In this document: piece by piece, positions 1-64,000 of the stretch
Numbering within the stretch: the first letter of the stretch is position 1
Layout of the letters: each line of letters opens with the position of its first letter
Source: Patescibacteria group bacterium AH-259-L05
GTDB lineage: Bacteria > Patescibacteriota > Patescibacteriia > UBA2591 > UBA6264
Reading direction: 5' to 3'
Length of the DNA stretch: 64,000 nt
Assembly (NCBI GenBank): GCA_027717985.1
Contig: JALLOO010000002.1
Location: 7,257-71,256 of the forward strand
The notes under the pieces: generated by a model
Database searches by the model: none
Seen by the model: the letters and a program-made list of their open reading frames with translations, nothing else
What the model was told of the DNA's origin: nothing
Translations under genes and position numbers: made by a program

Positions 1-1317
1 GTTAATTACTACTGAAATATTTCGTTCAGATGATCCCTGTGCAATCGCTGCAACATTTACGCCTTTATTTCCTAATGCTTGAAATAATTTTCCAGAAACA
101 CCAGGCGTTTTCTTCATATTTTCTCCCACAACCGCAATGATTAATACATCGTCCTCTATAACAACTTTATCTACAAGGTAATGGTTGATTTCGTGTGCAA
201 ATTCTTTTTCAACTGCTTTTTTTGCTTCGTTAGCAAATTGAGATTCAATAGCACAACATATAGAATGTTCAGACGATGCTTGACTGATTAAAATAACACT
301 AATATTGTTTTGGGCTAAAGCGCCGAATAATCTTTGCGCAATGCCGGCGACACCAATCATTCCTGCTCCATCAATACGTAAAAGCGCAATACGCTCAATT
401 GATGAAATCCCTGTAATTCTCGTACGGCTCGGTGCCTGACTAATTATAGTGCCGTTAAATTGAGAGTTAAAGCTGTTTTTAATTCGAATCGGAATAATCT
501 TTTCTCGCGCAGGCCGAATTGTTGGCGGATACAACACGTTAGCTCCAAAATAAGACATCTCCATTGCCTCTTCATAACTCATATTCTCAATCGAGCGCGT
601 ATTAATAACTTTTTTGGGATCCGCACTCATCACACCGTCAACATCAGTCCAAATCTCTATCTCGTCTGCGCCTAATGCAGCTGCGAATAATGCTGCAGTA
701 TAATCTGATCCGCCCCGCCCCAATGTAGTTGTATTTCCTTTGTCAGAAAAAGCAATAAATCCCGTAATAACTGGTATATTAGTAAAACGCTTAAAATAAT
801 GTTTAATATTATGTTGCGTTGTCTTATAATCCACCTCTGCCCGGCCAAAATGCTCATTAGTTATAATAATCTCTCGTGCATCTAAAAATTTAGCATCAAT
901 CCCTCGTGCTTTAAACGCCTCGCTCATAATAATGGCGGAAAATCGTTCACCAAAACTCATGATTAAATCAAGGTCTTTTAAAGATACACTCTGCGCCTCA
1001 AACACGTTATTCAATATTTTATCAAGATCGTTTATCATTGCCTGAACTATTGCTATTGCATAATTTTGTCTCTGACTCTTGATAAGATTGCGTATCAATG
1101 CTATGTGCCTTAACTCTAACCGTTTGAGAATTTCACTATAATTTTGACCCTTGCTCGCTATCGTAGCTAATTTTATTAACTCATCAGTCACGCCGCCAAC
1201 TGCAGATACCACAACTGCTATATGACCCTGGTCTCTTGATTTAACTATAAGATCAATCACATTGTTAATGCGCTCCGACGTTTTTAATGATGATCCCCCA
1301 AACTTGAGTATTCTCAT
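1..1317 (-). CDS. lysC: aspartate kinase, 3'-truncated by the window edge (at least 439 aa)
   Basis: Minus-strand frame from ATG at 1315-1317 reads MRILKFGGSSLKTSERINNVIDLIVKSRDQGH...GRGGSDYTA... and ends with two ACT-like repeats (IALLRIDGAGMIGVAG..., LIIAVVGENMKKTPGVSG...). It is absent from the ORF track only because it runs off the edge. Confidence 0.8.
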   Translation of the reverse strand, partial: MRILKFGGSSLKTSERINNVIDLIVKSRDQGHIAVVVSAVGGVTDELIKLATIASKGQNYSEILKRLELRHIALIRNLIKSQRQNYAIAIVQAMINDLDKILNNVFEAQSVSLKDLDLIMSFGERFSAIIMSEAFKARGIDAKFLDAREIIITNEHFGRAEVDYKTTQHNIKHYFKRFTNIPVITGFIAFSDKGNTTTLGRGGSDYTAALFAAALGADEIEIWTDVDGVMSADPKKVINTRSIENMSYEEAMEMSYFGANVLYPPTIRPAREKIIPIRIKNSFNSQFNGTIISQAPSRTRITGISSIERIALLRIDGAGMIGVAGIAQRLFGALAQNNISVILISQASSEHSICCAIESQFANEAKKAVEKEFAHEINHYLVDKVVIEDDVLIIAVVGENMKKTPGVSGKLFQALGNKGVNVAAIAQGSSERNISVVIN

Positions 1318-1414
1318 AGAGTTAGGAGGAGGGCTTCGCCGCTCCTCTATACTATATAAATGGTTCGTTCGGTCGAAATACAAGTAAACTTTCATTTCTC
1401 CCTCGCTGCCATTT

Positions 1415-1450
1415 ATAAACAAAACCGACTTCATTTGTGGCTGAAGTCGG
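1415..1450 (-). terminator. attenuator terminator hairpin CCGACUUCA-GCCACAAA-UGAAGUCGG followed by UUUUGUUUAU
   Basis: A perfect 9-bp stem plus U-tract lies between the leader peptide and lysC. The 5' arm can alternatively pair with GGCUGAAGU, which overlaps the leader stop codon, to form the antiterminator. Confidence 0.6.
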
Positions 1451-1485
1451 CTGTAAATAGTTATCTTATACTACAACAAACTTCA

Positions 1486-1536
1486 GCCACCTGAAGTGGT
1501 TGTCGTTGTCGTGGTAGTCGAATTTATCTGAGTCAT
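1486..1536 (-). CDS. Thr-rich attenuator leader peptide MTQINSTTTTTTTTSGG (17 aa, stop TGA at 1483-1485)
   Basis: ATG ACT CAG ATA AAT TCG ACT ACC ACG ACA ACG ACA ACC ACT TCA GGT GGC TGA read on the minus strand. AGGA sits 8 nt upstream of the ATG. It lies about 165 nt upstream of the aspartate kinase start. Confidence 0.6.
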
Positions 1537-1613
1537 ATACATTATCCTAAACAATATAAAATAGATGTCAAACACCTCAACTGTGGATAAATAAAATTAA
1601 CATCGGGTGCCAA

Positions 1614-2351
1614 TTACAATCCTAAAACTATAATAGTCACATTATCACTTCCGCCGCGATTTTGTAAAACTTCTGTTTTTAATGCTTGTGCTACGTCATT
1701 TGGACTATCAAATTTTTGTGAAACTTCTAACACTTCTTTGTTGCTCATTACATCAAATAACCCATCAGTTGCCACAATTAAAAACAAATCATTATCAGAA
1801 ATAGTATATTCATTAACGTCTGGCGTTGCAATAATCCCAATTGGCTTAAAATGTTCATCTCCTAAAGTTCGCGTAGGCATTAACCCTTGTATTCCTCGCA
1901 TTGCATATGGATACTCAACCACACCACCCATAGTCTCGATTCTTTTTCTTTCTTTAGTATCATCCAGGCGATGATCAATAGTTAATTGCTTATAGCTATT
2001 CTTATTAATGATAATAATACGCACATCCCCCACATTTGCCGTATAAATCTTTTTGTTTTTTATAAAAAAATTTGCCGCACATGTTCCAGAATCCTGATCT
2101 TTCAATTCATCAGAAACGTACTCATATGCTTTAACAAATGCATCTTTAATCTCTGCGCCGCCTAACAAAATCTTTAAAAACTTTTTATGAAGATTATTCG
2201 CTACATATTCAGCTGCTTCTTTGTCATTATGCCCATCATACACGCCTCCGAATATCCATTCTTTACCACTAAAATTTGTATCAAGAAAATAAGCGTCCTC
2301 CATATGCGGACGCCTACCTTGTTCTAAAACAATTGCTGATTTAATGTTCAT
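1614..2351 (-). CDS. PP2C-family Ser/Thr protein phosphatase
   Basis: HMEDAY...GGVYDGHN...VGDVRIII...VATDGLFDVMSN...GGSDNVTIIV match the PPM/PP2C motifs. Confidence 0.7.
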   Translation of the reverse strand: MNIKSAIVLEQGRRPHMEDAYFLDTNFSGKEWIFGGVYDGHNDKEAAEYVANNLHKKFLKILLGGAEIKDAFVKAYEYVSDELKDQDSGTCAANFFIKNKKIYTANVGDVRIIIINKNSYKQLTIDHRLDDTKERKRIETMGGVVEYPYAMRGIQGLMPTRTLGDEHFKPIGIIATPDVNEYTISDNDLFLIVATDGLFDVMSNKEVLEVSQKFDSPNDVAQALKTEVLQNRGGSDNVTIIVLGL

Positions 2352-3201
2352 TAAAACTTATTTCAAAATCTGATGTCTTAAAATAATCCCAGGGGCCGCG
2401 GATGACAAAATCCCATTCTTTTGGTACATATCCATGAAAATCAGAGCCAACAGTAATCATTACATCAAGCTCTTTTGCCACAATCTGCCAGTGCTCGATT
2501 TCCTGCCATGAATGATGAGAAGTCACCGCTTCAATTCCATCAAGGCCCATTTGTTTTAATTCGGCAATAATATCCTCATCTTCCCATGACAAATGCTGTC
2601 CTGGATGAGCTAAAACAGCCTTGCCCCCTGCATTTTTAATCAATTGAATTGCCTTCTTAACAGCAATCTCTGATTCAAAATAAATCTGCTTAGGTTTAAA
2701 AAGGTATTTGCCAATAATTTCAGTGATAGGAATTATTTTTCTGTTTTTAAAATCTTTTTGTATCCGCTCCCAATTTTGGGAATCTTTTTTTAAAACACCC
2801 GCGATAGTAGCCGATCCAATGTAGGTGGCTTTTGTATCAAATACTTTTTTCTCATCTATGTTCCACCCATGTTCCTGCAATGCTTTAATAGTTTGTTGTA
2901 CTTGCGGAATATGCGTTTTCTGCAATTTTTTTAAGGCCTTGTTTAAAGCTTTATTTTTTGTATCAAAATCATATCCTAAAATATGCAACTGCCTATCTTT
3001 GTAATGTGTATATATTTCAACTCCAGGAATAGCTTTTAATCCTCGTTCTTTTGAGATACTAAAAAACTCGTCTAGTCCATCAATACCATTATGGTCTGTT
3101 AAACAAACAGTTGAAAGTCCAAGCTCTTGAGCACATTGTACCAATTCTTTTGGCGAATAAACACCGTCAGAATAATATGAATGTATATGTAAATCAATCA
3201 C
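2341..3201 (-). CDS. PHP-domain phosphoesterase (TrpH/YciV-like)
   Basis: N-terminal MIDLHIHSYYSDGVYSPKELVQCAQELGLSTVCLTDHN (polymerase/histidinol-phosphatase domain His motifs), followed by a roughly 80-aa C-terminal extension. Confidence 0.65.
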   Translation of the reverse strand: MIDLHIHSYYSDGVYSPKELVQCAQELGLSTVCLTDHNGIDGLDEFFSISKERGLKAIPGVEIYTHYKDRQLHILGYDFDTKNKALNKALKKLQKTHIPQVQQTIKALQEHGWNIDEKKVFDTKATYIGSATIAGVLKKDSQNWERIQKDFKNRKIIPITEIIGKYLFKPKQIYFESEIAVKKAIQLIKNAGGKAVLAHPGQHLSWEDEDIIAELKQMGLDGIEAVTSHHSWQEIEHWQIVAKELDVMITVGSDFHGYVPKEWDFVIRGPWDYFKTSDFEISFNEH

Positions 3202-4220
3202 AATAATTTTATTTTTTCCTCTGCTTTTATTAAAAGCCTTTTTATGCCTTTTGCTTTAGATCCTGGATTTGGCTCTAGAAATGCAACGATCGCGGCCATC
3301 TCTAATATTTTTTGAATCTCAAAATAGCTCAAACGTATCTGTTCTGATTTAGTTATGTGCTTTCCAAAATAATTTTGTATAAACCTCTTTCTTATTATAT
3401 CAGCATTTGAAATAAAATCAGGTGCATAATAATGAAACATTGAATCAGTTTGTGCTAAAAATCCGCCAACATCTTCTAAGGGATCCCCTAAAAACGCATG
3501 CCCAAAGTCAATAACTTTAAAACCTGAAGCTGAACTTTTTAATATATTGCCCCAATGAAAATCGCCATGAACCAATCGAAACTGCGATCTATCCAAGAAC
3601 AAATCTTCGTACTGCTTTTTATATACCCAAAGCTTTTTAAGAGTATCACTATATAAGGGATAAAATTGCGGTGCACATTTTCGTACTAAAAAAAACCAAT
3701 GCCGCCGCTCTTTTTTCCCTTGCCCTTCATCTTTTATGGGCAAAAACCGTGGTTGCGCAGATATGTTATGAACTTGTTTTAAAAACTGTGCAATCAAAGG
3801 AGTAAATTGTATAGGAATACGAGGCTTTTGAGACATTAATTCTTCAAATGAAATACCTGGTGCTTCTTTATAAAAGAACATATTTAAAGGCCGATAATAA
3901 TCCAGTGCCATTGCAGTATATGTTTCTAAATTATGTTTTTTAAACCACTGAAGCACAGAATATGCTCGATATGGCGTATCCTGACGCTTATGAATTTTTG
4001 CGCGTACTACTTTAGTCCCCCTATTCGTAATAAGCTCATATTTTAAACTCATATTCCTGAACTTGCCACGAAAATTTCTCACTAAATCAATATGTATATC
4101 AACTAAATTCTCATTCAAGCTTAAAAACTTTTGTTTTCTTTTTGCAAACATCGAAAATATATACGTCTTATCAAGCGCTTTTCTGGCATTAACTTTTCTA
4201 TTAATACTAATAAAAATCAT
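3198..4220 (-). CDS. APH/choline-kinase-like phosphotransferase; possible sugar (maltose-type) kinase by neighbourhood
   Basis: Brenner motif HGDFHWGNIL and VIDFGHA (DFG-like) are present. The start overlaps the GH57 stop with ATGA. Confidence 0.5.
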   Translation of the reverse strand: MIFISINRKVNARKALDKTYIFSMFAKRKQKFLSLNENLVDIHIDLVRNFRGKFRNMSLKYELITNRGTKVVRAKIHKRQDTPYRAYSVLQWFKKHNLETYTAMALDYYRPLNMFFYKEAPGISFEELMSQKPRIPIQFTPLIAQFLKQVHNISAQPRFLPIKDEGQGKKERRHWFFLVRKCAPQFYPLYSDTLKKLWVYKKQYEDLFLDRSQFRLVHGDFHWGNILKSSASGFKVIDFGHAFLGDPLEDVGGFLAQTDSMFHYYAPDFISNADIIRKRFIQNYFGKHITKSEQIRLSYFEIQKILEMAAIVAFLEPNPGSKAKGIKRLLIKAEEKIKLL

Positions 4221-6208
4221 TTCTTTTCCTTAGGCGTAAAGCCTGAGATTTTAAATTTAAACCCCTGCCCGACCGGCGGGCGGGCTTGTCCTGTCCTAGA
4301 AATCCGATAGGGAATGACAACAGTTAAATTTTTAAAAAATACAGGCGACCAGCGATTTGCTTCTGCCAAAACTGCAATTTTTAACCACGTACCCTTGTTT
4401 TCATCATCTTGTTTTACCAGTTTTATAAATTTATGTAATAAGCTTGATGGCGTAATAGTAATTTTTAATTTTTTGCTGCGAAGTTCATATTTACATTGCC
4501 CAGGGCGATGATACGTTCCTGATTTAGGAAATCGTGCCACACTCATTGCATCCCAGCCGCTCTCACCAGGCAAATGTTCAATAAATTCAGATGGCACTTC
4601 ACATAAATAAAAACTATTATATTCATCCCGGAAAAATCCCAAAGGATGACCCATCTGCTTTTTATAATATACTGCTTTAACTTCACGAAAGAGTTGTTGT
4701 GGCTGTTTTTTTACAAATTCTTTTGGCTTGAATGCTTTAAAATGTTTTTTAGCAAATATTGAAAACTCGCCTATATCATGCTCCCAATAATCTTTTAATG
4801 ACGGTAGTTTTCGTGAACGCGCTAAATCATCAACAATATGAAGCACATCATAGATATCCATCTCATTTTTTAACTTATAAATCGCATCGCGCCACTTAAT
4901 TGCCTTTTCAAATTCTTGCGCCTTTACGGCTTTATTCATTTCATCTTCAAATTCTAAAATCATTGCATTAAATTGGCCAGAAAACACGCGCTTTTTATAT
5001 GGCCGTCGGTGAACGGTCCCATATGCTTCTCGGTATGCATGTCGAATCTTGCCAGATCGTTGCCACTCAAACGCAAGATCAATAATCTGGCGATAATACT
5101 CGTGTGCTTTATCTTTTTTATTTTTTGATATATCAGGAATGGAAAATACAATATCTTTTAGTAAAAACGCGCCTGCCTCAATCATTTCCAATGACCACCA
5201 GGGCTTTGCGCTTGCCCACCAAAATTGATCTGACTGTAATGCCTTATCAAGTTTTTCTCTTGCTTCCTTGTAATACGGTGCTTTTGTATCTAATTTATGA
5301 ACTAAATCAATTACAAAATGTGTAAACTCCCATTGCAAATGGTGAATTGGATTTTCTGGATGACTCCATAACGTAAATGAGTGTTGTTTTTCTTTTTCTA
5401 AATAAAAATCCTGCTCTTCAGACGACCAGGTAGAGTCTCGCAGTTCAATTTCCTTATCAATGCCAAACTCTTTAACTAATTCAGAAACAAAAACTTTTTT
5501 AATTTTTTTATCATTATAAATTTGAAACAATAAATTTTCCAAACCGGGTCGATGATGTCCAAATGTTTCTGTATCCATCATGGTTAGAAGATACCGATCT
5601 TTTTCTAATTCATCTTTTCCAATTTCTTCAATAAATGACCGTGCACTTCGTGCAATGGCAGACAAAATTAACACACTAATGCGCTTATCCCGAAAAATAA
5701 TTTTAAAATTATCTAAACCCTTAATAGTATAAATACTTTTAAAATCTGGTTTCTTGGGAGATGCAAGCTCTTCCGCTATAATCCATTGAAATCCTGCCTC
5801 TTTCGCGGCTTCGGCAACCTTAAAACTTAATCCTAATTCTGGTGAAAAAAATCCTTGGGGCTTCCAACTCGCACCAAAATATTTTTTATTTGTTTTTTCA
5901 TTTAATTCAATCTGTCGCTTAATCTCATTCCTCGGTAATAATGGCAAAAACGGGTGATATTTCACCCCACCCGTAAACTCAATTTGTCCACGTTGTGCAA
6001 AACTTTTAATATCCTCAATCACATCCATATATCCATTGTTTGCTAATAATTCTACTAATCCCGCATTAATATTAATGGTAATTTTCATGTTTGGATTCAA
6101 AGACAAGCCGCCGATCACTTTGCGGTAGCTTTCATTAACAATCCGCTCTAAAATATCCAGTTGCTGATTGTATGGCTGATAAAAATGTAGAAAAAATCCC
6201 CACGTCAT
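4217..6208 (-). CDS. glycoside hydrolase family 57 alpha-glucan enzyme (663 aa, with C-terminal extension)
   Basis: The GH57 regions are present: HFYQP, GQIEF, GFFSPELG (nucleophile Glu), DTETFGHH (acid/base Asp) and the QFWWASAKPWW helical-domain motif. Confidence 0.7.
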   Translation of the reverse strand: MTWGFFLHFYQPYNQQLDILERIVNESYRKVIGGLSLNPNMKITININAGLVELLANNGYMDVIEDIKSFAQRGQIEFTGGVKYHPFLPLLPRNEIKRQIELNEKTNKKYFGASWKPQGFFSPELGLSFKVAEAAKEAGFQWIIAEELASPKKPDFKSIYTIKGLDNFKIIFRDKRISVLILSAIARSARSFIEEIGKDELEKDRYLLTMMDTETFGHHRPGLENLLFQIYNDKKIKKVFVSELVKEFGIDKEIELRDSTWSSEEQDFYLEKEKQHSFTLWSHPENPIHHLQWEFTHFVIDLVHKLDTKAPYYKEAREKLDKALQSDQFWWASAKPWWSLEMIEAGAFLLKDIVFSIPDISKNKKDKAHEYYRQIIDLAFEWQRSGKIRHAYREAYGTVHRRPYKKRVFSGQFNAMILEFEDEMNKAVKAQEFEKAIKWRDAIYKLKNEMDIYDVLHIVDDLARSRKLPSLKDYWEHDIGEFSIFAKKHFKAFKPKEFVKKQPQQLFREVKAVYYKKQMGHPLGFFRDEYNSFYLCEVPSEFIEHLPGESGWDAMSVARFPKSGTYHRPGQCKYELRSKKLKITITPSSLLHKFIKLVKQDDENKGTWLKIAVLAEANRWSPVFFKNLTVVIPYRISRTGQARPPVGQGFKFKISGFTPKEKK

Positions 6209-6240
6209 ACTAATAGTATACCATTTTATCCAAACAAAAA

Positions 6241-6270
6241 AAGCCAGCTGAATGCTGGCCTTTTTGAAAA
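6241..6270. terminator. hairpin GCCAGCUGAAUGCUGGC flanked by an A-run and a T-run (bidirectional terminator-like)
   Basis: AAAAAGCCAGCTGAATGCTGGCCTTTTTG lies immediately 3' of the 6290..6814 gene. A near-identical copy sits 3' of the 7140..7703 gene. Confidence 0.5.
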
Positions 6271-6289
6271 GAACAAATCCATTATGGGA

Positions 6290-6814
6290 TTACAATTTTT
6301 TGACTCTATACGGCTCTCTAAACTCTACATGTCTTATGTTATCGAAAGGAATAAATTTTATTTCAGGATCATCAGATTTATATTGATATCTAATCTCAAC
6401 ACAATCTCTCTTAACCTTTAATACTATTGTCGGAAAATAAAACGACCCACTCTTTATACGCAAACCAATCACCTGTCCAGACTTCTTTGCTTTTATAAAG
6501 CGGCTTTTAAGACTTTCTCTCGTTGCGGCTACATCTCTTTGTTTTGAGAGGCCAAAAGCTGACACATCCCCTATAGTCCCTATCTCGTCTAAAGGAAAGG
6601 TTATTCTAGAAGCAGTCCTTTTCTGGTTATCTCTACTAACATATTCAATTTCACTAATATATTCAAACTCAACATAATCTTTTCCGATTTTTACAATTTC
6701 TACCGCTTTATAGAATGAACTCGAATGCTTATTGCCTTTTGTTCGAATATTTGGTTTAAGTCCGGCCTGCCAAAATTTCTCAAGACATTTTCGAACTATT
6801 TTTCTTTCAAACAT
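6290..6814 (-). CDS. hypothetical protein, paralog A of a tandem pair, with an internal two-fold repeat
   Basis: Shares IRTxGxxxSSSFxKxVxIxxxGKDYVEFE...FPLxEI...IRHVEFxxPxxVK with the 7140..7703 protein. A strong SD (GAGGAGG) precedes it. Confidence 0.5.
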   Translation of the reverse strand: MFERKIVRKCLEKFWQAGLKPNIRTKGNKHSSSFYKAVEIVKIGKDYVEFEYISEIEYVSRDNQKRTASRITFPLDEIGTIGDVSAFGLSKQRDVAATRESLKSRFIKAKKSGQVIGLRIKSGSFYFPTIVLKVKRDCVEIRYQYKSDDPEIKFIPFDNIRHVEFREPYRVKKL

Positions 6815-6985
6815 AGATTACCTCCTCTTCGTTCGGGCTTTCAAACCCATGTTTGAAAAGAACTAATTTTACGGGGCCAAAACACCTTGTCCAGTCCTTC
6901 CCCGCGTTCAGACTAGACGCCCTCTTTCTCAGGGAGTAAAACTACCCTGCATTCTCTTTATACCATAATCACCAAACCCTGTCAA
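6815..6985 (-). promoter_or_regulatory. conserved promoter (TTGACA-17-TATAAA) plus ~140-nt 5' leader, copy 1
   Basis: On the minus strand TTGACAgggtttggtgattatggTATAAA is followed by a leader with hairpins CAGGG..CCCTG, CGGGG..CCCCG and TTCAAAC-atgg-GTTTGAA, then the SD. It is about 90% identical to 7704..7872. Confidence 0.55.
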
Positions 6986-6989
6986 CCTC

Positions 6990-7080
6990 TTTTTTTGTCA
7001 TTCCGCAGGACCCCTTTGTCATTCCTCACGAGCAGAGCAAGAGAAGGTGATGCGGAATGAAAGGGAGAATGACATCAACA
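6990..7080. repeat. GTCATTCCGC-family palindromic repeat element
   Basis: tgtcattccgcagg...tgcggaatga...gaatgacatc, with inverted-repeat arms. Confidence 0.5.
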
Positions 7081-7139
7081 TGTCTCTCCAAAGAAAAAGC
7101 CAGCACAATATGCTGACCTTTTTGAAAAGAACAAATCCA

Positions 7140-7703
7140 TTACGAGCTTTCTTTGACTTTTCGTGGCTTTTCAAACTCTACGTGCCTTATTTGGCTAAAA
7201 AGAATAATCATTAATTTGAAGTCCCCACCTTTTTTTGGTCTATGCTTAATCACTATATGATCTTTTCCCACGCTCCATATAGTTATATTAGAAAAAAATG
7301 ATCTTGCTCTCGTACGCAAAGCAATTTCTTTTGCTGAATGCTGTACTTCCTTAAAACGCTTCTTAAGGCTTTTTCTTTTATGCGTATGCGCCTCTTTAAT
7401 AAAACTGTCAACCTTTTTCTGTTTTGAAGACTTATAAACTGCTTCTCTACCAAATCCATTAAAAAACTCTACCTGTGCTATTTCCCGTAAGGGAAAAGTT
7501 GTAGTTTGATAAAAAATTCCTTTCTGTGAATTTGACCTATGTTCAAACTCAACATAATCTTTCCCCACGTCTAAAATCCATACATACTTAAAAAACGATG
7601 AACTCCATGAATCTCCCGTTGTCCTAATATGTGGATGCTGTTGGTTTAGCCGAAATCTCTCGAGTATTTTTCTAAGGGTATTCAGCTTCATTTTCTCAAA
7701 CAT
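7140..7703 (-). CDS. hypothetical protein, paralog B of the tandem pair
   Basis: Same architecture as the 6290..6814 protein. It has its own copy of the promoter/leader and of the terminator. Confidence 0.5.
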   Translation of the reverse strand: MFEKMKLNTLRKILERFRLNQQHPHIRTTGDSWSSSFFKYVWILDVGKDYVEFEHRSNSQKGIFYQTTTFPLREIAQVEFFNGFGREAVYKSSKQKKVDSFIKEAHTHKRKSLKKRFKEVQHSAKEIALRTRARSFFSNITIWSVGKDHIVIKHRPKKGGDFKLMIILFSQIRHVEFEKPRKVKESS

Positions 7704-7872
7704 AGTTTCTCTCCTTCATTCGGTCTTTCAAACCTATGTTTGAAAAGAACTGATTTTACGGGGCCTAAACACCTTGTCTAGCCCTTCCCCGCGTTCGGAC
7801 TAGACGCCCTCTTTCTCAGGGAGTAAAACCACCCTGCATTCTCTTTATATCATAATCACCAAACCCTGTCAA
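7704..7872 (-). promoter_or_regulatory. conserved promoter (TTGACA-17-TATAAA) plus 5' leader, copy 2
   Basis: Near-identical to 6815..6985, including the -35/-10 boxes at 7867-7872 and 7844-7849. Confidence 0.55.
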
Positions 7873-7980
7873 CTCAAAAAACAAAAAGCCAGCACAACGC
7901 TAGCCTAAATATATAAATATCTTTCAATTAAGTGAAATATTTTGGTGCATAATCTTTCAGTACACTGAAAGCTTTTATTA

Positions 7981-9318
7981 TTATGAAATTTGTAAAAATC
8001 GCGGTGTTAAATAAAAGGGAAGAGACACAAGAGTAACATTTTTATTATTAACTTTAACTCGCTTTCTTTTCAGCTCCCCGCCATATATTCTCATAAGGTG
8101 ATGATTTTTTACTGCTTTAGAAAATTCATATAGAGATCGCAGTCTTCCCGCTTTTCCTGATTTTACTTCTATTCCCATAATTTTCCCTTTATTATTTAAA
8201 CAAAAATCAATTTCCGCACTCCCTAAGCGTCTTTCTCGAGCCCAATAAAAAAGTTGTGCAGGGGCTTCTACAAACTGAGCTATAATATTTTGTCCAACAA
8301 CTTGTTCTGCTATTTTCCCACGATAGAACTCATTAAGATTAGTAAGATTTGTATAGTTTTCTTGAATGCCCATTTGATGATTTACTAGGCCTACATCTAA
8401 AAATAAAAGTTTTTTAGGCCGTTTTCTCTGAGGAACTAAAGGGAGGTCTGCTGATTTCGTTGCCTGAACTTGATATAAAAGCATCACCTTCTCTAACGTT
8501 GTAAACGCCGCGTTCATTTCACGACTTCTATAATTAGAATCACCAAATTTTTCATAGGTAATCGTGGTGCCTGCAAAAAGCGGCGCTGTTCCAATGATGT
8601 AGGTCAAGTATTTAACATTTGCTGAAGAGCTATATTTATATACATCTTCACTATAAGAAGTAAAAAGCGAAGAATAAACGCTTTTAAGCTTACTTATATT
8701 ATCTTTTTCTAAAAATAGTTTCACTATCTCCGGCATTCCTCCGACCATAGTATATTCATAAAATAACTTGAGCGCTTGTTGATGAATACCTTGAGGAATC
8801 TCTTTATTTAAGGATATGGTTTTTAAAAATTCTAAAAGCTGTATTTCTCCCTTGGCTTCTAAATACTCAAAAAAGTCTAAAGGGTAAAGATAAGCATATT
8901 CTATCCTCCCAACCGGCAGAGAAAATCCCTCTTTTTCAATTTTAGCTTGGAGTAAAGAGCCTGCCGCAATAACATGAATATTAGGCCTTTCTTCATAGAA
9001 AAATCGCAATAGTTTAATTAATATGGGAGAATTCTGGATTTCGTCAATAAAAATCAACGTCTTTCCCGGAATGATTTTTTGACGGAACTTTATCTGAATA
9101 ATTTTTTCAAAATCATCTAAAGAAAGCTCACTTTTAAAAAGGGCGAGATGTTCTGCTTTTTCTAAATTTATATAAATAAGATTTTTAAAATATTTTTTGC
9201 CAAACATTAAAATAGCAAAGGTTTTTCCAACCTGTCGAGCACCTCGTAAAATTAATGGTTTTCTTTCTTTTTTATTTTTCCAGTCCACTAAATAATTAAT
9301 GATTTTTCTGTTAAACAT
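7981..9318 (-). CDS. AAA+ ATPase of the COG1373/DUF4143 type
   Basis: Walker A ILRGARQVGKT and Walker B LIFIDEIQ. The likely true start is MFNRKIINYLVDW at 9318; the ORF-track start at 9387 is an upstream extension. Confidence 0.6.
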   Translation of the reverse strand: MFNRKIINYLVDWKNKKERKPLILRGARQVGKTFAILMFGKKYFKNLIYINLEKAEHLALFKSELSLDDFEKIIQIKFRQKIIPGKTLIFIDEIQNSPILIKLLRFFYEERPNIHVIAAGSLLQAKIEKEGFSLPVGRIEYAYLYPLDFFEYLEAKGEIQLLEFLKTISLNKEIPQGIHQQALKLFYEYTMVGGMPEIVKLFLEKDNISKLKSVYSSLFTSYSEDVYKYSSSANVKYLTYIIGTAPLFAGTTITYEKFGDSNYRSREMNAAFTTLEKVMLLYQVQATKSADLPLVPQRKRPKKLLFLDVGLVNHQMGIQENYTNLTNLNEFYRGKIAEQVVGQNIIAQFVEAPAQLFYWARERRLGSAEIDFCLNNKGKIMGIEVKSGKAGRLRSLYEFSKAVKNHHLMRIYGGELKRKRVKVNNKNVTLVSLPFYLTPRFLQIS

Positions 9319-9479
9319 AGGTACTAACTTATTACAAATTATGTCATAACTTAGTACTAAGTTACTACAATTTCTACCTATTGTCAATACTAGTTTTCCA
9401 CAGCCTATTTCTAAATATAAATCAAAAACAAAAAGCCAGAAACAATTATATCTCTGACTTTTTAATAAATGTGTTGAGA

Positions 9480-10907
9480 TTAATAATCAAACACTGGATC
9501 AATATCAATCGGAATGCCTTTAAGAGATTTACACATCCGTCTTATTTCATCAGGGACTCCTCCCCATTTATCCACGAACTGCTTAACTACCTCATAGTCA
9601 TTTGCCTGCGACAGTTTATAAAACTCATCGCCTAAGGTACTAATTGCACTGTGGAAACAATCAGGATTAAACTCAAATCCTTGACCACTAAATCGAAATG
9701 CGCCGTGTTTCAAAAGCCAATTGTATTGAACGAGTGTAGCAACCGCATGCGCCTCTTCTAAACTCAATCTGACTTGGCGCAAGCCATCTACAACCCGACT
9801 AATAACAGCATTCTTAGCAATATCCTGCTCTATTATTCCTTGATCAGCCAAGAAAAACAGAAAGAGTATACCAAAGACATCTGCTTTTGCCTCTTCAAAA
9901 GACGGACCAAAATCTAAAAATTCCTTTCTGTCGCCAAATCGAATACTAATTCCATGAGACAACTCGTGTCCGAGCACAAACAGAAAATAAAGATCCTTAT
10001 TAAGTACAGAAACTGCTTCAGAAGATAAGACACGCTTTGCAATAGGAAGTGTCAAAAGATTAAACTTTGCATCCATAACATTCCGCATAAATGTCTTTTT
10101 CGAGCCAACTTGTTCATGAATGTCTTTATCGTTTGGTAAATTACATGCCATAGGAACAAACCCATACAGCGCCCCACCGCTCGCCATAACTTCATCAATA
10201 ACCACCATTGGGATTAGAGTGTTACGCGGCATATACCCATAGTTCTTACCTAGATATGCATCAAACTCTATAGCGAACTGCTGATAATACTGTGCCATTT
10301 GATTTACCTCTTTTTTTACAACACCAACGATACCCTCAAAATCTCGCTTGATACTAAACAATGAATCATCATAACTCTCATACGGGCCGATAATCAATTC
10401 AAAAGGTGCACCAACACATCGTACCCACTCTTTATCAATCTGCTTAAATCCATTGGTGCGAAATGCATGCGCCTTCCCTAATAAAAATTTCTTGAACTGT
10501 GAATGGTCAGTAAACTCTGCTGCCTGTTCAAGTAATTGCGCTATCTCATCAAGTTGCTCTTGATAAACTTCTGAATAAAGAATTGCCCTAAGCCTATCAC
10601 CGTCCCGTTCTACATTAGTAAACGGACTCAAAAGCGCTTCTTTATCTTCAGGATGAACTTTTAGATACGCATCAAACTCTTCACGCGTTAAATCAGGTGG
10701 ATAAAAATTGTTTCCTCTTGATCTATCAAAAACGTCGCCTGTTTCCTCTAAGTCCTGCCTCATCTGCGCAAGATAGATTGGGTTAATCTGATCTACGGCC
10801 TTGATAAGCAACCGAAGCACTTTTCTATCATCTTCTCCAAGATGTGAAATATCTGCCCTAATAGGTGCGCGAATATGTTCATCTGGTTTACCAGTTGCAT
10901 GAGCCAT
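9480..10907 (-). CDS. HExxH zinc-metallopeptidase-like protein (DPP III/M49-like motif spacing)
   Basis: VLGHELSHGI, then EEAKADVFG 19 residues later (second Glu ligand). By eye this gene is GC-richer than its neighbours. Confidence 0.4.
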   Translation of the reverse strand: MAHATGKPDEHIRAPIRADISHLGEDDRKVLRLLIKAVDQINPIYLAQMRQDLEETGDVFDRSRGNNFYPPDLTREEFDAYLKVHPEDKEALLSPFTNVERDGDRLRAILYSEVYQEQLDEIAQLLEQAAEFTDHSQFKKFLLGKAHAFRTNGFKQIDKEWVRCVGAPFELIIGPYESYDDSLFSIKRDFEGIVGVVKKEVNQMAQYYQQFAIEFDAYLGKNYGYMPRNTLIPMVVIDEVMASGGALYGFVPMACNLPNDKDIHEQVGSKKTFMRNVMDAKFNLLTLPIAKRVLSSEAVSVLNKDLYFLFVLGHELSHGISIRFGDRKEFLDFGPSFEEAKADVFGILFLFFLADQGIIEQDIAKNAVISRVVDGLRQVRLSLEEAHAVATLVQYNWLLKHGAFRFSGQGFEFNPDCFHSAISTLGDEFYKLSQANDYEVVKQFVDKWGGVPDEIRRMCKSLKGIPIDIDPVFDY

Positions 10908-11199
10908 TTCATACCTCCTCGTTTTACCTATTGAAAAGAACCAAAATCACCATTGTTAAGTCTATCAAACTTCTCCTCTCTTGTCAACCCCTCAAAGCAA
11001 AAACAGGGACTATAATCTAGCCCCTGCTCTTTTTCCAATACTTGAACGTAAGCCATAAACCTACAAGAAACATGCTTAAACCAAGATAGGGAAATTCCTT
11101 CAGTAAAAATATTTCAAAAAGCGACTCTGACACGCTCAACGCCCACCATATCACAATACCAATGCGCTCTTTCGTCATTATGTCCTCCTTGTTTATATA

Positions 11200-11275
11200 A
11201 GAACCTGCTCGCTCCGCTCACAGAACCTTGAAGTTTGGAAGGGGCGATATTTGTATTCAAACTTTAAGAACCACT
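11200..11275. repeat. composite AAGAACC...GAACCTTG / aagtttgaaagg...tatttgtat..aagaacc element
   Basis: aagaacctgctcgctccgctcacagaaccttgaagtttggaaggggcgatatttgtattcaaactttaagaacc; the same arrangement recurs at 45768..45866. Confidence 0.55.
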
Positions 11276-11309
11276 TCATAAGTATAATACCATAAAAAAT
11301 AACCTTTAG

Positions 11310-12563
11310 TCAAGTAGTATTCTTCATTTTCTCAATTGCAGGCAACACTATCCTTTCTATAGCTTGTCGGGAGTGTTGATAATAAGGTTTCCATGCTCGC
11401 TTGGCAAAATAATGCCAGCCAACACAAGAATGAACTGCTGGTAATGTGCTCTTTAAAACTTTTTTAAACTCTTTATCTTTCAATGCTTTTTGCAATCCTC
11501 CGTATTTTTTAACTTTTTGTCGAAAAATAAAATTGTATTCTTTAACTAATTCCTGCCACTCTACAATTCTTCTTCTTCTTAAAGGTTTCCGTTTTCTCCA
11601 CATTCTTCCATATTTATTTGGCTGCCACCATGGAAACGGGTCTTTTGGTGTTGAATCCATTTCCCATGACGCAGGTAAAATCTTAGAAATAGGAAATGAT
11701 TTCGCTTTTGACCAATTAAATTGTGAGGGTAGACAAAAATCTATTTTATCCTTTACTTTTACAAACACCCCCATATCTTTTGCCTTTGATCTTTGATCGA
11801 TTTTCCGTAAGCCTTTTTTTGAACCTGCATTTTCCCAATCCCGCATTAAAACAAAGACATTTTTCTGCAAATACTCTAATACTTGTAAAAAAATTTTAGG
11901 TGAATGAACTGTTCTGCGAACCCGAGCCCATACCAGATCTTCTGGTAAGTGTTGCGGCCGCCTCACATATTTGGGTCGTTTCCGATAATCCTCAGCATTC
12001 ATAAACAAATCTTTAAATAAACAACTATAGACTATTGCGCGTTGGTATCCATCCCTGAACTTAATACACACGGGCCCATGAAAATTATATCTCCCCAACG
12101 ATTTATCAGGAATTAAAAGTATAAGATCGGGAAATATTTCATGGACTATTTTAAGTGTACGTTTATCTACAGCCCCTTCTGGCGGCCAAAACCATGTTGC
12201 TTTGCCTAAAAATTTTTCAACAACCTCTCGATCCAAAATAATCTGGGCTCGGATTAAATCGCTTGATAACATAGGCAAGATAGCATGAGAATAAGCGCTC
12301 GTTCCAATTTCAATGTTCCCGTATTGTTTAGCAATTTTTAAATTTGCAAGCGTCTTTGTAGCCAATTGCCCAATATCTGAACTCGCTCCCAACCATGATT
12401 CAATGGTCCACCCCTGAAGCTGAACGCCACGCAGAATTATACCATGCTTCATAGCTAAAGAAGTGGGTAAAAACTTGACCGTAAGATTTGTTTTCACCCA
12501 CTTCGGTATAAATGTTTTTGGATCAAATGGCTGATAGCCATGAATTAAATCATAAAAATGCAT
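11310..12563 (-). CDS. divergent GH57-like protein
   Basis: IHGYQPF (region I-like), GNIEIGTSAYSHAILPML (region II-like) and WFWPPEGAV (nucleophile region). Region IV is not obvious. Confidence 0.45.
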   Translation of the reverse strand: MHFYDLIHGYQPFDPKTFIPKWVKTNLTVKFLPTSLAMKHGIILRGVQLQGWTIESWLGASSDIGQLATKTLANLKIAKQYGNIEIGTSAYSHAILPMLSSDLIRAQIILDREVVEKFLGKATWFWPPEGAVDKRTLKIVHEIFPDLILLIPDKSLGRYNFHGPVCIKFRDGYQRAIVYSCLFKDLFMNAEDYRKRPKYVRRPQHLPEDLVWARVRRTVHSPKIFLQVLEYLQKNVFVLMRDWENAGSKKGLRKIDQRSKAKDMGVFVKVKDKIDFCLPSQFNWSKAKSFPISKILPASWEMDSTPKDPFPWWQPNKYGRMWRKRKPLRRRRIVEWQELVKEYNFIFRQKVKKYGGLQKALKDKEFKKVLKSTLPAVHSCVGWHYFAKRAWKPYYQHSRQAIERIVLPAIEKMKNTT

Positions 12564-12576
12564 AATTTAAATTATT

Positions 12577-13800
12577 TTACTTCCAATCAGAAATTGTTTC
12601 AATAACTATATATTTACCAGATATTTCTCGCTGCCCTATCTCCTCCAATATATTCTGATGAATCTTTTCAACCTTTCGTAATTCAGGATCTGATAAATTT
12701 GATTTCAAAAGAGACGCTATTTTCAAAAACTTCTCAACATTGATCTTAATTATATTTGGATTCCACCATGGCTTCGCACTTGCCCACCAATATTGATCAG
12801 AGGCAAACGCCTTGTCTAATAACTTTCTCGCCCTTTTGTACTGAGGGCTATTATCGTATTTCTTAATTAATTTAATAATAAAATGAGTTAACTGCCATTG
12901 TAATTTATGAAGATCATTATCTGGATGAGACCATAATGCATATGGTATGTCCTGCTTTAAATCCTTTATCTCTGATGCCCAACTACAAGCTAAAGGATCA
13001 ATCTGTTTAATCGGAGTATCTTTTAATAAATGCAAATATTGGGAATAAGTAATCGTTTTAATCTCTTTCTGGTCTAAAATCTTTGCCCATATATCAATTA
13101 AATGCGCGCGGTGATGTCCTAAGGTCTCTCCGTCAAATGCAGTGACTAAAAATGTGTCTGATCGTCCGTCGTGTTTCACGCTTTGAAGAAACTTATCAAC
13201 CGAATCTAACCATGTCCCAAAAAAGATTAAACTTACTCCACGATTTCGAAAAGTCACTTTAAGATTTTTTTTCTTACCTTGATTTCGAAATAAATCCTTT
13301 ATTTCGTATCGTCTATTAAATGAAACATGATTAAATGTATTATCATATGCAATCTCATCTAAAACAATCCATTCATATCCTAAACTTTGAATAATACGCG
13401 CAGTTTTTTTATCATATGCTAACTCTGGCAAAAAAAATCCTTTTGGCCGCGGCCGCCACACACTTTTAAAATACTTTTGATTAATATTTTCATTCAGCTT
13501 TATTTGACGGATTATTTCTGATTTTGATAAAAACGGTAAAATTGGATGATACTTGGCTGATCCAACAAACTCAATTTGACCATTTTCAGCCAACTTTTTA
13601 ATCCGCTCAAGTATATGTATATATCCATACTCGACCAGCTTCTCTGTTAAGCTTGCGCAAATATTTAAGGTAATTTTTGCATTTGGCCGTGCTTCTAAAA
13701 TAGACAAAATCTTATCATACGATTCAGTTACTACTTTATGTATAATTTTTTTTGTTTGAAAATATGGCTGATAAATGTGTAATAAATTTGCCCAATACAT
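12577..13800 (-). CDS. glycoside hydrolase family 57 enzyme (407 aa)
   Basis: LLHIYQP, ENGQIEFVGSAKYHPILPFL, GFFLPELAYD, FDGETLGHH and DQYWWASAKPWW. Paralog of the 4217..6208 protein. Confidence 0.7.
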   Translation of the reverse strand: MYWANLLHIYQPYFQTKKIIHKVVTESYDKILSILEARPNAKITLNICASLTEKLVEYGYIHILERIKKLAENGQIEFVGSAKYHPILPFLSKSEIIRQIKLNENINQKYFKSVWRPRPKGFFLPELAYDKKTARIIQSLGYEWIVLDEIAYDNTFNHVSFNRRYEIKDLFRNQGKKKNLKVTFRNRGVSLIFFGTWLDSVDKFLQSVKHDGRSDTFLVTAFDGETLGHHRAHLIDIWAKILDQKEIKTITYSQYLHLLKDTPIKQIDPLACSWASEIKDLKQDIPYALWSHPDNDLHKLQWQLTHFIIKLIKKYDNSPQYKRARKLLDKAFASDQYWWASAKPWWNPNIIKINVEKFLKIASLLKSNLSDPELRKVEKIHQNILEEIGQREISGKYIVIETISDWK

Positions 13801-13864
13801 ATTATGTTTCCTTTTTTTGATTAAAATTAAATTACATTAATTTATATACAATGAAAATTTAATT

Positions 13865-15364
13865 TCAAGGTTCTGACGAGCGAAGCGAGGAATGGTTCTT
13901 ATTATTTTGTCTTGTTTCGCGAATAACCCTTCTATAGAGGGTTACATATTTTTTGGCAGGAAGCTTCCATGAATATGATTCTTTCATGGCACGACGCACC
14001 AATGTTTTCCACGCTCCCCGACGTTTATAATCTTCTAATGCACGCGCAATGGCAAATAAAAGATCTTGAGACGTATACGAGGTAAACACAAACCCATTGC
14101 CTCTGCCTGTTTGGGGATTGTAGTCACTAATCGTATCAAGTAATCCACCGACCGCGTGCACAATAGGAATGGATCCATAGCGCAAGCTAATTAATTGCGA
14201 AATCCCACATGGTTCAAAACGAGATGGCATTAAATAAATATCTGAAGCAGCATATACCTTTCTCCCAATATGCTCTTGAAACGGTGAAAAAAATAATAAA
14301 TTTTTACGGTGCTTTCGCGCAGCTTTTCTTAAAAAATCTCTATATACCCCGCCACCGCTCCCTACAATAGCAATTTGTACATCAAGTTTCAAAAGATAAT
14401 CAAGTATATCAATAATTAATTCAAATCCTTTTTGCTCAGTCAATCGATTCGCTAAACCGATCAAGGGCGCTTTAGGATCAACTCTTAAACCAAATCGTTT
14501 TTGCAGCAACACCTTATTCTCACTCTTTTTTTCTAATGAACTTGCATCGTAATTTACATACACATCTTCATCAAATTGCGGATTAAAAATAGTATAATCA
14601 ACACCATTGATAATACCATATAAATCTTTTTTTCTTCCCCGTAAATAACTATCTACATTACATCCATGTTCGGGGGTTAATATTTCCTGTGCATATCGCG
14701 GACTGACGGTATTAATAAGATCGCTGTAGAGAATACCGCGCAGCGCAAAATTAAGCCAATGTAATTGATCTTTATCATGGGGCGGCAAACCCTTTCCATT
14801 ATCTTTTTTCTCTGGCGGAATCTTCCACCAATCTTCTGGTCCTTGAAATAATAAATTATGAATAGTGAAAAGTGTTCCAATATTTTTAAGCGTGTCATCA
14901 CGATTGTATTGTAATTTCAAATAATTAGGAATAAGTCCCGCATGCCAATCATGAGCATGAATAACCTGCGGCTTAAGTCCTAAAACCTTAAGTAGTTTAA
15001 GGGACGCAAGGTTAAATAATAAAAAACGAAGACCGTCGTCTTCATACCCATACAATTTATGCCGTGAACCAAATAATTCTCGCTGGCAAATAAATATAAC
15101 CGGATATTTATCAGGACATATTATTTTCTTAAACCCAAACCTGTATTCTTTCCCTCCAAATTCTACTGAAATCCTTTCCTTTAAATTCTCCATACCCCAT
15201 CCTTTTTTACCAATAAACCCATAATACGGAGTAAATACGACTATTTCATGTCCTAGTCGAACTAATGCACGCGGCAAAGATCGCGCCACATCAGCAAGCC
15301 CACCGCTTTTTGAATACGGAGAAATCTCAGAACTTACATGAACAATTTTTAAAGGCCGTACCAT
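13865..15364 (-). CDS. glgA: glycogen (starch) synthase, GT5
   Basis: KIVHVSSEISPYSKSGGLADV and the GT-B C-terminal motifs. The last roughly 12 codons (…HSSLRSSEP) are encoded by an AAGAACC-family repeat. Confidence 0.85.
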   Translation of the reverse strand: MVRPLKIVHVSSEISPYSKSGGLADVARSLPRALVRLGHEIVVFTPYYGFIGKKGWGMENLKERISVEFGGKEYRFGFKKIICPDKYPVIFICQRELFGSRHKLYGYEDDGLRFLLFNLASLKLLKVLGLKPQVIHAHDWHAGLIPNYLKLQYNRDDTLKNIGTLFTIHNLLFQGPEDWWKIPPEKKDNGKGLPPHDKDQLHWLNFALRGILYSDLINTVSPRYAQEILTPEHGCNVDSYLRGRKKDLYGIINGVDYTIFNPQFDEDVYVNYDASSLEKKSENKVLLQKRFGLRVDPKAPLIGLANRLTEQKGFELIIDILDYLLKLDVQIAIVGSGGGVYRDFLRKAARKHRKNLLFFSPFQEHIGRKVYAASDIYLMPSRFEPCGISQLISLRYGSIPIVHAVGGLLDTISDYNPQTGRGNGFVFTSYTSQDLLFAIARALEDYKRRGAWKTLVRRAMKESYSWKLPAKKYVTLYRRVIRETRQNNKNHSSLRSSEP

Positions 15365-15368
15365 ATAT

Positions 15369-15851
15369 CTATGTTAGATACTTTTTAGTTTGTATACACG
15401 TTATTGCCACTGCTAATGCATCAGCAGCATCATCTGGTTTTGGGATATCTTCCAGTTCAAGAATAAGTTTAACCATTTTTTGAACTTGTACTTTTGTTGC
15501 CCGTCCATATCCAGTTAATGATTGTTTTACTTGTAATGGGGTAAACTCGAAAATCTGCGCTCTGCTTTGAGAGCATGCCAATACGACAACGCCGCGTGCT
15601 TCACTAACTTTCATGGCTGTTTTTACGTTTTTTGCAAAATAAATATTTTCTATCGCAATTGTATCAAGCTTATATTTTTTAAGTATTTTCCTTAAGTCAG
15701 TATAAATTTTAAACAATCTATCAGCATGTTCATCTTCTTTACTGGTTCTAATACAACCATACTCAATCATAAATAATTGATTATTTTTTGCCGTCTTAAT
15801 AATTCCGTATCCAGTAATCGCAATTCCTGGATCAATACCCAAAATAGTCAT
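15369..15851 (-). CDS. ruvC: crossover junction endodeoxyribonuclease RuvC
   Basis: MTILGIDPGIAITGYGII, 160 aa. Confidence 0.85.
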   Translation of the reverse strand: MTILGIDPGIAITGYGIIKTAKNNQLFMIEYGCIRTSKEDEHADRLFKIYTDLRKILKKYKLDTIAIENIYFAKNVKTAMKVSEARGVVVLACSQSRAQIFEFTPLQVKQSLTGYGRATKVQVQKMVKLILELEDIPKPDDAADALAVAITCIQTKKYLT

Positions 15852-15853
15852 AA

Positions 15854-16576
15854 TTACTTTATATTAGTATAGTAATCGCTTACATCTGGCTCATCATCAA
15901 GCTCTTCAAATATACTATCAACTTTTTTTTGAGCCTGTTCACTAATACTAATTAAATCTTTGGCAAACCATTCTACTTCTGCATAATCTACTTCAATACC
16001 TTGTTTTTCAAGATCTTTTTTAACTTTTTCTAAATATTCTGGGCTCGTATAGATTACTAATTCATCATCTTCTTCACTTATATCTTGTGCACCTGCTTCA
16101 ATTACCTTGAGTTGAATATCTTGTTTTTTCTCATCATCCATGTCAAGAACAATACGTATAATGCCTTTCCTTTCAAACATCCATAGAACAGAATTTTGTT
16201 CGCCTAATTTACCTCCATATTTATTAAAAATTCGGCGCAAACTGCCGAGTGTTCTATTTTTATTATCAGTTAATGCCTCAATAACGATTACTGATCCTCC
16301 TGGGCCAAATGCTTCATATAACACTTCCTCAATTTTCTCTCCTGCAAGCTCACCAGTACCGCGTTTAATAGCACGCGCAATATTATCTTTAGGAAGATTA
16401 GCTTTTTTTGCCTTCTCGATAGCTAAACGCAGCTTAAAATTGGCCTCTGGATCACCACCGCCAACTCGAGCCGCAATCGTAATCAAGTGTCCTAGCTTGG
16501 TACGCAAAGCACCTTTTTTAATATCGGTTGCACCCTTAGAATGCTTTAATTTGCTCCAGCGGGAATGTCCACTCAT
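15854..16576 (-). CDS. yebC: YebC/PmpR-family transcriptional regulator
   Basis: MSGHSRWSKLKHSKG...ARVGGGDPEAN... Confidence 0.85.
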   Translation of the reverse strand: MSGHSRWSKLKHSKGATDIKKGALRTKLGHLITIAARVGGGDPEANFKLRLAIEKAKKANLPKDNIARAIKRGTGELAGEKIEEVLYEAFGPGGSVIVIEALTDNKNRTLGSLRRIFNKYGGKLGEQNSVLWMFERKGIIRIVLDMDDEKKQDIQLKVIEAGAQDISEEDDELVIYTSPEYLEKVKKDLEKQGIEVDYAEVEWFAKDLISISEQAQKKVDSIFEELDDEPDVSDYYTNIK

Positions 16577-16594
16577 AAAATTTCTTTTAAAATA

Positions 16595-17254
16595 TTACCT
16601 TTTCATTAAACTTAATTGATACTCTTTTACCTCTTTGCGTAAATATTTTTTTACTCTTGGCCAAGAATAACTTGAATCAAAAACTCTAATACGCCGACTG
16701 CGTGTAGCAGGAGTAGATTTTTCAGCATCAACAAAATAAATAAGTCCCCTCAGAGCCGTTAATACATTAAAGGTTGGATACTTCTCTTTTGTTAATCTTA
16801 TAATCTTTTTAAGGCCCATTTTCTGAATTAAATAATACATATCAATAAAATCTCTCTTAGTTCCTCTCTGAACAATGGCAGCTACTTTCATAGCTGCGAT
16901 ATCTTCAACAGAAGCTACAGGCACGCCGGAAATTAAAACCTTCGGGCGAATCAAAGCATATGGATAATAAAAACAACTAATGTCTACGCCCTGAACGCTT
17001 AATATTAATGTATCTTGCTCTATAACATCCTCTTCAATATCTTCTATAGAGAAGTGTCTATAAAAATCTTTTATTAATAAACGTCCATCAAATTTCTCAG
17101 GACTATAAAAATCAAAATCCTGGGATGTTCGATGGCCCATCTGTAAAGCCAATGCTGTCCCGCCAGATAAATACCCTCCACGTTCTTTAAGAAAAGTTAA
17201 TTTCTCAAAAACTTTTCTTTTTTGATAACTTAAAATAGTCTTTAAATACATCAA
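16595..17254 (-). CDS. AbiEii/AbiGii-like nucleotidyltransferase (putative toxin)
   Basis: GGTALALQMGHRTSQDFDFY matches the GGTAL plus DxD nucleotidyltransferase signature. It is shorter than typical AbiEii. Confidence 0.5.
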   Translation of the reverse strand: MMYLKTILSYQKRKVFEKLTFLKERGGYLSGGTALALQMGHRTSQDFDFYSPEKFDGRLLIKDFYRHFSIEDIEEDVIEQDTLILSVQGVDISCFYYPYALIRPKVLISGVPVASVEDIAAMKVAAIVQRGTKRDFIDMYYLIQKMGLKKIIRLTKEKYPTFNVLTALRGLIYFVDAEKSTPATRSRRIRVFDSSYSWPRVKKYLRKEVKEYQLSLMKR

Positions 17255-17549
17255 AGCGCGGATTAATATCTAAAATAGCCCATTTATAAACTTGTTTAGG
17301 GATCTTCACATCTAAAATTTTAGCCCAATAATTAAGAGATTTAGGGAACCACATCCCTCGTCTTGGATTTTTAACAACTTCAACAATATCTTGCTTTTTA
17401 TATGTTTTAAAAAGCCATTTCACTGCCCTTATATTACCACGATTTAAAACCTGTTGAATAATCAACTCTTTGTCATCGGGATCATAAGGATCCATTTGAG
17501 AAATGTCATACGACCACAAACATGTTTGTAAAAATTTAGGTAAAGCCAT
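17205..17549 (-). CDS. hypothetical protein; possible cognate partner of the AbiEii-like gene (50-nt overlap)
   Basis: Upstream overlapping ORF of 114 aa. No wHTH AbiEi signature was recognised. Confidence 0.3.
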   Translation of the reverse strand: MALPKFLQTCLWSYDISQMDPYDPDDKELIIQQVLNRGNIRAVKWLFKTYKKQDIVEVVKNPRRGMWFPKSLNYWAKILDVKIPKQVYKWAILDINPRFDVFKDYFKLSKKKSF

Positions 17550-17669
17550 ATATTAATTTATTTATTCTATACCCTTATTGTACCATAAATAGACCCAAAA
17601 AGCAAGATAGACACATACCTATTTTAGTGCTACAATATGTATGAACTCATAAATCTTAAATTTGCAATC

Positions 17670-18770
17670 ATGTCTACGCTTGATGATATAAATAAAATCA
17701 AACAACTTGATACATCAGGTATGGCTGATTTTATTGCTGATCTCCCCAACCAAATCCTCAAAGCATATAAACAAAGCCAGAAAATAAAATTGCCTAAAAA
17801 TTTTAAAAATATCTCAAATATTGTCGCCTGCGGCATGGGCGGTTCAGCTATTGGCGGTGACGTAGTCAAGGCACTGATTGATAATCAATTATCATTGCCG
17901 TTTATTATAAACCGCTCGTATCAATTGTCCCAAACAGTCAATAAAAACAGCTTGGTGTTTTTAGTTAGTTTTTCAGGCAATACCCAAGAAACCTTATCCT
18001 GCGCGAAAGTTGCAATACAGAAAAAAGCGCATATATTTGTTATCACCAGCGGTGGAAAACTATTAGTACTCGCTCAAGAAAAAAAAATACCCTTATTTAC
18101 ATTTTCATATAAAGGTCCGCCCCGCGCAAGCTTAGGCTATTTATTTATACCCATACTTATAACGTTAGAAAAACTTGGTCTTGTTAATCTTGATGCATTC
18201 AACATCACAGAATCAATTGAAAAACTAAAAAAATTTAACCAGCTATTTTACCCAGAAACGCCAAGCGAAAAAAATATTGCAAAATACTTAGCATATTTTA
18301 TATTTGACCATCTCCCTATTATTATTGCCCCTGAAGAGCTTAATGGTATTGCAAGACGCTTTAAAACACAAATGGCAGAAAATGCAAAAACATTTTCTTT
18401 TTTTGAAACTGCTCCTGAAATTTTTCACAATTCTATTGAAAGCCAATTTCCGTGGCGATTAAAAGATGATATTGTTTTTTTAATTCTCTCTCCTTTGTCT
18501 TCCCGCGCTTCGCGCGGGAAGACAAGAGAAGAAATGTCATCCCGAGCGCAGTCAAGGGAAGAAAAATTCATCACTGTTTTTAAAAAATTATTAGATAAAG
18601 AAAATATTCGCTGGGAAGCAATACCTGCATCTGGAGATAACGTATTTCTCAATATACTCTCTTTTATTCTTGCGGGTGATTGGATTAGTTTTTATTTGTC
18701 TATCCTTAATGAAACTGACCCCACGCCTGTTAAAAAAATACAATGGCTCAAGCGTCAAATAAAACAATGA
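17670..18770 (+). CDS. bifunctional phosphoglucose/phosphomannose isomerase (SIS domain)
   Basis: NIVACGMGGSAIGGDVV SIS motif, plus a C-terminal PGI/PMI-type region. The likely start is MSTLDDIN at 17670. It carries a palindromic repeat insertion at 18497-18568. Confidence 0.6.
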   Translation: MSTLDDINKIKQLDTSGMADFIADLPNQILKAYKQSQKIKLPKNFKNISNIVACGMGGSAIGGDVVKALIDNQLSLPFIINRSYQLSQTVNKNSLVFLVSFSGNTQETLSCAKVAIQKKAHIFVITSGGKLLVLAQEKKIPLFTFSYKGPPRASLGYLFIPILITLEKLGLVNLDAFNITESIEKLKKFNQLFYPETPSEKNIAKYLAYFIFDHLPIIIAPEELNGIARRFKTQMAENAKTFSFFETAPEIFHNSIESQFPWRLKDDIVFLILSPLSSRASRGKTREEMSSRAQSREEKFITVFKKLLDKENIRWEAIPASGDNVFLNILSFILAGDWISFYLSILNETDPTPVKKIQWLKRQIKQ

Positions 18771-20389
18771 TTAATAATAAATTATTAATTATCAATAAGT
18801 GGCCATGGCTTGGCTATTTTTTTGTTTTTGCCCTTGGGTTTATTATTTTTATCTATATCCTTATCCCGCCTGGTATTATTGGCCCTGATAGTTTTTATCA
18901 CACCAAAATGGCACTTATGATACAAGAGCAGGGATTGATTAAAAGTTTTCCTTGGACACAATTTACCACATATAAGTACTTGTTTGTTGACCACCACTTT
19001 GGCTACCATTATCTTCTTATTCCATTTTTAAGTTTGCCATCACCTCAAAATCTTGATCCATCATCATTAGAGATTGATCAATTAATTAAAGCAAAGCTCG
19101 GAACTGCATTTTTTGCCGCACTTGTTTTTGTAATGATATATTGGTTTTTAAAACGGTTTAAAATAAAGGGTGCCTTATTATGGACACTGCTTACTTTTTT
19201 ACTTACACCGTTTTTGCTCCGACTTTCTTTAATCAGGGCGCCCGCAATTTCCCTTATTATTCTTATTTTAGGATTTTATCTTATTATAAAGAAAAAGTAT
19301 ATGTTGCTTTTTCTCCTCTCATTTATATACGTATGGACGCATGGCACCTGGCCGTTGATACTCGTAGTGGTAGTTATATATTGCTTGGCAAATGCGATAA
19401 AAGAATTGATTAATAAATGGCCGCACATACACATTTTAAAAATTTTCTTCAATAAAACAAACATCAAACTACTGTTAACATGTGTCTCTGGTCTGGCTGC
19501 TGGCTTAATCATTAATCCTTATTTTCCTAAAACACTGCCCTTTTACTGGTTTCAAACCATAAAAATTGCCATCATCAACTACTCAAATAAAATTGGTGTT
19601 GGCGCTGAATGGTACCCATTTGACCCCTCTCTTCTAATTATTGTCCTTCTGCCGCTTTTAATTTTCTGGGTTATTGCTACGGCATGGTTTATAACAAGGG
19701 TAAAAAAGCAAAATACCACTACTTGGTTTTTCACTCTCCTCTCTGTCTTCTTTCTCCTCTACTCATATAAAGCACAACGAAATATTGAATATTTTATTCC
19801 GCCCGCACTCTTTTTAAGTGCATTTATTTTTGGTCAAATGAAAGTTTATATAAACTGGAAGAATATTAAAAATAATATTGCAAAACTATTTCAAGGTCCA
19901 GAGGGTATATTTTACTTTTTATTCAGCATATTTTTTGCTGTTTTTATTGGCTTTTTTATTATTTTTTATCTTAATTTCAGTATTGTAAGACTGCATACGC
20001 AATACAAAGAAAAACGACCTATAAATCAATTTCAAATGGCATCGCATTGGCTTAAAAATAATACACAAAAGGGCGAGATTATATTTCAAAGCGACTGGGA
20101 TATTTTCCCGCAACTATTTTACTTTAATACTCATAATTACTACATCAATGGACTTGATCAAACCTTTATGTATGAATATGATAAAGAGTTGTATACTGCA
20201 TGGCACAATATAGTCTCTGGCAAAACAAGTCCTCAAGATATACTCCAAACTATATCAAAAAAATTTAATGCCTCGTATGTATTCATTGATAAAAAACAAG
20301 ACAAAACATTTGCCAAACTTCTAAAAAAATCTCCGCAGTTTAAAAAAACATATGAAGATGGTGAGGCAATTATCTACAAAATACCATGA
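18767..20389 (+). CDS. GT-C fold polytopic membrane glycosyltransferase (PMT/ArnT-like)
   Basis: More than 10 predicted TM helices. The start ATG overlaps the pgi stop (ATGA) and the stop overlaps the GT2 start. Confidence 0.5.
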   Translation: MINNKLLIINKWPWLGYFFVFALGFIIFIYILIPPGIIGPDSFYHTKMALMIQEQGLIKSFPWTQFTTYKYLFVDHHFGYHYLLIPFLSLPSPQNLDPSSLEIDQLIKAKLGTAFFAALVFVMIYWFLKRFKIKGALLWTLLTFLLTPFLLRLSLIRAPAISLIILILGFYLIIKKKYMLLFLLSFIYVWTHGTWPLILVVVVIYCLANAIKELINKWPHIHILKIFFNKTNIKLLLTCVSGLAAGLIINPYFPKTLPFYWFQTIKIAIINYSNKIGVGAEWYPFDPSLLIIVLLPLLIFWVIATAWFITRVKKQNTTTWFFTLLSVFFLLYSYKAQRNIEYFIPPALFLSAFIFGQMKVYINWKNIKNNIAKLFQGPEGIFYFLFSIFFAVFIGFFIIFYLNFSIVRLHTQYKEKRPINQFQMASHWLKNNTQKGEIIFQSDWDIFPQLFYFNTHNYYINGLDQTFMYEYDKELYTAWHNIVSGKTSPQDILQTISKKFNASYVFIDKKQDKTFAKLLKKSPQFKKTYEDGEAIIYKIP

Positions 20390-21108
20390 CTATATCTATA
20401 GTGGTGCCAACTTTTAACGAAGAAAAAATAATTGGCCAGTCAATTGATCAGCTATATGCGTTTTGTAAAAAAAATTTATCTAACTATTCCTGGACTATTA
20501 TTATCGCAGATAACGGCTCAACTGATAAAACGCTAGAAATTGTAAAAAACAAAAAAACTAAATACCCTCAGATTAAACATTTTCATTTGGAAAAAAGCGG
20601 CAAAGGCGGCACGATTAAATATGGATGGCAAACCTATCCTGCTGATATACATATTTTTATGGATGCTGATCTGCCTGTTGAACTTCGCTTTATTGACGAT
20701 CTTATCAAACCAATAATTAAAAAAAAATACGATATGTGTATTGGCTCACGCCATTTAAAACAAAGTAAACTACAATGGTCTTTTACCAGAATTTTTATCT
20801 CGCGTACCTACAATTTTATTACAAAACTATTTTTTAATATAAGCCTTAGTGATATGCATTGCGGCTTTAAAGCGGTTTCATCTAATATGGTAAAATTTAT
20901 CTTGCCAAAAATAAAAAATACTGGACTTTTTTTTGATACTGAGCTTGTTATTCTATCGCAGTACAGCGGATTTCGTATCAAAGAAGTTCCTGTGTCTTGG
21001 AAAGAAAAAGCTGGCCGAAAAACAAAAGTTAAGATTATTAAAACAGCAATAACTTATTTAAAAGAGCTCATTAAACTAAAAATGCGCCTTTTACGACGCA
21101 AAAAATAA
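20386..21108 (+). CDS. GT2 polyprenyl-phosphate sugar synthase (Dpm1-like)
   Basis: ISIVVPTFNEEKIIGQS...IIIADNGSTDKT...DADL. Confidence 0.75.
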   Translation: MTISIVVPTFNEEKIIGQSIDQLYAFCKKNLSNYSWTIIIADNGSTDKTLEIVKNKKTKYPQIKHFHLEKSGKGGTIKYGWQTYPADIHIFMDADLPVELRFIDDLIKPIIKKKYDMCIGSRHLKQSKLQWSFTRIFISRTYNFITKLFFNISLSDMHCGFKAVSSNMVKFILPKIKNTGLFFDTELVILSQYSGFRIKEVPVSWKEKAGRKTKVKIIKTAITYLKELIKLKMRLLRRKK

Positions 21109-21123
21109 ATCTCAATTTTTGTT

Positions 21124-21196
21124 TTGTCATTCCTTTTTTATTGTCATCCCGCACGAAACGCGGGATGACAAGGGGGTGTGCGGGATGACAAGGGGG
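21124..21196. repeat. GTCATCCCGC palindromic element, probable bidirectional terminator
   Basis: tgtcatcccgcacgaaacgcgggatgaca is a perfect 10-bp stem, followed by a second cgggatgacaaggggg half-site. It lies between convergent genes. Confidence 0.55.
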
Positions 21197-21206
21197 AGAA
21201 AACTTT

Positions 21207-21608
21207 CTATTCTGGAGCAGTTACCTCACTCAACCGCTCAATCACAAATGTAGCAATTGTATACGCTAAAATAACAATAATTAAGCCGACAACTGCGCTG
21301 GTTATAATACCCTTGGCTTTTTTTATTTTTTCCTCATTTCCACCCGAGGTCATCCACATAAATCCACCCACAATTAAAAGAACCACTAAAATAAGCCCTA
21401 ATAATTGTAACACAACTTTTACCATCCTGCCGACCAACGTTGGCACATCTGTTTCAGTTCCTAATCCTGCTTCGCCTGCAACATTTCGCAATTGTTCTAA
21501 CTGTGCAAAGGCAGGAGTAGCAATAATAAACAAAAATAAAAAAATGCTGACAAAACAAACAAATTGCGTGCCTGAAAAAACAGGCCTGCTATCTCTTATG
21601 CCTTCCAT
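21207..21608 (-). CDS. secreted bitopic membrane protein, paralog 1 (VirB2/TrbC-pilin-like topology)
   Basis: Sec signal peptide (…TPAFA/QLEQ), then TM1 ending LLIVGGFMWMTSGGNEEKIKKAKG, then TM2. Confidence 0.45.
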   Translation of the reverse strand: MEGIRDSRPVFSGTQFVCFVSIFLFLFIIATPAFAQLEQLRNVAGEAGLGTETDVPTLVGRMVKVVLQLLGLILVVLLIVGGFMWMTSGGNEEKIKKAKGIITSAVVGLIIVILAYTIATFVIERLSEVTAPE

Positions 21609-21631
21609 ACGATCTAATTTAATACTTCCTA

Positions 21632-21997
21632 CTAAGAGGCTCCTGTTACGCCCGTCAATTGATCAACAACAAATGTCGCAGCTGCGTATGCGATTATAAC
21701 AATCACTAAACCAATAATAGCTGCGCCCATCAACTGCTTTGCCTTGCCCACCTTTTCTTCATTCCCACCTGAGGTCATCCACATAAATCCGCCAACAATA
21801 AGCAAAATCGTAGCTATTAATCCGAGAAGGCTCAAAACAACCTTTACAATCGCGCCAATAACCTCTGGCAAACTTTTTGTCCCTAATCCAGCATTCTGCC
21901 CAAACTCAAGCAATCCTTCATTTAAAGCTTGCCCAAATGCTAATGAAGGCACCAATAGCAGTGAAACCAAAAGTGTAGAAGCAATAAGTTTTTTCAT
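21632..21997 (-). CDS. secreted bitopic membrane protein, paralog 2
   Basis: Signal peptide (…SLAFG/QAL) and LLIVGGFMWMTSGGNEEKVGKAKQ. Confidence 0.45.
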   Translation of the reverse strand: MKKLIASTLLVSLLLVPSLAFGQALNEGLLEFGQNAGLGTKSLPEVIGAIVKVVLSLLGLIATILLIVGGFMWMTSGGNEEKVGKAKQLMGAAIIGLVIVIIAYAAATFVVDQLTGVTGAS

Positions 21998-22099
21998 ACA
22001 AACTCTATTAATTTTTTAAACCCAACGACTTTATATACTATTTATACAAAATAAACCACAATTAGTCAAGTTTTCTACTGTGTATAACTTGTTGTATTG

Positions 22100-22250
22100 G
22101 AATTCCTAAATTCCGATACATACAAGAGGAAGGGGATCGGGGAAACGTAGTTTCCCCGTGGGGGTGACAGAAGCGAATGAAGTGAGCGACGCCAGAGGGC
22201 GGAAGCTCTATGGAGAACATAGTTCGCGAGCATTAGCGAGCGACTCCGTT
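22100..22250. repeat. GC-rich repeat/hairpin block within the pilin-like cluster
   Basis: cggggaaacgtagtttccccg is a perfect 9-bp palindrome, together with gaagtgagcgacg/gagcgactc motifs shared with 50058-50180. Confidence 0.4.
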
Positions 22251-22252
22251 CA

Positions 22253-22612
22253 TTACTCCCCTTTTAATGCCTTTAAAATAAACTCCAGAATTGCATAACT
22301 AAAGAAAATAAACGCCAATCCTATCACAGCCCATACAATCGTATCTTTTCCTTTTTTTATTTTTTCTGCATTTCCGCCTGAGGTCATCCACAAAATTCCC
22401 CCGTAGATAAACATTACCAAAGCCAAAACGCCCACAATGCCTAAAACTGCTTTAATAATCCTGCCAGCCAACTCTGGAATTGGTTCTTTCCCCTCTAAAT
22501 TTAGAGGGTCTTCCAATACTTGTGCAAACAAACTCTGGGACAACAATATATATACCCCTATCACCAAAACTACTATCATTCCTGCATAAATTTTATTTTT
22601 TTTATTTAGCAT
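22253..22612 (-). CDS. secreted bitopic membrane protein, paralog 3
   Basis: Signal peptide (…SLFA/QVL) and MFIYGGILWMTSGGNAEKIKKGKD. Confidence 0.45.
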   Translation of the reverse strand: MLNKKNKIYAGMIVVLVIGVYILLSQSLFAQVLEDPLNLEGKEPIPELAGRIIKAVLGIVGVLALVMFIYGGILWMTSGGNAEKIKKGKDTIVWAVIGLAFIFFSYAILEFILKALKGE

Positions 22613-22614
22613 AT

Positions 22615-23592
22615 TTATTTACAAGATGCATTTGTTATATCTTTTCTTATATCTAGTAACATCGAGGGGTCGACTTCCATTGCATACTTATACGTATATT
22701 CATCAACTATACCATTTTCTGCTAATCCAAAAAGGGATTCCTCTTTAAAGCCGTATTCTTGATAAAATCTATTATATGATTTTTTGAAGTTTATTGTGCA
22801 TATTTCTGTCTGCGATCCAAACTTTCCATCTATCCACTTACAATCGCATCCCATATCCTCTAATGCTCGCTGATAATTCTTAACTATTTGCGCTCTCCAG
22901 CATAAGCTATCCTCATTCTGAGGACTTACACAGTTATGACACCAGTAGGTAGTCGGAGCATCTTGAACAGGTGAAAAACAGCCAAAAGTATCAGGTTCTG
23001 GCTCCCATATATCTTCTATATCCCCAAGAAAACCAGGCCCTTCTACATCCTCAATCGGCAATTCTGGCCTTTCTGGCACCTCAAAACTTACATATTCTTC
23101 CTCAACTCCAAACATAGTACCAAGCACTCTAATTCCTGCTACCGCACCTAAAACAATCACCATGCCAACAACTGCGCCGCTGATAATCTTCTTACCTAAC
23201 TGCACCTTTCCAGTAGATCCGCCCGATGTTATCCAAATCACGCCGCCGATAATAAACATAAGCAAGGCAAAAACTCCTAAATATCTTAAAATTATTTTAG
23301 CAATATTAACTCCTAATGCTAAAAAGTTGCTTAAATCACAATCACCACAAAATACGCAAATTGGATCCCTCATCAACCATCCCAATTCACCGCCCTCCAC
23401 TACATTACCGCCCACTACTCTTTCCCCTTCTAGACCTCCCTGACAATTACATTTCCACGTCCCATCTTCTTGTTTTATACAGTCTGAATACCTATCGCCC
23501 CCAATCGCTCTTGGAAAAGCATATACAACAGAACTAATTAAAAATAACAAAAGCAATACTGCAAATATCAAAATTATTTTTTTAGAAAACAT
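22615..23592 (-). CDS. paralog 4: Cys-rich N-domain, pilin-like TM hairpin and C-terminal peptidoglycan-binding-like domain
   Basis: MFIIGGVIWITSGGSTGKVQLGKK core. N-terminal CIKQEDGTWKCNCQGG...CVFCGDCD. C-terminal CKWIDGKFGSQTEICTINFKKSYNRF...GLAENGIVDEYTY resembles PG_binding_1. Confidence 0.45.
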   Translation of the reverse strand: MFSKKIILIFAVLLLLFLISSVVYAFPRAIGGDRYSDCIKQEDGTWKCNCQGGLEGERVVGGNVVEGGELGWLMRDPICVFCGDCDLSNFLALGVNIAKIILRYLGVFALLMFIIGGVIWITSGGSTGKVQLGKKIISGAVVGMVIVLGAVAGIRVLGTMFGVEEEYVSFEVPERPELPIEDVEGPGFLGDIEDIWEPEPDTFGCFSPVQDAPTTYWCHNCVSPQNEDSLCWRAQIVKNYQRALEDMGCDCKWIDGKFGSQTEICTINFKKSYNRFYQEYGFKEESLFGLAENGIVDEYTYKYAMEVDPSMLLDIRKDITNASCK

Positions 23593-23594
23593 AT

Positions 23595-24974
23595 TTAATA
23601 TGTTAAATTCACTCTCTTAGCTCCATAATCAATCGCTCGCTCAACTGTTTTCTCGCCACTTAACACAGCAGAAACCATTTCTTCAAATGCTTCTTCAACT
23701 AATGAATAATTTTTTCCGTGATACCAGGTCTTGGCAGTTAACACCCCGCTTGCAAAGGGATTAAGATCAAAATCCTCTAACTGCATAGCAATCAATTCCC
23801 GGTGCGCCGTAGGATGTTTTGATCGTTCAACAAATGTTTTCGCATTTTGCGTCTCGGTGGCATACAATACAAATGCCCATGCTTCATGAGGATGCTCTGT
23901 TCTTTTTGATATTACTTCTATGGGATAGCGCGCATAATTTACTTCTTTTAATGATCCTGCGATTTGGGGAACTTTACTTATATCAAAATTTAACTTCGGC
24001 GCCTGCTCTTTAATTTTGGTTAAATAATCAGAATACCCAAAAATAAAGCCAACTTTTCCCGCAATAAAGGCATCTAATGATGGTTCCATTGCATTATTCC
24101 ATGTATAAATATCTGACCCTGGCTGGCTAAACCCAACATAAAATTGCATTGCTTCTTGCGCAGGAAAATATTTTGGATCATCAGGCAATGATTGATGAAA
24201 CGTTGCCGTATCACCGCGTTCATTTGCCATACGCGTGCCATTCTGAAACATTAATAATGATAAAATATCCGTAACATATGAAATATTTTCTGAAGCACCA
24301 AATGCAGCACCTGACTGGATAAACTCTCCATATCGATCTTGAAGCGTAAGCGCAGCAACATCTAGAGCAAATTCCTCCCATGTCTGCGGTGCATTTGCAA
24401 TCCTTGCGGAATTCAACATATCTCGATTATAATATAATGCTAACACGTCTAAGGAGAGCGGCAGTCCATATATTCTATTATCAATTACCACGTCTTTTGG
24501 CACTGCTTCAACAAATGTTTCGCGCAACTGTCGTAGGCCTGGTGCTTTTTTTACCTCTTTAATAAGTTTTGTTTCTTTTTTAATGCTACCCGTCGTGATT
24601 TGTTTTGCCATAATTACTTCGCCCCCGAGCTCTCGCGGCAAAATCTTGGACTGATATTTCCCCAGCCACGTATTAGGAATAGAAAAAATATCAGGTCCTC
24701 GGTCTTCAGCCCATGCTTCTAATAATTCTTGTTCATATTCTTGTTCTCGTATCACCCTATACGTAATAGAAACATGTGGATACAGTGCTTGAAATCCTTG
24801 GATAATGGCACCAAATGCATCTTGGCCGTCTTGTGTTCTCCAATACACCAAATTAACTGGCTTTGCCCGTTGTGCCAGTTCTTTTGATATTCCTCTACAC
24901 CCTAGACCAGCAGTAACAAAAAATACAGCAATGAGAGACAAAATAAATAATTTTGAATATTTTTTTCTAAACAT
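23595..24974 (-). CDS. ABC transporter family-1 (MalE-like) solute-binding lipoprotein, orphan
   Basis: Lipobox LGC, then LVYWRTQDGQDAFGAIIQGFQALYPHVSITY... No permease or ATPase is adjacent. Confidence 0.65.
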   Translation of the reverse strand: MFRKKYSKLFILSLIAVFFVTAGLGCRGISKELAQRAKPVNLVYWRTQDGQDAFGAIIQGFQALYPHVSITYRVIREQEYEQELLEAWAEDRGPDIFSIPNTWLGKYQSKILPRELGGEVIMAKQITTGSIKKETKLIKEVKKAPGLRQLRETFVEAVPKDVVIDNRIYGLPLSLDVLALYYNRDMLNSARIANAPQTWEEFALDVAALTLQDRYGEFIQSGAAFGASENISYVTDILSLLMFQNGTRMANERGDTATFHQSLPDDPKYFPAQEAMQFYVGFSQPGSDIYTWNNAMEPSLDAFIAGKVGFIFGYSDYLTKIKEQAPKLNFDISKVPQIAGSLKEVNYARYPIEVISKRTEHPHEAWAFVLYATETQNAKTFVERSKHPTAHRELIAMQLEDFDLNPFASGVLTAKTWYHGKNYSLVEEAFEEMVSAVLSGEKTVERAIDYGAKRVNLTY

Positions 24975-24988
24975 ATATCATCCCTCCT

Positions 24989-25078
24989 CTTGTCATCCCA
25001 CACTCAATGTGGGAAGACAGAGAGTGGGTTGGAATGACAAAAAAAGATGTCATTCCGCGGACTTTATCCGCGAGATTT
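24989..25078. repeat. GTCATCCCAC / TCATTCCGCGG palindromic elements
   Basis: tgtcatcccacactcaatgtgggaagaca and ccgcggactttatccgcgag hairpins lie between the solute-binding protein start and the galU stop. Confidence 0.5.
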
Positions 25079-25944
25079 CAAATATTTACTCTCCTTAAAA
25101 ACTTTCTTAAATCTTTATTAATCTCTTTATCTTTCAATCCAAGCGCAATATTTGCCTCTAAAAAGCTTTGTTTACTGCCTACAGTATACCACGCTCCTTT
25201 AAATTCGCAAGCATATGCTGGTCGTTTTGTGCGTAATAATCCGTCAAACCCCTCAACTAGACCAAACTCTTTTCCTTTTGGAAGTTTAATGCCCTGAAGC
25301 ACTTCAAGTATTTCAGGAGTAATAATATATCGTCCTACGATTCCTAATAATGAAGGCGCATGCTCTGGTTTTGGTTTTTCTACAATTTTGTGTAGCTGAT
25401 ATACTCCATCTTCCACTTTTATCCCCCCGACTGAACCAAAATATTTAATCTCGCTCTTTTTCACTCGCTTTACCGCAACTACAGGATCTCCATATCGTTT
25501 ATATACGTCAATGAGCTGTCCGATACATGGCGATGCACTATCAATAATGTCATCGCCAAGCATAACTACGCATGGCTCATCTTTTACAAATTCATAAGCA
25601 CACAAAATTGCATCACCAAATCCTTTGGGCTCACGTTGTCTAATAAATACAAACTCTGCCATGTGATGAATCGGGCGGATGCTTTTAAGCGCTTTTATTT
25701 TTTTGCGCTTTTTCAACCAATATTCCAATTCAAAATTATAGTCAAAATAGTCTTCAATTGCCCGCTTTGTTGAAGAGGTGATTAAAAAAATCTGCTTGAT
25801 TCCTGCCTTAACTGCTTCTTCTACCACGTAATGAATTACGGGTTTATCTACCACGGTAAGCATTTCTTTTGGCTGTGACTTGGTTGCGGGTAAAAACCGC
25901 GTTCCTAAACCAGCTACCGGAATAATTGCTTTAGTAATCTTCAT
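25078..25944 (-). CDS. galU: UTP--glucose-1-phosphate uridylyltransferase
   Basis: AGLGTRFLPATKSQPKEMLTVVDKP. Confidence 0.85.
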   Translation of the reverse strand: MKITKAIIPVAGLGTRFLPATKSQPKEMLTVVDKPVIHYVVEEAVKAGIKQIFLITSSTKRAIEDYFDYNFELEYWLKKRKKIKALKSIRPIHHMAEFVFIRQREPKGFGDAILCAYEFVKDEPCVVMLGDDIIDSASPCIGQLIDVYKRYGDPVVAVKRVKKSEIKYFGSVGGIKVEDGVYQLHKIVEKPKPEHAPSLLGIVGRYIITPEILEVLQGIKLPKGKEFGLVEGFDGLLRTKRPAYACEFKGAWYTVGSKQSFLEANIALGLKDKEINKDLRKFLRRVNI

Positions 25945-27134
25945 AACATTAATTTAATAAATCTTCGTTTTCCCACCTTAATTATCATACCAGACTTTGG
26001 CTCACATTCATACTGCCAGTTGTCAATTACGTTTTTGTCCACTTCTACTGCGCCCTGTTTTATTAATCTTCGCGCCTCGCCCTTACTTAAAGTCAATCCG
26101 CTCTCGCACAACAGATCAATTAATAAATATTTTTTCTTTTTTACGTTATATGTTGGAATATCTTGAGGTAATTCTTTATCTCGAAACACTCTATTAAATT
26201 CATCTTGAGCCTGGTGCGCAGCGTTTTCTCCATGATATAGCTTTACAATCTCATATGCTAACTTTTCCTTAAAATCCCGTGGATTAGCACCGCGACCCAT
26301 TGCAATAACCACTTTATTAATATCAGATAAACTCACATTCGTACATAATTCAAAATACTGTTCAATTAAATCATCACCCATTGACATTATTTTGCCATAT
26401 TGTTCTTGTGATGAATCAGTAATGGTAACAATATTCCCTTTTGTTTTACTCATTTTCTCACCATCAGTTCCAATCAACATCTTAAGCGTTATAATATCTT
26501 GTGGTTCTTGTTGATAGGCCCCTTGTATTTTTCTGCCTGCGAGTAAATTAAATAGCTGGTCATTGCCCCCCACTTCAACATCAGCTTTTACCGCGACTGA
26601 ATCATATCCTTGATATAAAGGATAAAGAAATTCACGAATAGAAATCTCTTCTTCATTTTTCAACCGCGTCCTAAAGTTACGACGTGCTAACATCTGTCCT
26701 ATACTAAAGAGCTCTGCAAGCTCGCCAAGCTGACGCGGTCTTAATTTGTTAATCCATTCACTGTTTCGGTGCCATTCTACTTTTTTATTATTTAAAATTT
26801 TTCCAATTTGTTTTTTATATGTTTTCAAATTTTTGTTTACTTGTTTTAGAGATATGAATGGCCGTTTATATAATTTATCAGACGGGTCTCCAATTTGTGC
26901 TGTATAATCCCCCAAAATTAAAACAATTGTATGCCCTAAATCCTGAAATTCTTTTAATTTCCACAAGACCATAGCATGTCCAAGATGAAGGTCAATCCCG
27001 GTGGGATCAATACCGTGCTTAATGCGTAACGTTTCACCAGAAATTAATCGCTTTTTCAAATGTTCAATAGCAATAACTTTCTCCACATTCCGAGATAAAA
27101 GATGCTCAATTTTACCCTTATCTGTTTTTGTCAT
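25941..27134 (-). CDS. tyrS: tyrosyl-tRNA synthetase
   Basis: HLGH (IDLHLGHAMV), KMSKT and a C-terminal S4 domain. Confidence 0.85.
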   Translation of the reverse strand: MTKTDKGKIEHLLSRNVEKVIAIEHLKKRLISGETLRIKHGIDPTGIDLHLGHAMVLWKLKEFQDLGHTIVLILGDYTAQIGDPSDKLYKRPFISLKQVNKNLKTYKKQIGKILNNKKVEWHRNSEWINKLRPRQLGELAELFSIGQMLARRNFRTRLKNEEEISIREFLYPLYQGYDSVAVKADVEVGGNDQLFNLLAGRKIQGAYQQEPQDIITLKMLIGTDGEKMSKTKGNIVTITDSSQEQYGKIMSMGDDLIEQYFELCTNVSLSDINKVVIAMGRGANPRDFKEKLAYEIVKLYHGENAAHQAQDEFNRVFRDKELPQDIPTYNVKKKKYLLIDLLCESGLTLSKGEARRLIKQGAVEVDKNVIDNWQYECEPKSGMIIKVGKRRFIKLML

Positions 27135-27192
27135 ATTTTTATGATACTACTTTAAAAACAAAAAAACAAGGTGAAATACTCACCCTGCTTCT

Positions 27193-27591
27193 TTACTCAA
27201 TTGAATTAGAAATTGAAACAGTAAATAATCCTAAGCGCCCTTTATACTTTATCGGAACAGGAAATTTATAAGAGTTCTCAAATCTCCATGCAAATGTATT
27301 ATCTCCATACGGACGCGACCCAACCTCTAGATGAAGTGGCCGGCATGTCTCCCATTCCTTTTCAGTTAACCTTTTTATTTCTATTAAATCCACCGTGCCT
27401 AACAAACAGCCAACCTCATTCTCTAATATAATAGTAATACCTAATCTTTTGCACTCTTCTTTTTCTACGGTGAGACCGGCATGAATTACTAATCTTCCTC
27501 GATATTTTGGCGCCCAACTTCGTATTTCAAACACCCTTTTGTCCTGTACTATCAAATTTGCCCATGGTTGATGAATCGACAATGCTTTCAT
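27193..27591 (-). CDS. ASCH-domain protein
   Basis: MKALSIHQPWANLIVQDKRVFEIRSW. The start ATG overlaps the HIT stop (ATGA). Confidence 0.6.
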   Translation of the reverse strand: MKALSIHQPWANLIVQDKRVFEIRSWAPKYRGRLVIHAGLTVEKEECKRLGITIILENEVGCLLGTVDLIEIKRLTEKEWETCRPLHLEVGSRPYGDNTFAWRFENSYKFPVPIKYKGRLGLFTVSISNSIE

Positions 27592-28085
27592 TAATAATCT
27601 CCTCCGCCTGGAATAGCCTTTCGAATACCACCGCGCGGATTGTCCTCGTCGCCCCAATATCGCGGCATAATATGTATATGCAAATGATGAATCGTTCTCC
27701 CAGCTGCTTCGCCTTCATTAACGCCCCAAATACATCCATCCATTTTCTTATCTATACCAACATGGGTTAACATTTGCTCGCACATTTGTCGAGAGCTCTC
27801 TTTAATAGGATTTTTCAAAAACCTCCTATATACCTCTTTCAAATCCGTCTTATTAATCAGTTTAATAACTGCAGGAATAATATGATAAAGCTCTGTCCAC
27901 TCAGGCGCTCTTAGGTCAAGGTCAAGCAATGAAACAACATGACGTTTTGGAATTATTTCTACGTGCCCAGGGGTTTTGGGAAATTTATCAAACCGCGCAT
28001 ACCAATATTTAGCTTCATAAATAACATCTATTCTTTCCTTATATATCTTGCAAAACAAACACTCATCTAACTCTTTGTCCCCCAT
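27591..28085 (-). CDS. HIT-family hydrolase
   Basis: HHLHIHIMPR histidine triad. Confidence 0.8.
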   Translation of the reverse strand: MGDKELDECLFCKIYKERIDVIYEAKYWYARFDKFPKTPGHVEIIPKRHVVSLLDLDLRAPEWTELYHIIPAVIKLINKTDLKEVYRRFLKNPIKESSRQMCEQMLTHVGIDKKMDGCIWGVNEGEAAGRTIHHLHIHIMPRYWGDEDNPRGGIRKAIPGGGDY

Positions 28086-28257
28086 AACATACCTCCTTTT
28101 GTTAAATGTTTTGAACTACCTCAACTATGCCACAAACTTAACCTTTTGTCAATCCCAAAACCATGCGCGATTTCCATTTCTAACCAAATCAGGACTCAGG
28201 CTTCTGATTCTAATTAAAAATAAATAAAAAAGGCTATCTAATGATAGCCTTAACTTA

Positions 28258-28488
28258 TATAACCCGAACAGCTATGAGCCCTAAATCAGCAAATTCATCA
28301 AGCAAAGCATCATGAATACGACGACGGTACTCTCCTTTATCATCTGTATCTCCATAAAGTGTGAGACGAAAATTCCAATATGGATCATTATTTTCTTTCA
28401 GGCGTTCCACGCCTGGATACGTACCGAGTCATTTGCGAACTTCAGAAACTGGACGACCACTCACTCTTACAAAAACCTTGATAGCCAT
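28258..28488 (-). pseudogene. 77-codon ORF with strong SD, interrupted by one in-frame TGA (codon 20); ferredoxin-like (ABM/Dabb-like?) small protein
   Basis: AGGAGGgaatatatATG; MAIKVFVRVSGRPVSEVRK-TGA-LGTYPGVERLKENNDPYWNFRLTLYGDTDDKGEYRRRIHDALLDEFADLGLIAVRVI. A hairpin CAGGCGuggaaCGCCUG lies 14 nt 3' of the TGA, and a terminator hairpin sits downstream at ~28219-28250. Confidence 0.3.
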
Positions 28489-28710
28489 ATATATTCCCTC
28501 CTCTAATTAAGAATAAGGATAAATATCTATCCTTTATTTGAAATACCTATGTCTAGAGTAGCACAAATGAAAACTTCGTCAATAGCGGCTTGACAAAAAT
28601 TATACATAATACATACTACAATTAGTCACGGCGTATGGGGAGCGCTGTGAAAAGGAGGCAATATCGCTCCTTGCAAAAGCAGAATCCCCAACAGAAAGGA
28701 GGAGTTTGTT

Positions 28711-29433
28711 ATGACGACAAAAAACAAAAAGTTTGTTGTCACCGACAAACAAAAAGCTACGCTTCTAGATAGAAATACAGTGTTTCTAGAGCGTTGTCGA
28801 CGAGGAATACTTAACCCTGACCATGCTTTAGAAGGTCTCCAAATGCTCAATGACGGAAAAAGGCTTAAAGAATTCACCATAACTGACCTTATTGAAGAAT
28901 GGGAGCAATTCTACAATGATATCTTCAACATCTATATAACGTTCACTGGTTATATTCTCCCTGCAACACGAAAAGGATTTAACCGCCCGCTTATTATGGC
29001 CCAAAGCATAACTGCAAGTAAATTGGTTGCTAAGTGTGAAGAATTATTTAGCTGCAAAAAATGGACCAATGATGACTTTGATAAAATTGTTGTTTCCGAC
29101 CGTACTGCTCAAGATGCCTCTTATGGTATTTGGATTCGCGACCGCCAAATAGCAGATACAGAACTCACAGGATATAGCTGTAATTATCTTACAAGACTAT
29201 CCACTCTCGGCATAACTCTAGAAGAACGGCTACTATACGAATTAAAATATTTTACTGAAACAAAAGAACATCTAGATATAGGCAGACGCACCCTTTGCAG
29301 TGGTTCAATATATGAGAGCATATTGACTGTCCCTACAGTTTATTGCAAAAATAATATTTTACACATTAGTAAAGGCCATCTTCCTTCTATTCCTCGACAA
29401 GATACTTCGGCTCGTGAAGTAATTGCCAAGTAA
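28711..29433 (+). CDS. hypothetical protein (240 aa)
   Basis: Strong SD AAAGGAGGAG. It stands alone on the + strand with its own terminator. Confidence 0.5.
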   Translation: MTTKNKKFVVTDKQKATLLDRNTVFLERCRRGILNPDHALEGLQMLNDGKRLKEFTITDLIEEWEQFYNDIFNIYITFTGYILPATRKGFNRPLIMAQSITASKLVAKCEELFSCKKWTNDDFDKIVVSDRTAQDASYGIWIRDRQIADTELTGYSCNYLTRLSTLGITLEERLLYELKYFTETKEHLDIGRRTLCSGSIYESILTVPTVYCKNNILHISKGHLPSIPRQDTSAREVIAK

Positions 29434-29445
29434 AGACAGATAATG

Positions 29446-29482
29446 CCCTCGCATCATGCGAGGGTTTTTCTTTTTTTTATCT
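29446..29482 (+). terminator. rho-independent terminator
   Basis: GCCCTCGCAtcaTGCGAGGGTTTTTCTTTTTTTT. Confidence 0.65.
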
Positions 29483-29518
29483 TGTAATTTATAAAATCAA
29501 TGATACAATTAAATCTGT

Positions 29519-32500
29519 ATGTCAAAACATAAATCAAAATCACAATGGCGGTCTAAAAAAATTAGTTCGCCAAAAAAATCAAAATTCACCAAGAAAAAGT
29601 TATCTCCGGCGGAGCAAAGTCTTCAAAAAGCAAAAAAAACCACCGCACCAAAACGAAAAATAAAACGAGCTAAACCCCAACCCCGTACCAAAACAAGTTC
29701 GGTACGGGGCAAGAAAACAAATCTGGTGAAAAAGCTTTTTATTTTTATTATTTTTCTCGTCCTTGTCTTTGGTGCAATCGGGAGCATCAGTCTATTTTTG
29801 CTTACCAAAAGCCTGCCGCATCCAGAAAAATTAATAGAGCGAAGTATTGCCCAAAGTACGAAAATATATGCCCGAGATGAAAAAACACTGTTATATGAAA
29901 TATTTTCTGAACAAAGGCGAACCGTAGTTGATCTGGAAAAAATTCCTCAGCATCTTGTCTATGCCACTATTGTTTCAGAAGACAGAGATTTTTTTACTCA
30001 TCCAGGATTTGATATTTCTGGGATTGCGCGCGCCATTCTCGTTGATATTCTTCGCGGAGGTAAAGTTCAAGGTGGCTCAACCCTCACCCAGCAGTTTATA
30101 AAAAATGCCTTTTTAACGCGAAAAAAAACATACACCAGAAAAATCAAAGAACTGCTCATGGCATATCAAGTTGAAAAAAAATTTAGCAAACTTGAAATAC
30201 TTCAGATGTACTTTAATGAAATTCCCTACGGATCAAATGCATATGGCGCTGAAGCAGCGAGTCAAATCTATTTTTCAAAATCAGTACGCGACCTAACGTT
30301 AGATGAAACAACGCTCTTAGCTGCGCTTCCGAAAGCGCCTACCTATTACTCTCCCTATGGTCAACACACTGAAGAACTACTTTTTCGCCAACACTTTATT
30401 TTAGATGTTATGACTGAAGAAGGATATATTACCTCTTCGCAGGCTTTGCAGGCTAAAAGCATTAATACGTTAGAAAAAATTACGTCACGTCGTGAAAATA
30501 TTCGCGCTCCTCACTTTGTCTTCTACGTGAGAGAATTATTAACTGAAAAATACGGTGATCGTCTTGTAGAACAGGGCGGGCTCAAGGTTATTACCACACT
30601 TGACTTTGACAAACAAACAATTGCAGAACAAGCAATTGAAAAATATGCAGAGCGTAATGAAGAAATATTTGATGCTACAAATGCGGCATTAGTTGCCATT
30701 GATGTAGATACCGGACAAATTCTTGCTATGGTAGGATCAAAAGATTTTTTTAACGAAGAAATTGATGGCCAAGTAAATGTAGTAACACGAGAACGTCAAC
30801 CAGGATCATCCTTTAAACCAATTGTCTATGCGACCGCATTTGAAAAAGGCTATACCCCTAATACAATTATATTTGATGCAGAAACAAGTTTTGGCCCTAA
30901 AACACCTGAACCAGATGCCCAAGATTATATCCCGCGAAACTATGATGAAAAATTCAGGGGTCCGGTTAGTATGCGAAAAGCATTAGCAGGATCATTAAAT
31001 ATCCCAGGTGTAAAAACAATGTATTTAGCAGGGGTTAATAACGTTTTAAACACGGCGGAACGTATGGGCTACACTACCTTAGAAGACAGAGAACAATACG
31101 GTCTCTCGCTTGTTTTAGGAGGGGGAGAGATAAAACTATTAGAACATGTAGCAGCTTTTGCTATTTTTGCCCGTGAAGGTGTTAAAATCCCTACAACGAG
31201 TATTTTAAAAGTGGAAGATAACAAAGGTAATATTTTAGAAGAATTACCTAAAAAACCCAAACTTCCTCAAACAGTATTTGATCCGCAAATCGCCCGGCTC
31301 ATCAATGACATCTTATCTGATAATCAATCACGGGCGTTTATGTTTGGCTATCAAAACTTTTTAACACTCCCTAATCGGCCTGTTGCCGCAAAAACAGGTA
31401 CTACCAATGACTTTCGTGACGCGTGGACTGTTGGCTTTACGCCAAATCTTGCAGCTGGTGTATGGGTGGGGAATAACAACAATGATGTAATGGGTGAAAA
31501 AGCTGATGGTTCAACGGTTGCCGCGCCCATTTGGAATGAATTTATGAAGCGTGCCTTAGAAAATACCTCTCCTCAACCATTTACTCCTCCTGAAACAATC
31601 TACGTAGACAAGCCAATATTAAACGGGGAAATCCCTGGGAAAATTACGCTCAAAATTGACACGGCATCAAAAAAATTAGCAACTGAGCTCACGCCTGACT
31701 CACAAATAATAGAAAAAACCTTTGTAAGCTTTTATCCTATTCTCTACTACATAGATAAAAATAACCCGCAAGGACCGCTCCCCTCAAACCCAAAAGCTGA
31801 TTATCAATATGAATTCTGGGAAGAGGGAATTACCAACTGGCTTACTGCCGTATCTGAATTACTTGCCTCACCAGCTTCTCCCTCTGTCATCCTGCCACTT
31901 CAGGATGACAAAGAGGAGGGACAGGATGACAAAGAGGAGGGACAGGATGACAAAGAGAGCGTCATCCCGAGCGAAGACGGGGAAGGCCCCAAAGTTGTTA
32001 TTTCTGATTTTATATTTGACCTTGCGCTTGAAGGACTTGAAATACCACCAACTGAATATGATGATGTCCATATTCCAGCAAATGAACCGTATATAAAAAT
32101 TCTTTCTCCTTCAAATAATACAATCATTAATGAAAATGTTATTCGGATAAAGGTAGAAGCATCAGCGCCGCGTGGACTTAAAAAAATAACATGTTCTATT
32201 GATGATGCACCGCTTGATAGTATTGTGGTAAACAGCCCAAATATTCAGTCATACACCTGTGTCCTTGGCCTTAGCGGGATCTCTTCGGGAAAGCATACTA
32301 TTAAAGCAACCGCGCTTGATGATGTTGGTAACAACAATACCGACGCTATTCAAATAATTACCGCTCAAGGATTTGAAAGGACATTTGAATGGCTTTCACC
32401 AAAAAATAATGATGTGGTATATCAAGGTAATTTTCCACTCACACTCTCAGTTCTCACTCCGCCGACTAAAATCAATACGATAAAGTTTTTCGCACAAAAT

Positions 32501-32674
32501 CAAAACACGTATCAGCTTTCACTTATCAGCACTATATTTAATCCTGAAACTGTTGGTGTCATTGAAACGCCTTGGAATTTAGCTGACAAAGGAATGTATG
32601 AACTATGGGCAGAAATGACTGATATTGATGGCCAAACACAGACCAGCAACAAAATCCAAATTGAAATTGAATAA
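29519..32674 (+). CDS. mrcA: class A penicillin-binding protein (transglycosylase plus transpeptidase) with long C-terminal extension
   Basis: GT51 motifs (EDRDFFTHPGFD, GGSTLTQQ), a transpeptidase SxxK region, and a C-terminal domain of roughly 300 aa containing a repeat-encoded DDKEEGQ x2.5 insert. Confidence 0.85.
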   Translation: MSKHKSKSQWRSKKISSPKKSKFTKKKLSPAEQSLQKAKKTTAPKRKIKRAKPQPRTKTSSVRGKKTNLVKKLFIFIIFLVLVFGAIGSISLFLLTKSLPHPEKLIERSIAQSTKIYARDEKTLLYEIFSEQRRTVVDLEKIPQHLVYATIVSEDRDFFTHPGFDISGIARAILVDILRGGKVQGGSTLTQQFIKNAFLTRKKTYTRKIKELLMAYQVEKKFSKLEILQMYFNEIPYGSNAYGAEAASQIYFSKSVRDLTLDETTLLAALPKAPTYYSPYGQHTEELLFRQHFILDVMTEEGYITSSQALQAKSINTLEKITSRRENIRAPHFVFYVRELLTEKYGDRLVEQGGLKVITTLDFDKQTIAEQAIEKYAERNEEIFDATNAALVAIDVDTGQILAMVGSKDFFNEEIDGQVNVVTRERQPGSSFKPIVYATAFEKGYTPNTIIFDAETSFGPKTPEPDAQDYIPRNYDEKFRGPVSMRKALAGSLNIPGVKTMYLAGVNNVLNTAERMGYTTLEDREQYGLSLVLGGGEIKLLEHVAAFAIFAREGVKIPTTSILKVEDNKGNILEELPKKPKLPQTVFDPQIARLINDILSDNQSRAFMFGYQNFLTLPNRPVAAKTGTTNDFRDAWTVGFTPNLAAGVWVGNNNNDVMGEKADGSTVAAPIWNEFMKRALENTSPQPFTPPETIYVDKPILNGEIPGKITLKIDTASKKLATELTPDSQIIEKTFVSFYPILYYIDKNNPQGPLPSNPKADYQYEFWEEGITNWLTAVSELLASPASPSVILPLQDDKEEGQDDKEEGQDDKESVIPSEDGEGPKVVISDFIFDLALEGLEIPPTEYDDVHIPANEPYIKILSPSNNTIINENVIRIKVEASAPRGLKKITCSIDDAPLDSIVVNSPNIQSYTCVLGLSGISSGKHTIKATALDDVGNNNTDAIQIITAQGFERTFEWLSPKNNDVVYQGNFPLTLSVLTPPTKINTIKFFAQNQNTYQLSLISTIFNPETVGVIETPWNLADKGMYELWAEMTDIDGQTQTSNKIQIEIE

Positions 32675-32718
32675 ACTTCGAAACGTAGTATTGAAATCAA
32701 AAATCAGAGCTCTCAAGC

Positions 32719-32752
32719 TCTGATTTTTTAACTTCTTTAGCCAATTCTCCAA
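32719..32752. terminator. bidirectional terminator hairpin CAGAGCTCtcaAGCTCTG flanked by A/T runs
   Basis: Lies between the convergent PBP gene and the 32756..33019 gene. Confidence 0.6.
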
Positions 32753-32755
32753 CCT

Positions 32756-33019
32756 TTAAATAGCAGAAACCAATGCCCCTATATCTCTTAAGATTAGATT
32801 CCATAACACAAGCTTCTCATCCTCAGTAAGCTCGTCAATCTCAACTATATCTCTTATAGTCTTGAAATAATTTCTATCATCTTCAGGAACTTCCTCATAT
32901 TGTATAGAATCTATAACCGCTTTCTCTCTCCAAGATAACCTCGTGTCTCTATCATCATTTAAAAGCTGCTTCCATTTCTCTAGGCGTTCTTCTATTACTT
33001 CCTTTCGAATCTCTGTCAT
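32756..33019 (-). CDS. hypothetical acidic protein (87 aa)
   Basis: ORF with no recognisable motifs. Confidence 0.35.
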   Translation of the reverse strand: MTEIRKEVIEERLEKWKQLLNDDRDTRLSWREKAVIDSIQYEEVPEDDRNYFKTIRDIVEIDELTEDEKLVLWNLILRDIGALVSAI

Positions 33020-33122
33020 TATAGACCTCCTTTTTTATGTTAAAGAAATAACCACTTATAGTATAGAAAATCTTAAAAAACGTGTCAAGACTCGAAAGCT
33101 AAATGTCGAAAGCTAAAAGGGC

Positions 33123-33647
33123 TCATGAGCCCTTTTTTGACATATATTGTTTTTGAAGTTCGTGAAATTTCTCTAACGAATACGTATCATGCGTTCTTGG
33201 ATCTTCAGAATCAAATAGTGTGTTGGCAATGACCAACAAGCCGCTTCCCTCTTCTAATACTTCATACGTGTGGAGAATAAAAGACGGCACAAACACACCG
33301 TTCTCTGGCGTAATAATAAACTCTGCTCCTCCGCCAAAAAGATCTACACACCCCCACCGTACTGATCCCTCAAGCACAAAAACCATTTCTTTACGAATCC
33401 GATGAAATTCATTTCCGCCAAGTTCACCTTCAGACAAATTCCGAACAGTATAGCTTCTTAATCCACGAATGTCTCCAGGAATTCGTGCCAATTCTTTATC
33501 ATCATACTCAAAGTACGCATCTATATCAACATACGCAAGAGCATAAAGAACCATTAGCTCACCATTTGATTTTGTTTTCCACGGACCACGCGCCTTGATT
33601 ACTTTAACATCATCTACTGCAGCTGGATCTTTGCTTGGCTTTTCCAC
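33123..33647 (-). CDS. cupin-fold sugar-nucleotide isomerase/epimerase-like protein (RmlC/FdtA/WxcM-like)
   Basis: GNEFHRIRKEMVFVLEGSVRWGCVDL and GVFVPSFILHTYEVL resemble the RmlC-like cupin core. A terminator hairpin GGGCTCATGAGCCC+T4 overlaps the stop. Confidence 0.4.
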   Translation of the reverse strand: MEKPSKDPAAVDDVKVIKARGPWKTKSNGELMVLYALAYVDIDAYFEYDDKELARIPGDIRGLRSYTVRNLSEGELGGNEFHRIRKEMVFVLEGSVRWGCVDLFGGGAEFIITPENGVFVPSFILHTYEVLEEGSGLLVIANTLFDSEDPRTHDTYSLEKFHELQKQYMSKKGS

Positions 33648-33736
33648 TCTTCTTTCCTCCTTTTCAAGGTTCTAAACTAAAACAGCATATCATTATGCTG
33701 TTATTATTTATATTTTAACATAAAAATTTATTTCTG

Positions 33737-34633
33737 TCAATCCTCTTTCTCAACCACAATCATTATTTTTTTTCCCTTGAGTACCTCTTGCGCTCGTTCG
33801 TCTTTGCTTAGTCCTGTTTTCTCGCCTAAAGCAAACGGCCAGTCATGGATTGATTCAAAAAATTTATCATATGAATATGAAAAATCTGCACCGCGTTGTG
33901 CACCTGGATCATTGGTAATAATATTATTCTCATCATATCCTTTAACCACTACGGTATGATACGGCGGTCCTGGTGACTTATAATAGGGATTGTTTAACAA
34001 CCTTCCTGCCATGGGTGTAATTACTAAATTTCCGTTGCTTAACTGATACTTTATATCATCAATAGAATTAACACTTGAATAATATATTTTTTCAATATTA
34101 AAATACCGACGCGCTAAATCAACAATGTCTAAAACTTGCAAATCATAATGGCCGCCAAAATTTTCTTCCTGCCATGCTACTACATCTAAAATCTCTTGTT
34201 CAGCTGTTTCTTTGTTGAGCTCAAAATTGTCTAACCAATATTTTGCCATAATAAGCACTGCTTCCTCGTATGCTTCATTGTGTAAATCGTCCCAGTTTGC
34301 ATATGGCGCCTGCACGGTAAACGGCACTACTAAATTAACTCCTGGCTTAATTTGCTTTAAAATCTCAACTGAAGTTTCAACCATACTCTCTCCTTTATTC
34401 TCTTCCTCTTGTTCTGTTATAGACTCTTCAATTGTAGAAGTTCGTTCTTCTGTACTCTTAATAGTTGCCCTAATTTGTTCTCCGCCCAGCTCTTTGTTTA
34501 GCGAGGGATCTGTCGATGGTGCAGAGAATTGTTGTGGAGCAAATATCGCAAAATCAAAAACAAAAATCACAACTAAAGCTATAAATCCAATAATTATTTT
34601 TTGAATAATCTTTTTAGCTTTTCTTGATAACAT
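33737..34633 (-). CDS. membrane-anchored C39-like (papain-fold) domain protein, catalytic Cys apparently absent
   Basis: N-terminal TM; VPFTVQAPYANWDDLHNEAYEEAVLIMAKYW and YHTVVVKGYDENNIITNDPG resemble Peptidase_C39_2, but NE replaces CG. Confidence 0.3.
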   Translation of the reverse strand: MLSRKAKKIIQKIIIGFIALVVIFVFDFAIFAPQQFSAPSTDPSLNKELGGEQIRATIKSTEERTSTIEESITEQEEENKGESMVETSVEILKQIKPGVNLVVPFTVQAPYANWDDLHNEAYEEAVLIMAKYWLDNFELNKETAEQEILDVVAWQEENFGGHYDLQVLDIVDLARRYFNIEKIYYSSVNSIDDIKYQLSNGNLVITPMAGRLLNNPYYKSPGPPYHTVVVKGYDENNIITNDPGAQRGADFSYSYDKFFESIHDWPFALGEKTGLSKDERAQEVLKGKKIMIVVEKED

Positions 34634-34700
34634 ATACTGACTTCTAAAATTTTACAAATTTATCTTTAACAAAGGAACGCCAATAATCTGGATAATTTTT

Positions 34701-35717
34701 TTACTTTTCTCTCTTAACATATTTATAATTTTCTATAAAACCCCTCCCTACTAAAGGCCGCCACCAATTCTCGTTTTTTACATACCAATCAACTACTTGG
34801 TCTAGGCCATTTTCAAAATCAATCTCAGACTCCCAACCTAGTTCCTTTCGAATTTTTGTAGTATCTAAAAGGTAACGACGATCATGCCCGGGCCTATCTT
34901 CAATATATGTTTTTAATGACTCAGGCTTATTAAGTCTTTTTAATACAGCTTGAGCAACTTCTTCTATACTTTTTTCTACACCACTGCCGATATTATAAGC
35001 TTGGCCGATTCTCCCTTTTCTTATAATCAAATCTATGCCCCTGCAATGATCTTGTGTATGAAGCCACTCTCTTTTATTATGACTACTTTTGAATAATGGT
35101 AATTTTTGATCCTGGATGGCATTAGTAATAAAACGGGGAATAACCTTCTCAAGAAGCTGGTAAGCCCCGTAATTATTTGAACAATGGCTAATAGTTACTG
35201 GTAGTTTAAAGGTATGAAAATAAGCCATTACTTCATGGTTAGCCGCGGCTTTTGAAGCATTATAGGGTGTTTTAGGCATATAAGGATCGCTTTCTTTAAA
35301 GGCTTTATTTTCATCTAAGGCCATATCACCAAAAACCTCACAGGTTGAAATATGATGAAACCTTTTTATCCCTGCATCCTTTGCTGCCTCTAAAAGCATT
35401 TGGGTTCCTAAAACATTGGTTTTAACAAAAATATCTGGCTCAATCATGGCCCGACCATTATGTGATTCAGCAGCAAAATTAACTATTACATCTACCCTTT
35501 CTCTTTGAAGCAATTTTCTGTTCCTCTTCAAATCTCCAATATCACCTTTAACAAATTTATAATTAGAATTGTCGGCAATGTCTTTTAGACTTTCTAAAAC
35601 CCCAGCGTATGTCAAAAGATCCAGATTAATAATCTGATCATCTGGATATTTCTCCAGCCAATAGTGAATAAAATTAGATCCAATAAATCCTGCCCCCCCG
35701 GTAACTAATAACTTCAT
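34701..35717 (-). CDS. rfbB: dTDP-glucose 4,6-dehydratase
   Basis: MKLLVTGGAGFIGSNF...LTYAGVLESL. Confidence 0.8.
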   Translation of the reverse strand: MKLLVTGGAGFIGSNFIHYWLEKYPDDQIINLDLLTYAGVLESLKDIADNSNYKFVKGDIGDLKRNRKLLQRERVDVIVNFAAESHNGRAMIEPDIFVKTNVLGTQMLLEAAKDAGIKRFHHISTCEVFGDMALDENKAFKESDPYMPKTPYNASKAAANHEVMAYFHTFKLPVTISHCSNNYGAYQLLEKVIPRFITNAIQDQKLPLFKSSHNKREWLHTQDHCRGIDLIIRKGRIGQAYNIGSGVEKSIEEVAQAVLKRLNKPESLKTYIEDRPGHDRRYLLDTTKIRKELGWESEIDFENGLDQVVDWYVKNENWWRPLVGRGFIENYKYVKREK

Positions 35718-35723
35718 ACAATT

Positions 35724-36194
35724 TTATTTAAATATCCAAAATTTTTGAACACTAAAACGAAAAAACATTACCATAACGGCAGCAATCGCCTTAGCTATAA
35801 TATCATATATATGTGCTGATTCGACAAAAAATGCAAGAAGTGCCTGATAAAACACCATTCCTCCTATTCCGCCAACAATCCAAAATTGCAAATACTGAGA
35901 CGCAATCTTGCCACCACGATAATTAAATACCCAATGTTTATTTAATACAAAGCCTCCGATAGCACCAACTGACATAGCAATAAAATTCGCCCATAAATAG
36001 TGTGTTTGCCAAAATAAAAAAATACGCGTAAAAAAAATATAAATACCAAAGTCAACAACAGCAAAAAGAGTTCCTGAAATAGCAAATCGGGTAAGCTGAC
36101 GCAGATATTGACGTTTTCGAAAAATAGGCAAGACACGCAAAATTCTGTCAGTCCAATGAAATGGCTTTTTAATGCTTAGAATAAATTTTCTCAT
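35724..36194 (-). CDS. GtrA-family membrane protein
   Basis: LTRFAISGTLFAVVDFGIYIFF; four TM helices. Confidence 0.65.
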   Translation of the reverse strand: MRKFILSIKKPFHWTDRILRVLPIFRKRQYLRQLTRFAISGTLFAVVDFGIYIFFTRIFLFWQTHYLWANFIAMSVGAIGGFVLNKHWVFNYRGGKIASQYLQFWIVGGIGGMVFYQALLAFFVESAHIYDIIAKAIAAVMVMFFRFSVQKFWIFK

Positions 36195-37225
36195 TACTTC
36201 AAATACTTTGCCTTATTATAATTATGCTCCTTAATGGTAAGCGAGAAAATATTAATTCCATCAGGGGTCACTAAAAAACAACAATAATCATTTTCAATAG
36301 GATCAACCGTTGCTGAAATCGCAGAAAAGGATGGATTATTAATGGGTCCTGGCGGCAAGCCAGGATGAAGATACGTATTATACGGAGAAGGGGTCCGTGT
36401 ATCTTCAAATGTTGGCTGAAGTTTTGACGTGTTTAAAATATAGTTAACCGTTGCATCTGACTGCAATGCCCAATTAATTGATAACCTGCTCCAGAAAACA
36501 TCAGCAATTAATCGGCGATCTTGGTCTAAATCTGCTTCTTTTTCAACAATGGATGCAAGGGTAATCACCTCATGAATTGATTTATCTAATCCTTTAACTT
36601 TTGCACGGATGTCAGTATTCAACTTCTCGTCAAATGTTTTTACCATTTTTCTAATAACCGCTTCTGCGCTTGTTTCTTGGTAAAAGCGGTACGTGTCTGG
36701 GAACAAATATCCTTGAAATCGCGCTTCATCAATAGGGACATTTAACACTTCATCAGATAAAAATTCATAGGTATTGATAAACTCCTGATCTTGGCTTAAT
36801 TCATCTAATGCAGTAAAAAAATCGTCTTGTGCTACTATGTCATTCTCTTCTAATACTTGTGCAATCTCTGAATTTGTCAGTCCTTCAACAATGGTGACAC
36901 TCGTTTCTGGCGCTAACGGCCTGCTCGTCAAAAACCCAACCAATTCTTTAAAACTTATCTCTCTAGGAAGACGATACTCACCTGGCAAAAACTTAGTCCG
37001 CGCATTACTTAAAAATGAATACAATTGAAACAATTTACTATTTTTAACAAATCCTTCTTGTTCTAATCTCTCACTAATTTCTTTTACTCCTTGTCCTTTT
37101 TCAATAGAAAAAAGAATTTCGCGTTCTTTCCCTTCACCACCGCCACTGTCCTGAAATGAAAAATACAAAAAAATGATAATTAAAGCAAATATAATATAAC
37201 CGAGCCATATTCCTTTTTTCTTCAT
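36194..37225 (-). CDS. mltG: endolytic murein transglycosylase MltG (YceG-like)
   Basis: N-terminal TM; ITLASIVEKEADLDQDRRLIADVFWSRL. Confidence 0.8.
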   Translation of the reverse strand: MKKKGIWLGYIIFALIIIFLYFSFQDSGGGEGKEREILFSIEKGQGVKEISERLEQEGFVKNSKLFQLYSFLSNARTKFLPGEYRLPREISFKELVGFLTSRPLAPETSVTIVEGLTNSEIAQVLEENDIVAQDDFFTALDELSQDQEFINTYEFLSDEVLNVPIDEARFQGYLFPDTYRFYQETSAEAVIRKMVKTFDEKLNTDIRAKVKGLDKSIHEVITLASIVEKEADLDQDRRLIADVFWSRLSINWALQSDATVNYILNTSKLQPTFEDTRTPSPYNTYLHPGLPPGPINNPSFSAISATVDPIENDYCCFLVTPDGINIFSLTIKEHNYNKAKYLK

Positions 37226-37232
37226 TTTTTTA

Positions 37233-37364
37233 GTTAAATTTCTTGTATAGTTGTTTGATTAATTTTTGTTGCTCTTCTATATCTAAAACCTCTCGCCGAA
37301 TACGAGCCTTTTGAGTACGAATGTACTTTCGAATTCCCTTTGATAACCGTTTTGTTTTAGACAT
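37233..37364 (-). CDS. small basic hypothetical protein (44 aa) MSKTKRLSKGIRKYIRTQKARIRRE...
   Basis: Short ORF downstream of mltG with a weak SD. Confidence 0.25.
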
Positions 37365-37411
37365 AGTATACTTCTCATTTCTGTATTATTACTTAAAGTC
37401 TGGATAAAGAT

Positions 37412-37466
37412 ATCATTCCTTTCAGACTTCAAGGTTCTTCCGAACGAAGTGAGGAATGATTCTTAT
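37412..37466. repeat. AAGAACC-family element nested in a 9-bp inverted repeat (atcattcct...aggaatgat)
   Basis: cttcaaggttcttccgaacgaagtgaggaatgattcttat lies in the divergent mltG/ychF intergenic region. Confidence 0.5.
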
Positions 37467-37552
37467 TTATTTTAACAAGAATAACATATAATACAAGATG
37501 AGATACATGAGTAACACTTTCTTTTTTTAACTAGAAACAATATACTTAAAAT

Positions 37553-38614
37553 ATGAGCTTCTCAATAGGTATCATTGGCCTGCCTAATGTGGGTAAATCA
37601 ACACTATTTAAAGCGCTTACTAAAAAAAGTGTTGATATTTCTAATTATCCGTTTTGCACGATTGATCCCAATATAGGAAATGTAAAAATTCCAGACAGAC
37701 GATTAGATAAATTAGCAGATGTATTGAATCCAAAGCAAGTGCTTCCTACCTATGTTGAATTTGTTGATATTGCAGGATTAGTAAAAGGAGCACATAAGGG
37801 CGAGGGGTTGGGCAATCAATTTTTGTCCCACATCCGCGAGGTAGACGCGCTCGTTGAAATTATTCGATCTTTTTCTGACCCTGATGTTTCTCATGTAAGT
37901 GGAAAAATAGACCCGCATAGTGACAAAGAAACAATTAAACTTGAATTAATTTTTGCTGACCTCAAAACCATAGAAAAAAATTTAGAAAAAACTAGTAAAT
38001 ATGCAAAAATAGGAGATAAAAAAGCAACAAAAATAATTATTATCTTAGAAAAACTAAAATCAGGATTAGACCATGCAAAACCTGTTTCTAAAATAGAACT
38101 AGTATCAGAAGAAAAATCTTTACTATCTTATCTTAACCTTTTAACGGCAAAACCAATTATATATGTTATTAATATTGACGAAAATGTTTTAAGTAACCAG
38201 CAACCAACAACCAGTAACCAAATCTTTTTATGTGCTAAGCTCGAGGCAGAGTTAGTTGATTTATCTTCTCAAGAAGCAAAAGAATATTTACAAGAATACA
38301 ATATAAAAACATCAGCGCTTGATACACTTATCACCGCTGCATATAACATACTTAATTTAATTACGTTTATAACTTTTCAAAATCAAATTCTTCAAGCATG
38401 GACAATTCCATCAGGATCTACCGCGCTCAATGCAGCTGAAAAAATTCACACTGATATGGCCCAGGGTTTTATCAAGGCTGAAATAATTAACTGGCAGGAT
38501 TTAGTAAAATACAAATCTGAACAAAAGGCCCGCGAAGCAGGCCTTATGCGAACTGAAGGGAAAGAATATATCATTCATGATGGTGACGTGATTCACTTCA
38601 AGTTCAAAGCTTAA
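37553..38614 (+). CDS. ychF: ribosome-binding ATPase YchF
   Basis: IGIIGLPNVGKSTLF plus a C-terminal TGS domain. Confidence 0.9.
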   Translation: MSFSIGIIGLPNVGKSTLFKALTKKSVDISNYPFCTIDPNIGNVKIPDRRLDKLADVLNPKQVLPTYVEFVDIAGLVKGAHKGEGLGNQFLSHIREVDALVEIIRSFSDPDVSHVSGKIDPHSDKETIKLELIFADLKTIEKNLEKTSKYAKIGDKKATKIIIILEKLKSGLDHAKPVSKIELVSEEKSLLSYLNLLTAKPIIYVINIDENVLSNQQPTTSNQIFLCAKLEAELVDLSSQEAKEYLQEYNIKTSALDTLITAAYNILNLITFITFQNQILQAWTIPSGSTALNAAEKIHTDMAQGFIKAEIINWQDLVKYKSEQKAREAGLMRTEGKEYIIHDGDVIHFKFKA

Positions 38615-38706
38615 TTAAATTCGTCATTCGTCATCCCACACCCCATTCGTCACCTCGCAACTTTTAGCTGCAGGGTGGCACTTTTTCTTGTCATCCAGCT
38701 TCGCGG

Positions 38707-38812
38707 GATGATAAAGTGATGGGATGACAAAGGAATAGGATGACAAAGTGATGGGATGACAAAGGAATAGGATGACAAAGTGATGGGATGACAAAGGAAT
38801 AGGATGACAAAG
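38707..38812. repeat. tandem array: 3.3 copies of the 32-nt unit gatgacaaagtgatgggatgacaaaggaatag (built from 16-nt gatgacaaag-like subunits)
   Basis: Direct repeats with no spacers, preceded by tcgtcattcgtcatcccaca and gtcatccagcttcgcgggatga hairpins. Confidence 0.7.
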
Positions 38813-38920
38813 AGGAGCGGAAGTTATCAACTTGACAGAATTCCAATTAAGTATTATGCTTAAAATAGATCATTATCCTCATTATGAGGATTAACTGTTC
38901 ATTACAAAAGGAGTTATGCT

Positions 38921-41900
38921 ATGAAGAAAATACTGACATCTTTAATGATTGGATTATTGATCTCACTGACTTCTGATCTTAATGCACGAAACAAGATTAA
39001 CTACCGTCCTACAACCTGGAAGCATTATTCTATAAGCCTTGGTGACAATAGTGAAGGGTTTGAACTTTGGATATCAGATCGCCTCGATTCTACACTTCGC
39101 GCTGCAACACCAGAAATCATCAACAACATTTTTACTGACTATTCAAAACTCTTTAGTGGTTTTCGGTGGCAAACTCAGGATTACACGTTCACTAAATTTC
39201 GCTTCTTTTATAAAGATAGTGTAACCGTTGCAGCTGATGATACGCTCGTAACAAACTGGATGGATAAAAACCGAACATACGTAATCTATGCAAATCTGGA
39301 AGACTTTCTGCGACAACAAATATCACCCGGATTCACACAAGCACTTGGTTTTTTTCAGCATATTTTCGGCTTTCGTATCGCCGTGCCATATCCTGGATCA
39401 TACGCATTGTATGAATATATTCTGCGTCATGAATCAGCGCACGCATGGATGTATCAGCTCATGCGCGAATCAGTAAAAACCCATAATAAAAAAATGTCAA
39501 AAGTAAAGGGAACGCGGTATCAGATATTAGGAGAAGATGATCGCTTTAGTATGCCGCTCTGGGTTGTTGAAGGATTTGCTGAATGGGTTGCCCAAAAATT
39601 TGATAGCACACACTATGATCCTATGATCTATCGAACCATTCTTGGAAATAATCACCTCCGTCGTCACGTCACTGACTTGTCCCAAAACCTGCCTGACATT
39701 GCTCATGATATGTATTTTAATCCTTACTATTTTGGTGTTTCATTCTTTAATTGGTTAGAAAAAATCTACGGCAAAGAAAAAATAATTGAATTTTTTATAC
39801 AAAGACCACACTATAAAACAGAAGGGGGTAAAACCGGTTTTGAAAGAGCATGGGAAAAAACGTTTGGGAGAGAAATCTCAGAAATGCACTCAATAAGGCA
39901 GACAGAAATGCAGATTGAATGGAAAGACAGTCTTATTCCGTATTTTAAGCCATACTTTACTGATACCTTGCAATCAATAACTGAACGAGTTACCTGGCCA
40001 ATCAATAAAGAAAAGGGAGAAAAAGAACCGCTGTTAGCTGGCTATGTAAGTCATGATGCAAGCAAGGTTATTTACTATACCCTTGATCCAAAATGGCAAG
40101 CGCGCATTGAAGTACGGGATTTATTTACCAATGAAACCTGGATTGTTCACAAAATGTCTACGAATAAATCTTTGTGGTATCGATTTGACAATGCGCCCGC
40201 TATAGAGGGAAATAAGGTTGCGGTCGTTATTAATCGGGAAGGGCAAGACGAGCTTCGTATATATAAATTACGACAACTTGATCTAATTAAAAAAAGAAAC
40301 ATAGACAAAATTCTCTGGACTAAAGAAAAAACTGCACAGGTAGCTCAAATTGACTCGCTGCGCCATCATGCCATACTCACGATTAATACACCGTCATTTA
40401 ACCATGATGGCACCAAACTTGTGTTTGAAGGAATTGCGCGAAATGGATTTTCTGACCTGTACCTCTGGAACCGTGAAACAGACACACTCTCGCGTCTTAC
40501 CAATGATGTTTACGAAGACTTGCGTCCACGGTTTGAACGAATTAATAAAACCAGCAGTGAAGCGATTGTGTTTATTTCTGATAGAATCAATCCAGCAAAA
40601 ATGGATGTATTTACACTCTGGCCTGAAACAAAAGAAATCACCTCTCTTTATCAACCAAATCAACCGCATACTGTTATTGATCAAATTTCAGTTTCCCCAG
40701 ACTCTCATTTTGTTGCAATGAGAATGGTCTCCCTTGATCATTCACCGCAAATTCTGATATGGAGTCCGCCTCACAATGTTTATCATGTATTCTCTACATT
40801 CTATGGTGTAAGTCAAATTGTTGACTGGATTGATAATAACACCTTGCTGCTCTTAGATGAACGATTTAAGCTGGCAAAATTCCATCTTAATGACCTTAAA
40901 ATGTATGCTCCAATTCCCACAACATATACTGCCATGAAAAAAACTACCTGGCAGCCAATACAACCTGATACCCTTATCAAACCAACACCAATAACAGGAA
41001 AGAAAAAGAAGTATCGATATTTGACACCGCTCGGCTTAGGAAGTTTTGGATTTGCATCAGCAACTGGAGAAGAAATCTATCTCAGCTCTAACCTGTATAT
41101 TTACTATGGATCTGGCCTTGGATGGTTTTATAGCTTCTCAGTTGGTAGAATTGATATGAGGCAACGGCTTCGCAAGTTCTATAGTTTTACTGCATCCCGA
41201 GACCTTAATCTACGTACCTTAGAAAACAGTAAACCGTATTATAACTTTAGGCTGCAGCAAATTACACGCTTTAACTGGGTACTTGATCACAATATTCGAC
41301 TCACTGCAAATTTTTACTGGCCTTTTGATTTTGAAAACGGAATTGGATTGAGTGCTTCAATTGGATGGTTTGGACGGGATTATGAATACGTGTTTCCATA
41401 TTATTACTACTATTACTCTATGACGCGCTCGCTTAATCGCAATACTCTTAAGCCATTGCCGCATCAAAAACCGCTTAACCCAAAAGCTCAAAAATACATG
41501 AAAACAATAAGTCCTGCACTCTATCACGGCTGGTCAAAACAATCAATGGCATCAGTGATTGAATCTATAGGAAAAGGTGCTCTGCTTGGTACTGGTATTT
41601 ACTTTCTCCATGATAAGACATTTTCAAGCATGTATGGCGAAGTAAACCGCGGCACCTGGCTTGCAACGCAACTAGATGTTCTGGCAGTAAACAAAAAAAT
41701 CTTAGAAGGACAGTTTATATTTGATGGACGATTTTATATTCAGATCAAAAACTCACGCGCACTCATTGCAAATAGACTCTATGTGGTAAAATCTCTTGGT
41801 TCAGATAAGCCAATATTTTTGACGCCACGAGTATTAGAAAAACAAAAATTCCCGTACTATAACACAAAGCTTGGAACTGATGCTATACTCAAACAAATTG

Positions 41901-42190
41901 AATTTCGCTTTCCTATTTTAAACTTTATAGTGTTCCAGCCAGCACTGGTACCACCTAATTCTCCTGAAGGTATTATGGGATTCTGGGTAAATGGATCCTT
42001 GTTCTACAATAGTGGTAATATCTGGTTCTATGGAACCGAAATGCCGCAAATAAAACGAGCTGGACTTGCTATAAAACTGAGAATTTTTGGCAATATAAGT
42101 CTACAACACGAACAATATAAAATGAAATATGGAGCAGGACCCTGGACTCATGCATGGAAAAAAGGATGGTTTTTAAACTTTGAGTTCTAG
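38921..42190 (+). CDS. large secreted multidomain protein: peptidase-MA-like HExxH domain, PD40/TolB-like beta-propeller repeats, aromatic beta-rich C-terminal region ending in Phe
   Basis: Signal peptide MKKILTSLMIGLLISLTSDLNA; ILRHESAHAWMY...EGFAEW; NHDGTKLVFEG...DLYLWNRETD; C-terminus ...KKGWFLNFEF. Confidence 0.5.
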   Translation: MKKILTSLMIGLLISLTSDLNARNKINYRPTTWKHYSISLGDNSEGFELWISDRLDSTLRAATPEIINNIFTDYSKLFSGFRWQTQDYTFTKFRFFYKDSVTVAADDTLVTNWMDKNRTYVIYANLEDFLRQQISPGFTQALGFFQHIFGFRIAVPYPGSYALYEYILRHESAHAWMYQLMRESVKTHNKKMSKVKGTRYQILGEDDRFSMPLWVVEGFAEWVAQKFDSTHYDPMIYRTILGNNHLRRHVTDLSQNLPDIAHDMYFNPYYFGVSFFNWLEKIYGKEKIIEFFIQRPHYKTEGGKTGFERAWEKTFGREISEMHSIRQTEMQIEWKDSLIPYFKPYFTDTLQSITERVTWPINKEKGEKEPLLAGYVSHDASKVIYYTLDPKWQARIEVRDLFTNETWIVHKMSTNKSLWYRFDNAPAIEGNKVAVVINREGQDELRIYKLRQLDLIKKRNIDKILWTKEKTAQVAQIDSLRHHAILTINTPSFNHDGTKLVFEGIARNGFSDLYLWNRETDTLSRLTNDVYEDLRPRFERINKTSSEAIVFISDRINPAKMDVFTLWPETKEITSLYQPNQPHTVIDQISVSPDSHFVAMRMVSLDHSPQILIWSPPHNVYHVFSTFYGVSQIVDWIDNNTLLLLDERFKLAKFHLNDLKMYAPIPTTYTAMKKTTWQPIQPDTLIKPTPITGKKKKYRYLTPLGLGSFGFASATGEEIYLSSNLYIYYGSGLGWFYSFSVGRIDMRQRLRKFYSFTASRDLNLRTLENSKPYYNFRLQQITRFNWVLDHNIRLTANFYWPFDFENGIGLSASIGWFGRDYEYVFPYYYYYYSMTRSLNRNTLKPLPHQKPLNPKAQKYMKTISPALYHGWSKQSMASVIESIGKGALLGTGIYFLHDKTFSSMYGEVNRGTWLATQLDVLAVNKKILEGQFIFDGRFYIQIKNSRALIANRLYVVKSLGSDKPIFLTPRVLEKQKFPYYNTKLGTDAILKQIEFRFPILNFIVFQPALVPPNSPEGIMGFWVNGSLFYNSGNIWFYGTEMPQIKRAGLAIKLRIFGNISLQHEQYKMKYGAGPWTHAWKKGWFLNFEF

Positions 42191-42199
42191 ACTTAAAAA

Positions 42200-42232
42200 T
42201 CCCTGTATCAACTACAGGGGTTTTTCTTTTTG
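42200..42232 (+). terminator. rho-independent terminator CCCTGTAtcaactaCAGGGG+T-run
   Basis: Immediately 3' of the 1089-aa gene. Confidence 0.6.
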
Positions 42233-42251
42233 TCATTCCGCGACCTTTTTT

Positions 42252-42283
42252 TGTCATTCCGCGACCAGTGGTCGCGGAATGAC
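42252..42283. repeat. GTCATTCCGCGACC palindromic element
   Basis: gtcattccgcgaccagtggtcgcggaatgac is a perfect 14-bp stem, preceded by a second tgtcattccgcgacc half-copy. Confidence 0.6.
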
Positions 42284-42351
42284 AAAGGTGGGTTGACTTT
42301 TTTCTAAAATCTGTCATGATATAAATAACTAATACGTAAAGGAGGTATGCT

Positions 42352-43644
42352 ATGAAAGAAACATTAGAACAAGCAAAACCTACTAAGGATGAAGCTCGAC
42401 TAGAAACGGTTGAAAAATTAGAAATTCTTGATACGCATGATGAAAATTGGGTATTGGCAAATAAGGGTGAATTTTTAAGACCCGACTTTAACAAATATCT
42501 CGAAGAACTAAAAAATCAAGGTATTCTTAAATTTAGCCCAAGCTCAGGAAGACTTAAATGGGCAAAACGAAAAGAAGAGCAGACACATAGGGTTCATGTT
42601 ATTGAGCCCATTGGAGACGACAAAGAGGGTGGTTACTACTATGGCAGTAAGCAAAGTGTTCATGCTGGTACGCACGGGAATATATTTAACTCCTTACCAC
42701 AACTCCGAGAAAAAACACTCCAAAATGAACAACCGCAATCACAAAAAAGACGTTCAAAAGAACGGCCAAAAAAAGATACAGAACTTCTCAAGCACTTTGA
42801 AAAACTCATGCAAAAACCGATTCGATTGCTTAAAAACTTAGAAAAAGCGCTTGAAAAAAATGAAGCATCAATTCGCGGACCAGCAGCACAAATTGAGCTA
42901 CTTCGACACTACGCCAAACATCTCAATAAAGCAGTTAAACAAAATAATTCCTTAGATGCACGTGCGCTCATAGCTGATTTGGGAGACCTGGGTATAGAAT
43001 ATCCAAAATCTGCTAAAGAAGAATTTGAAAACACCATTCTGCCAGAAGCTTACAACTTGCTTGAAAAAACTTCAGAAAACCAATTCACGCTTGAAGATAT
43101 TAAACAAGCAAAAAAAGAAGATCGGTATCTCATGGAAAAACCAGAATATGAAGAAATACACTATAAATACTGGGAGCAACACCCCCAAGAAGAAAGCATC
43201 CGTCATATTGACGTCTATACATTTAAAGGAAATAAAAACTCAGAAATTCAGTATAAATGGATATTTGGTGATTTAAAAAATTGCGCCAGAATGGTAGAAT
43301 ATCTGGAATGGATTAATTCATCAATAGAGAGATGGAGAGGTCAAAGCCATCAAGAAGAAAAAATCCCAGAAACACAACGTGAAGCACATAAAAAAGCAGC
43401 AGATAAAGCAATTGAAAAATTTATGCACAGAAAACCAAAAACAGAAGAAGAAAGAAAAAAGGGACGTGAAGAGAAAAGAAAAGCTCGGCAAGAAGCTCAA
43501 AGTAAAAAAGGAGAAGAGAGAACATTCAGTTGGGATGAACTAGCTGAAGTAAAAGAACATCTGGAAAAACAAGCGAAAAAGAAAAAACCTTCTGTAAAGA
43601 AAAAAACATCGACCACCAAAAAAACAAAAACCAAAAAAAAGTAA
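42352..43644 (+). CDS. hypothetical highly charged (K/E-rich) protein with poly-Lys C-terminus
   Basis: No signal peptide. C-terminus is KKKKPSVKKKTSTTKKTKTKKK. SD AAAGGAGG. Confidence 0.45.
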   Translation: MKETLEQAKPTKDEARLETVEKLEILDTHDENWVLANKGEFLRPDFNKYLEELKNQGILKFSPSSGRLKWAKRKEEQTHRVHVIEPIGDDKEGGYYYGSKQSVHAGTHGNIFNSLPQLREKTLQNEQPQSQKRRSKERPKKDTELLKHFEKLMQKPIRLLKNLEKALEKNEASIRGPAAQIELLRHYAKHLNKAVKQNNSLDARALIADLGDLGIEYPKSAKEEFENTILPEAYNLLEKTSENQFTLEDIKQAKKEDRYLMEKPEYEEIHYKYWEQHPQEESIRHIDVYTFKGNKNSEIQYKWIFGDLKNCARMVEYLEWINSSIERWRGQSHQEEKIPETQREAHKKAADKAIEKFMHRKPKTEEERKKGREEKRKARQEAQSKKGEERTFSWDELAEVKEHLEKQAKKKKPSVKKKTSTTKKTKTKKK

Positions 43645-43659
43645 AGTAATTAATTCAGC

Positions 43660-43695
43660 AGAAAAAGCCATGGCCACCACGCCATGGCTTTTTAC
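43660..43695 (+). terminator. rho-independent terminator AAAGCCATGGCcaccacGCCATGGCTTTTT
   Basis: Followed by the 43728..43755 tgtcatcccgcaaaattgcggaatgaca palindrome. Confidence 0.65.
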
Positions 43696-43773
43696 ATACG
43701 TCTTTAAACTACGAAATATATTTTTTGTGTCATCCCGCAAAATTGCGGAATGACAAAAAAAATATTAAAAAAT

Positions 43774-44223
43774 TTAAGTAGATTTTTGTATAGACCGTAT
43801 CACTAAAATAAAAACACCAGCCATAATCATTGCATCCGCTATGTTGAATGCAAACAAAAATAAAATGTCAACGTAATCTATAACGGCACCGTATATAAAA
43901 CGATCTAATATATTACTTATAGCTCCAACAACAATCAAACTTAAACTAAAAACAGCTGTTATTTTTCTTTCTTGATAACTGGTAATCAAACTTGATATTA
44001 CAAAAATTAAAACAATACCAAAAAAAACATAAAATAATAAACCTGATAATGGTAGAGAAAACGCAATATATGGATTTTCAAAAACAGAAAAATTAATAAA
44101 AAAAATATTTTTTTCTATACCACTCAATGCAAGTATTTTTAAAACTCGGTCTACAATAAAAAAAAATACGACCAGCGTATTAATAAACATGAGCTGTTTT
44201 CGCCAACGTTTAACTTGTTCCAT
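43774..44223 (-). CDS. lspA: lipoprotein signal peptidase II
   Basis: NILDRFIYGAVIDYVDI...FNIADAMI. Confidence 0.75.
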   Translation of the reverse strand: MEQVKRWRKQLMFINTLVVFFFIVDRVLKILALSGIEKNIFFINFSVFENPYIAFSLPLSGLLFYVFFGIVLIFVISSLITSYQERKITAVFSLSLIVVGAISNILDRFIYGAVIDYVDILFLFAFNIADAMIMAGVFILVIRSIQKST

Positions 44224-44267
44224 GATTTTTAAAATTTAGCATTAAAAATAACAAACCTTTTAAGGTT

Positions 44268-44636
44268 CTATAAAATATGATTCTTATCTTTACAATCTAT
44301 ACAATACTGAGCGGTCGGCAACACCTCTAATCTTTTTTTACTGATTTCTTTCCCGCAGTCTTCACAAATACCATACTCATTTTTTGCAATCTTGCCTAAC
44401 GCTACATTCACTTGTGCCAATGCGTTTTCTAAATTTTTCTCAAGCGAAAGGCTATCAACAAAATTCGCTACCTCATCTGCGTTTTCATCTTCAGCGCGAC
44501 CATACTCAGGAAAGCGCGCCTCATAATCATTTGCAACGCGCGTACTTTTTTCAGCAAATGACTCTAATTGTTTTTTAATTTCGCGTCTTCGTTCCTGTAA
44601 ATCCTTTTTTTTCGACGCTACAAATTTTTTAAACAT
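44268..44636 (-). CDS. DksA/TraR-family C4 zinc-finger protein
   Basis: CEDCGKEISKKRLEVLPTAQYCIDC. The true start is likely MFKKFVASKKK at 44636. The ORF-track N-terminus (…FCERSEQV…) is a translated repeat element. Confidence 0.65.
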   Translation of the reverse strand: MFKKFVASKKKDLQERRREIKKQLESFAEKSTRVANDYEARFPEYGRAEDENADEVANFVDSLSLEKNLENALAQVNVALGKIAKNEYGICEDCGKEISKKRLEVLPTAQYCIDCKDKNHIL

Positions 44637-44682
44637 AAAAACACTTATTCTGGTTAGTGCTTTGCGCTCCACAGTTAGTATA

Positions 44683-44722
44683 AGAACCTGCTCGCTTCGC
44701 TCGCAGAACCTTGAAATCCCTT
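44683..44722. repeat. AAGAACC-family element
   Basis: aagaacctgctcgcttcgctcgcagaaccttgaa. Confidence 0.55.
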
Positions 44723-44820
44723 CAGGACTTACAAATGTGAAAGTAAACTTTCCCATTTGATTCGTCCTTAGGAATTATAGAGCAAAAATCGTAAATGACA
44801 AGAAAAGTTATCCACACCTC

Positions 44821-45729
44821 TTATTTAGAAATTTCTTGTTGGGAAACTAGCTTCAAACATCCCTCCAATTTCCTATCTCCCTCTCCCATTATTATATCTT
44901 CTATACCATACGCATCCAGTTGAACATATACTGCTTGTTTAAATTCTGTGTCTTCAAGATTAGAAAAACACATACTAATAAAATTTTGATTCTCCTCAAG
45001 GTTATTAGAAACAAAAATATAGTTTTTGTCTTTCCACAATACAACACGTTTGTTATCATCTTCCCAATATCGTACTCTTTTTTCATCAATAACCTTATCT
45101 TTAAAATCAAAAACATCTATATCGGCAATAACCTCAATAAACGTTGATCCGTCAGGTAAAACAACGCGTTTTTCAACCGGCGTGTACAAGGCAAGGTACG
45201 ATTTAATTTTTTTTTCAAAATCTTCAAGCGACGTATCTGTCCTTAACACAAGAACAAAACTCTGATCTGATGTATCATTGTACCGTACTGTATTATTATC
45301 TAACAACATAGGGAACGTTATATCAGAGATATCTAATATAAAAAATAAATATTGAGAATCTTGTGATATATATACACTAAAGGGAACAAGATCAGAAAAT
45401 GTCATCTCTATGTTATCCTGCAATAACTTTACTATCTGAGACAAATCTATATATCCGTGCCCAACAAAATTTTTCTTTAAAAAATATGCATATAGTTTTT
45501 TAACGATAAAACGCGATTTTTCTTTGAAGTGAAATGCGCCCACACTACTGGTATATGTTTCTGTAATATCTTTAAACCAATAATGCTCTATCAACTCCTC
45601 TCCTACATATACATAAAAATACATATGATCAGTAACATATGATATAGGTGCTTGAGAAAATATGATATAGCCTCCAATAATTATCACAAGGATAATAAAA
45701 ATTTTTAAACCTGAAATAAGTATCCTCAT
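44821..45729 (-). CDS. hypothetical membrane-anchored protein
   Basis: Likely start MRILISGLKIFIILVIIIGG at 45729. The upstream ORF-track extension (CERSEQ…) is repeat-encoded. Confidence 0.4.
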   Translation of the reverse strand: MRILISGLKIFIILVIIIGGYIIFSQAPISYVTDHMYFYVYVGEELIEHYWFKDITETYTSSVGAFHFKEKSRFIVKKLYAYFLKKNFVGHGYIDLSQIVKLLQDNIEMTFSDLVPFSVYISQDSQYLFFILDISDITFPMLLDNNTVRYNDTSDQSFVLVLRTDTSLEDFEKKIKSYLALYTPVEKRVVLPDGSTFIEVIADIDVFDFKDKVIDEKRVRYWEDDNKRVVLWKDKNYIFVSNNLEENQNFISMCFSNLEDTEFKQAVYVQLDAYGIEDIIMGEGDRKLEGCLKLVSQQEISK

Positions 45730-45767
45730 ACCATTACTATACACCTTTTTTATATTTTTGTTAAGAA

Positions 45768-45866
45768 AACTATAAGAACCATGCTTCGCAGAACCTTGAA
45801 GTTTGAAAGGAATGATATTTGTATCCAAACTATAAGAACCATGCTTCGCAGAACCTTGTTGTTCGC
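45768..45866. repeat. two direct copies of an AAGAACC-family element separated by aagtttgaaaggaatgatatttgtatcc
   Basis: aaactataagaaccatgcttcgcagaaccttg appears twice; the arrangement is shared with 11200..11275. Confidence 0.6.
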
Positions 45867-45933
45867 TTCGCTCACAATAAAGTCTCACAATAAAGTCTTG
45901 TCAACCTTTAAAAAATAATATACAATAATCTTT

Positions 45934-47079
45934 ATGGCAGTTAAACAAATAACAATTAAAAAAGATTACAACACCCTTATCCAATCCATGCCGAGAGTGA
46001 ACGAACTAATTGAAGGAGAGGTTATTGAAATTGGAAAAAATGAAATATATATAAACATAGAAGGAATTCTCACGGGCGTCATACGAGGACCAGAACTCTA
46101 TGACGAATCTGGTGAATTTTCTGATTTAAAAAAAGGAGATAAAGTATCCACGACCGTTCTTGAATTAGAAAATGAAAAAGGTTTTGTAGAACTCTCGCTT
46201 CGGTATGCAAGTCATCAAAAAGCATGGAACAAACTTGAAAGTATTGCCAAAAATAAAAAAACAGTCATGGTTAAAATAATTGGTGCAAATAAAGGCGGTC
46301 TTTTGATTCAATATGGAAAAATACAAGGATTTATGCCAGTCTCTCAATTAAAACATGAACACTACCCTCGCGTCGAAGGAGGTGATAAAAATAAAATATT
46401 AGAAAAACTAAAAAAATTTGTTGGCACTGAAATGGAGGTTAAATTCATCACGGTTGATGAAAAAGAAGAAAAGCTTATTGTTTCTGAAAAAGAAATAGCT
46501 TCCAAGCAAAAAAAAGAATCAAAAGAAAAACAATATAAGGTTGGTGATGTAGTTGAAGGAAAAATCACTGGCTTAGTAGATTTTGGTGCATTTGTGACCT
46601 TTGATAAAAACCAGGAAGGATTAGTACATATTTCTGAAATTGGATGGCAGCGAATAGATCATCCTCAAGACATACTCTCAATTGGTGACAAAGTAAAAAT
46701 AAAGATTATTGAAATTACCGAAGATGGTAAAATCTCTCTTTCTATAAGACGTTTAATTGAAGATCCATGGAAAGATATAAAAGAACGATACTCTATTGGC
46801 CAAAAAGTCAAAGGTAAAATACTTAAAATCAATGCCTTTGGCTTTTTTGTTGAACTGGATTCTGAAATACACGGCCTTGCCCATGTCTCAGAAATAACCG
46901 CAAAACCAACAAAAGATTTAAACAAAATTGCCAAAACTGGCGATGTTCTTGAATTTAAAATTGTTTCAATCGAACCAAAGGATCACCGCCTCGGACTATC
47001 CCTTATTAAGGCGAAACCAAAAGAACAAGCGCCTCTTTCTCAAACAAAAACTAAACAAACAGAAAAAGATGAAACATAA
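45934..47079 (+). CDS. rpsA: 30S ribosomal protein S1 (four S1 domains, 381 aa)
   Basis: Repeated S1 OB-fold motifs (GxV.G.V..i..fGaFV). Confidence 0.85.
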   Translation: MAVKQITIKKDYNTLIQSMPRVNELIEGEVIEIGKNEIYINIEGILTGVIRGPELYDESGEFSDLKKGDKVSTTVLELENEKGFVELSLRYASHQKAWNKLESIAKNKKTVMVKIIGANKGGLLIQYGKIQGFMPVSQLKHEHYPRVEGGDKNKILEKLKKFVGTEMEVKFITVDEKEEKLIVSEKEIASKQKKESKEKQYKVGDVVEGKITGLVDFGAFVTFDKNQEGLVHISEIGWQRIDHPQDILSIGDKVKIKIIEITEDGKISLSIRRLIEDPWKDIKERYSIGQKVKGKILKINAFGFFVELDSEIHGLAHVSEITAKPTKDLNKIAKTGDVLEFKIVSIEPKDHRLGLSLIKAKPKEQAPLSQTKTKQTEKDET

Positions 47080-48910
47080 ACAAAAAAGTAACATGAAGTC
47101 GCTTATTAAAAATTTTCTTATTTTTATTATTATCTTTTTAATTCTCTCTGGTATCTTTAGTTTATTTAGTAGCGAAACACAAAAAACACAAGAAATAGGT
47201 CTTAATACCTTGATTTCTGAAATCCAACAAGAAAAAGTACAAGAAATAACTATTGAAGAAGATAAAATTATTATTATTCTCAATGACAATACACATCAAT
47301 TTGCTTTTAAAGAACTTAATGAACCATTGGTAGAACTATTAACAAATTATGGTATTACTCCAGAAAAGATTGCCAATATAGATATAAAAGTAAGAAGCAC
47401 GCGAGGAAGAAATACGTTGATAAATATTATTATTCCTTTTGTGCTTCCACTCCTCATTCTCGTTGGTCTTATCTACTTTTTTTCTCGTCAAGTAAAAGGT
47501 GCAGGTATGCAAGCATTTAAGTTTGGTGAAAGTAGAGTACGAAAAATTGAACCAAAGGATAAAAAAATAAAAACAACATTTAAAGATGTCGCCGGAATTA
47601 AAGAAGCAAAAGAAGATTTAGAAGAAGTTGTTGATTTTTTAAAAAATCCAAAAAAATATATCTCCCTCGGAGCTAAAATCCCTAAAGGAGTACTCTTAGT
47701 TGGTCCTCCTGGGTGTGGTAAAACACTTTTAGCGCGTGCTGTTGCGGGTGAAGCAAATGTACCATTTTTTCATATTTCAGGATCAGAGTTTATTGAAATG
47801 TTTGTAGGCGTTGGCGCATCACGAGTACGCGATTTATTTGTAAAGGCAAAAAAAAATCTTCCGGCAATTGTATTTGTTGATGAACTTGACGCAGTTGGCC
47901 GCCAGCGCGGCGCTGGGCTTGGCGGATCCCATGACGAACGAGAGCAAACCCTTAATCAAATCCTTGTTGAACTCGACGGATTTGATCCTAATATCGGTCT
48001 CGTCGTCCTCGCGGCAAGTAACCGCCCTGATATTTTAGACCCCGCACTCCTGCGCCCAGGACGATTTGATCGAAAAGTAATTTTAGATCTTCCTGATATT
48101 GGCGATAGAGAAGAAATTTTAAAAATTCATGCACGCGGAAAACCATTTGCCTCAAGTGTAAATTTAAAACAGGTGGGAGAAAGAACGCCAGGATTTACTG
48201 GTGCTGATTTAGAAAACTTGCTTAATGAAGCAGCAATTCTTACTGCAAAACTCAATAAAAAGAAAATTGGTATGAATGAAATATTTGAAAGCATTGAACG
48301 GGTAATGCTTGGCCCTGAAAGAAAATCTCATGTTCTTTCAAAAAAGGAACGAGAAATTGTTGCCTATCATGAAGCAGGACACGCAATTGTCGCACACCTG
48401 CTTTCCGGATGTGACCCTGTACAAAAAGTATCTATTATATCTCGAGGAAGGGCTGCTGGCTATACTTTAAAAATGCCGGAAAAAGAAAAATCTCTTCGCA
48501 ACAAGTCAGAATTTCTAGACAATATTGCCTCAGCACTGGGTGGATATGCAAGTGAAAAAATGATATTTAACTCTGTCACTACAGGCGCTGCTGATGACCT
48601 GCGTCAAGCAACAAAATTAACAAGAAAAATGGTTACTGAATATGGTATGAGCGACATATTAGGACCTCGTACATTTGGAGAAAAAGAAGAACTTATATTT
48701 TTAGGGCGTGAAATATCCGAAAGAAGAGATTATTCTGAAAAAATAGCTGAGTTAATTGATTCAGAAGTTTCTAAAATTATTAATACATGTTTTAATAAAG
48801 CACAAATTATTCTGAAAAAAAACAGAAAAAAACTTAATACAATTGCAAAATCGCTGTTAAAAAAAGAATCGTTAGAAAAGGCAGAATTTAATAAATTAAT
48901 GAAAACGTAA
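47069..48910 (+). CDS. ftsH: ATP-dependent zinc metalloprotease FtsH
   Basis: [27 protein letters not shown]. The start at 47069 overlaps the rpsA stop; the ORF-track upstream extension is in the rpsA 3' region. Confidence 0.9.
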
Positions 48911-49824
48911 TGTCAGTAAAACTAAAACCTCTTCTTAAAAATTCATGGAATATTGTATGGCATAATCCGCTCTTGTGGTTGTTTGGATTTTTCGCTGCCC
49001 TATTTGCCAATAACGAAATTAATGTCATTATTGCTAACTTTAATCGAATTAATAATTGGATAGACCAGCTTATCACTTTAAAAGTGATAAAAACACAATT
49101 TAATACCATTTTTACTGGCATTCAATCACAAGAATTTTTTACCGCAACTGCATTATATAATATATCATTAGGACTAATTATTTTTTTGTTCTTTTTATAT
49201 CTTTCAATAACTTCTCAAATTGCACTTGTTCTATCAGTTAAAAAAATACACACAGTTAAAACACGGCTTACCTTAACAAATATATGGAAAAAAAGTAAAA
49301 CATTTTTTTGGCCCATACTTGGATTATATTTTCTTGTATTGGTAATTACCTATGGTTTTTTATATCTTCTGTCTTTTCCATTTTTATACACCCTTCCTAT
49401 CCCTATTATTACCTATATTATTATTTTTCTTATTCTTGTATTCTGTGTTACCTTTATCTCTCGGTTTGCAATTTTTTATATCATATTAAAAAATAATCGT
49501 ATCATAAATTCTTTTAAAAATGCATCTTTATTTTTCTTTAAAAATTTTTCTATTGTTATTAAAACATCAGTCATTTTATTTATCATTCTTATTGTAGTCG
49601 GTCTTGGAGTACTTTTAGTCTCTATTGGCGCATCATTTCCGTTCTTAACTCTTATGAGTCTTTTTCTTTATATAAAGTTTATGTTTGGATTTTGGTTTAC
49701 CCTTATCGCATGGACGTTTATATTACTTATATTTTTTGCGGTTATTAGTTCTATTTTCTCATCGTTTCAAACATCAGTATGGATTTTACTCTTCTCTAAA
49801 CTATCAAAAAAGTTATCTTCTTAA
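48910..49824 (+). CDS. hypothetical polytopic membrane protein
   Basis: At least 6 hydrophobic helices. The start overlaps the ftsH stop. Confidence 0.45.
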   Translation: MSVKLKPLLKNSWNIVWHNPLLWLFGFFAALFANNEINVIIANFNRINNWIDQLITLKVIKTQFNTIFTGIQSQEFFTATALYNISLGLIIFLFFLYLSITSQIALVLSVKKIHTVKTRLTLTNIWKKSKTFFWPILGLYFLVLVITYGFLYLLSFPFLYTLPIPIITYIIIFLILVFCVTFISRFAIFYIILKNNRIINSFKNASLFFFKNFSIVIKTSVILFIILIVVGLGVLLVSIGASFPFLTLMSLFLYIKFMFGFWFTLIAWTFILLIFFAVISSIFSSFQTSVWILLFSKLSKKLSS

Positions 49825-50049
49825 GAATTTGTTAACTTCATGTGTATAATCTATAGATAAAATATTAACTTTATTATTTTTGATTCTCATTCACTTTTTA
49901 TCCACTTATTTCTCAATACATACACACAGTACCTTTTATAACTTTTCCGCTTAATCTTCATATACTTTTTTGTTTTCCACTATTTCCACACCTTTATTAT
50001 TACTACTAAATAATATATACTAAATAATATAATAAGATCTCTGAAAAAA

Positions 50050-50352
50050 TATTGTTTTTGTCATTTCGACCGAGCGAACGAAGTGAGCGAGTGGAGAAAT
50101 CTCATACGTTTACGATAAATGAATGGTGTGAGATTCCTCGTCACGACTACGTCGTGACTCGGAATGACAAGGTGGGAGGTTTACTCGCTCTTCGTAAAGA
50201 CTTTTTCAGAGGTCTCATAATAAGAACCTTCCTTACTTTGTTCGGAGGAACTTTGAAGAGATATCTTTGATGTCATTGCGAGGAGCAGAGCGACGAAGCA
50301 ATCTCATGTATGAGATCCCTCGCTGCGCTCGGGATGACACTGCGTGTCATTT
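50050..50352. repeat. block of long imperfect palindromes of the GTCAT...GGATGACA family plus one AAGAACC-family element (50213-50252)
   Basis: tgtcattgcgaggagcagagcgacgaagcaatctcat/atgagatccctcgctgcgctcgggatgaca, and gtcatttcgaccgagcgaacgaagtgagcga...gtcgtgactcggaatgaca. Confidence 0.55.
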
Positions 50353-50377
50353 ATATCCAAACTTTAATATAACATTT

Positions 50378-51499
50378 ATGAAATTCTCTTGCCGTCAAGA
50401 AAATATATCGTATGGATTAAATATAGGCTCAAAAATTGCCGGAACATCAAAAAGTAGCCTTCCAATTTTAAATAATGTTCTTTTATCTGCTGAATCGGGC
50501 ACTCTTATAATCAGTGCCACAAATTTAGAAATGGCAATTGAAGTAAAAATCCGCGCAAAAGTAGAAAAACAAGGTAAAATTACTATCCCCGCACAAATTT
50601 TAAACAATTATATTAATTTATTAAATGAAAATGAAGTACTTAATTTCAAAGCAGTAAAAAATGAACTTAACATTACCAGTGAAAATCAAAAAACAAAGAT
50701 AAAAGGAGAATTCGCAGAAGAATTTCCTATTATCCCTCATATTGAAAGCAAAGAACAATACATACTAAAGAGTAAAACACTAAAAAATGCATTAGAAAAA
50801 ACAGTATTTGCAATCTCAAGCACTGAAGTAAGAGCTGAATTAAGTGGAGTTCTCTTTTCATTCAATACACCACATGATAATAAAATAACACTAGTAAGTA
50901 CTGATAGTTATCGTCTTTGTGAAAAACAAATTGATATTAAAAAAACCTCACATAAAAATAAAAAAAACATTATTATACCGGTAAGAACATTAGTTGAACT
51001 TTTAAGAGTTATTAAAGATAAAGATGATATAGAAGTATCAGTTTCAGAAAACCAAGTATTATTTAAATATGATGACGTAGAGATAATAACACGAATTATT
51101 AGTGGAGAATTTCCTAATTATAAGAGCACCATACCACCAGAATTTAGAACCAAAGTGCTTATTAAGAGAGAAAGCTTTTTAACTGCGGTAAAAGGAGCCG
51201 GATTTTTTACTCGTTTAGGCGTTAACGATATTAATATACAGTTTATAGCTAAAAATAATAAGTTAGTAGTTTCTTCTTTAAATAATCAGTTAGGGGAAAA
51301 TCAAACAACATTAAAAGCAGATATTAGTGGTGAGGATAATGAAATTGTTTTTAATTATCATTACTTAATTGATGGTTTAACTAATATAAAAGGAAAAGAG
51401 GTTAGTTTAGAAATCGTAAATGATAATATGCCAGGCGTGATACGATCAGAGGACGACAAACATTATCTATATTTAATAATGCCAATTAAGAACTCATAA
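50378..51499 (+). CDS. dnaN: DNA polymerase III beta sliding clamp
   Basis: MKFSCRQENISYGLNIGSKIA...LPILNNVLL. The ORF-track N-terminal 37 codons are repeat-derived. Confidence 0.85.
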   Translation: MKFSCRQENISYGLNIGSKIAGTSKSSLPILNNVLLSAESGTLIISATNLEMAIEVKIRAKVEKQGKITIPAQILNNYINLLNENEVLNFKAVKNELNITSENQKTKIKGEFAEEFPIIPHIESKEQYILKSKTLKNALEKTVFAISSTEVRAELSGVLFSFNTPHDNKITLVSTDSYRLCEKQIDIKKTSHKNKKNIIIPVRTLVELLRVIKDKDDIEVSVSENQVLFKYDDVEIITRIISGEFPNYKSTIPPEFRTKVLIKRESFLTAVKGAGFFTRLGVNDINIQFIAKNNKLVVSSLNNQLGENQTTLKADISGEDNEIVFNYHYLIDGLTNIKGKEVSLEIVNDNMPGVIRSEDDKHYLYLIMPIKNS

Positions 51500-51504
51500 A
51501 AGTC

Positions 51505-51780
51505 ATGAATAAACGAGAGTTAATTGAAGAACTATATAAAAAAGCAGATGGGTGCTCTAAACTTGAAGCAGAAAATTATCTAAATTTTTTAGTTAATATT
51601 ATTAAGTCAAATTTAAAAAAAGGTGATAAGGTAACGATTGCTGGTTTTGGCACGTTTAGAACTTTGGTAAGAAAGGCGCGAAGCGGTGTTGATCCGCAGA
51701 CAGGAAAAAAAATTAAAATTCCCAAGGTACGCGTTGCAAAATTTGTCACAGGCAGCGCCCTCAAACGCGCCGTGAAATAA
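51505..51780 (+). CDS. hup: HU-family DNA-binding protein
   Basis: MNKRELIEEL...GFGTF...R.GRNP-like arm (ARSGVDPQTGKKIKIP). Confidence 0.9.
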   Translation: MNKRELIEELYKKADGCSKLEAENYLNFLVNIIKSNLKKGDKVTIAGFGTFRTLVRKARSGVDPQTGKKIKIPKVRVAKFVTGSALKRAVK

Positions 51781-51861
51781 GCCTCCTTTTCTTGTCAACT
51801 CGAATGAGTTATAGGCGAGCGAGGAATTCAATTCACCACAAACTCTTTGTTAAACATTTTT

Positions 51862-51892
51862 TAACTAAAAAAGCGATATAAACCATCGCTTT
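51862..51892 (+). terminator. rho-independent terminator AAAAAAGCGATataaaccATCGCTTTTTT
   Basis: Lies 3' of hup. Confidence 0.65.
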
Positions 51893-51901
51893 TTTACGTT
51901 A

Positions 51902-52027
51902 TAAGAAAGTTGATATAGTGCCCAGTGTAGCTATTACTGTACCGGTGGCTATAAATATATAAATAATCCTATCAAAGTATTTTTCCAAATGGGCCAAATC
52001 GATTTTCTTATTTTTTAATTTTGACAT
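51902..52027 (-). CDS. small hydrophobic protein (42 aa) MSKLKNKKIDLAHLEKYFDRIIYIFIATGTVIATLGTISTFL
   Basis: Strong SD AGAGGAG 7 nt upstream; one TM helix. Confidence 0.4.
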
Positions 52028-52197
52028 CTCGTCACTCCTCTATTTTTTTTGTTAAGAACTATAATTGTAATTCTAAATAAAAAGAAAAAATCTGTCAAAC
52101 GCAAACTATAGTATTGTCGTACCTATAGTATTTGACATTTTATTTATTGGAAACCGTCTAAGCAAAAGCTATGACGGTTTTTTCTTTAAACAAAAAA

Positions 52198-52268
52198 TGC
52201 CCCCAGAAGGGATTGAGCCTTCTTCAATTGCTTAAGAGGCAACTGCTTTACCATTAAGCTATGGGGGC
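52198..52268 (-). tRNA. tRNA-Lys (anticodon CUU), CCA not encoded
   Basis: GCCCCCATAGCTTAATGGTAAAGCAGTTGCCTCTTAAGCAATTGAAGAAGGCTCAATCCCTTCTGGGGGCA. It has a 7-bp acceptor stem, a 4-bp D stem, a 5-bp anticodon stem with loop CUCUUAA, and a 5-bp T stem. Confidence 0.8.
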
Positions 52269-52276
52269 ATATAAAA

Positions 52277-52690
52277 TTAAATTTTATTTTTAATCAAAGA
52301 AATAAATTTTTTAATATCTTTTAGTCGATTTTGTAGTGTGTCGTATACAATATCATAATCTATTTGTTCATAGTCATGAGCAATAATATTTCTAAAACCA
52401 GTCATTTTCGCTAGTTGTTCTGTTAGTTTATTTGATATAATTTTTTCTTCATTTAGAATATAAAAGTTTTCGCTTAATGTTGTTGGTTTTCGAAATTTTT
52501 TTAATGAGATAACAGCTTCTGCTAAATCAATAGTTGCTTGAACAGCTAAATATAAATATCTCTCAAGAGACCCTTTAATGGTTATGTTTTGTTTTATTTC
52601 TTCTACCGAATACTTCTTAAAAGAATTTAAAATACTAAGATATTTTTCAACCGAACTGATTTTATTTTCAATCACAGAATGATTAGTCAT
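52277..52690 (-). CDS. hepT: HepT-like HEPN toxin (DUF86)
   Basis: Rx4HxY motif GFRNIIAHDYEQIDY. Confidence 0.7.
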   Translation of the reverse strand: MTNHSVIENKISSVEKYLSILNSFKKYSVEEIKQNITIKGSLERYLYLAVQATIDLAEAVISLKKFRKPTTLSENFYILNEEKIISNKLTEQLAKMTGFRNIIAHDYEQIDYDIVYDTLQNRLKDIKKFISLIKNKI

Positions 52691-53085
52691 GGCTTTGTAA
52701 GGTTATATTTTAAAAGCATTTGACGAAAGTCAAAATATTCATTAAGGATACGAGGCTCAATTAAAACCTTAAACGGCTCACGTTCTAAAATTAATTTTCC
52801 GTCTTTAATAATATTATATTTCAATTCAGGTTGTTCAACTGTGTTTAACATAACCACATCAATATTATCAGTCTTTAATATCCTGCTTATTATATCAATG
52901 AGTTTGAGCTTGAGATCGGTTATCTTTTTTTTATTATTTTCATCTATATAAAAAGCAAAATCATAGTCGCTTAATGGACCGCTGTTATCTTGTGCTTTTG
53001 ACCCAAATAAATATACAAGTTTTATTTGAGGAAAAGACTTGAAAGTTTTGACAAGTGATGTAATGTTTTTGTCTTTTTTTGTCAT
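52687..53085 (-). CDS. mntA: MntA-like nucleotidyltransferase antitoxin
   Basis: LFGSKAQDNSGPLSDYDFAF (GS..x9-13..DxD) pol-beta NTase motif. There is a 4-nt overlap with hepT. Confidence 0.7.
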   Translation of the reverse strand: MTKKDKNITSLVKTFKSFPQIKLVYLFGSKAQDNSGPLSDYDFAFYIDENNKKKITDLKLKLIDIISRILKTDNIDVVMLNTVEQPELKYNIIKDGKLILEREPFKVLIEPRILNEYFDFRQMLLKYNLTKP

Positions 53086-53146
53086 AACAACAGTATTATA
53101 TCAAATTTTTATTTGGTTGTAAAGATTCCTAAAAAAATTATCACCG

Positions 53147-53431
53147 TTAGGTGACAATTTTTTTCTTTTGTAGCTTAATTTTTATTATCAGGATGAGGTA
53201 ATAAGAGTACAGAATTGTGAATGATATTTGTCCAGAAATAATCCAGAGATCTCCCATATTAATAAACTTAGCCATAATTAGTACCATTGCTATAAAGCGC
53301 ATAACAACCTCCCAAATAGCTATATCGCTCACTGTTTTTCTTTTTCTGGTTTTTCGAATTTGTAGAAATACGCCTAATACCAGAACACCATAGGCAAGAA
53401 GAGCAAGAGAGTTGATAACTGCTGTTGGCAC
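53147..53431 (-). CDS. SemiSWEET/PQ-loop-like small membrane protein (94 aa)
   Basis: Three TM helices. FLQIRKTRKRKTVSDIAIW resembles the PQ-loop motif, with LQ in place of PQ. Confidence 0.35.
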   Translation of the reverse strand: MPTAVINSLALLAYGVLVLGVFLQIRKTRKRKTVSDIAIWEVVMRFIAMVLIMAKFINMGDLWIISGQISFTILYSYYLILIIKIKLQKKKIVT

Positions 53432-53531
53432 GGTATTCTTCCTCCTAATTTAGGATGAACAAATTTTTTTATTTTTCCAATTGTATTTATATTCTATCAA
53501 AAAAATGACCCCTTGTCAATAGAGGCGACAC

Positions 53532-53559
53532 TTGACATAGGGCTAAAAACAGGTATAGT
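53532..53559 (+). promoter_or_regulatory. sigma70-like promoter TTGACA-16-TATAGT
   Basis: cTTGACAtagggctaaaaacaggTATAGTttc lies about 40 nt upstream of the 53600 start, with a GGAGGG SD. Confidence 0.5.
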
Positions 53560-53599
53560 TTCTATATAGATCATTAAAATTGCTTAGGAGGGTAGATAA

Positions 53600-54001
53600 A
53601 TGATTACATGGTATGTTGTTGGGTTAGTAGTCATTGTAGTATGTCTTGCTCTTAAGGAGTATATAAAAGAAATTTCTATAAAAGTACTGATTCCTACTTT
53701 TCTTTTAGGAAGATTTCTTGATAAGTATTCTACGTGGTTAGTTTTAGAGAAATTTAATCATAATTCTGAGTTAGAGCAGAGTATAATAACTCGATGGATG
53801 TTACAGAATATTGATTTCTCAGATGGGATTGTACTTTTTTTTTCTGATATAGTATTGTTGCTTCCTTTCTTTTTTATAGTAAAACATTTTTGGCGTAAAT
53901 CAGAGATATCAAAAATAAGAACCAAAGCATATCTGTTAGCAGGTACTATTTTATTCTTTCTTGTTGCAAATTCTAATTTTTTCCATTACTTTTCTTCATA
54001 G
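53600..54001 (+). CDS. hypothetical membrane protein (133 aa)
   Basis: Four hydrophobic segments with SD TAGGAGGG. Confidence 0.45.
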   Translation: MITWYVVGLVVIVVCLALKEYIKEISIKVLIPTFLLGRFLDKYSTWLVLEKFNHNSELEQSIITRWMLQNIDFSDGIVLFFSDIVLLLPFFFIVKHFWRKSEISKIRTKAYLLAGTILFFLVANSNFFHYFSS

Positions 54002-54112
54002 TATCAATGCAATGGTTCTATTCAGGGTTGAGTAGAGCCATTTTTGTTTTTTTTGTACAATAGAAGAAAAAACCATCATCTAACTAAGTGACGGTTTTTA
54101 TTGTAAGAGTCA

Positions 54113-54892
54113 TTATTTTATACTCCTTAGAAGCGATCGGACTGCAGCAATCCAGCTTATTATTTCTTCAACATCATTAGTAACACCAAACATTCGTAAT
54201 TCAATAGTTCCATGAACACTGATACGGATTAGGTGATAACAGTCTCGTGGGTTATCCGCAAATCCTTGTTTTTTTGCAACTTCAAAGAAATGATCAACAT
54301 CTCTGTAGTGGTATGGTATCCAGTCAGGTGCCATTTCTTTATATAATTGAAGTCGTTTCCCATGAGAGTGATCACCGAGCCGACAAAGGTAATTAAGATA
54401 ATTTTTTAGATGGTTTGCTGATCTGATTGCTGTTTCAATATCTGGCATGCCTATATGAATATGAGTTCCTGTGACTCTACAGGCTGCTTTTAGCTTTTCT
54501 TGAGGAATAGTTTTTACAATTTTAAGGTAACGCGGATCTGGATATACATCTAAGATCATGTTTTCTGGTGCAACCTCAATACTACGTAAATTTAAACTCA
54601 GTTTACGTGCAACTGCCTTGCCTTCTTTATGGTTTTGAATAAGTTGTGCGTGGATATTCTCTAGTTTTTTTTCTGGATTTGTTCTGACTTCAACTTGACA
54701 AACTGACAGTTCATATGTCCATTTTTGATCATTCATTTCTTTAAGAAAATCTACCGCACAAGGAATCGGAGTATTATCTACTGATGTAAGAAAATATTCT
54801 CTTTCAATTCCAATAAGTCCTTTATTCTTTTTATCAAACTTAAACTTTTTCAAAAATTCAGCTATATCTGCTTTTTTCTGTGTTTTGTTCAT
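54113..54892 (-). CDS. GCS2-family (glutamate-cysteine-ligase-like) carboxylate-amine ligase, short form
   Basis: GIEREYFL near the N-terminus is typical of GCS2/YbdK-like ligases. At 259 aa it is shorter than typical members. Confidence 0.45.
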   Translation of the reverse strand: MNKTQKKADIAEFLKKFKFDKKNKGLIGIEREYFLTSVDNTPIPCAVDFLKEMNDQKWTYELSVCQVEVRTNPEKKLENIHAQLIQNHKEGKAVARKLSLNLRSIEVAPENMILDVYPDPRYLKIVKTIPQEKLKAACRVTGTHIHIGMPDIETAIRSANHLKNYLNYLCRLGDHSHGKRLQLYKEMAPDWIPYHYRDVDHFFEVAKKQGFADNPRDCYHLIRISVHGTIELRMFGVTNDVEEIISWIAAVRSLLRSIK

Positions 54893-54932
54893 GTTTCCCC
54901 TCCTTTTTTGTTAATGAACTAATTTTTTAAAT

Positions 54933-55706
54933 TTATTTTTTATTGGGCAAAACAAAATAGTTTAAAAAGTTTAGCAAAATTTTTTCTGTTTGACCAGTTT
55001 TTTTAATAGATAAAAGCAATTTTTTAAATTCGTTTTCATTGTTCACAAAACCTTCTTTTATCAAGCCTTGTTTATATTGTTTTGTTTTAGTTGTCATATG
55101 ATGATAAGATAATTCTGGATGAAATTGAACAGTTCTTGTATAGCTGTTTATAGCGAGTGATTGAATTTCGCATAGATCAGAAGATGCAAGCAATTTCCCT
55201 TTCGTGTTGATATTTTTAACCATACATTTATGACTTGATTGAACAAAAAAATTTTCAGGAACTCCCTTAAATAAAAGGTCTTTCGTTCCATTTTTGGTAA
55301 GCGTTAGTGGTATGGTTCCGAATTCTCTTCCTTGTGGATTATAAATCACCGTTCCTCCCAAAGCTCGTGCAATAAATTGGTGCCCCCCACATACGCCAAG
55401 TAAAGGAATGTGTGTATTGATTGCTGTATTAATAAATTTGTATACATTTTTCATCCAGTGGTTTTCATCACTTGGTATTGGATGCTTTGCTGATCCACCA
55501 ATAATGATTCCATGATATTTTTTTGGATCAGGAAGCTGTTTTTGAGCAGCATCAACGGTGATAAATTCATCTTTTTTTAGATTTAATTTTTTTCTAAAAA
55601 GTTCTGCGTAAGGACCTTTTGTCACTTTTTCTTCTTGTTTTTTTGATTCTAAATTATCAGTTAAAATATCAAGAAATAGTAATTGTAATTTTTTATTATT
55701 TTTCAT
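54933..55706 (-). CDS. class I glutamine amidotransferase-like protein
   Basis: HIPLLGVCGGHQFIARALGG (Cys-His GATase1 motif). Confidence 0.65.
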   Translation of the reverse strand: MKNNKKLQLLFLDILTDNLESKKQEEKVTKGPYAELFRKKLNLKKDEFITVDAAQKQLPDPKKYHGIIIGGSAKHPIPSDENHWMKNVYKFINTAINTHIPLLGVCGGHQFIARALGGTVIYNPQGREFGTIPLTLTKNGTKDLLFKGVPENFFVQSSHKCMVKNINTKGKLLASSDLCEIQSLAINSYTRTVQFHPELSYHHMTTKTKQYKQGLIKEGFVNNENEFKKLLLSIKKTGQTEKILLNFLNYFVLPNKK

Positions 55707-55972
55707 ACGTTTAGAATATAAAATAAAACTAGCTTTCTGTTTTTGGAAAGCTGGTCTGATCTATGTTGCGTTGTTATATAATTCTTTAATTTACTAAATC
55801 AAATACTAACTTTCCATCAGAAAGCCATGTAGCCCAATAGTTGCAAGAGTTATTTTTTGAAAAGTTAGTCATATGCAAGTAAGTTTATATAAGAAATAAA
55901 ATTTGGTCAATACTATCTATTGTGGATAAGTTATACTCTTAAAATTTGGCAGTTAAGATAGTATACCTTTTG

Positions 55973-56008
55973 AATTTCAAGGTTCTCGAGCGAAGCGAGA
56001 GGTTCTTA
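55973..56008. repeat. AAGAACC-family element overlapping the atpC stop
   Basis: caaggttctcgagcgaagcgagaggttcttata. Confidence 0.5.
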
Positions 56009-56269
56009 TATTTCTGCTAAAATTACCACTTCTTCGGGTTTTACCTCTAAAAATCCTTTTTTGATTTCAATAGTTTGTATTTGTTCTTTTTCGTATCGCT
56101 CAGGTTTTATAGATTTTTTAATTTTAATTACTCCTTTTTTAAGCGGTGTGATTAAAGGAATGTGGTGGTCAAGAATAGATATTTCTCCATCAATTGATGG
56201 CACGCTTAATAGACCAATACTTCCTTCAAATAATGTTTTCTCTAAGGTGTAAATAAAAAGATTGAACAT
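56006..56269 (-). CDS. atpC: F1 ATP synthase epsilon subunit (beta-sandwich domain only, 87 aa)
   Basis: …GLLSVPSIDGEISILDHHIPLITPLKKGVIKIK…. Confidence 0.75.
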   Translation of the reverse strand: MFNLFIYTLEKTLFEGSIGLLSVPSIDGEISILDHHIPLITPLKKGVIKIKKSIKPERYEKEQIQTIEIKKGFLEVKPEEVVILAEI

Positions 56270-56270
56270 A

Positions 56271-57647
<1,377 letters not shown>

Positions 57648-57653
57648 CTATAT

Positions 57654-58664
57654 TTATTTTAATGCTTCTTGGCTCGCAATTACTTCTAGAATTTCGTTCG
57701 TAATAGCAGATTGGCGTGCTTTGTTATAAAACAAGGTGAGATTTGTTAGAATTTCTCCTGCATTATCAGATGCATTTTTCATCGCAACCATTCGTGCAGA
57801 ATGTTCAGACGCATTTGTTTCTAAAATCATATGGTGGATTTGAATTTTAACTAAGAGGGGTAAAAGTTTGTCAAGTATTATTTCTTGTGATGGTTCAAAT
57901 ATATATTCGTAGTTATATGGAGATGAAGTTTGTTTTTTCCTTGACTCGCTTTGCTCGCTCGGAATGACAGGGGAGGGAGAGGGCTCGCTCGGAATGACAG
58001 GGGAGGGAGAGGGCTCGCTCGGAATGACAGGGGAGGAAGAGGCATATCTGACGGATTGGGGAGTAATCCCTTTGACAATTTCTTCAATCCCCATTTTTGT
58101 AATTGGTAAAACTTGGCGGATAACAGGATCTTGTTTTAGCGTGGAAATAAAGTTGGTATATGCGCACATAATTTTTTTATATTGACCGTTTTTATATATA
58201 TCAATAATTTTTTCAGCAAAAGGCAGTGTTTGTTCTAACTTTATATAATCACCAAAACCAGTAAATTCATAATGTACGGGTATATTTCGAAAATCAAAGT
58301 ATTTCTTTGCTTTTTTCCCAACCGTGATAATATCGATATCATCGTTTTTTTGAATGTAAGCATGCGTCTTTTTTAGCATATTATTATTATATCCGCCACA
58401 TAAACCTTTATCACTGGTAATGATAACAAGACATAGTTTGTTTGTCTGCGTTTTTTTTCTTAGTAAGAGGTGACGCTTTTGAGACACTTGTTCACTTACA
58501 TTTGAAAGAAGTTTGAGCGCATGTTCTGTATAAGGACGAGCATTGAGCGCATATTCTTGCGATCGCCGCATCTTAGTTGCGGAAACTGCTTCCATTGCAC
58601 GGGTAATTTGCTGCGTGTTTTTAATTGAGCGCATTCTGCGCTTTATATCTCGTCGAGATTCCAT
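57654..58664 (-). CDS. atpG: F1 ATP synthase gamma subunit with repeat-encoded insertion of roughly 45 aa
   Basis: The gamma N- and C-terminal helices are conserved. The internal SSSPVIPSEPSPSPVIPSEPSPSPVIPSEQSE is encoded by a 3x30-nt tandem repeat at 57953-58042. Confidence 0.85.
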   Translation of the reverse strand: MESRRDIKRRMRSIKNTQQITRAMEAVSATKMRRSQEYALNARPYTEHALKLLSNVSEQVSQKRHLLLRKKTQTNKLCLVIITSDKGLCGGYNNNMLKKTHAYIQKNDDIDIITVGKKAKKYFDFRNIPVHYEFTGFGDYIKLEQTLPFAEKIIDIYKNGQYKKIMCAYTNFISTLKQDPVIRQVLPITKMGIEEIVKGITPQSVRYASSSPVIPSEPSPSPVIPSEPSPSPVIPSEQSESRKKQTSSPYNYEYIFEPSQEIILDKLLPLLVKIQIHHMILETNASEHSARMVAMKNASDNAGEILTNLTLFYNKARQSAITNEILEVIASQEALK

Positions 58665-58670
58665 ATGATT

Positions 58671-60206
58671 TTATTCTTTGGAAAAAGTATTTTTAAATTC
58701 CTTAATTATATTTTGTAATTTTTTTTCTGTTTTTTCGTCTAAATCTTTATTTTTATGAATACTCTCTAAAAGCTCGGAGTGCATATTTTCTGCATATTCA
58801 AGAAATTTGTGTTCAAATTCTTTGATTTTTTCTACCCCAATATCGTCAAGAAAGCCATTTACTGCAGCATAGATAACAATGACTTGTTTTTCAAATGTAA
58901 GCGGACTATATTGAGGTTGTTTTAAAATTTCAGTAACTCGTTTACCTCGTTCAATTCGTTCTCGCGTTGCTTTATCAAGATCAGCGCCAAACTGAACAAA
59001 AGCAGCGAGCTCTCTGTATTGCGCTAATTCCAATCTGAGTTTGCCTGCTACCTTTTTCATTGCTTTTGTTTGCGCTGCTGAACCAACCCGTGATACGGAA
59101 AGACCAACATTTAATGCTGGTCGAATACCAGCATAAAATAGTTCTGGTTCTAAATAAATTTGGCCGTCAGTAATTGAAATAACATTGGTGGGAATATATG
59201 CAGAGACATCACCTGCTTGCGTTTCAATAATAGGGAGTGCAGTAAGTGATCCTCCGCCATGTTCTTTATTCAGTTTTGCTGCACGTTCCAAAAGACGGGA
59301 GTGGAGATAAAAAATATCACCAGGATAAGCTTCTCTTCCAGGCGGGCGGCGTAAAAGGAGCGAGATTTGTCTATATGACCAGGCATGTTTTGTTAAATCA
59401 TCATATATTACTAATGCATCTTTCCCTTTATCCATAAAGTATTCTCCTATAGCACATCCTGCGTAGGGCGCGATGTAAAGTAAGGGGGCAGGCTCAGACG
59501 CAGAGGCTACAACAACAGTAGTATACTCCATTGCCCCTGCTTTTTCTAACGTTGCAATAATTTTAGCTATTTTTGAATCTTTTTGGCCAATGGCAACATA
59601 AATACAAATAGGACGATTTTGCTTCGGTTCCTTTAGCTGGTTAATAATTGTATCAATTACGAGTGCGGTTTTTCCGATTTGTCGGTCGCCAATGATTAAC
59701 TCTCGTTGACCCCGGCCAATAGGTATCATAGAATCAATACTTTTAATACCAGTGTGAAGCGGTGCATTTACTGATTCTCGAGTGATGACGCGGGGCGCAA
59801 CATGCTCTATAGGATAAAAGTTTTTTGTTTTAATTTCTCCTTTTCCGTCGAGAGGTGTTCCCACAGGATTAACAACACGCCCAACAAGGGCATCACCAAC
59901 AGGGACTTGTAAGATTTTGTTTGTTGATTTTACTTCATCACCTTCTTTAATATGTTTATACTCACCCAAGATTACCGCGCCGATTTTATCTTCTTCAAGA
60001 TTAAGTGTAAGTCCATAGATTAGCTCATTTGTTTCAGGGTCTTGAGGAAATGCTAACATCTCTGATACCATTGCGTCTTTCAAGCCAACAATGGTAGCAA
60101 CACTATCTCCAACTTTTACTACTTTTCCAACCGTTTCCTTACTAATTTCAGGCTTAAATCCTTGGATTTGTTTTTTTAATTCTTCAATAATGTAGTCTTT
60201 AGCCAT
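58671..60206 (-). CDS. atpA: F1 ATP synthase alpha subunit
   Basis: GDRQIGKT plus alpha signature motifs. Confidence 0.95.
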
Positions 60207-60208
60207 TT

Positions 60209-60595
60209 TTATTTCAATTGTTGTTTTAATGAATTAAGCTGTTTTTTAATAGATCCATCAATAACAGTATCGCCAATTTGTATTTTTGCCCCTCCAATTA
60301 AACTTGGATCAACAATCTGTTTTATCTGTATTTTTTTATATGGTAATGCCTGCTGTATTTGTTTTATCGTGTCATTATCAAAGGCATTCGCGCTTGTAAT
60401 AATTGCTTCAGTAATATTTTTTGTTTGTTTATCAATTGAGGACACTTTATCAAGTATTTGTTTAAACAACGTAGCATCATTGTTTTTTACAAGAATGTTA
60501 TGAAGATTATTAATATAAGTTTTTATGTCAGATTTTTTTGAGTCCTCAATGCATTCATATAAAGCGTGTGCATATTGTTGTAAGGTATAACTCAT
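60209..60595 (-). CDS. atpH: F1 ATP synthase delta (OSCP) subunit, short (128 aa)
   Basis: C-terminal …[27 protein letters not shown]; placed between atpF and atpA. Confidence 0.7.
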
Positions 60596-61098
60596 GTAGT
60601 ATCTTTTAATACTTTTAATGTTTTTTGTGTTAGATCTTTTTGTTTTTGTTCAGTCATTTCTTGTTCTAAGATTTTTGAAGTTGCCCCCGCGATAAGATCT
60701 GCAATATCGCTTCTTACTTGTTTTATCATTACTTCTTTTTCTGCTTGAATCTGACTTTTTGCATCATCAATTATTTTTTGCGCCCTTTTTTCTGTAGCAG
60801 CAATGATTTCTTGTTGTTTTTGGTCGCCTGTTTCTTTTGCTTTGGCAATAATGCTTTGCGCTTGCTTGTGAATTTTGGCAAGCTCTTGCTCTTTTTGCTC
60901 TTGAAGTTTTTCAAATGCTTGTTCTGCTTGTTCTGCTTTCTCTAATCCTGAAACAATTTTTTCTTTACGCATATTCATGAATTTGACAAGTGGAGCGTAT
61001 AAGAATTTTTTTAAAACAAAAAGAAGAATTACAAAATTAATAATTTGTGCAATAAGCAATTTCCACTCAACACCTAATTGGTGAATTAGTTCTTCCAT
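60592..61098 (-). CDS. atpF: Fo ATP synthase b subunit
   Basis: N-terminal TM and long charged coiled coil. Confidence 0.8.
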   Translation of the reverse strand: MEELIHQLGVEWKLLIAQIINFVILLFVLKKFLYAPLVKFMNMRKEKIVSGLEKAEQAEQAFEKLQEQKEQELAKIHKQAQSIIAKAKETGDQKQQEIIAATEKRAQKIIDDAKSQIQAEKEVMIKQVRSDIADLIAGATSKILEQEMTEQKQKDLTQKTLKVLKDTT

Positions 61099-61170
61099 AA
61101 TAATAAACTTACGAATCCATGAACGTAAGAACGCATGAACAATTTGTTCTTTAGTTTTTTAGTCGTTTGA

Positions 61171-61410
<240 letters not shown>

Positions 61411-62157
61411 TTAATGTGTTTCGCTGGTGGCGATTTTTAAAAATACCAAGGTAAGCATAGCAAATATAAGTGCCTGGACAAATCCAACAAATAATTCTAA
61501 TACCATAAAGGGAAGCGGTGCAATAAAAGGAATTAAAAATGCTATCACTACCAAGAGCACTTCACCAGCAAAAATATTGCCAAATAATCGAAATGAAAAA
61601 GAAATTAATTTTGCTATTTCAGCAATAAGTTCTAAAATACCTGTAAAGGTGAGGATAGGATTTTTAAAATTAATATATCTTGAAATATATTTAAAAGTTC
61701 CAATTGCAGTGATGCCAAAAATTTGTGTTGCAATAACTGCGACAATCGCCAAGGCCAGAGTCATATTAATATCACTATTGGTTGAGCGAAAAAAGGGGAT
61801 AAACATTTCATGGCCATTCTGAGCTTTGTCAATTTCGAAAAAACCAATAGTTCCAATGCCCGGAACCAAACCAAGCCAGTTCGATAAGAGGATGAATATA
61901 AAAATAGTTGCAATTAAAGGAAAAAATTGCTCTGCTTGTTTCTTTTCTCCAACAACTTTCTCTATAAAATTTAACATTGTTTCAACAATACTTTCAACAA
62001 CATTTTGTAATGGCGAAGGAATGAGTTGTAATTTCCGTGTTGCAATTATTGAAATAATAATTAATATAGCTATGGCAATCCATGACATCAAAAGCGTGTT
62101 GGTAATGGGGAAGCCAAACAAAGTAAATACATGTTCAGCAGCTAACGAAATATGCAT
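61411..62157 (-). CDS. atpB: Fo ATP synthase a subunit
   Basis: …SFRLFGNIFAGEVLL…. Confidence 0.9.
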   Translation of the reverse strand: MHISLAAEHVFTLFGFPITNTLLMSWIAIAILIIISIIATRKLQLIPSPLQNVVESIVETMLNFIEKVVGEKKQAEQFFPLIATIFIFILLSNWLGLVPGIGTIGFFEIDKAQNGHEMFIPFFRSTNSDINMTLALAIVAVIATQIFGITAIGTFKYISRYINFKNPILTFTGILELIAEIAKLISFSFRLFGNIFAGEVLLVVIAFLIPFIAPLPFMVLELFVGFVQALIFAMLTLVFLKIATSETH

Positions 62158-62226
62158 ATTTTGTAATTGAGGAATTTGAAAAATTCTGAAATTGAAGATT
62201 TCAAGGATTTTCCCAAAATTCCGAGA

Positions 62227-62490
62227 TTAGTTATGATCCGAAGGATCATGTCCTTCTCTATCCATTTCTTTAACAATTCTTTGTATTTTTATAAATACTA
62301 AAATAGATGAAATAATAAGTGATAATACAACGCCAGTTAAAAGAAAAATAGGGGAAGAATCATACTGTTTATCTAAGATTCTGCCCGCGATTGCAAAAAT
62401 AACAAGCGGTAGTGCAATAGCGTAGCCAAGTTGCATTGCAATAGAAATACTTTGCCATACAACAGATTTTTCTTTGTTTTCTTTTTTCAT
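62227..62490 (-). CDS. AtpZ/AtpI-like small membrane protein upstream of the atp operon
   Basis: Likely start MKKENKEKSVVWQSISIAMQLGYAIALPLVIFAIAGRILD; two TM helices. Confidence 0.5.
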   Translation of the reverse strand: MKKENKEKSVVWQSISIAMQLGYAIALPLVIFAIAGRILDKQYDSSPIFLLTGVVLSLIISSILVFIKIQRIVKEMDREGHDPSDHN

Positions 62491-62607
62491 TGATATAGTT
62501 CCTACTCTATTGATTATATAAAAAAATAGATTTATGGCAAGCCTAATACTTGACAAGTGGATAAAAGTGTGATATACTATAAACAATAATTAAAAAAGGA
62601 GGAGGTC

Positions 62608-62991
62608 ATGAATGTAGAAATCGTTAGTTCATCACCAATATTGCTTATTATACTCGGTGTTGTTGCTGCAGCCATAATTATAGTTATATTGGCTCTGGCT
62701 ATTATTCATCTGAGGCCAAAAGAGACGAAAAAAGAAGATGATAGTCAAAGTCTTGAAAAAGGTACTACCCCTAGCTCCACATCTACAAAAACAGGAAAGA
62801 AAAACATGTTTCAATACGTTCCGACCAAAGGAGAAAAAGTAGAAATTTTTCATAAAGGAAGATGGGGATCATTTGGGGAAGTACGTGATATAGTAGGTAG
62901 TAAGGCAGTTGTTCATATTAATGGTCAGCCAGATGATGATAATAGCAGGATAGTTCACCGAAGAACATTTGATAAAATTCGCCCTGTATAA
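62608..62991 (+). CDS. hypothetical N-terminally anchored protein (127 aa)
   Basis: SD AAGGAGGAGG; one TM helix followed by a soluble C-domain. Confidence 0.45.
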   Translation: MNVEIVSSSPILLIILGVVAAAIIIVILALAIIHLRPKETKKEDDSQSLEKGTTPSSTSTKTGKKNMFQYVPTKGEKVEIFHKGRWGSFGEVRDIVGSKAVVHINGQPDDDNSRIVHRRTFDKIRPV

Positions 62992-63079
62992 TAAGTTCTA
63001 TTCGAACAAAGTCCTGTTGATAAAAAAATGTCAACTAGGGCTTTTCTTTTTCTTTATTTTTTGATATATATAAGAATAT

Positions 63080-63325
63080 ATGAAAAAACTATTTGTATTT
63101 ATTTTAATTATTATTTTTCTTGCCATTGCAGGGCTGGCAGTATTTAAGATATTTAAGAAAAAACAAGGCAGTTGGTTTGAAACAATTCAAACTCAAGCAA
63201 GCCTTCAAGAGAGCGTTACAAAACAGACAGAGATTAATCCAGTAGAAAATTTACCAGAAACAAATGTATTTGAAGAGATTGAAATTAATCCGTTTGAACG
63301 AGGATATAAAAATCCATTTAAGTAA
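63080..63325 (+). CDS. small hypothetical membrane-anchored protein (81 aa)
   Basis: N-terminal TM MKKLFVFILIIIFLAIAGLAVF. Confidence 0.35.
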   Translation: MKKLFVFILIIIFLAIAGLAVFKIFKKKQGSWFETIQTQASLQESVTKQTEINPVENLPETNVFEEIEINPFERGYKNPFK

Positions 63326-63378
63326 AAGTAACCCGTAATTCGTTTTTAATTTTTTACTCGTTACTGCGTAAAGCATTT

Positions 63379-64000
63379 ATGAAATCAAAGAACATTTTTA
63401 TATATTCTATTATTCTATCCGCATTTTTTCTTGGCGTACTTTTTACCACATCAGCTATTTTTGCGCAGAATAATTTAGAAAATATTCAGTTTCCAGTTGC
63501 TGAACTGGGGAATTGTCAAAGTAGAGAGCAATGCGAAGCATTTTGTGAGTTAGAAGAAAATATTCTTGCGTGCGTAAATTTTGCCGAAGCCCATGGATTA
63601 ATGAGTTCACGTGAAGCACAAAGGGTAAGGAAGATGATGGAGCTTGGCATGACCTCTGGTCCAGGCGGATGTCGTGGAGAGAAGGAGTGTAAGAATTATT
63701 GCGACGACCCAACTCATATGCGGGAATGTATTATATTTGCAAAAGAACATAATCTTATGCCACCTGAAGAATTAGAAGAGGCAGAAATGGTTTTAAAGGC
63801 GTTAGAAAAAGGAGCAACATTACCAGGCGGGTGCACAAGCAAGGCGCGATGTGAGGTGTATTGTGAGAATCCAGATAATATAATTGAGTGTGTTGAATTT
63901 GCTGAAGCCGCAGGGTTTATCTCAAAACAAGAAGCTAAAATGATACGAAAAACGGGAGGCAAGGGACCAGGTGGTTGTCGTGGAGAAAATGAATGTGAAA
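63379..64000 (+). CDS. secreted Cys-rich repeat protein, 3'-truncated by the window edge
   Basis: Signal peptide MKSKNIFIYSIILSAFFLGVLFTTSAIFA/Q, then at least 3 repeats of a roughly 55-aa module C-x5-C-x3-C-x7-AC-x2-FAE-x-G…GPGGCRGE-x-EC-x2-YC. Confidence 0.55.
   Translation, partial: MKSKNIFIYSIILSAFFLGVLFTTSAIFAQNNLENIQFPVAELGNCQSREQCEAFCELEENILACVNFAEAHGLMSSREAQRVRKMMELGMTSGPGGCRGEKECKNYCDDPTHMRECIIFAKEHNLMPPEELEEAEMVLKALEKGATLPGGCTSKARCEVYCENPDNIIECVEFAEAAGFISKQEAKMIRKTGGKGPGGCRGENECE

Follow-up and report, generated by a model that had tools for sequence, protein, structure and literature searches.

Patescibacteria, or CPR bacteria, form a reduced and largely auxotrophic radiation that seldom shows amino-acid biosynthesis or the regulation of it. 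In the single-cell genome of the uncultured Patescibacteria group bacterium AH-259-L05, a short open reading frame (ORF) with a long run of threonine codons lies between a PP2C gene and a gene of the aspartate pathway. This locus raises the question of whether the ORF encodes the leader peptide of a transcription attenuator, as a sequence-only reading had proposed, or whether the codon run and the hairpin behind it have some other origin. The stretch of 64,000 nucleotides that was analysed is referred to as the window; positions are those of the window, and all of the elements described below are on its minus strand. A ribosome-mediated Thr leader-peptide transcription attenuator of the E. coli thr type, acting on a thrA operon, is highly probable in view of its conservation in relatives, the compensatory changes in its helices and its modelled folding, which depends on the state of the ribosome in the expected manner; the architecture that had been read from the single sequence is thereby borne out.

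Leader ORF and the regulated gene

The thrL-like leader peptide, MTQINSTTTTTTTTSGG, is encoded by an ORF of 17 codons (1536-1483), which opens with the ATG at 1536 and closes with the TGA at 1485-1483. Within it, positions 1518-1495 are an unbroken run of eight Thr codons (ACU ACC ACG ACA ACG ACA ACC ACU), exactly as first described, and the single Ile is encoded by codon 4, outside the Thr run. When all frames of both strands are considered, this ORF contains the sole run of at least five Thr codons in the 64-kb window, and runs of at least six Thr codons were produced by only 1 of 200 shuffles. The arrangement upstream of thrA is that of a short ORF with tandem codons, eight for Thr, for the amino acid of the downstream operon.

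The translation signal of the leader is weaker than the "good" Shine-Dalgarno (SD) sequence that had been ascribed to it, as it is limited to AGGA at a distance of 8 nt from the start codon and coincides in part with a candidate -10 element. Strong SD sequences in this genome read AGGAGG and are spaced 6-7 nt from the start codon. An SD-like motif precedes 17 of the 47 ORFs in the window, compared with a background of 12%, and approximately two thirds of the window genes are without an SD. Depending on the promoter used, the leader may have almost no 5' UTR.

The downstream gene, which is cut by the window edge (1317-1), had been identified as lysC, encoding aspartate kinase. Its best NCBIfam profile is NF006959, bifunctional aspartate kinase/homoserine dehydrogenase (AK/HSDH) I, which is matched over profile positions 1-444 of 819. 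Additionally, the fragment is identical at 439 of 439 residues to P0002, an AH-259-L05 protein of 851 aa with homoserine-dehydrogenase Pfam domains. The profile match and the identity with a protein that carries HSDH domains indicate that the regulated gene is thrA, not lysC. The orthologue in the sister genome AH-259-L07 (locus L001) scores 973.8 bits, where the cutoff is 726. Exact-sequence look-ups with the PP2C protein and with P0002 retrieved no contig, and the content of the operon beyond the window edge is deduced from two relatives, with the order thrA-asd-P-loop kinase-thrC in locus L091 and the same kinase after asd in L001.

Mutually exclusive hairpins and the terminator

Four segments account for the alternative structures of the leader RNA. 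Segment 1 (1509-1491) has the core ACUUCAG at 1497-1491, extended on its 5' side by the Thr codons ACAACGACAACC, and its partner is segment 2 together with the following UUGUUGUAGU. Segment 2 (1490-1479) has the sequence GUGGCUGAAGUU, with GGCUGAAGU at 1488-1480; it takes in the final codon of the leader with its UGA stop (1485-1483) and pairs with either segment 1 or segment 3. Segment 3 (1452-1437), AGCCGACUUCAGCCAC, with CCGACUUCAGCC at 1450-1439, serves as the 3' arm of an antiterminator with segment 2 or as the 5' arm of a terminator with segment 4. Segment 4 and the U-tract (1433-1415) consist of UGAAGUCGG at 1433-1425 followed by UUUUGUUUAU at 1424-1415, and together with segment 3 they constitute an intrinsic terminator. 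The three mutually exclusive hairpins of the sequence-only reading, with the UGA inside segment 2, are all found in their places.

Folding of the minus strand yielded stable alternative structures. In prefix folds, the 1:2 hairpin has an energy of -8.5 kcal/mol for its core and -15.6 kcal/mol in its extended form, in which the Thr codons (ACAAC) pair with UUGUUGU (GUUGU). The 2:3 antiterminator helix reaches -26.6 kcal/mol, and the 3:4 terminator hairpin reaches -16.2 kcal/mol. The terminator (1452-1415), which has an 11-bp stem followed by UUUUGUUUAU and was also detected by a terminator scan, is located between the leader ORF and the structural gene, and the antiterminator shares segment 3 with it, the two structures being mutually exclusive. 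The folding of the whole region gives z = -6.2 relative to shuffled sequences, with none of 200 shuffles folding equally well. The Thr run and the fold of the leader region are not the products of chance.

From this arrangement, a mechanism can be proposed in which transcription would start within the 77 nt that separate the PP2C gene from the leader, and a ribosome would translate the 17-codon leader as RNA polymerase advances. When charged tRNA-Thr is plentiful, the ribosome would reach the UGA and cover segment 2, which would allow the 3:4 hairpin to form, and the hairpin and its U-tract would end transcription ahead of thrA. Under a shortage of charged tRNA-Thr, the ribosome would stall on the eight Thr codons and cover segment 1, leaving segment 2 free; segment 2 would then capture segment 3, no terminator would form and thrA would be transcribed. 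The transcription start site, the coupling of transcription and translation and the in vivo response to threonine are parts of this scheme that we infer.

Conservation of the leader in related loci

Thr-run leaders were searched for in related genomes, and the same leader design was found before thrA in five other loci (L001, L091, L011, L012 and L041), each with a Thr-run ORF ending in GGC/AGC-UGA inside segment 2. Locus L001 is from the sister single-cell genome AH-259-L07, whose ThrA is 80% identical to that of the window by tblastn and 85% identical in a MAFFT alignment. The gene order of L001 is that of the window (PHP, PP2C, leader, thrA, asd), and its leader, MIQLMLTTTTTTTTTSGG, is accompanied by the same four segments. 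The L001 terminator ends 9 nt before the thrA ATG, a gap that leaves no room for a separate promoter, which indicates that thrA is transcribed only through the terminator. In L091, a Logan contig with a ThrA of 57% identity and an upstream PHP gene of 59% identity, the leader is MNQRIIFKKFIITNTTTTTTGS, and the layout GCUGAAGU / ACUUCAG / GAAGUCG is as in the window. The loci L011, L012 and L041 are from metagenome contigs with ThrA identities of 50-56%, and their leaders are rich in Thr, with the final codons and the UGA falling within GGCUGA(A/G)G; a matching terminator comes next.

The leader frame, the Thr run and the in-frame UGA in segment 2 are kept in these loci, whereas the sequence and the length of the peptide vary. 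The upstream neighbours also differ, with a PHP gene in L091, dapD in L011 and divergent genes in L012. Since the genes upstream of the L012 leader are divergent, the hairpin of this locus does not serve as a terminator for a preceding gene.

Six aligned leaders (window, L001, L091, L011, L012 and L041) were used in the covariation analysis. For the 3:4 terminator, 89% of cells are paired, compared with 16-46% in controls in which the partner strand is slid, and four pairs are changed on both sides (C-G to U-A, A-U to G-C and U-A to C-G), a result that 3 of 500 shuffles reach. The six-pair core of the 2:3 antiterminator is invariant or compensated in the six loci; the shuffle control is moderate in this case (35 of 500). 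The GCUGA(A/G)G of segment 2 is invariant or compensated in 6/6 loci. In the GC-rich L041, GAAG is replaced by GAGG in segments 2 and 4, and CUUC is replaced by CCUC in segment 3, which leaves both alternative helices intact. The 1:2 hairpin is in register only in the window and L001, and not in L091, L011, L012 or L041. Some true members of the family escaped a strict regular expression for the segments, and a covariance model, R1, was used in its place.

The leader was not found in most other ThrA homologues (44-53% identity), which by name are Ignavibacteria- or Bacteroidetes-like proteins. In the three of these for which flanking genes are shown (L093-L095), thrA lies behind leu genes in the order leuCDB-thrA-asd-thrB-thrC. 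One further locus (L092, ThrA 53%) is uninformative, with only 69 nt of upstream sequence, and the metagenome scan yielded no relative above 56% identity. With regard to the host, the AtpA of the window is 100% identical to an AH-259-L05 protein, and its named nearest relatives are nearly all Patescibacteria (such as Kuenenbacteria, Moranbacteria, Kerfeldbacteria and Portnoybacteria) at approximately 70% identity. The AtpA of AH-259-L07, a genome that NCBI places in the Patescibacteria group, is 93% identical to that of the window.

Folding of the leader with a masked ribosome

The effect of ribosome position was modelled by masking a footprint of approximately 27 nt and refolding the remaining transcript. 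At equilibrium, stalls at Thr codons 7-13 give the window a terminator probability of 0.00, and a ribosome at the last Thr codon or the stop gives 0.95-0.97. The L001 leader forms the terminator without a ribosome, the antiterminator on a stall and the terminator with the ribosome at the stop. Without a ribosome, the equilibrium fold of the window leader is the antiterminator (2:3 nested in 1:4), which suggests that the untranslated default in the window may be read-through, unlike the super-attenuation of E. coli.

The equilibrium model was negative for L011 and L012, and it also did not reproduce the known switch in the real E. coli thrL-thrA control. Because it fails on a proven attenuator, the model is conservative; its negatives for L011 and L012 were given no weight, and a kinetic proxy was used instead, defined as the probability of segment 3 being paired at a point when segment 4 is yet to be transcribed, for a stalled ribosome and for a ribosome at the stop. 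For the E. coli thrL control, this probability is 0.75 when stalled and 0.01 at the stop. The corresponding values are 0.90 and 0.21 for the window, 0.87 and 0.22 for L001, 0.89 and 0.37 for L091, 0.72-0.48 and 0.33 for L011, 0.69 and 0.43 for L012, and 0.82 and 0.63 for L041. In the masked-fold models, a stall on the regulatory codons frees segment 2, and a ribosome at the stop codon masks it.

Candidate promoter region and conserved upstream motif

The sequence-only reading had warned that the promoter would have to lie inside the PP2C coding region and had listed TTGAGG-16-TATATT as the only candidate. The PP2C-leader intergenic region is in fact 77 nt long and contains two promoter-like pairs in a consensus scan (1580-1544). 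One consists of TTGAGG (1580-1575), 16 nt and TATATT (1558-1553), and the other of TTGACA (1571-1566), 16 nt and TAGGAT (1549-1544). A -10-like TATATT/TATACT is aligned in the window, L001 and L091.

Directly upstream is a 16-mer, TTTTATTTATCCACAG (1596-1581), which is invariant in the same three loci amid diverged flanks and includes a perfect DnaA-box 9-mer, TTATCCACA, at 1590-1582. Exact copies of the motif number three in the window, compared with 0.58 expected. Centred approximately 40 nt upstream of the putative transcription start, TTTTATTTATCCACAG may be a binding site for a regulator. The window contains 34 boxes resembling TTATCCACA with at most one mismatch, compared with 19.6 expected, and no clear clustering of such boxes near dnaN is seen in the 64-kb window. 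A second copy of TTATCCACA was considered as the mark of a Trp attenuator and rejected; the genes downstream of it encode a glutamine amidotransferase and a carboxylate-amine ligase.

Spacer between the terminator and thrA

A genome-specific spacer of approximately 97 nt (1414-1318) separates the terminator from the annotated thrA start; it is absent from L001 and is replaced by unrelated sequence in L091. It contains a GC-rich hairpin, GAGGAGCGGCGAAGCCCTCCTC, at 1347-1326, and an in-frame ATG at 1395-1393 after GAGGGAG. The hairpin is the GAGGAG/CTCCTC structure that had been taken to sequester the SD of the structural gene. The structure itself is present, but it is part of the genome-specific insertion and lies 23 nt upstream of the MRIL start, which is too far for it to sequester the SD of that start. 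Initiation at the ATG at 1395 would lengthen ThrA by 26 residues, the frame being open as far as MRIL, and the spacing of this ATG from GAGGGAG is typical of strong SDs in this genome; the public annotation starts ThrA at MRIL. No promoter matching at least 9 of 12 consensus positions was found by the scan on the minus strand of the spacer (1318-1414). The spacer has no other copy in the 64-kb window, and its interpretation as a repeated mobile element was rejected on this ground.

Alternative explanations

The hairpin lies approximately 160 nt after the co-directional PP2C gene, and 97 nt separate it from thrA in the window, as might be expected if 3:4 were a plain terminator of a PHP-PP2C unit, the Thr-run ORF being fortuitous or non-functional and thrA having a promoter of its own. 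The Thr run is unique in the window, however, and both the run and the stop in segment 2 are conserved in six loci with differing upstream genes. In L001, the close approach of the terminator to the thrA ATG means that the gene is transcribed through it, and the spacer of the window offers no promoter at the threshold used. The comparative data largely refute a PHP-PP2C terminator, which is considered very improbable. The same spacer could instead point to an ancestral attenuator that has been partly bypassed or modified in AH-259-L05 by the 97-nt insertion, through the new SD and ATG at 1395 (26 additional residues) or through a weak promoter, so that regulation would differ from that of the sister genome. 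The insertion is indeed specific to the window genome, and it supplies an in-frame ATG after GAGGGAG at strong-SD spacing, with the frame open to MRIL. Nevertheless, the annotated protein begins at MRIL, the insertion has no convincing promoter, the attenuator elements are all intact and fold as expected, and, even with a new start codon, transcription must pass the terminator. A bypass of this kind is judged improbable.

Control in trans, by a T-box-like tRNA interaction, a riboswitch, an RNA-binding protein or a factor that binds TTATCCACA, would leave the ORF untranslated, and the lack of a strong SD on the leader and the conserved upstream motif, which resembles a protein-binding site, are compatible with it. 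Against this, approximately two thirds of the window genes also lack an SD, no T-box or riboswitch family is matched even at a permissive threshold, and the frame, Thr run and in-frame UGA are conserved while the peptide varies, a pattern that is to be expected only of an ORF that is translated for the sake of its codons. The chance that trans-acting control explains the locus appears to be very small. The preferred reading remains a Thr leader-peptide attenuator that acts on thrA.

Comparison with known leaders

The Rfam model Thr_leader (RF00506) aligns with the window leader over its full length at 24.7 bits (E = 0.021 in a 551-nt search), which does not reach its gathering score of 55. Scores of the relatives range from 22 to 26 bits; a higher score, 46.6 bits, is seen only for L042, whose leader is a different one. 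In the reciprocal direction, the covariance model R1 of the present family matches E. coli thrL at 24.3 bits. The low Rfam score and the weak reciprocal match indicate a separate, uncatalogued sequence family that works like thrL, for which either shared ancestry with thrL or an independent origin is possible.

The likeness to E. coli thrL extends to several aspects of the design. Both leaders are directly upstream of a thrA gene for a bifunctional AK/HSDH I, and both have a short ORF that contains eight Thr codons and closes, with its final Gly codons and UGA, inside the strand whose partner is the 5' arm of the terminator. In this stop region, GGUGCGGGCUGA pairs with GCCCGCAC...GUGCGGGC in E. 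coli, and GGUGGCUGAAGU pairs with ACUUCAGCCAC...UGAAGUCGG in the window. In both leaders, segment 2 resembles segment 4, an intrinsic terminator stands at the end, and the kinetic proxy gives the same contrast between stall and stop. The differences are also clear. The E. coli leader has four Ile codons in addition to its eight Thr codons, whereas there is no Ile in the run of the window. The ThrA of the window is 37% identical to that of E. coli, and the operon is thrABC in E. coli but thrA-asd-(P-loop kinase)-thrC in the relatives of the window. Furthermore, the antiterminator of the window is much more stable (-26.6 kcal/mol) and wins at equilibrium without a ribosome, and the host is a Patescibacteria/CPR bacterium.

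Tandem codons for the end product, alternative hairpins and a dependence on coupled transcription and translation are shared with the trpL, hisL, leuL, pheL and ilv leaders of Proteobacteria, the trp, ilv and leu leaders of Actinobacteria and the his leader of Firmicutes (PMC1262725, PMC2965389), which respond to other amino acids, control other operons and belong to other sequence families. T-box leaders and the SAM and Lys riboswitches also control aspartate-pathway genes by premature termination, but their signal, uncharged tRNA or a metabolite, is sensed directly and does not involve translation. No T-box or riboswitch match was obtained in the region 1200-1750 (Rfam, E up to 10) or in the whole window at the gathering threshold, and a T-box or riboswitch reading was rejected for lack of Rfam matches. 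Some distant ThrA homologues have a SAM riboswitch in place of a leader peptide (64.9 bits in L053).

Most documented cases of leader-peptide attenuation are from Proteobacteria, and Actinobacteria and Firmicutes account for a smaller number (PMC2965389, PMC3766115); according to Naville and Gautheret, leader peptides had previously been described in Proteobacteria and Actinobacteria only, to which Firmicutes were added (PMC2965389). In the literature searched, no report linking Patescibacteria with leader-peptide attenuation was found, and nothing was found on threonine genes of CPR bacteria. In 2004, Vitreschak et al. reportedly predicted some leader peptides in Bacteroidetes/Chlorobi and Thermotogales as well.

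Implications for Patescibacteria

The present finding leaves the understanding of attenuation itself unchanged; its significance concerns the bacteria in which the leader occurs and the annotation of such leaders. Current RNA-family libraries miss this thrL family, which implies that leaders of this type are under-annotated in uncultured lineages, and the covariance model R1 can be used to annotate the family. For the organisms, an attenuator at this locus would mean that some Patescibacteria keep a regulated pathway from aspartate to threonine and that transcription and translation in these bacteria are probably coupled closely enough for attenuation.

A broader proposition can also be put forward, in which the leader would represent the first recognised leader-peptide attenuator family of Patescibacteria (CPR), an uncatalogued thrL family with the stop codon inside GGCUGAAG that is distributed over several uncultured lineages of approximately 35% to 69% GC, and in which the promoter would in addition be activated or repressed through the DnaA-box motif TTATCCACA centred near -40. 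Taken as a whole, this proposition is speculative and rather unlikely. If it were true, transcription of the threonine operon would be tied to DnaA or another box-binding factor, and at least some CPR bacteria would synthesise threonine themselves, under regulation that depends on the coupling of transcription to translation.

Sequence elements flanking the thr leader

Immediately before the promoter of the thr leader, the three members of the lineage share an invariant 16-mer that contains the perfect DnaA-box 9-mer TTATCCACA. In the window the 16-mer occupies 1581-1596 (minus strand), and the 9-mer is found at 5783-5791 and 5822-5830 in the sister SAG AH-259-L07 (L001) and at 725-733 in the related Logan contig L091. 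The inferred transcription start is approximately 40 nt downstream of the centre of this 9-mer. Further exact copies are present at 44808-44816 (plus strand) and 55921-55929 (minus strand), so that three are observed in the whole window versus 0.58 expected, and all three are apparently intergenic when ORFs of at least 150 aa are considered. DnaA boxes are not clearly clustered at dnaN (window 50267-51499).

The copy at 55921-55929 is followed on the same strand by a leader-like region. TTGACC is located 10 nt downstream of this copy. A 28-codon ORF (55872-55786) with no obvious single-codon run comes next, then a 7-bp hairpin (55753-55731), a T-run and, directly after these, a glutamine amidotransferase gene (ATG at 55706). 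The region 55715-55929 (minus strand) could also be a 5' regulatory leader.

In the AH-259-L05 genome alone, an insertion of approximately 97 nt (window 1318-1414, minus strand) separates the terminator from thrA; it includes a GC-rich hairpin at 1347-1326, set in an AT-rich genome. The insertion also contains an ATG at 1395, in frame with thrA and accompanied by the Shine-Dalgarno sequence GAGGGAG; a start at this codon would add 26 residues (MKVYLYFDRTNHLYSIEERRSPPPNS) to ThrA.

Gene content and possible origin of the thr operon

A P-loop kinase of approximately 213 aa is encoded between asd and thrC (L091 4445-5086; L001 9843-10330), the slot in which a GHMP-type thrB is usual. It matches NCBIfam NF040667, the "homoserine kinase" exception model, weakly and only in its N-terminal part, and is a candidate non-canonical homoserine kinase of this lineage.

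The nearest homologues of ThrA (window 1-1317, minus strand) outside the AH-259 lineage are approximately 52% identical (loci L093-L095). Most of those with a named source belong to Ignavibacteria, Bacteroidetes and further groups outside Patescibacteria, not to other Patescibacteria, which hints that the operon may have been gained horizontally.

Predicted RNA control in related loci

In the more distant metagenome locus L011, dapA-dapB-dapD are preceded by another leader (184-328) that is built like the thr leader and scores 35.4 bits with the covariance model of the present thr leader family. Its mini-ORF, MNFTPGFIKSKKNKKDAPFRC, has five Lys within seven codons and is followed by the terminator CCGGCTTTAGC...AAGCCGG and nine T. 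The element is a candidate lysine leader-peptide attenuator, an unusual arrangement if so, since riboswitches normally control lysine genes.

In L042, a different Thr leader, MFNNSIITTTTTTTTGIARRRVS (34-177), precedes the gene for a ThrA homologue with 46% identity. Its score of 46.6 bits with Rfam Thr_leader again does not reach the gathering score, which suggests that thrL relatives are more widely missed by this threshold. Two distant ThrA homologues (36-38% identical) are instead preceded by SAM riboswitches (L053 1460-1584, 64.9 bits; L055 2629-2755, 32.3 bits); therefore, one enzyme family is associated with different RNA sensors depending on the lineage.

Follow-up and report, generated by a model that had tools for sequence, protein, structure and literature searches.

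Conserved control regions around strongly diverged reading frames in an accessory island of two Patescibacteria single-cell genomes

Riboswitches normally recur across taxa, where they are found before transport or biosynthesis genes. Hypervariable loci with conserved flanks include the central region of flagellin fliC, staphylococcal agr, and the pneumococcal comCD pherotypes. Phage morons are autonomous inserts that consist of a promoter, a gene, and a terminator. Finally, the RNA chaperone Hfq acts on the 5' UTR of its own mRNA to repress translation (PMC6348989).

The locus described here shares features with each of these systems. It is present in a single-cell genome of the uncultivated subseafloor bacterium AH-259-L05 (L05) from the Atlantis Massif, within a 64,000-nt stretch of contig JALLOO010000002.1 (the window). 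Two cassettes, A and B, are arranged in tandem in L05, and a third copy, the only one in its genome, occupies the syntenic site in the sister single-cell genome Patescibacteria AH-259-L07 (L07). The structured 5' UTR (the leader) around the ribosome-binding site of each cassette parallels that through which Hfq carries out translational self-repression (PMC6348989). Like the ribosomal-protein leaders and the thrS operator, it is a multi-helix 5' UTR that includes the SD and the start codon and lies directly upstream of the gene for a small basic protein. However, it belongs to no Rfam leader family, its binding by the encoded protein is a prediction, and the gene is an accessory orphan rather than a core gene. 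The leader is comparable to translational riboswitches in size and in number of helices, and it likewise has invariant junctions and loops, a possible pseudoknot, and potentially mutually exclusive helices at the start region; it differs in being of no known class, in having no ligand-related gene context, in its narrow distribution, and in that a switch is not consistently predicted. As at fliC, agr, and comCD, a single chromosomal site carries deeply diverged coding alleles within flanks and regulatory sequence that are much better conserved, but here the whole ORF diverges instead of one domain, and only three alleles are known. Like morons, the cassettes have their own promoter and terminator and are placed between unrelated genes in an accessory island, yet they have neither a phage context nor a viral homologue.

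Gene regulation in bacteria of the candidate phyla radiation is poorly understood, and a brief full-text literature search uncovered no published Hfq-type RNA chaperone from these organisms. If confirmed, the cis-regulatory RNA motif would be new, as would the family of tandem Sm/SH3-like proteins, and the locus would be a compact natural case in which the regulatory module is constant while the protein has diverged to 25-40% identity between sister genomes. The pattern of a conserved leader and a diverged ORF is real and odd, and it is seen in two genomes only. Since only three copies in two single-cell genomes are available, the RNA structure and the evolutionary mechanism are beyond statistical proof, which limits the value of the locus for now.

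Cassette layout and the accessory island

The features of the locus are listed in Table 1; the coordinates of the two minus-strand ORFs were confirmed. Each cassette is an autonomous and strongly signalled transcription unit, in which an extended -10 promoter and a folded, ~135-nt 5' UTR with a strong SD precede the ORF, and an intrinsic terminator follows it. The promoters are of the sigma-70 type, with the consensus TTGACA, a 17-nt spacer, and TGnTATAAA. Within this extended -10 element the TG is constant, and the "n" is the sole base that varies across the three copies (A, B, and L07). Promoter A is missed by an automatic promoter scan, which requires a T at position 6 of the hexamer, and it was read directly from the sequence. 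A promoter-like third copy at 58245-58272 is a chance match inside the ATP synthase gamma gene. At the other end of the cassettes, the 3' blocks (7110-7149 and 6252-6291, from stop codon to terminator) are 90% identical, and G+C hairpins with T-runs come directly after them. Thus, the first-pass annotation, which placed a TTGACA-17-TATAAA promoter before each gene and a near-identical GCCAGC…GCTGGC terminator after it, was correct on both counts; the extended -10 is an addition. A further terminator, T0, which that annotation did not mention, marks the upstream edge of the duplicated unit. Three homologous terminators bracket the two cassettes.

The spacer between the cassettes contains copies of GGAATGACAAA, a dispersed repeat that is present 17 times in the window compared with 2.3 times expected. 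Upstream in the spacer, the words GTCATTC and TTCATTCC look like inverted, imperfect copies of this repeat (by eye, unscored). Another sequence, GUUCUUUUCAAA, is found in both the leader and the 3' UTR. It was rejected as a site of 5'-3' pairing or as a shared protein site because it is not kept in the L07 3' UTR, and a near-copy that lies upstream of the M49-like gene is likewise not conserved.

The cassettes belong to an accessory island of ~4.7 kb, in which the gene order is M49-like peptidase, AAA_14/DUF4143 ATPase, and cassette. On either side of the inserted island is a GH57 gene. The island is found only in the two Atlantis Massif Patescibacteria SAGs (L05 and L07) and is absent from six close relatives. 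The M49-like gene is 64% identical between L05 and L07, with a dS of 1.06, while the ATPase is 97.5% identical to its L07 copy, with a dS of 0.06. Given these module-specific ages, the island is a mosaic of modules of very different ages. Pfam agrees with the initial identification of the upstream neighbour as an AAA+ DUF4143 ATPase, since it recognizes both AAA_14 and DUF4143. The ATPase (ORF 7981-9387) also matches the PADLOC profile PDC-S01 (E 1.9e-150). PDC-S01 is a single-gene candidate defence system; a functional link between the ATPase and the cassette is not implied.

Table 1. Coordinates of cassette and island features in the window
Feature	Position	Strand	Basis or detail
M49-like metallopeptidase, 475 aa, first island gene	9480..10907	-	Pfam PF03571, E 2.7e-13
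AAA_14/DUF4143 ATPase, 445 aa from conserved ATG	7981..9318	-	Pfam; neighbours the cassettes on the upstream side
Terminator T0, downstream of ATPase gene	7886..7906	-	Homologous to terminators A and B
Promoter A	7844..7872	-	-35 TTGACA 7872-7867, 17-nt spacer, extended -10 TGATATAAA, hexamer 7849-7844
Leader A, 5' UTR ~135 nt	7704..7840	-	RNAalifold consensus, pair counts; covariance-model score 179.9 bits
Leader A, P1 hairpin	7836-7817	-	
Leader A, P2/P3 long stem-loop	7809-7761	-	Loop GAACGCGGGGAA at 7796-7785
Leader A, P4 hairpin	7746-7725	-	
Leader A, P5, weak helix		-	SD GGAG (7714-7711) in loop, AUG (7703-7701) in stem
ORF A, 187 aa, MYX06_00755	7140..7703	-	Basic orphan protein, two repeats; fold inferred from the B and L07 models
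3' block and intrinsic terminator A	7093..7149	-	Stop codon through GGTCAGCA...TGCTGGC and T-run
Spacer between cassettes	6994..7092	-	Two exact GGAATGACAAA repeat copies, 6994-7004 and 7015-7025
Promoter B	6957..6985	-	-35 TTGACA 6985-6980, 17-nt spacer, TGGTATAAA, hexamer 6962-6957
Leader B	6815..6953	-	Same helices as leader A; covariance-model score 174 bits
ORF B, 174 aa, MYX06_00750	6290..6814	-	Paralog of A; AlphaFold2 model
3' block and intrinsic terminator B	6236..6291	-	GCCAGC, loop ATTCA, GCTGGC, T-run

The leader as a sense-strand RNA structure

The upstream blocks of A and B (7692-7873 and 6805-6986) are 89% identical without gaps, and the control regions, taken from the -35 element to the ATG, are 91.2% identical. 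This likeness begins exactly at the TTGACA of the -35 element and stops at the edges of the ORFs; within it, even the promoter spacer and the loops hardly differ. Two occurrences of a 29-nt leader core are present in the window, where 0.00 are expected.

The leader is a genuine sense-strand RNA structure, in which a loop contains the SD and a helix contains the start codon. The RNAalifold consensus of the three copies has an energy of -38.65 kcal/mol (SCI 0.90, z -3.65), which is reached by 0 of 200 column shuffles. The antisense strand gives only -25.7 kcal/mol, and the fold is thus strand-specific. Leader A by itself has a z-score of -3.87. Paired cells make up 97.4% in the leader alignment, and 10 of the 13 variable pairs are paired in every copy (three of these via changes on both sides), with the other three each broken in one copy. 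In a pair-preservation control the observed value is reached by 14 of 500 shuffles, which, for a set of three sequences with two from one genome, is modest support and is not a probability. One substitution extends into the ORF: codon 2 is TTT in L05 and CTT in L07, with a matching A-to-G substitution in the leader. The unpaired blocks GAGAAAGA, GAACGCGGGGAAGG, and GGCCCCGUA are invariant. A leaderless upstream ORF of 7 codons (MQGGFTP), which would start from an AUG at the predicted transcription start, was rejected, as its frame is lost in L07. The changes in this region are compensatory at the RNA level.

The strand-specific fold, together with the pair-preserving and compensatory changes, bears out the proposal of a structured leader in the first-pass annotation. 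That the leader fits no known riboswitch or RNA family also holds. At the gathering threshold, Rfam 15 finds only a tRNA in the whole window; at E<=10 in the region 6100-8100, there is no match on either leader, and the only matches are weak, terminator-driven ones on the 3' blocks.

The number of helices in a leader of ~135 nt and the presence of invariant unpaired blocks would suit a new small-molecule riboswitch. In such an RNA, P1-P3 would form the aptamer, possibly with a loop-to-tail pseudoknot (CGGGG/CCCCG), and P4 and an anti-start helix would compete as the expression platform. The 5' arm of P4 does indeed have two possible partners, its local 3' arm and the stretch made up of the AUG and the first codons, and the latter, anti-start form is more stable by 3.7-5.6 kcal/mol in A and B. 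However, it is disfavoured by 6.3 kcal/mol in L07. The energetics of an ON/OFF switch are inconsistent between the copies, being reversed in L07, so that no uniform switch is visible, and the positions of the pseudoknot are invariant, so that no covariation signal is possible. Furthermore, no Rfam family is matched even at E<10, the three copies all precede one orphan, non-metabolic gene, and no copy is found elsewhere in GTDB species representatives, JGI metagenomes, or IMG/VR. A riboswitch is therefore improbable.

It is very doubtful that the leader acts as a small RNA in its own right or as a transcription attenuator, with a short terminated transcript as the product. None of the leader hairpins has a U-run after it (the sequence after P4 is CCGAAUGAAGGAG), and the structure continues directly into the SD and the AUG. 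The strong promoter and the stable, structured RNA would be in keeping with such a product, and there is a sub-threshold Rfam likeness to Hfq-binding sRNAs, but this is confined to the 3' terminator blocks and does not extend to the leader. Thus, the sRNA that the first-pass annotation had offered as an option finds no support, as a U-run is absent after every leader hairpin.

Divergence and distribution

The leaders of A and B are 91% identical, and those of A and L07 and of B and L07 are 85% and 80% identical, respectively. The A and B proteins, on the other hand, are 36% identical by BLASTP (E 3e-30) and 42% identical in a global alignment, and their aligned codons have a nucleotide identity of 58% (51% at third positions). 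The L07 protein is 25-31% identical to the other two (27% to A, 30% to B). Thus, the contrast that was first described as about 90% identity in non-coding and about 35% in coding sequence is present at 91% for the leader and 36-42% for the protein, and the concern that the coding regions might prove as similar as the leader is unfounded.

Divergence is far greater in the ORFs than in the control regions, synonymous sites included. The dS values of the ORFs are 1.3-3.3, compared with 0.51 for GH57-UVR and with the values given above for the other island genes, although NG86 dS is unreliable at such amino-acid distances. The fraction of identical codons at conserved residues is 0.57-0.60 for the ORFs and 0.79 for a flanking orthologue; a fraction of 0.46 would correspond to saturation. 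The ORFs are therefore near synonymous saturation, and their divergence is deeper than the split of the two genomes. Flanking genes are 84-95% identical between L05 and L07, about the level of the leader (80-85%), while the ATPase, at 98%, is above it. Measured against the flanking genes and the third copy, it is the ORF and not the leader that stands out as the main anomaly: the ORFs approach synonymous saturation, and the L05-L07 identity of the leader is about that of the flanking genes. The trees of the leader and of the ORF agree in shape, both grouping A and B against the L07 copy, and a single history with an abnormally fast ORF may still apply. Mutagenesis of the DGR type was rejected: there is no adenine bias, all types of base change are seen, transitions are about as frequent as transversions, indels are many, and the whole ORF is affected.

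How the contrast arose can be considered in two ways. A serious but rather unlikely possibility is that concerted evolution alone is responsible. The flanks would then be alike through recent tandem duplication or gene conversion and may serve as recombination flanks, the ORFs would be old alleles or under diversifying selection, and the leader would be an ordinary UTR. The divergence of the A and B leaders (9%) is lower than that between the genomes while the ORFs are near saturation, and the near identity of the promoter spacer and loops, the mosaic nature of the island, the gradual fading of nucleotide identity over the first ~15 codons (0.71-0.73), and the homologous terminators that bracket the units all agree with this possibility. 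However, an ordinary UTR accords poorly with a likeness that is bounded exactly by the -35 box and the ORF edges, with stem substitutions that are overwhelmingly pair-preserving (three of them double compensatory), with a fold that is much stabler than shuffles and specific to one strand, or with a leader divergence between L05 and L07 that is about half that of background synonymous sites. Conversely, if selection on the RNA were the only cause, it would have to keep ~170 nt at 91% identity, spacer and loops included, amid synonymous saturation; a recent shared origin or homogenisation is thus also needed. The best reading, put forward tentatively, is that the leader is a translational operator, possibly bound by the protein that it precedes, and that the contrast stems mainly from diverged ORFs and shared or homogenised flanks. 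The first-pass annotation had proposed either selection on the leader or gene conversion; constraint on the leader is supported by the fold, but the choice between the two is not, and they are better taken together.

Exhaustive HMMER (1.84 billion representatives) and a word-indexed search (5.8 billion proteins) retrieve A, B, and the L07 protein; the sole other match, a protein of 1028 aa, is repetitive and spurious. Among GTDB species representatives, the leader pattern has one match, the L07 locus itself, and two independent leader patterns have no match in JGI metagenomes. In IMG/VR, the leader search gives one match, a chance GC-rich coding sequence, and the protein patterns give nothing. 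Phage and plasmid collections give nothing by DNA and protein BLAST, and a covariance model run over the window and nine related loci identifies only the three known copies. Thus, in the collections searched, the leader and the protein are known from two genomes only. As to additional cassettes, which the first-pass annotation proposed to look for elsewhere in the genome, there are none in the window beyond A and B, and the one other copy found is that at the L07 syntenic site.

These results bear on the idea that the cassette is mobile or phage-derived, a moron or MITE-like element present at many loci. Its promoter-gene-terminator layout is moron-like, it is set in an accessory island beside a candidate defence ATPase, and dispersed short repeats flank cassette B. 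However, the covariance model, GTDB, JGI, and IMG/VR reveal no unrelated loci, the phage and plasmid collections are blank, and PHROGs contains nothing significant. The idea is largely refuted and highly unlikely.

The encoded proteins and a possible feedback

The two L05 genes are paralogous but diverged; the initial estimate that about a third of the residues are common is close to the 36-42% identity found. Each protein also has the internal two-fold repeat that had been seen by eye, with a score that is reached by 0 of 300 shuffles in either case. ORF A contains 40 K+R among its 187 residues, and its net charge is strongly basic. In the six repeats of the three proteins, F and D are the sole invariant residues, and the IRHVEF motif is present in only two. 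As the first reading of the sequence had suggested, no family is recognizable: in Pfam, NCBIfam, PHROGs, and PADLOC, neither the three whole proteins nor the six repeats taken singly have a significant match.

AlphaFold2 models of B (pLDDT 79.1, pTM 0.76) and of the L07 protein (pLDDT 77, pTM 0.74) both contain, by DSSP, a helix followed by five strands, twice, and thus two small beta-barrel repeats. In Foldseek searches, for which all E-values are above 0.001, Hfq dominates the matches to B (target-normalised TM 0.62-0.83, rmsd 1.6-5.2 A, probability 0.99-1.0, E 0.02-0.16), while for the L07 protein RimP ranks first (E 1.5e-3), ahead of spliceosomal Sm proteins and of integrase SH3-like domains. 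Hfq-like phage proteins are among the matches in a viral library. The small beta-barrel is a highly promiscuous fold (bioRxiv 10.1101/140376). Like Hfq and Sm (LSm) proteins, the cassette proteins are basic and are predicted to have, in each repeat, an N-terminal helix and a strongly bent, five-stranded antiparallel sheet, features that are present in the predicted structures only. Unlike Hfq, they have two barrels per chain and no YKHAI-type Sm2 motif, and whereas Hfq is highly conserved, this family is hypervariable and confined to two genomes. The Sm1/Sm2 sequence signature is not detected by Pfam, by a PDB profile search, or by hhalign. Specifically, Pfam Hfq/LSM gives no match, single repeats at E<=10 included; a repeat profile retrieves only noise and no Hfq from PDB sequences; and hhalign of the six repeats with four Hfq core sequences gives a probability of 0.1%. 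Thus, the models suggest that the proteins resemble Hfq, Sm proteins, and RimP at the level of fold only.

In the operator reading, the leader would act on translation, and its likeliest effector would be the encoded protein, which resembles a nucleic-acid binder. Its predicted fold, its charge, and the location of the SD and AUG within structure point to a feedback such as that exerted by Hfq and by ribosomal proteins, and the protein may therefore bind its own leader. It is awkward that a hypervariable protein should read a conserved operator, unless the surface that binds it is made up of the few residues that do not vary. The promoter, leader, and terminator would have a recent common origin or would have been homogenised, through tandem duplication via the repeated terminators, gene conversion, or recombination in the flanks, while the ORF bodies would be alleles that are old or that diversify fast. 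The contrast in conservation would then be heightened by functional constraint on the leader.

A constant module combined with a diverging protein is the usual mark of conflict or recognition genes. It is conceivable, but distinctly unlikely, that the cassette is a swap-in locus for hypervariable, tandem Sm-like RNA-binding proteins. In this case, the promoter, leader, and terminator would serve both as an expression-feedback module and as homologous flanks for the exchange or duplication of ORF alleles, and diversification would be driven by conflict, for example, by recognizing or blocking RNAs of viruses or of the episymbiont's host bacterium, beside the candidate defence ATPase. As for the assembly of the proteins, a trimer of tandem repeats that would form a pseudo-hexamer is conceivable.

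Two cassettes and their distribution

Two adjacent cassettes, A and B, each consist of a promoter, a folded 5' untranslated leader of ~135 nt, an open reading frame (ORF), and a terminator (see table). The first-pass annotation described minus-strand tandem paralogs whose leader is more conserved than the coding region, and the alignments bear this out: from the -35 element to the ATG, A and B are 91.2% identical, whereas the proteins share only 36% identity (BLASTP, E 3e-30) or 42% (global alignment). The coding DNA is likewise far less similar than the leader, with nucleotide identity of just 58% in aligned codons and 51% at third positions. The upstream blocks align without gaps at 89% identity, and it is precisely at the -35 hexamer that they become similar. 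In both units the TTGACA-17-TATAAA promoter reported earlier is present and is in addition an extended -10 promoter, TTGACA, a 17-nt spacer, and TGnTATAAA. The TG is constant in all three known copies and the "n" (A, G, or C) is the sole variable base, the pattern expected of a working promoter. The terminators, previously called near-identical, are G+C hairpins with a T-run, reached from 3' blocks that are 90% identical over 40 nt from the stop codon onward. Since the upstream ATPase gene also ends in a homologous terminator, the third of the set, related terminators flank and separate the two units, as unequal crossing-over would be expected to leave them. The predicted transcription start is the AUG of a 7-codon ORF, MQG(G/S)FTP-stop, in both leaders of AH-259-L05 (L05); this ORF is probably non-coding, and in the sister single-cell genome AH-259-L07 (L07) its frame is lost through a 1-nt deletion that lengthens it to 34 codons.

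Features of the cassettes and their surroundings (window coordinates)
Feature	Position	Strand	Description
ORF A (MYX06_00755)	7140-7703	minus	187 aa, paralog of ORF B
ORF B (MYX06_00750)	6290-6814	minus	174 aa, paralog of ORF A
Upstream block A	7692-7873
Upstream block B	6805-6986
7-codon leader ORFs	7837-7814, 6950-6927	minus
Third homologous terminator	7886-7906		3' of upstream ATPase gene
P1			hairpin (RNAalifold consensus)
P2/P3			long stem-loop, loop GAACGCGGGGAA invariant (RNAalifold consensus)
P4			hairpin, UUUUCAAAC paired to GUUUGAAAG (RNAalifold consensus)
P5			weak helix, SD in loop, AUG in stem (RNAalifold consensus)
GH57-family genes	12583-13743, 11323-12566, 4217-6208		three in a row
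Dispersed repeat sites	6994-7025, 21123, 25031, 31896-31963, 38690-38812, 42229-42286, 43747, 50158-50190		GGAATGACAAA / GGATGACAAAG
~80-nt repeat	11191-11273, 44674-44715, 45767-45863		AAGAACC...GAACCTTGAAGTTTG...
53-aa ORF	11017-11178	minus	putative membrane protein
ATP synthase gamma gene	57654-58664	minus	PF00231, E 7.8e-88

The window belongs to L05, a single-cell genome obtained in a study of the Atlantis Massif subseafloor (PMC8406227). Beyond A and B, 5.8 billion proteins searched by word index and 1.84 billion cluster representatives searched exhaustively with HMMER yield one homologue, a 188-aa protein of L07 (P0003, 25-31% identity). Its gene is syntenic (ATPase, gene, then the flanking gene GH57-UVR), and the cassette promoter and leader can be recognised upstream of it; the known copies number three, in two single-cell genomes. 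A covariance model built on these three leaders finds no other in the 64-kb window and nine related loci. In GTDB species representatives, degenerate leader patterns match the L07 locus and no other, two independent patterns have no match in JGI metagenomes, and phage and plasmid collections give none. A match in IMG/VR was dismissed as chance GC-rich coding sequence. Across these collections the leader is therefore known from three sites rather than from many loci, as a mobile element might be, and a mobile or moron element is a very improbable source. Neither of the two outcomes named at first pass as refuting, a mobile element at many loci or coding regions as alike as the leader, is borne out. 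The proteins, earlier assigned to no recognised family, have no match in Pfam, NCBIfam, PHROGs, or PADLOC. Rfam has none for the leader at the gathering threshold or at E<=10, in agreement with the earlier comparison to known riboswitches; a small-molecule riboswitch is an improbable reading. Leader and protein family are real and previously undescribed, and their kind is conventional: a structured cis-regulatory 5' UTR before a predicted small-barrel protein resembling a nucleic-acid binder.

The folded leader and the encoded protein

RNAalifold, applied to the three copies, gives a consensus leader fold of -38.65 kcal/mol with an SCI of 0.90 and a z of -3.65 (0/200 column-shuffled alignments are as good), compared with -25.7 at best for the antisense strand. 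Standard pairs fill 97.4% of pair cells, against 27-53% when partners are slid one to three columns. Ten of the 13 variable pairs are paired in every copy, including three changed on both sides, one of which joins a leader position to ORF codon 2; the remaining three are each broken in one copy. The observed pair counts are matched by 14 of 500 shuffles, and single-sequence z-scores are -3.87 and -2.10. The leader, described at the outset as structured, with hairpins and a Shine-Dalgarno sequence (SD), is a real RNA structure for which the three-sequence support is suggestive and short of proof.

The loop CGGGG is complementary to a downstream CCCCG, all positions being invariant in the three copies, and the two could form a pseudoknot. 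By complementarity, the 5' arm of P4 could instead pair with the AUG and first codons. The "off" form, in which this arm lies on the AUG region, is favoured by 3.7-5.6 kcal/mol in A and B but disfavoured by 6.3 kcal/mol in L07; we propose no defined switch. Because no U-run is seen after any internal leader hairpin, attenuation or a short sRNA is unlikely, and we give little credence to the leader as an sRNA or attenuator.

The two-fold internal repeat noted earlier is present in both proteins: N-half versus C-half scores are 74 and 60, compared with ~30 +/- 6 for shuffled sequences (0/300 as high). Given the three-sequence alignment as input, AlphaFold2 yields usable models for B (pLDDT 79.1, pTM 0.76) and the L07 protein (pLDDT 76.8, pTM 0.74), each with two repeats in which an alpha-helix precedes five beta-strands. 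Foldseek against the PDB matches the B model mainly to Hfq chains (target-normalised TM 0.62-0.83, rmsd 1.6-5.2 A, probability 0.99-1.0), and also to designed SH3-like barrels, CgeA, integrase C-terminal domains, and tandem Tudor domains. For the L07 protein RimP is best (E 1.5e-3), ahead of spliceosomal Sm proteins and of integrase domains, and "Hfq-like domain" phage proteins are matched in a viral library. However, no Foldseek E-value is <0.001, hhalign of the six repeats with Hfq cores gives a probability of 0.1%, and the small beta-barrel is well known as a highly promiscuous fold (bioRxiv 10.1101/140376). For these reasons membership in the Hfq family was dropped, and we call the protein a predicted tandem small beta-barrel of Sm/SH3 type. 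Its strongly basic composition (K+R 40/187 in A and 37/174 in B; D+E 19 and 22) fits nucleic-acid binding.

Our preferred reading, a tentative one, is that the leader is a translational operator. It would keep the stretch with the SD and AUG folded, and the most likely effector would be the encoded basic Sm/SH3-like protein, which may bind the RNA and so exert negative feedback. Similarly, Hfq exerts feedback on its own 5' UTR (PMC6348989), and ribosomal proteins act on their own leaders. Since the A and B leaders are nearly identical within one genome, either paralog could then regulate both units. The promoter, the leader structure, the fold prediction, and the pattern of divergence are shown, whereas RNA binding, feedback, and the route of homogenisation are inferred.

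Divergence of the ORFs and the control regions

Where the amino acid is conserved between copies, a fraction of 0.57-0.60 of the codons is identical in the cassette ORFs, near the 0.46 of full saturation; GH57-UVR stands at 0.79 and the ATPase at 0.96. ORF differences include every substitution type, transitions about as often as transversions, and many indels, a spectrum that rules out a DGR-type mechanism. Thus, the ORF bodies are older, or mutate faster at all sites, than the surrounding genomes. Leader identity is 91% (A-B), 85% (A-L07), and 80% (B-L07), and the leaders are no older than the species split.

Selection on the leader RNA or gene conversion had been offered as explanations. 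Constraint on the leader stands, but selection is not sufficient: purifying selection by itself would need to hold ~170 nt, spacer and loops included, ~10-fold under the ORF synonymous rate, a degree of conservation beyond that usual for structured RNAs of old paralogs. Consequently, the control regions must also have a recent common origin or undergo homogenisation. Homogenisation might proceed by duplication through the terminator repeats, gene conversion, or flank recombination, with the ORFs as ancient or diversifying alleles. Genuine constraint on promoter and leader adds to the contrast, leader divergence being about half that of background synonymous sites; that concerted evolution acts alone, with no special role for the RNA, we regard as somewhat unlikely. 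Alternatively, leader and ORF may have one shared history in which the ORF evolved exceptionally fast, in agreement with leader and ORF trees (three sequences) that both pair A with B.

The island and neighbouring repeats

Most intriguing is a hypervariable ORF inside a conserved control module, located in an accessory island and adjoining a candidate defence ATPase. Six close relatives were found via the GH57-UVR protein (70% to at least 90% identity). In five of them a GH57/deacetylase gene directly precedes GH57-UVR; in the other (L008) the upstream GH57 gene and GH57-UVR are 300 nt apart. The insert (M49-like peptidase, AAA_14/DUF4143 ATPase, and one or two cassettes) lies right after the upstream gene's terminator and is confined to L05 and L07 (0/6 relatives). 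The upstream AAA+ DUF4143 ATPase, correctly named at first pass, matches PADLOC candidate PDC-S01 (E 1.9e-150). The island is a mosaic, with L05-L07 dS values of 0.06 for the ATPase, 0.51 for GH57-UVR, 1.06 for the M49-like gene, and 1.3-3.3 for the cassette ORFs; ATPase identity is 97-100% in 60-nt windows.

The ATPase protein is 97.5% identical between window positions 7981-9318 and 4181-5518 of the L07 locus (L001), amid genes with dS 0.5-1.1. The tract of high identity runs from the ATPase start codon to its terminator, which suggests a very recent single-gene transfer or sweep between lineages, or cross-contamination of SAGs from one plate. In a relative without the island (L005, 9447-10652), an IS605 OrfB/Cas12f-like TnpB gene separates APH from PHP in the equivalent conserved cluster, making the neighbourhood a recurrent insertion target. 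The order of the three GH57-family genes is conserved in relatives; one also has a polysaccharide-deacetylase-like match and one a UvrB/C motif. DNA similarity of ~70% between two of them (5195-5379 and 12763-12935) indicates old paralogy. GH57-UVR (start 6208, minus) has no visible SD in 6209-6235, and its ATG comes 6 nt after a TATACT box, an arrangement that would make the mRNA leaderless or almost so.

The dispersed repeat occurs 17 times at <=1 mismatch in the 64-kb window, compared with 2.3 expected. It forms intergenic tandem arrays with units of 16 nt and 21 nt, two copies lie in the A/B spacer, and it may represent a REP-like element or protein-binding site. Its word GGAATGACA (coding strand GTCATTCC) is also part of a perfect 30-nt tandem repeat, present three times in frame at 57953-58042 of the ATP synthase gamma gene and encoding a Pro/Ser-rich insert (...SPVIPSEPSP... 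x3). One copy of the separate ~80-nt repeat, at the left edge of the island, lies upstream of the 53-aa ORF, which is absent from L07 and in which a hydrophobic stretch seen by eye may indicate a membrane protein.

Follow-up and report, generated by a model that had tools for sequence, protein, structure and literature searches.

The repeated palindromic elements (RPEs) of Rickettsia are about 100-150 bp long and restricted to that genus, and Ogata and colleagues are said to have reported in 2000 and 2002 that their inserts typically lie in surface-exposed parts of proteins. Small dispersed repeats (SDR), reportedly described in cyanobacteria by Elhai and colleagues in 2008, are limited to that group, and their sequences are unrelated to those studied here. 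RPEs occur in intergenic DNA as well as in frame within genes (PMC3733652), and REP sequences, too, are occasionally seen in frame within genes (PMC3733652; PMC6006769). REP families have been described as genome-specific or RAYT-specific (PMC6006769), and the apex of enterobacterial REPs is often GCGNAGC (PMC2817692). Bacterial MITEs have been reviewed elsewhere (PMC10969869).

We analyzed a 64-kb stretch of the genome of Patescibacteria group bacterium AH-259-L05, referred to here as the window. A first-pass annotation had proposed that a palindromic element is inserted in frame in a gene for a phosphoglucose/phosphomannose isomerase (PGI/PMI). At a probability of roughly three in four, our preferred explanation is that positions 18495-18561 are selfish, non-autonomous, REP/REPIN-like hairpin DNA in one or two copies, rather than native coding sequence, and that this DNA was inserted among the codons for an enzyme loop between a strand and a helix. 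The features at this locus are as follows.

17670-18770, plus strand: bifunctional phosphoglucose/phosphomannose isomerase gene, the host of the insert (Pfam, NCBIfam, homolog starts)
18488-18568, plus strand: 81-nt block within PGI/PMI, in place of 36 nt in the insert-free ortholog (nucleotide and codon alignments with L001, L002, L004 and L006)
18495-18525, no strand: perfect hairpin TTGTCTTCCCGCGC-TTC-GCGCGGGAAGACAA, a "double-foot" member of the TGTCATYCC...GGRATGACA family (repeat search, folding)
18534-18561, plus strand: putative truncated or degenerate copy of a cross-phylum 25-nt hairpin, ATGTCATCCCGAGCGCAG followed by TCAAGGGAAG (nhmmer)

The mechanical ORF of the host gene runs from 17637 to 18770 on the plus strand, homologs start at MSTLD (17670), and a promoter-like site lies upstream at 17608-17636. 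The product is 100% identical to one NCBI Patescibacteria protein. It scores 218.9 bits against TIGR02128 (NCBIfam cutoff 213.9), and both members of the Pfam pair SIS and bact-PGI_C exceed their cutoffs (PF01380, 31 bits; PF10432, 106 bits). All 14 columns that are invariant among 119 homologs are kept, including R152, E237 and H253. The top PDB match is 1tzb, the PGI/PMI of Pyrobaculum aerophilum (sequence E 1.1e-11; Foldseek E 3e-16, TM 0.80 on target). The two-SIS-domain architecture of this enzyme (1tzb/1x9i) is present in the window protein, which differs from it by a helical extension at its N terminus, as is typical of the bacterial PRK08674 group, and by an extra 15-residue loop insertion. 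The dN/dS ratio is 0.18 in all three pairwise comparisons among the window gene and two orthologs, so the gene looks functional and is under purifying selection.

The element had been called a perfect 12-bp palindrome. The perfectly paired 12-bp arms were recovered (gtcttcccgcgc-ttc-gcgcgggaagac, 18497-18523), but with a 3-nt spacer between them they form an inverted repeat and not a strict palindrome. The arms extend from 12 to 14 bp with TT/AA, are 100% complementary and enclose a 3-nt loop, and the apex on the minus strand reads GCGAAGC. Folded as single-stranded DNA, the hairpin reaches -18.5 kcal/mol compared with -5.6 +/- 1.9 kcal/mol in 200 shuffles, none of which was as good (z -6.85). 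It aligns with family hairpins at 21141, 24990, 31884, 42250 and 43727 and carries an A-to-T change from the family consensus that is compensated across both arms. No second identical copy of the exact 27-nt hairpin was found within the window, and a metagenome scan yielded only the GTCATCC (W=A) form. An intrinsic terminator was considered at this position and rejected; none was called, and a T-run is absent downstream.

Downstream of the hairpin, GTCATCCCGAGCG occupies 18536-18548. When an nhmmer profile was made from copies of other phyla alone, it matched 18534-18551 (E 5.5e-4, model positions 2-19), and 16 nt of this copy are identical to the copy at 50326. Only the 5' two-thirds of the 25-nt hairpin are matched, and the module no longer folds (z -0.67). 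The 81-nt block encodes SPLSSRASRGKTREEMSSRAQSREEKF, and FLILSPLSSRASRGKTREEMSSRAQSREEKFITVF is encoded in the ORF precisely as the first-pass annotation had it. The insert core has a GC content of 56% compared with 33.6% in the remaining gene, a value reached by only 0.66% of 66-nt windows, and the minimum codon-adaptation window of the gene begins at 18495. No sense frame of the insert contains a stop codon and its net length is divisible by three; translation is predicted to enlarge a flexible loop by 15 residues. Since alignments within the insert are ambiguous, neither a target-site duplication nor a precise boundary can be defined for it. A split into exactly 27 nt and 18 nt was seen in one alignment, was not robust to alignment parameters and is not claimed here.

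The syntenic ortholog in the sister genome (P0002 in L001, 86% nucleotide identity) is insert-free; 36 nt of it correspond to the 81-nt block, so that the window gene is longer here by a net 45 nt (15 codons). Relative to its orthologs the block is an insertion, as had been proposed, and the site is empty in L001. The orthologous L001 spacers lack the elements of the 21126 and 24992 sites too. A metagenome assembly (P0003 in L002, Logan SRR33235153) has an identical GTCATCCCGAGCG module at the same PGI/PMI site and has TCATCCCGAGCGCAGTCAAGGGAAGAAAAAT in common with the window, but its upstream hairpin is different; the hairpin at 18495-18525 is absent from both L001 and L002, and the peptides of the window protein and P0003 are wholly different upstream of SSRAQSREEK. 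In the PGI/PMI tree the window protein groups with P0003 (76% bootstrap), and P0002 branches outside this pair (97%). Because it is common to the L002 lineage, the GTCATCCCGAGCG part appears to be older than the window genome, and the hairpin alone appears to be specific to the window lineage. On this view the ancestor shared by the window and L002 lineages would already have acquired the GTCATCCCGAGCG part, and the perfect hairpin would have been added beside it later, in the window lineage only. The two parts may represent two events or one composite unit. A more basal homolog (P0008 in L004) has an AT-rich look-alike at the same site (26/33 nt), which does not fit a single recent insertion.

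The first-pass annotation had named natural length variation of the region and chance-level identity to other copies as grounds for doubting its proposal. Neither was found. Of the 119 homologs, 107 have a segment of 23 aa, so its length is not naturally variable. At the nucleotide level, identity to other copies greatly exceeds chance by nhmmer and by motif count, the GTCATCCCGAGCG motif with at most 2 mismatches occurring 8 times in the window versus 0.30 expected (0/100 shuffles reach 8). Four of the 119 homologs have an enlargement of this same loop. Internal inserts of at least 5 aa are present in 12 of the 119, all within the 54 best-scoring matches; every source-named protein among these 54 is from Patescibacteria or other CPR, most matches having no source name. 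The inserts of all four relatives for which DNA was read (L003-L006) include GC-rich hairpins or family motifs. Internal PGI/PMI inserts are a general phenomenon in this clade.

A loop location had also been expected for the insert, and AlphaFold models of both proteins agree with this. Insert-free P0002 is modeled with a strand (268-273), a 6-residue loop and a helix (280-295), while the window protein has the same strand followed by a 22-residue stretch with pLDDT 54-78 (below 50 at 280-282) and a helix at 296-310. The insert falls in this low-confidence loop between the conserved strand and helix, and our best reading is of a REP/RPE-like selfish hairpin that the enzyme tolerates in a surface loop.

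The family to which the hairpin belongs has the foot TGTCATYCC...GGRATGACA and occupies 11 sites in the window. Besides the PGI/PMI insert these are the following.

31886-31990, plus strand: composite unit in frame in a PBP1A-like gene, a hairpin, three 21-nt right-foot repeats and then GTCATCCCGAGCGAAGACGGGGAAGG (alignment)
57956-58045, minus strand: three tandem 30-nt units with TGTCATTCCGAGCGA, in frame in the ATP synthase gamma gene and translated as SPVIPSEPSP x3 (nhmmer, translation)
50270-50345, no strand: intergenic inverted pair (REPIN-like) upstream of dnaN, left arm GTCATTGCGAGGAGCAGAGCGACGAAGCAATCTC (alignment, nhmmer)
21126-21195, no strand: intergenic cluster of a foot, the hairpin GTCATCCCGCAC-GAAA-CGCGGGATGAC and a duplicated right foot (absent from the L001 spacer)
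24992-25075, no strand: intergenic composite unit with the architecture of the PGI/PMI insert (absent from the L001 spacer)
38623-38815, no strand: intergenic hairpin followed by six tandem 16-nt right-foot repeats (GGATGACAAAGNNNNN)
42232-42290, no strand: intergenic duplicated foot and perfect hairpin with 18-bp arms, TTTGTCATTCCGCGACCA-G-TGGTCGCGGAATGACAAA
43729-43755, no strand: intergenic hairpin GTCATCCCGCAAAATTGCGGAATGAC with convergent genes on either side
6997-7073, no strand: intergenic member with the left foot duplicated and the right foot distal
50133-50170, no strand: intergenic member with the right-foot motif (GAGATTCCTCGTCACGAC...GACTCGGAATGACAA)

Eight of the 11 sites are intergenic even though intergenic DNA makes up only about 13% of the window; the other three are in frame in genes. 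Hairpin arms are 12-18 bp long, units measure 27-66 nt, and feet (plus spacer) are often duplicated in direct tandem. The PGI/PMI insert had been counted as the third in-frame insertion in the window, and three different genes do carry one: PGI/PMI, the PBP1A-like gene and the ATP synthase gamma gene. The PBP1A-like ORF (29519-32674) reads ...SVILPLQDDKEEGQDDKEEGQDDKESVIPSEDGEG... and has its insert in the linker between the transpeptidase and Ig-like domains, while the ATP synthase gamma ORF (57654-58664, minus strand) reads ...SPVIPSEPSPSPVIPSEPSPSPVIPSEQ... and its residues 192-246 have no counterpart in solved gamma chains. The motif is translated as SSRAQS in PGI/PMI and as VIPSE in the other two proteins. 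Since it is read in different frames and 8 of 11 sites are intergenic, the insert appears to have originated at the DNA level and not at the protein level.

The PGI/PMI copy is without an inverted partner. The right arm of the pair upstream of dnaN is a full-length cross-phylum 25-mer (50312-50339, minus strand, nhmmer E 4e-10). The dnaN ORF begins at 50381, and its match to the Pfam DnaN N-terminal domain starts with residue 1. Left of dnaN the asymmetric copies lie on the plus strand and right of it on the minus strand, a small sample in which GC skew is confounded with gene strand.

The GTCATCCCGAGCG part is apparently a shortened copy of a 25-nt hairpin, GTCATYCCGAGCGNAGCGAGGRATC, present at at least 120 loci in many bacterial phyla. 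Near-identical 25-nt sequences were detected in Acidobacteriota, Chloroflexota, Gemmatimonadota, Planctomycetota, Proteobacteria, Bacteroidota, Firmicutes and CPR, in a DPANN MAG and in viral contigs. One closed Chloroflexota chromosome with the 25-mer is OZ244803.1. The foot (T)GTCAT is present in all window copies and in 137/137 cross-phylum copies, base -1 being T in 113 of the 137, and Y/R covariation holds in 136 of them. An inverted partner lies no more than 120 nt away in about half of the cross-phylum copies. The predicted hairpin follows the pattern ATYCC-GA-GC-GNA-GC-GA-GGRAT, with a GNA triloop and tandem G-A pairs. As a DNA oligo, the predicted minihairpin would be d(ATYCCGAGCGNAGCGAGGRAT). 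In the profile search the copy at 50312-50339 is a full member, while the PGI/PMI copy is partial and non-folding and is presumably a truncated or decayed member of the family.

None of the window elements matched Rfam at the gathering threshold, and for eight paired-copy loci searched at an E-value threshold only sub-threshold miRNA-like hairpin matches were returned, so these elements correspond to no RNA family described there. Full-text literature searches with the element sequences gave unrelated primer matches only, and searches combining palindromic element, in-frame and Patescibacteria, or RAYT, REPIN and phyla, found no description of this family. The paired element had no match among PLSDB plasmids.

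Among the described classes, RPEs resemble these elements as repeated, palindromic, hairpin-forming selfish DNA found between genes and in frame within apparently functional genes, in a host genome that is small, AT-rich and reduced. A palindromic repeat lies in frame in three intact window genes, with an empty site in the PGI/PMI ortholog. However, the elements are set apart from RPEs by length and host, with units of 27-66 nt instead of about 100-150 bp, a patescibacterial host outside the Rickettsia of the RPE-1 to RPE-8 families, a presumably unrelated sequence family and a cross-phylum distribution. With REPs and REPINs they have in common a short (20-40 nt), multi-copy, dispersed and mostly extragenic palindromic unit, a GCGNAGC-type apex in the PGI/PMI hairpin, and inverted pairs folding into a longer hairpin, of which the window contains one (50270-50345). 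Unlike in REPs, the foot is (T)GTCAT in place of the 5' GT[AG]G (or CGTC) tag, direct tandem duplication of foot and spacer is common, the same 25-mer is common to many phyla, and a cognate RAYT with these hairpins on its flanks was found neither in the window nor in the sister genome or at the 120 loci. The elements also resemble SDRs and MITEs as very small non-autonomous repeats that can lie within genes and leave them intact and that vary in presence between relatives, but MITEs have IS-derived terminal inverted repeats and target-site duplications, neither of which could be shown for the window family.

A tblastn search identified no Y1_Tnp gene in the window. The sister genome has one (PF01797, 31.6 bits), which we rejected as the RAYT of this family; the hairpin that it carries, inside the coding region and just past the stop, is a different one (CGGGGGTCNGACCCCCG) with zero matches in the window. 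Around the 120 cross-phylum loci there was no Y1 match and no recurrent neighbor gene, and the largest clusters of proteins there belonged to generic families (ABC, two-component, SDR and enoyl-CoA hydratase). No IS with ends matching the elements was found in the window or at the 120 loci. The copies could move as single-stranded hairpins, by means of a trans-acting enzyme such as an HUH/Y1 RAYT-like transposase encoded outside the window or by replication-fork template switching, and selection would leave only frame-keeping insertions in tolerant loops.

Another possibility is that the insert is kept for a role at the RNA or DNA level within the gene, as an mRNA hairpin that pauses ribosomes, an RNase site or a protein-binding site, its likeness to the intergenic copies then reflecting a shared regulatory hairpin and not mobility. 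We regard this as unlikely. Most family members are intergenic, a location in which an action of REP-like hairpins on transcripts has been suggested (PMC3733652), and the PGI/PMI hairpin is exceptionally stable (z -6.85) and perfectly paired with a compensated A-to-T change, yet its closest ortholog is without it, the hairpin at the same site differs between the window and L002, the second module is unfolded (z -0.67), and at the hairpin itself no terminator is called and no T-run follows. Still less probable is an adaptive surface loop rich in Arg, Ser, Glu and Lys, serving interaction or solubility, in which the DNA palindrome would be incidental. The same DNA motif appears in different frames in different genes and most copies are non-coding; in PGI/PMI the loop has low pLDDT, the codon usage of the insert is the worst in the gene, and the peptide upstream of SSRAQSREEK is wholly different between the window protein and P0003. 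These observations argue against such a loop despite the preserved frame, the purifying selection on the gene and the enlargement of the same loop in four homologs.

The plate-style name AH-259 suggests a single-cell amplified genome, which we take this to be, and multiple displacement amplification can create inverted chimeras. Together with the frequent tandem duplication of feet and the ambiguous insert boundaries, this could point to an amplification or assembly artefact, or to a block of local origin through slippage, duplication-inversion or templated repair at a fragile site, instead of a dispersed element. We give such an origin very little credence, since the GTCATCCCGAGCG module occupies this site in an independent metagenome assembly (L002) as well, 16 nt are identical to the 50326 copy, other phyla have copies matching the motif, and the reading frame is intact, which is unexpected for an amplification chimera. 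The preferred reading of the insert as selfish hairpin DNA could be extended, tentatively and with more doubt than confidence on our part, to a wider family. The insert would then be the tip of an unnamed pan-prokaryotic superfamily of "GTCA-footed" minihairpins (core GTCATYCCGAGCGNAGCGAGGRATC), horizontally spread, moved by machinery that recognizes single-stranded DNA hairpins and is other than the GTAG-REP/RAYT system. In the gene-dense genomes of CPR it would keep adding in-frame insertions to loops of housekeeping proteins.

Through in-frame palindromic elements, of which Rickettsia is the classic case, selfish DNA creates new protein loop sequence without killing essential genes, and the PGI/PMI finding extends such insertion to Patescibacteria (CPR). 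The genomes of CPR are tiny and gene-dense with little non-coding room, so elements in tolerant loops would be preferentially retained. In CPR genomes, such inserts make proteins look more divergent than they are, give rise to spurious small ORFs and interfere with alignment and annotation. As a lead, the cross-phylum hairpin family is more interesting than the PGI/PMI insert itself, and its searchable 25-nt motif with clean covariation provides a handle for finding the mobilizing enzyme and for tracing horizontal spread across distant hosts.

The first-pass annotation had described a 12-bp palindrome at 18497 in a phosphoglucose/phosphomannose isomerase (PGI/PMI) gene, and this is seen as an inverted repeat whose 12-bp arms enclose a 3-nt loop, gtcttcccgcgc-ttc-gcgcgggaagac, at 18497-18523. 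The arms reach 14 perfect pairs (TTGTCTTCCCGCGC / GCGCGGGAAGACAA, 18495-18525), and as single-stranded DNA the hairpin folds at -18.5 kcal/mol compared with -5.6 +/- 1.9 for 200 shuffles (z -6.85; 0/200 as good). A second module, GTCATCCCGAGCG, lies downstream at 18536-18548; with up to two mismatches it occurs 8 times in the window versus 0.30 expected, a count reached by no shuffle, so that its identity to other copies exceeds chance. Hairpin and module are both in frame in the open reading frame at 17637-18770 (+), with the translation ...FLILSPLSSRASRGKTREEMSSRAQSREEKFITVF..., and on direct reading the block has no stop codons in any of the three sense frames. The insert core has 56% GC versus 33.6% in the remainder of the gene, a GC content matched by just 0.66% of 66-nt windows across the 64 kb, and the codon-adaptation minimum of the gene is the window starting exactly at 18495.

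The closest homolog is P0002 of the sister genome, whose locus L001 is syntenic with the window over ~14 kb. At the PGI site L001 has 36 nt (E-STKNETEFKQS) versus 81 nt in the window, and the proposed in-frame insertion is borne out: relative to this insert-free ortholog the gene is longer by a net 45 nt (15 codons). The difference could also reflect a region of naturally variable length, yet the segment bounded by VFLIL and ITVFKK measures 23 residues in 107 of 119 aligned homologs and is longer in only four (38 in the window, 36 in P0003 of a related lineage, 32 in P0020 and 28 in P0008). The alignment points to an insertion at a site without natural length variability. In the AlphaFold2 model of the window protein (mean pLDDT 93.5) the insert lies between strand 268-273 and helix 296-310, with pLDDT of 54-78 in the insert block and below 50 at residues 280-282, while in the model of insert-free P0002 (pLDDT 94.1) this strand is joined to helix 280-295 by a loop of 6 residues. 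Based on these two models, the insert is predicted to widen a strand-to-helix loop, as had been expected of it, from 6 to 22 residues with the flanking elements intact.

The gene product is a bifunctional PGI/PMI with Pfam SIS and bact-PGI_C domains and a TIGR02128 (NCBIfam) score of 218.9 bits (cutoff 213.9). Among solved structures, Pyrobaculum aerophilum 1tzb is nearest to it in both sequence (E 1.1e-11) and fold (Foldseek E 3e-16), and an NCBI entry, 'Patescibacteria group bacterium AH-259-...', from a 135-kb contig matches the protein at 100% identity. The true start is probably 17670, since homologs begin at MSTLD and a promoter-like site is present at 17608-17636. Directly upstream (16595-17549, minus strand) is a toxin-antitoxin-like AbiEii-like / DUF6922 pair common to the window and the sister genome, the domains being precomputed Pfam hits on the orthologous L001 genes. 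In the sister genome the membrane protein downstream has 26 additional aa (L001 5700-5850 vs window 19381-19444) due to an AT-rich low-complexity insert with repeated TTTTACG and TTTATC motifs and no GC hairpin. Outside the insert, dN/dS is 0.18 for window/L001, 0.18 for window/L002 (the P0003 locus) and 0.175 for L001/L002, and the window protein keeps 14 of 14 family-invariant columns. The element thus survives in frame within a loop that tolerates it, while purifying selection acts on the gene.

Elements are missing from L001 in the PGI loop and in the spacers matching 21126 and 24992, three orthologous sites in all. L002, an independent metagenome assembly, has an identical TCATCCCGAGCGCAGTCAAGGGAAGAAAAAT at the same PGI site, and the hairpin upstream of it differs from that of the window (CCCTCGCCCAGC-TCA-CTGGGTGAGGG). 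A neighbor-joining tree of PGI/PMI computed without the insert columns pairs the window protein with P0003 as its sister (76% bootstrap) and leaves P0002 outside the pair (97%). The simplest history suggested by these sequences would be one insertion of the GTCATCCCGAGCG module in the common ancestor of window and P0003, followed by lineage-specific additions beside it. The more basal P0008 (locus L004) has an AT-rich look-alike, TCATTACAATCTCAGTCAAGTGAAAAAAAATCA, at the same site (26/33 nt), which could be an older copy that has since decayed or else sequence that is partly native.

Internal inserts of at least 5 aa were found in 12 of the 119 PGI/PMI homologs, all 12 within the 54 best-scoring matches; those of the 54 that carry a source name (most do not) are all from Patescibacteria or other CPR. 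No mini-inserts were found in the 65 more distant homologs. Hairpin or other mini-inserts were observed in the orthologs L006 (P0004), L005 (P0006), L003 (P0020), P0005, P0021, P0029, P0040, P0051 and P0054; these are different in-frame inserts at other positions (consensus 39-53, 80, 141, 153 and 204 in alignment A2), and several form perfect hairpins in the DNA. In each of the four relatives for which DNA was read, hairpins or family motifs are among the inserts, for example GCCCGCCAAAATTTTTCAGGAAAAAATTTAGGCGGGC in L006, ...CTCGCTTTGCTCG... in L005 and CATCCCATTTTTTGCGGGAAGACA in L003. Small in-frame inserts appear to be common in this clade.

Eleven sites in the window have in common the hairpin foot TGTCATYCC...GGRATGACA.

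Foot-family sites in the window
6997-7073, intergenic
18495-18561, in frame in PGI/PMI
21126-21195, intergenic
24992-25075, intergenic
31886-31990, in frame in the PBP1A-like gene
38623-38815, intergenic
42232-42290, intergenic
43729-43755, intergenic
50133-50170, intergenic
50270-50345, intergenic, upstream of dnaN
57956-58045, in frame in ATP synthase gamma

Eight of the 11 are intergenic, though intergenic DNA makes up ~13% of the window; the element at 50270-50345 is among them because the true dnaN start is 50381. This is a dispersed, mostly intergenic hairpin family with presence/absence polymorphism at orthologous sites. PGI/PMI, PBP1A-like and ATP synthase gamma genes all carry inserts, consistent with the earlier count of three in-frame cases. 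The PBP1A-like insert falls in the linker that joins the transpeptidase domain (residues 390-677) to an Ig-like domain (857-930), and for residues 192-246 of ATP synthase gamma no solved gamma chain offers a counterpart. The motif is translated as VIPSE in PBP1A and AtpG versus SSRAQS in PGI, which speaks for a DNA-level and against a protein-level origin.

One composite architecture recurs in the PGI insert, the PBP1A insert and the intergenic unit 24986-25082 (alignment A4): first a hairpin, next an A/G-rich spacer that may contain tandem right-foot copies, then TGTCATYCCG... A foot with a 9-23-nt spacer is often directly tandem-duplicated in the window with periods of 16-30 nt (38722-38815, 16-nt unit x6; 31903-31960, 21-nt unit x3; 57956-58045, 30-nt unit x3). 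Further duplications of one foot (GGATGAC or GTCATYC) plus spacer were seen at 21163-21195, 42232-42260 and 6997-7024, and such tandem duplications also in other phyla (loci L103, L044, L118, L085 and L123), with partial feet for example in L103, L044 and L118. Canonical REP clusters are not known to show direct tandem duplication of one foot plus spacer.

In full, the second module reads GTCATYCCGAGCGNAGCGAGGRATC, and the window has such a copy at 50312-50339. Scanning one genome per species for this 25-mer gave at least 120 loci with GC contents of 0.34 to 0.72, and those listed include Acidobacteriota, Chloroflexota (closed chromosomes included), Gemmatimonadota, Planctomycetota, Nitrospirota, Armatimonadota, Verrucomicrobiota, alpha-, beta-, gamma- and delta-Proteobacteria (with a Reyranella isolate), Bacteroidota (with a Hymenobacter isolate), Firmicutes MAGs, CPR (Uhrbacteria, Roizmanbacteria) and one Nanoarchaeota MAG. 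It was also found in 33 IMG/VR viral contigs. The ViennaRNA minimum free energy structure is ATYCC-GA-GC-GNA-GC-GA-GGRAT, and this predicted fold fits the Y/R covariation in 136 of 137 copies (T-A 78, C-G 58, C-A 1) and the free N position (A 48, C 40, T 30, G 19). GCGNAGC is a motif of very stable GNA-triloop DNA minihairpins. This apex is also present in enterobacterial REP consensus sequences (PMC2817692 Table 1). Roughly half the copies lie within 120 nt of an inverted partner, a REPIN-like arrangement. A simple 'double-foot' hairpin, TGTCATCCCGCGC-N3-5-GCGCGGGATGACA, was found in 6 metagenome contigs of high-GC organisms as 4 distinct sequences. Searches of the 25-mer against PLSDB plasmids gave no match and against Rfam no family, and no description of the hairpin family was found in literature full text.

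An nhmmer profile built from copies in other phyla alone matched the window as follows.

Matches of the foreign 25-mer profile
50312-50339, full copy, E 4e-10
18534-18551, PGI copy, E 5.5e-4, model positions 2-19 only
three AtpG copies, E about 1e-3
PBP1A copy, E 2e-3

Because its match is limited to model positions 2-19, the PGI copy is probably a truncated or decayed member; by itself it does not fold (z -0.67).

Another dispersed intergenic repeat of ~75 nt, AAGTTTGGATAAAGATATCATTCCTTTCAAACTTCAAGGTTCT-[variable core]-(T)GGTTCTTATA, was observed in the window (37388-37465, 55940-56021, 45767-45849, 11198-11273, 13858-13901, 44226-44263, 50218-50257, 44675-44715) and in L001 (7931-8079, 11507-11586). 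Its core between direct GGTTCT repeats is a GC-rich minihairpin, e.g. CGAGCGAAGCGAG or GCGAAGCA, and AT-rich in one copy; it looks like a cassette with an exchanged center.

Among known systems, the PGI insert appears to behave most like Rickettsia palindromic elements, which enter genes in frame and leave them functional, and REP/REPIN elements. However, Rickettsia palindromic elements are ~100-150 bp and the window units 27-66 nt, TGTCAT stands in place of the REP-defining GT[AG]G or CGTC tag, and no cognate RAYT was found by a Y1_Tnp search of the window or among neighbors of the foreign 25-mer loci. The window family falls outside both groups as defined. Intragenic in-frame copies have been reported for REP/REPIN (PMC3733652; PMC6006769). 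A MITE would have IS-derived terminal repeats and a target-site duplication, whereas the insert boundaries are ambiguous in our alignment.

The elements may move as single-stranded hairpins, which would need either a trans-acting HUH/Y1 (RAYT-like) enzyme or template switching at the replication fork; selection would then keep frame-preserving inserts only. Relative to the family foot, the PGI hairpin has a compensated A-to-T change in both arms and the copy at 24992 the same change in one arm only, which suggests hairpin-templated correction. Copy orientation relative to replication is suggestive but confounded with gene strand and based on few sites. No Y1_Tnp was found within the window. 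The sister genome has one (PF01797; IS200-like / RAYT-like; L001 14440-14984, minus strand; JALLOP010000021.1) with a different hairpin, CGGGGGTCNGACCCCCG, absent from the window. This hairpin is found in the N-terminal coding part of the Y1_Tnp gene, as the in-frame palindrome GTCGGGGGTCGGACCCCCGAC, and once more ~20 nt past the stop codon, as ATCGGGGGTCCGACCCCCGAT. The Y1_Tnp gene with its hairpins is a REPtron-like arrangement.

The evidence supports reading the PGI insert as selfish palindromic DNA that a CPR bacterium tolerates in frame, at an unusually small size. Neighbors of the 120 foreign 25-mer loci listed include no recurrent gene. We regard it as a tentative and somewhat doubtful proposal that the 25-nt hairpin is a truly unrecognized pan-prokaryotic element superfamily with its own mobilization machinery. 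With its clean covariation, its presence in many phyla and no described family or partner enzyme, the 25-nt hairpin is the more interesting lead.
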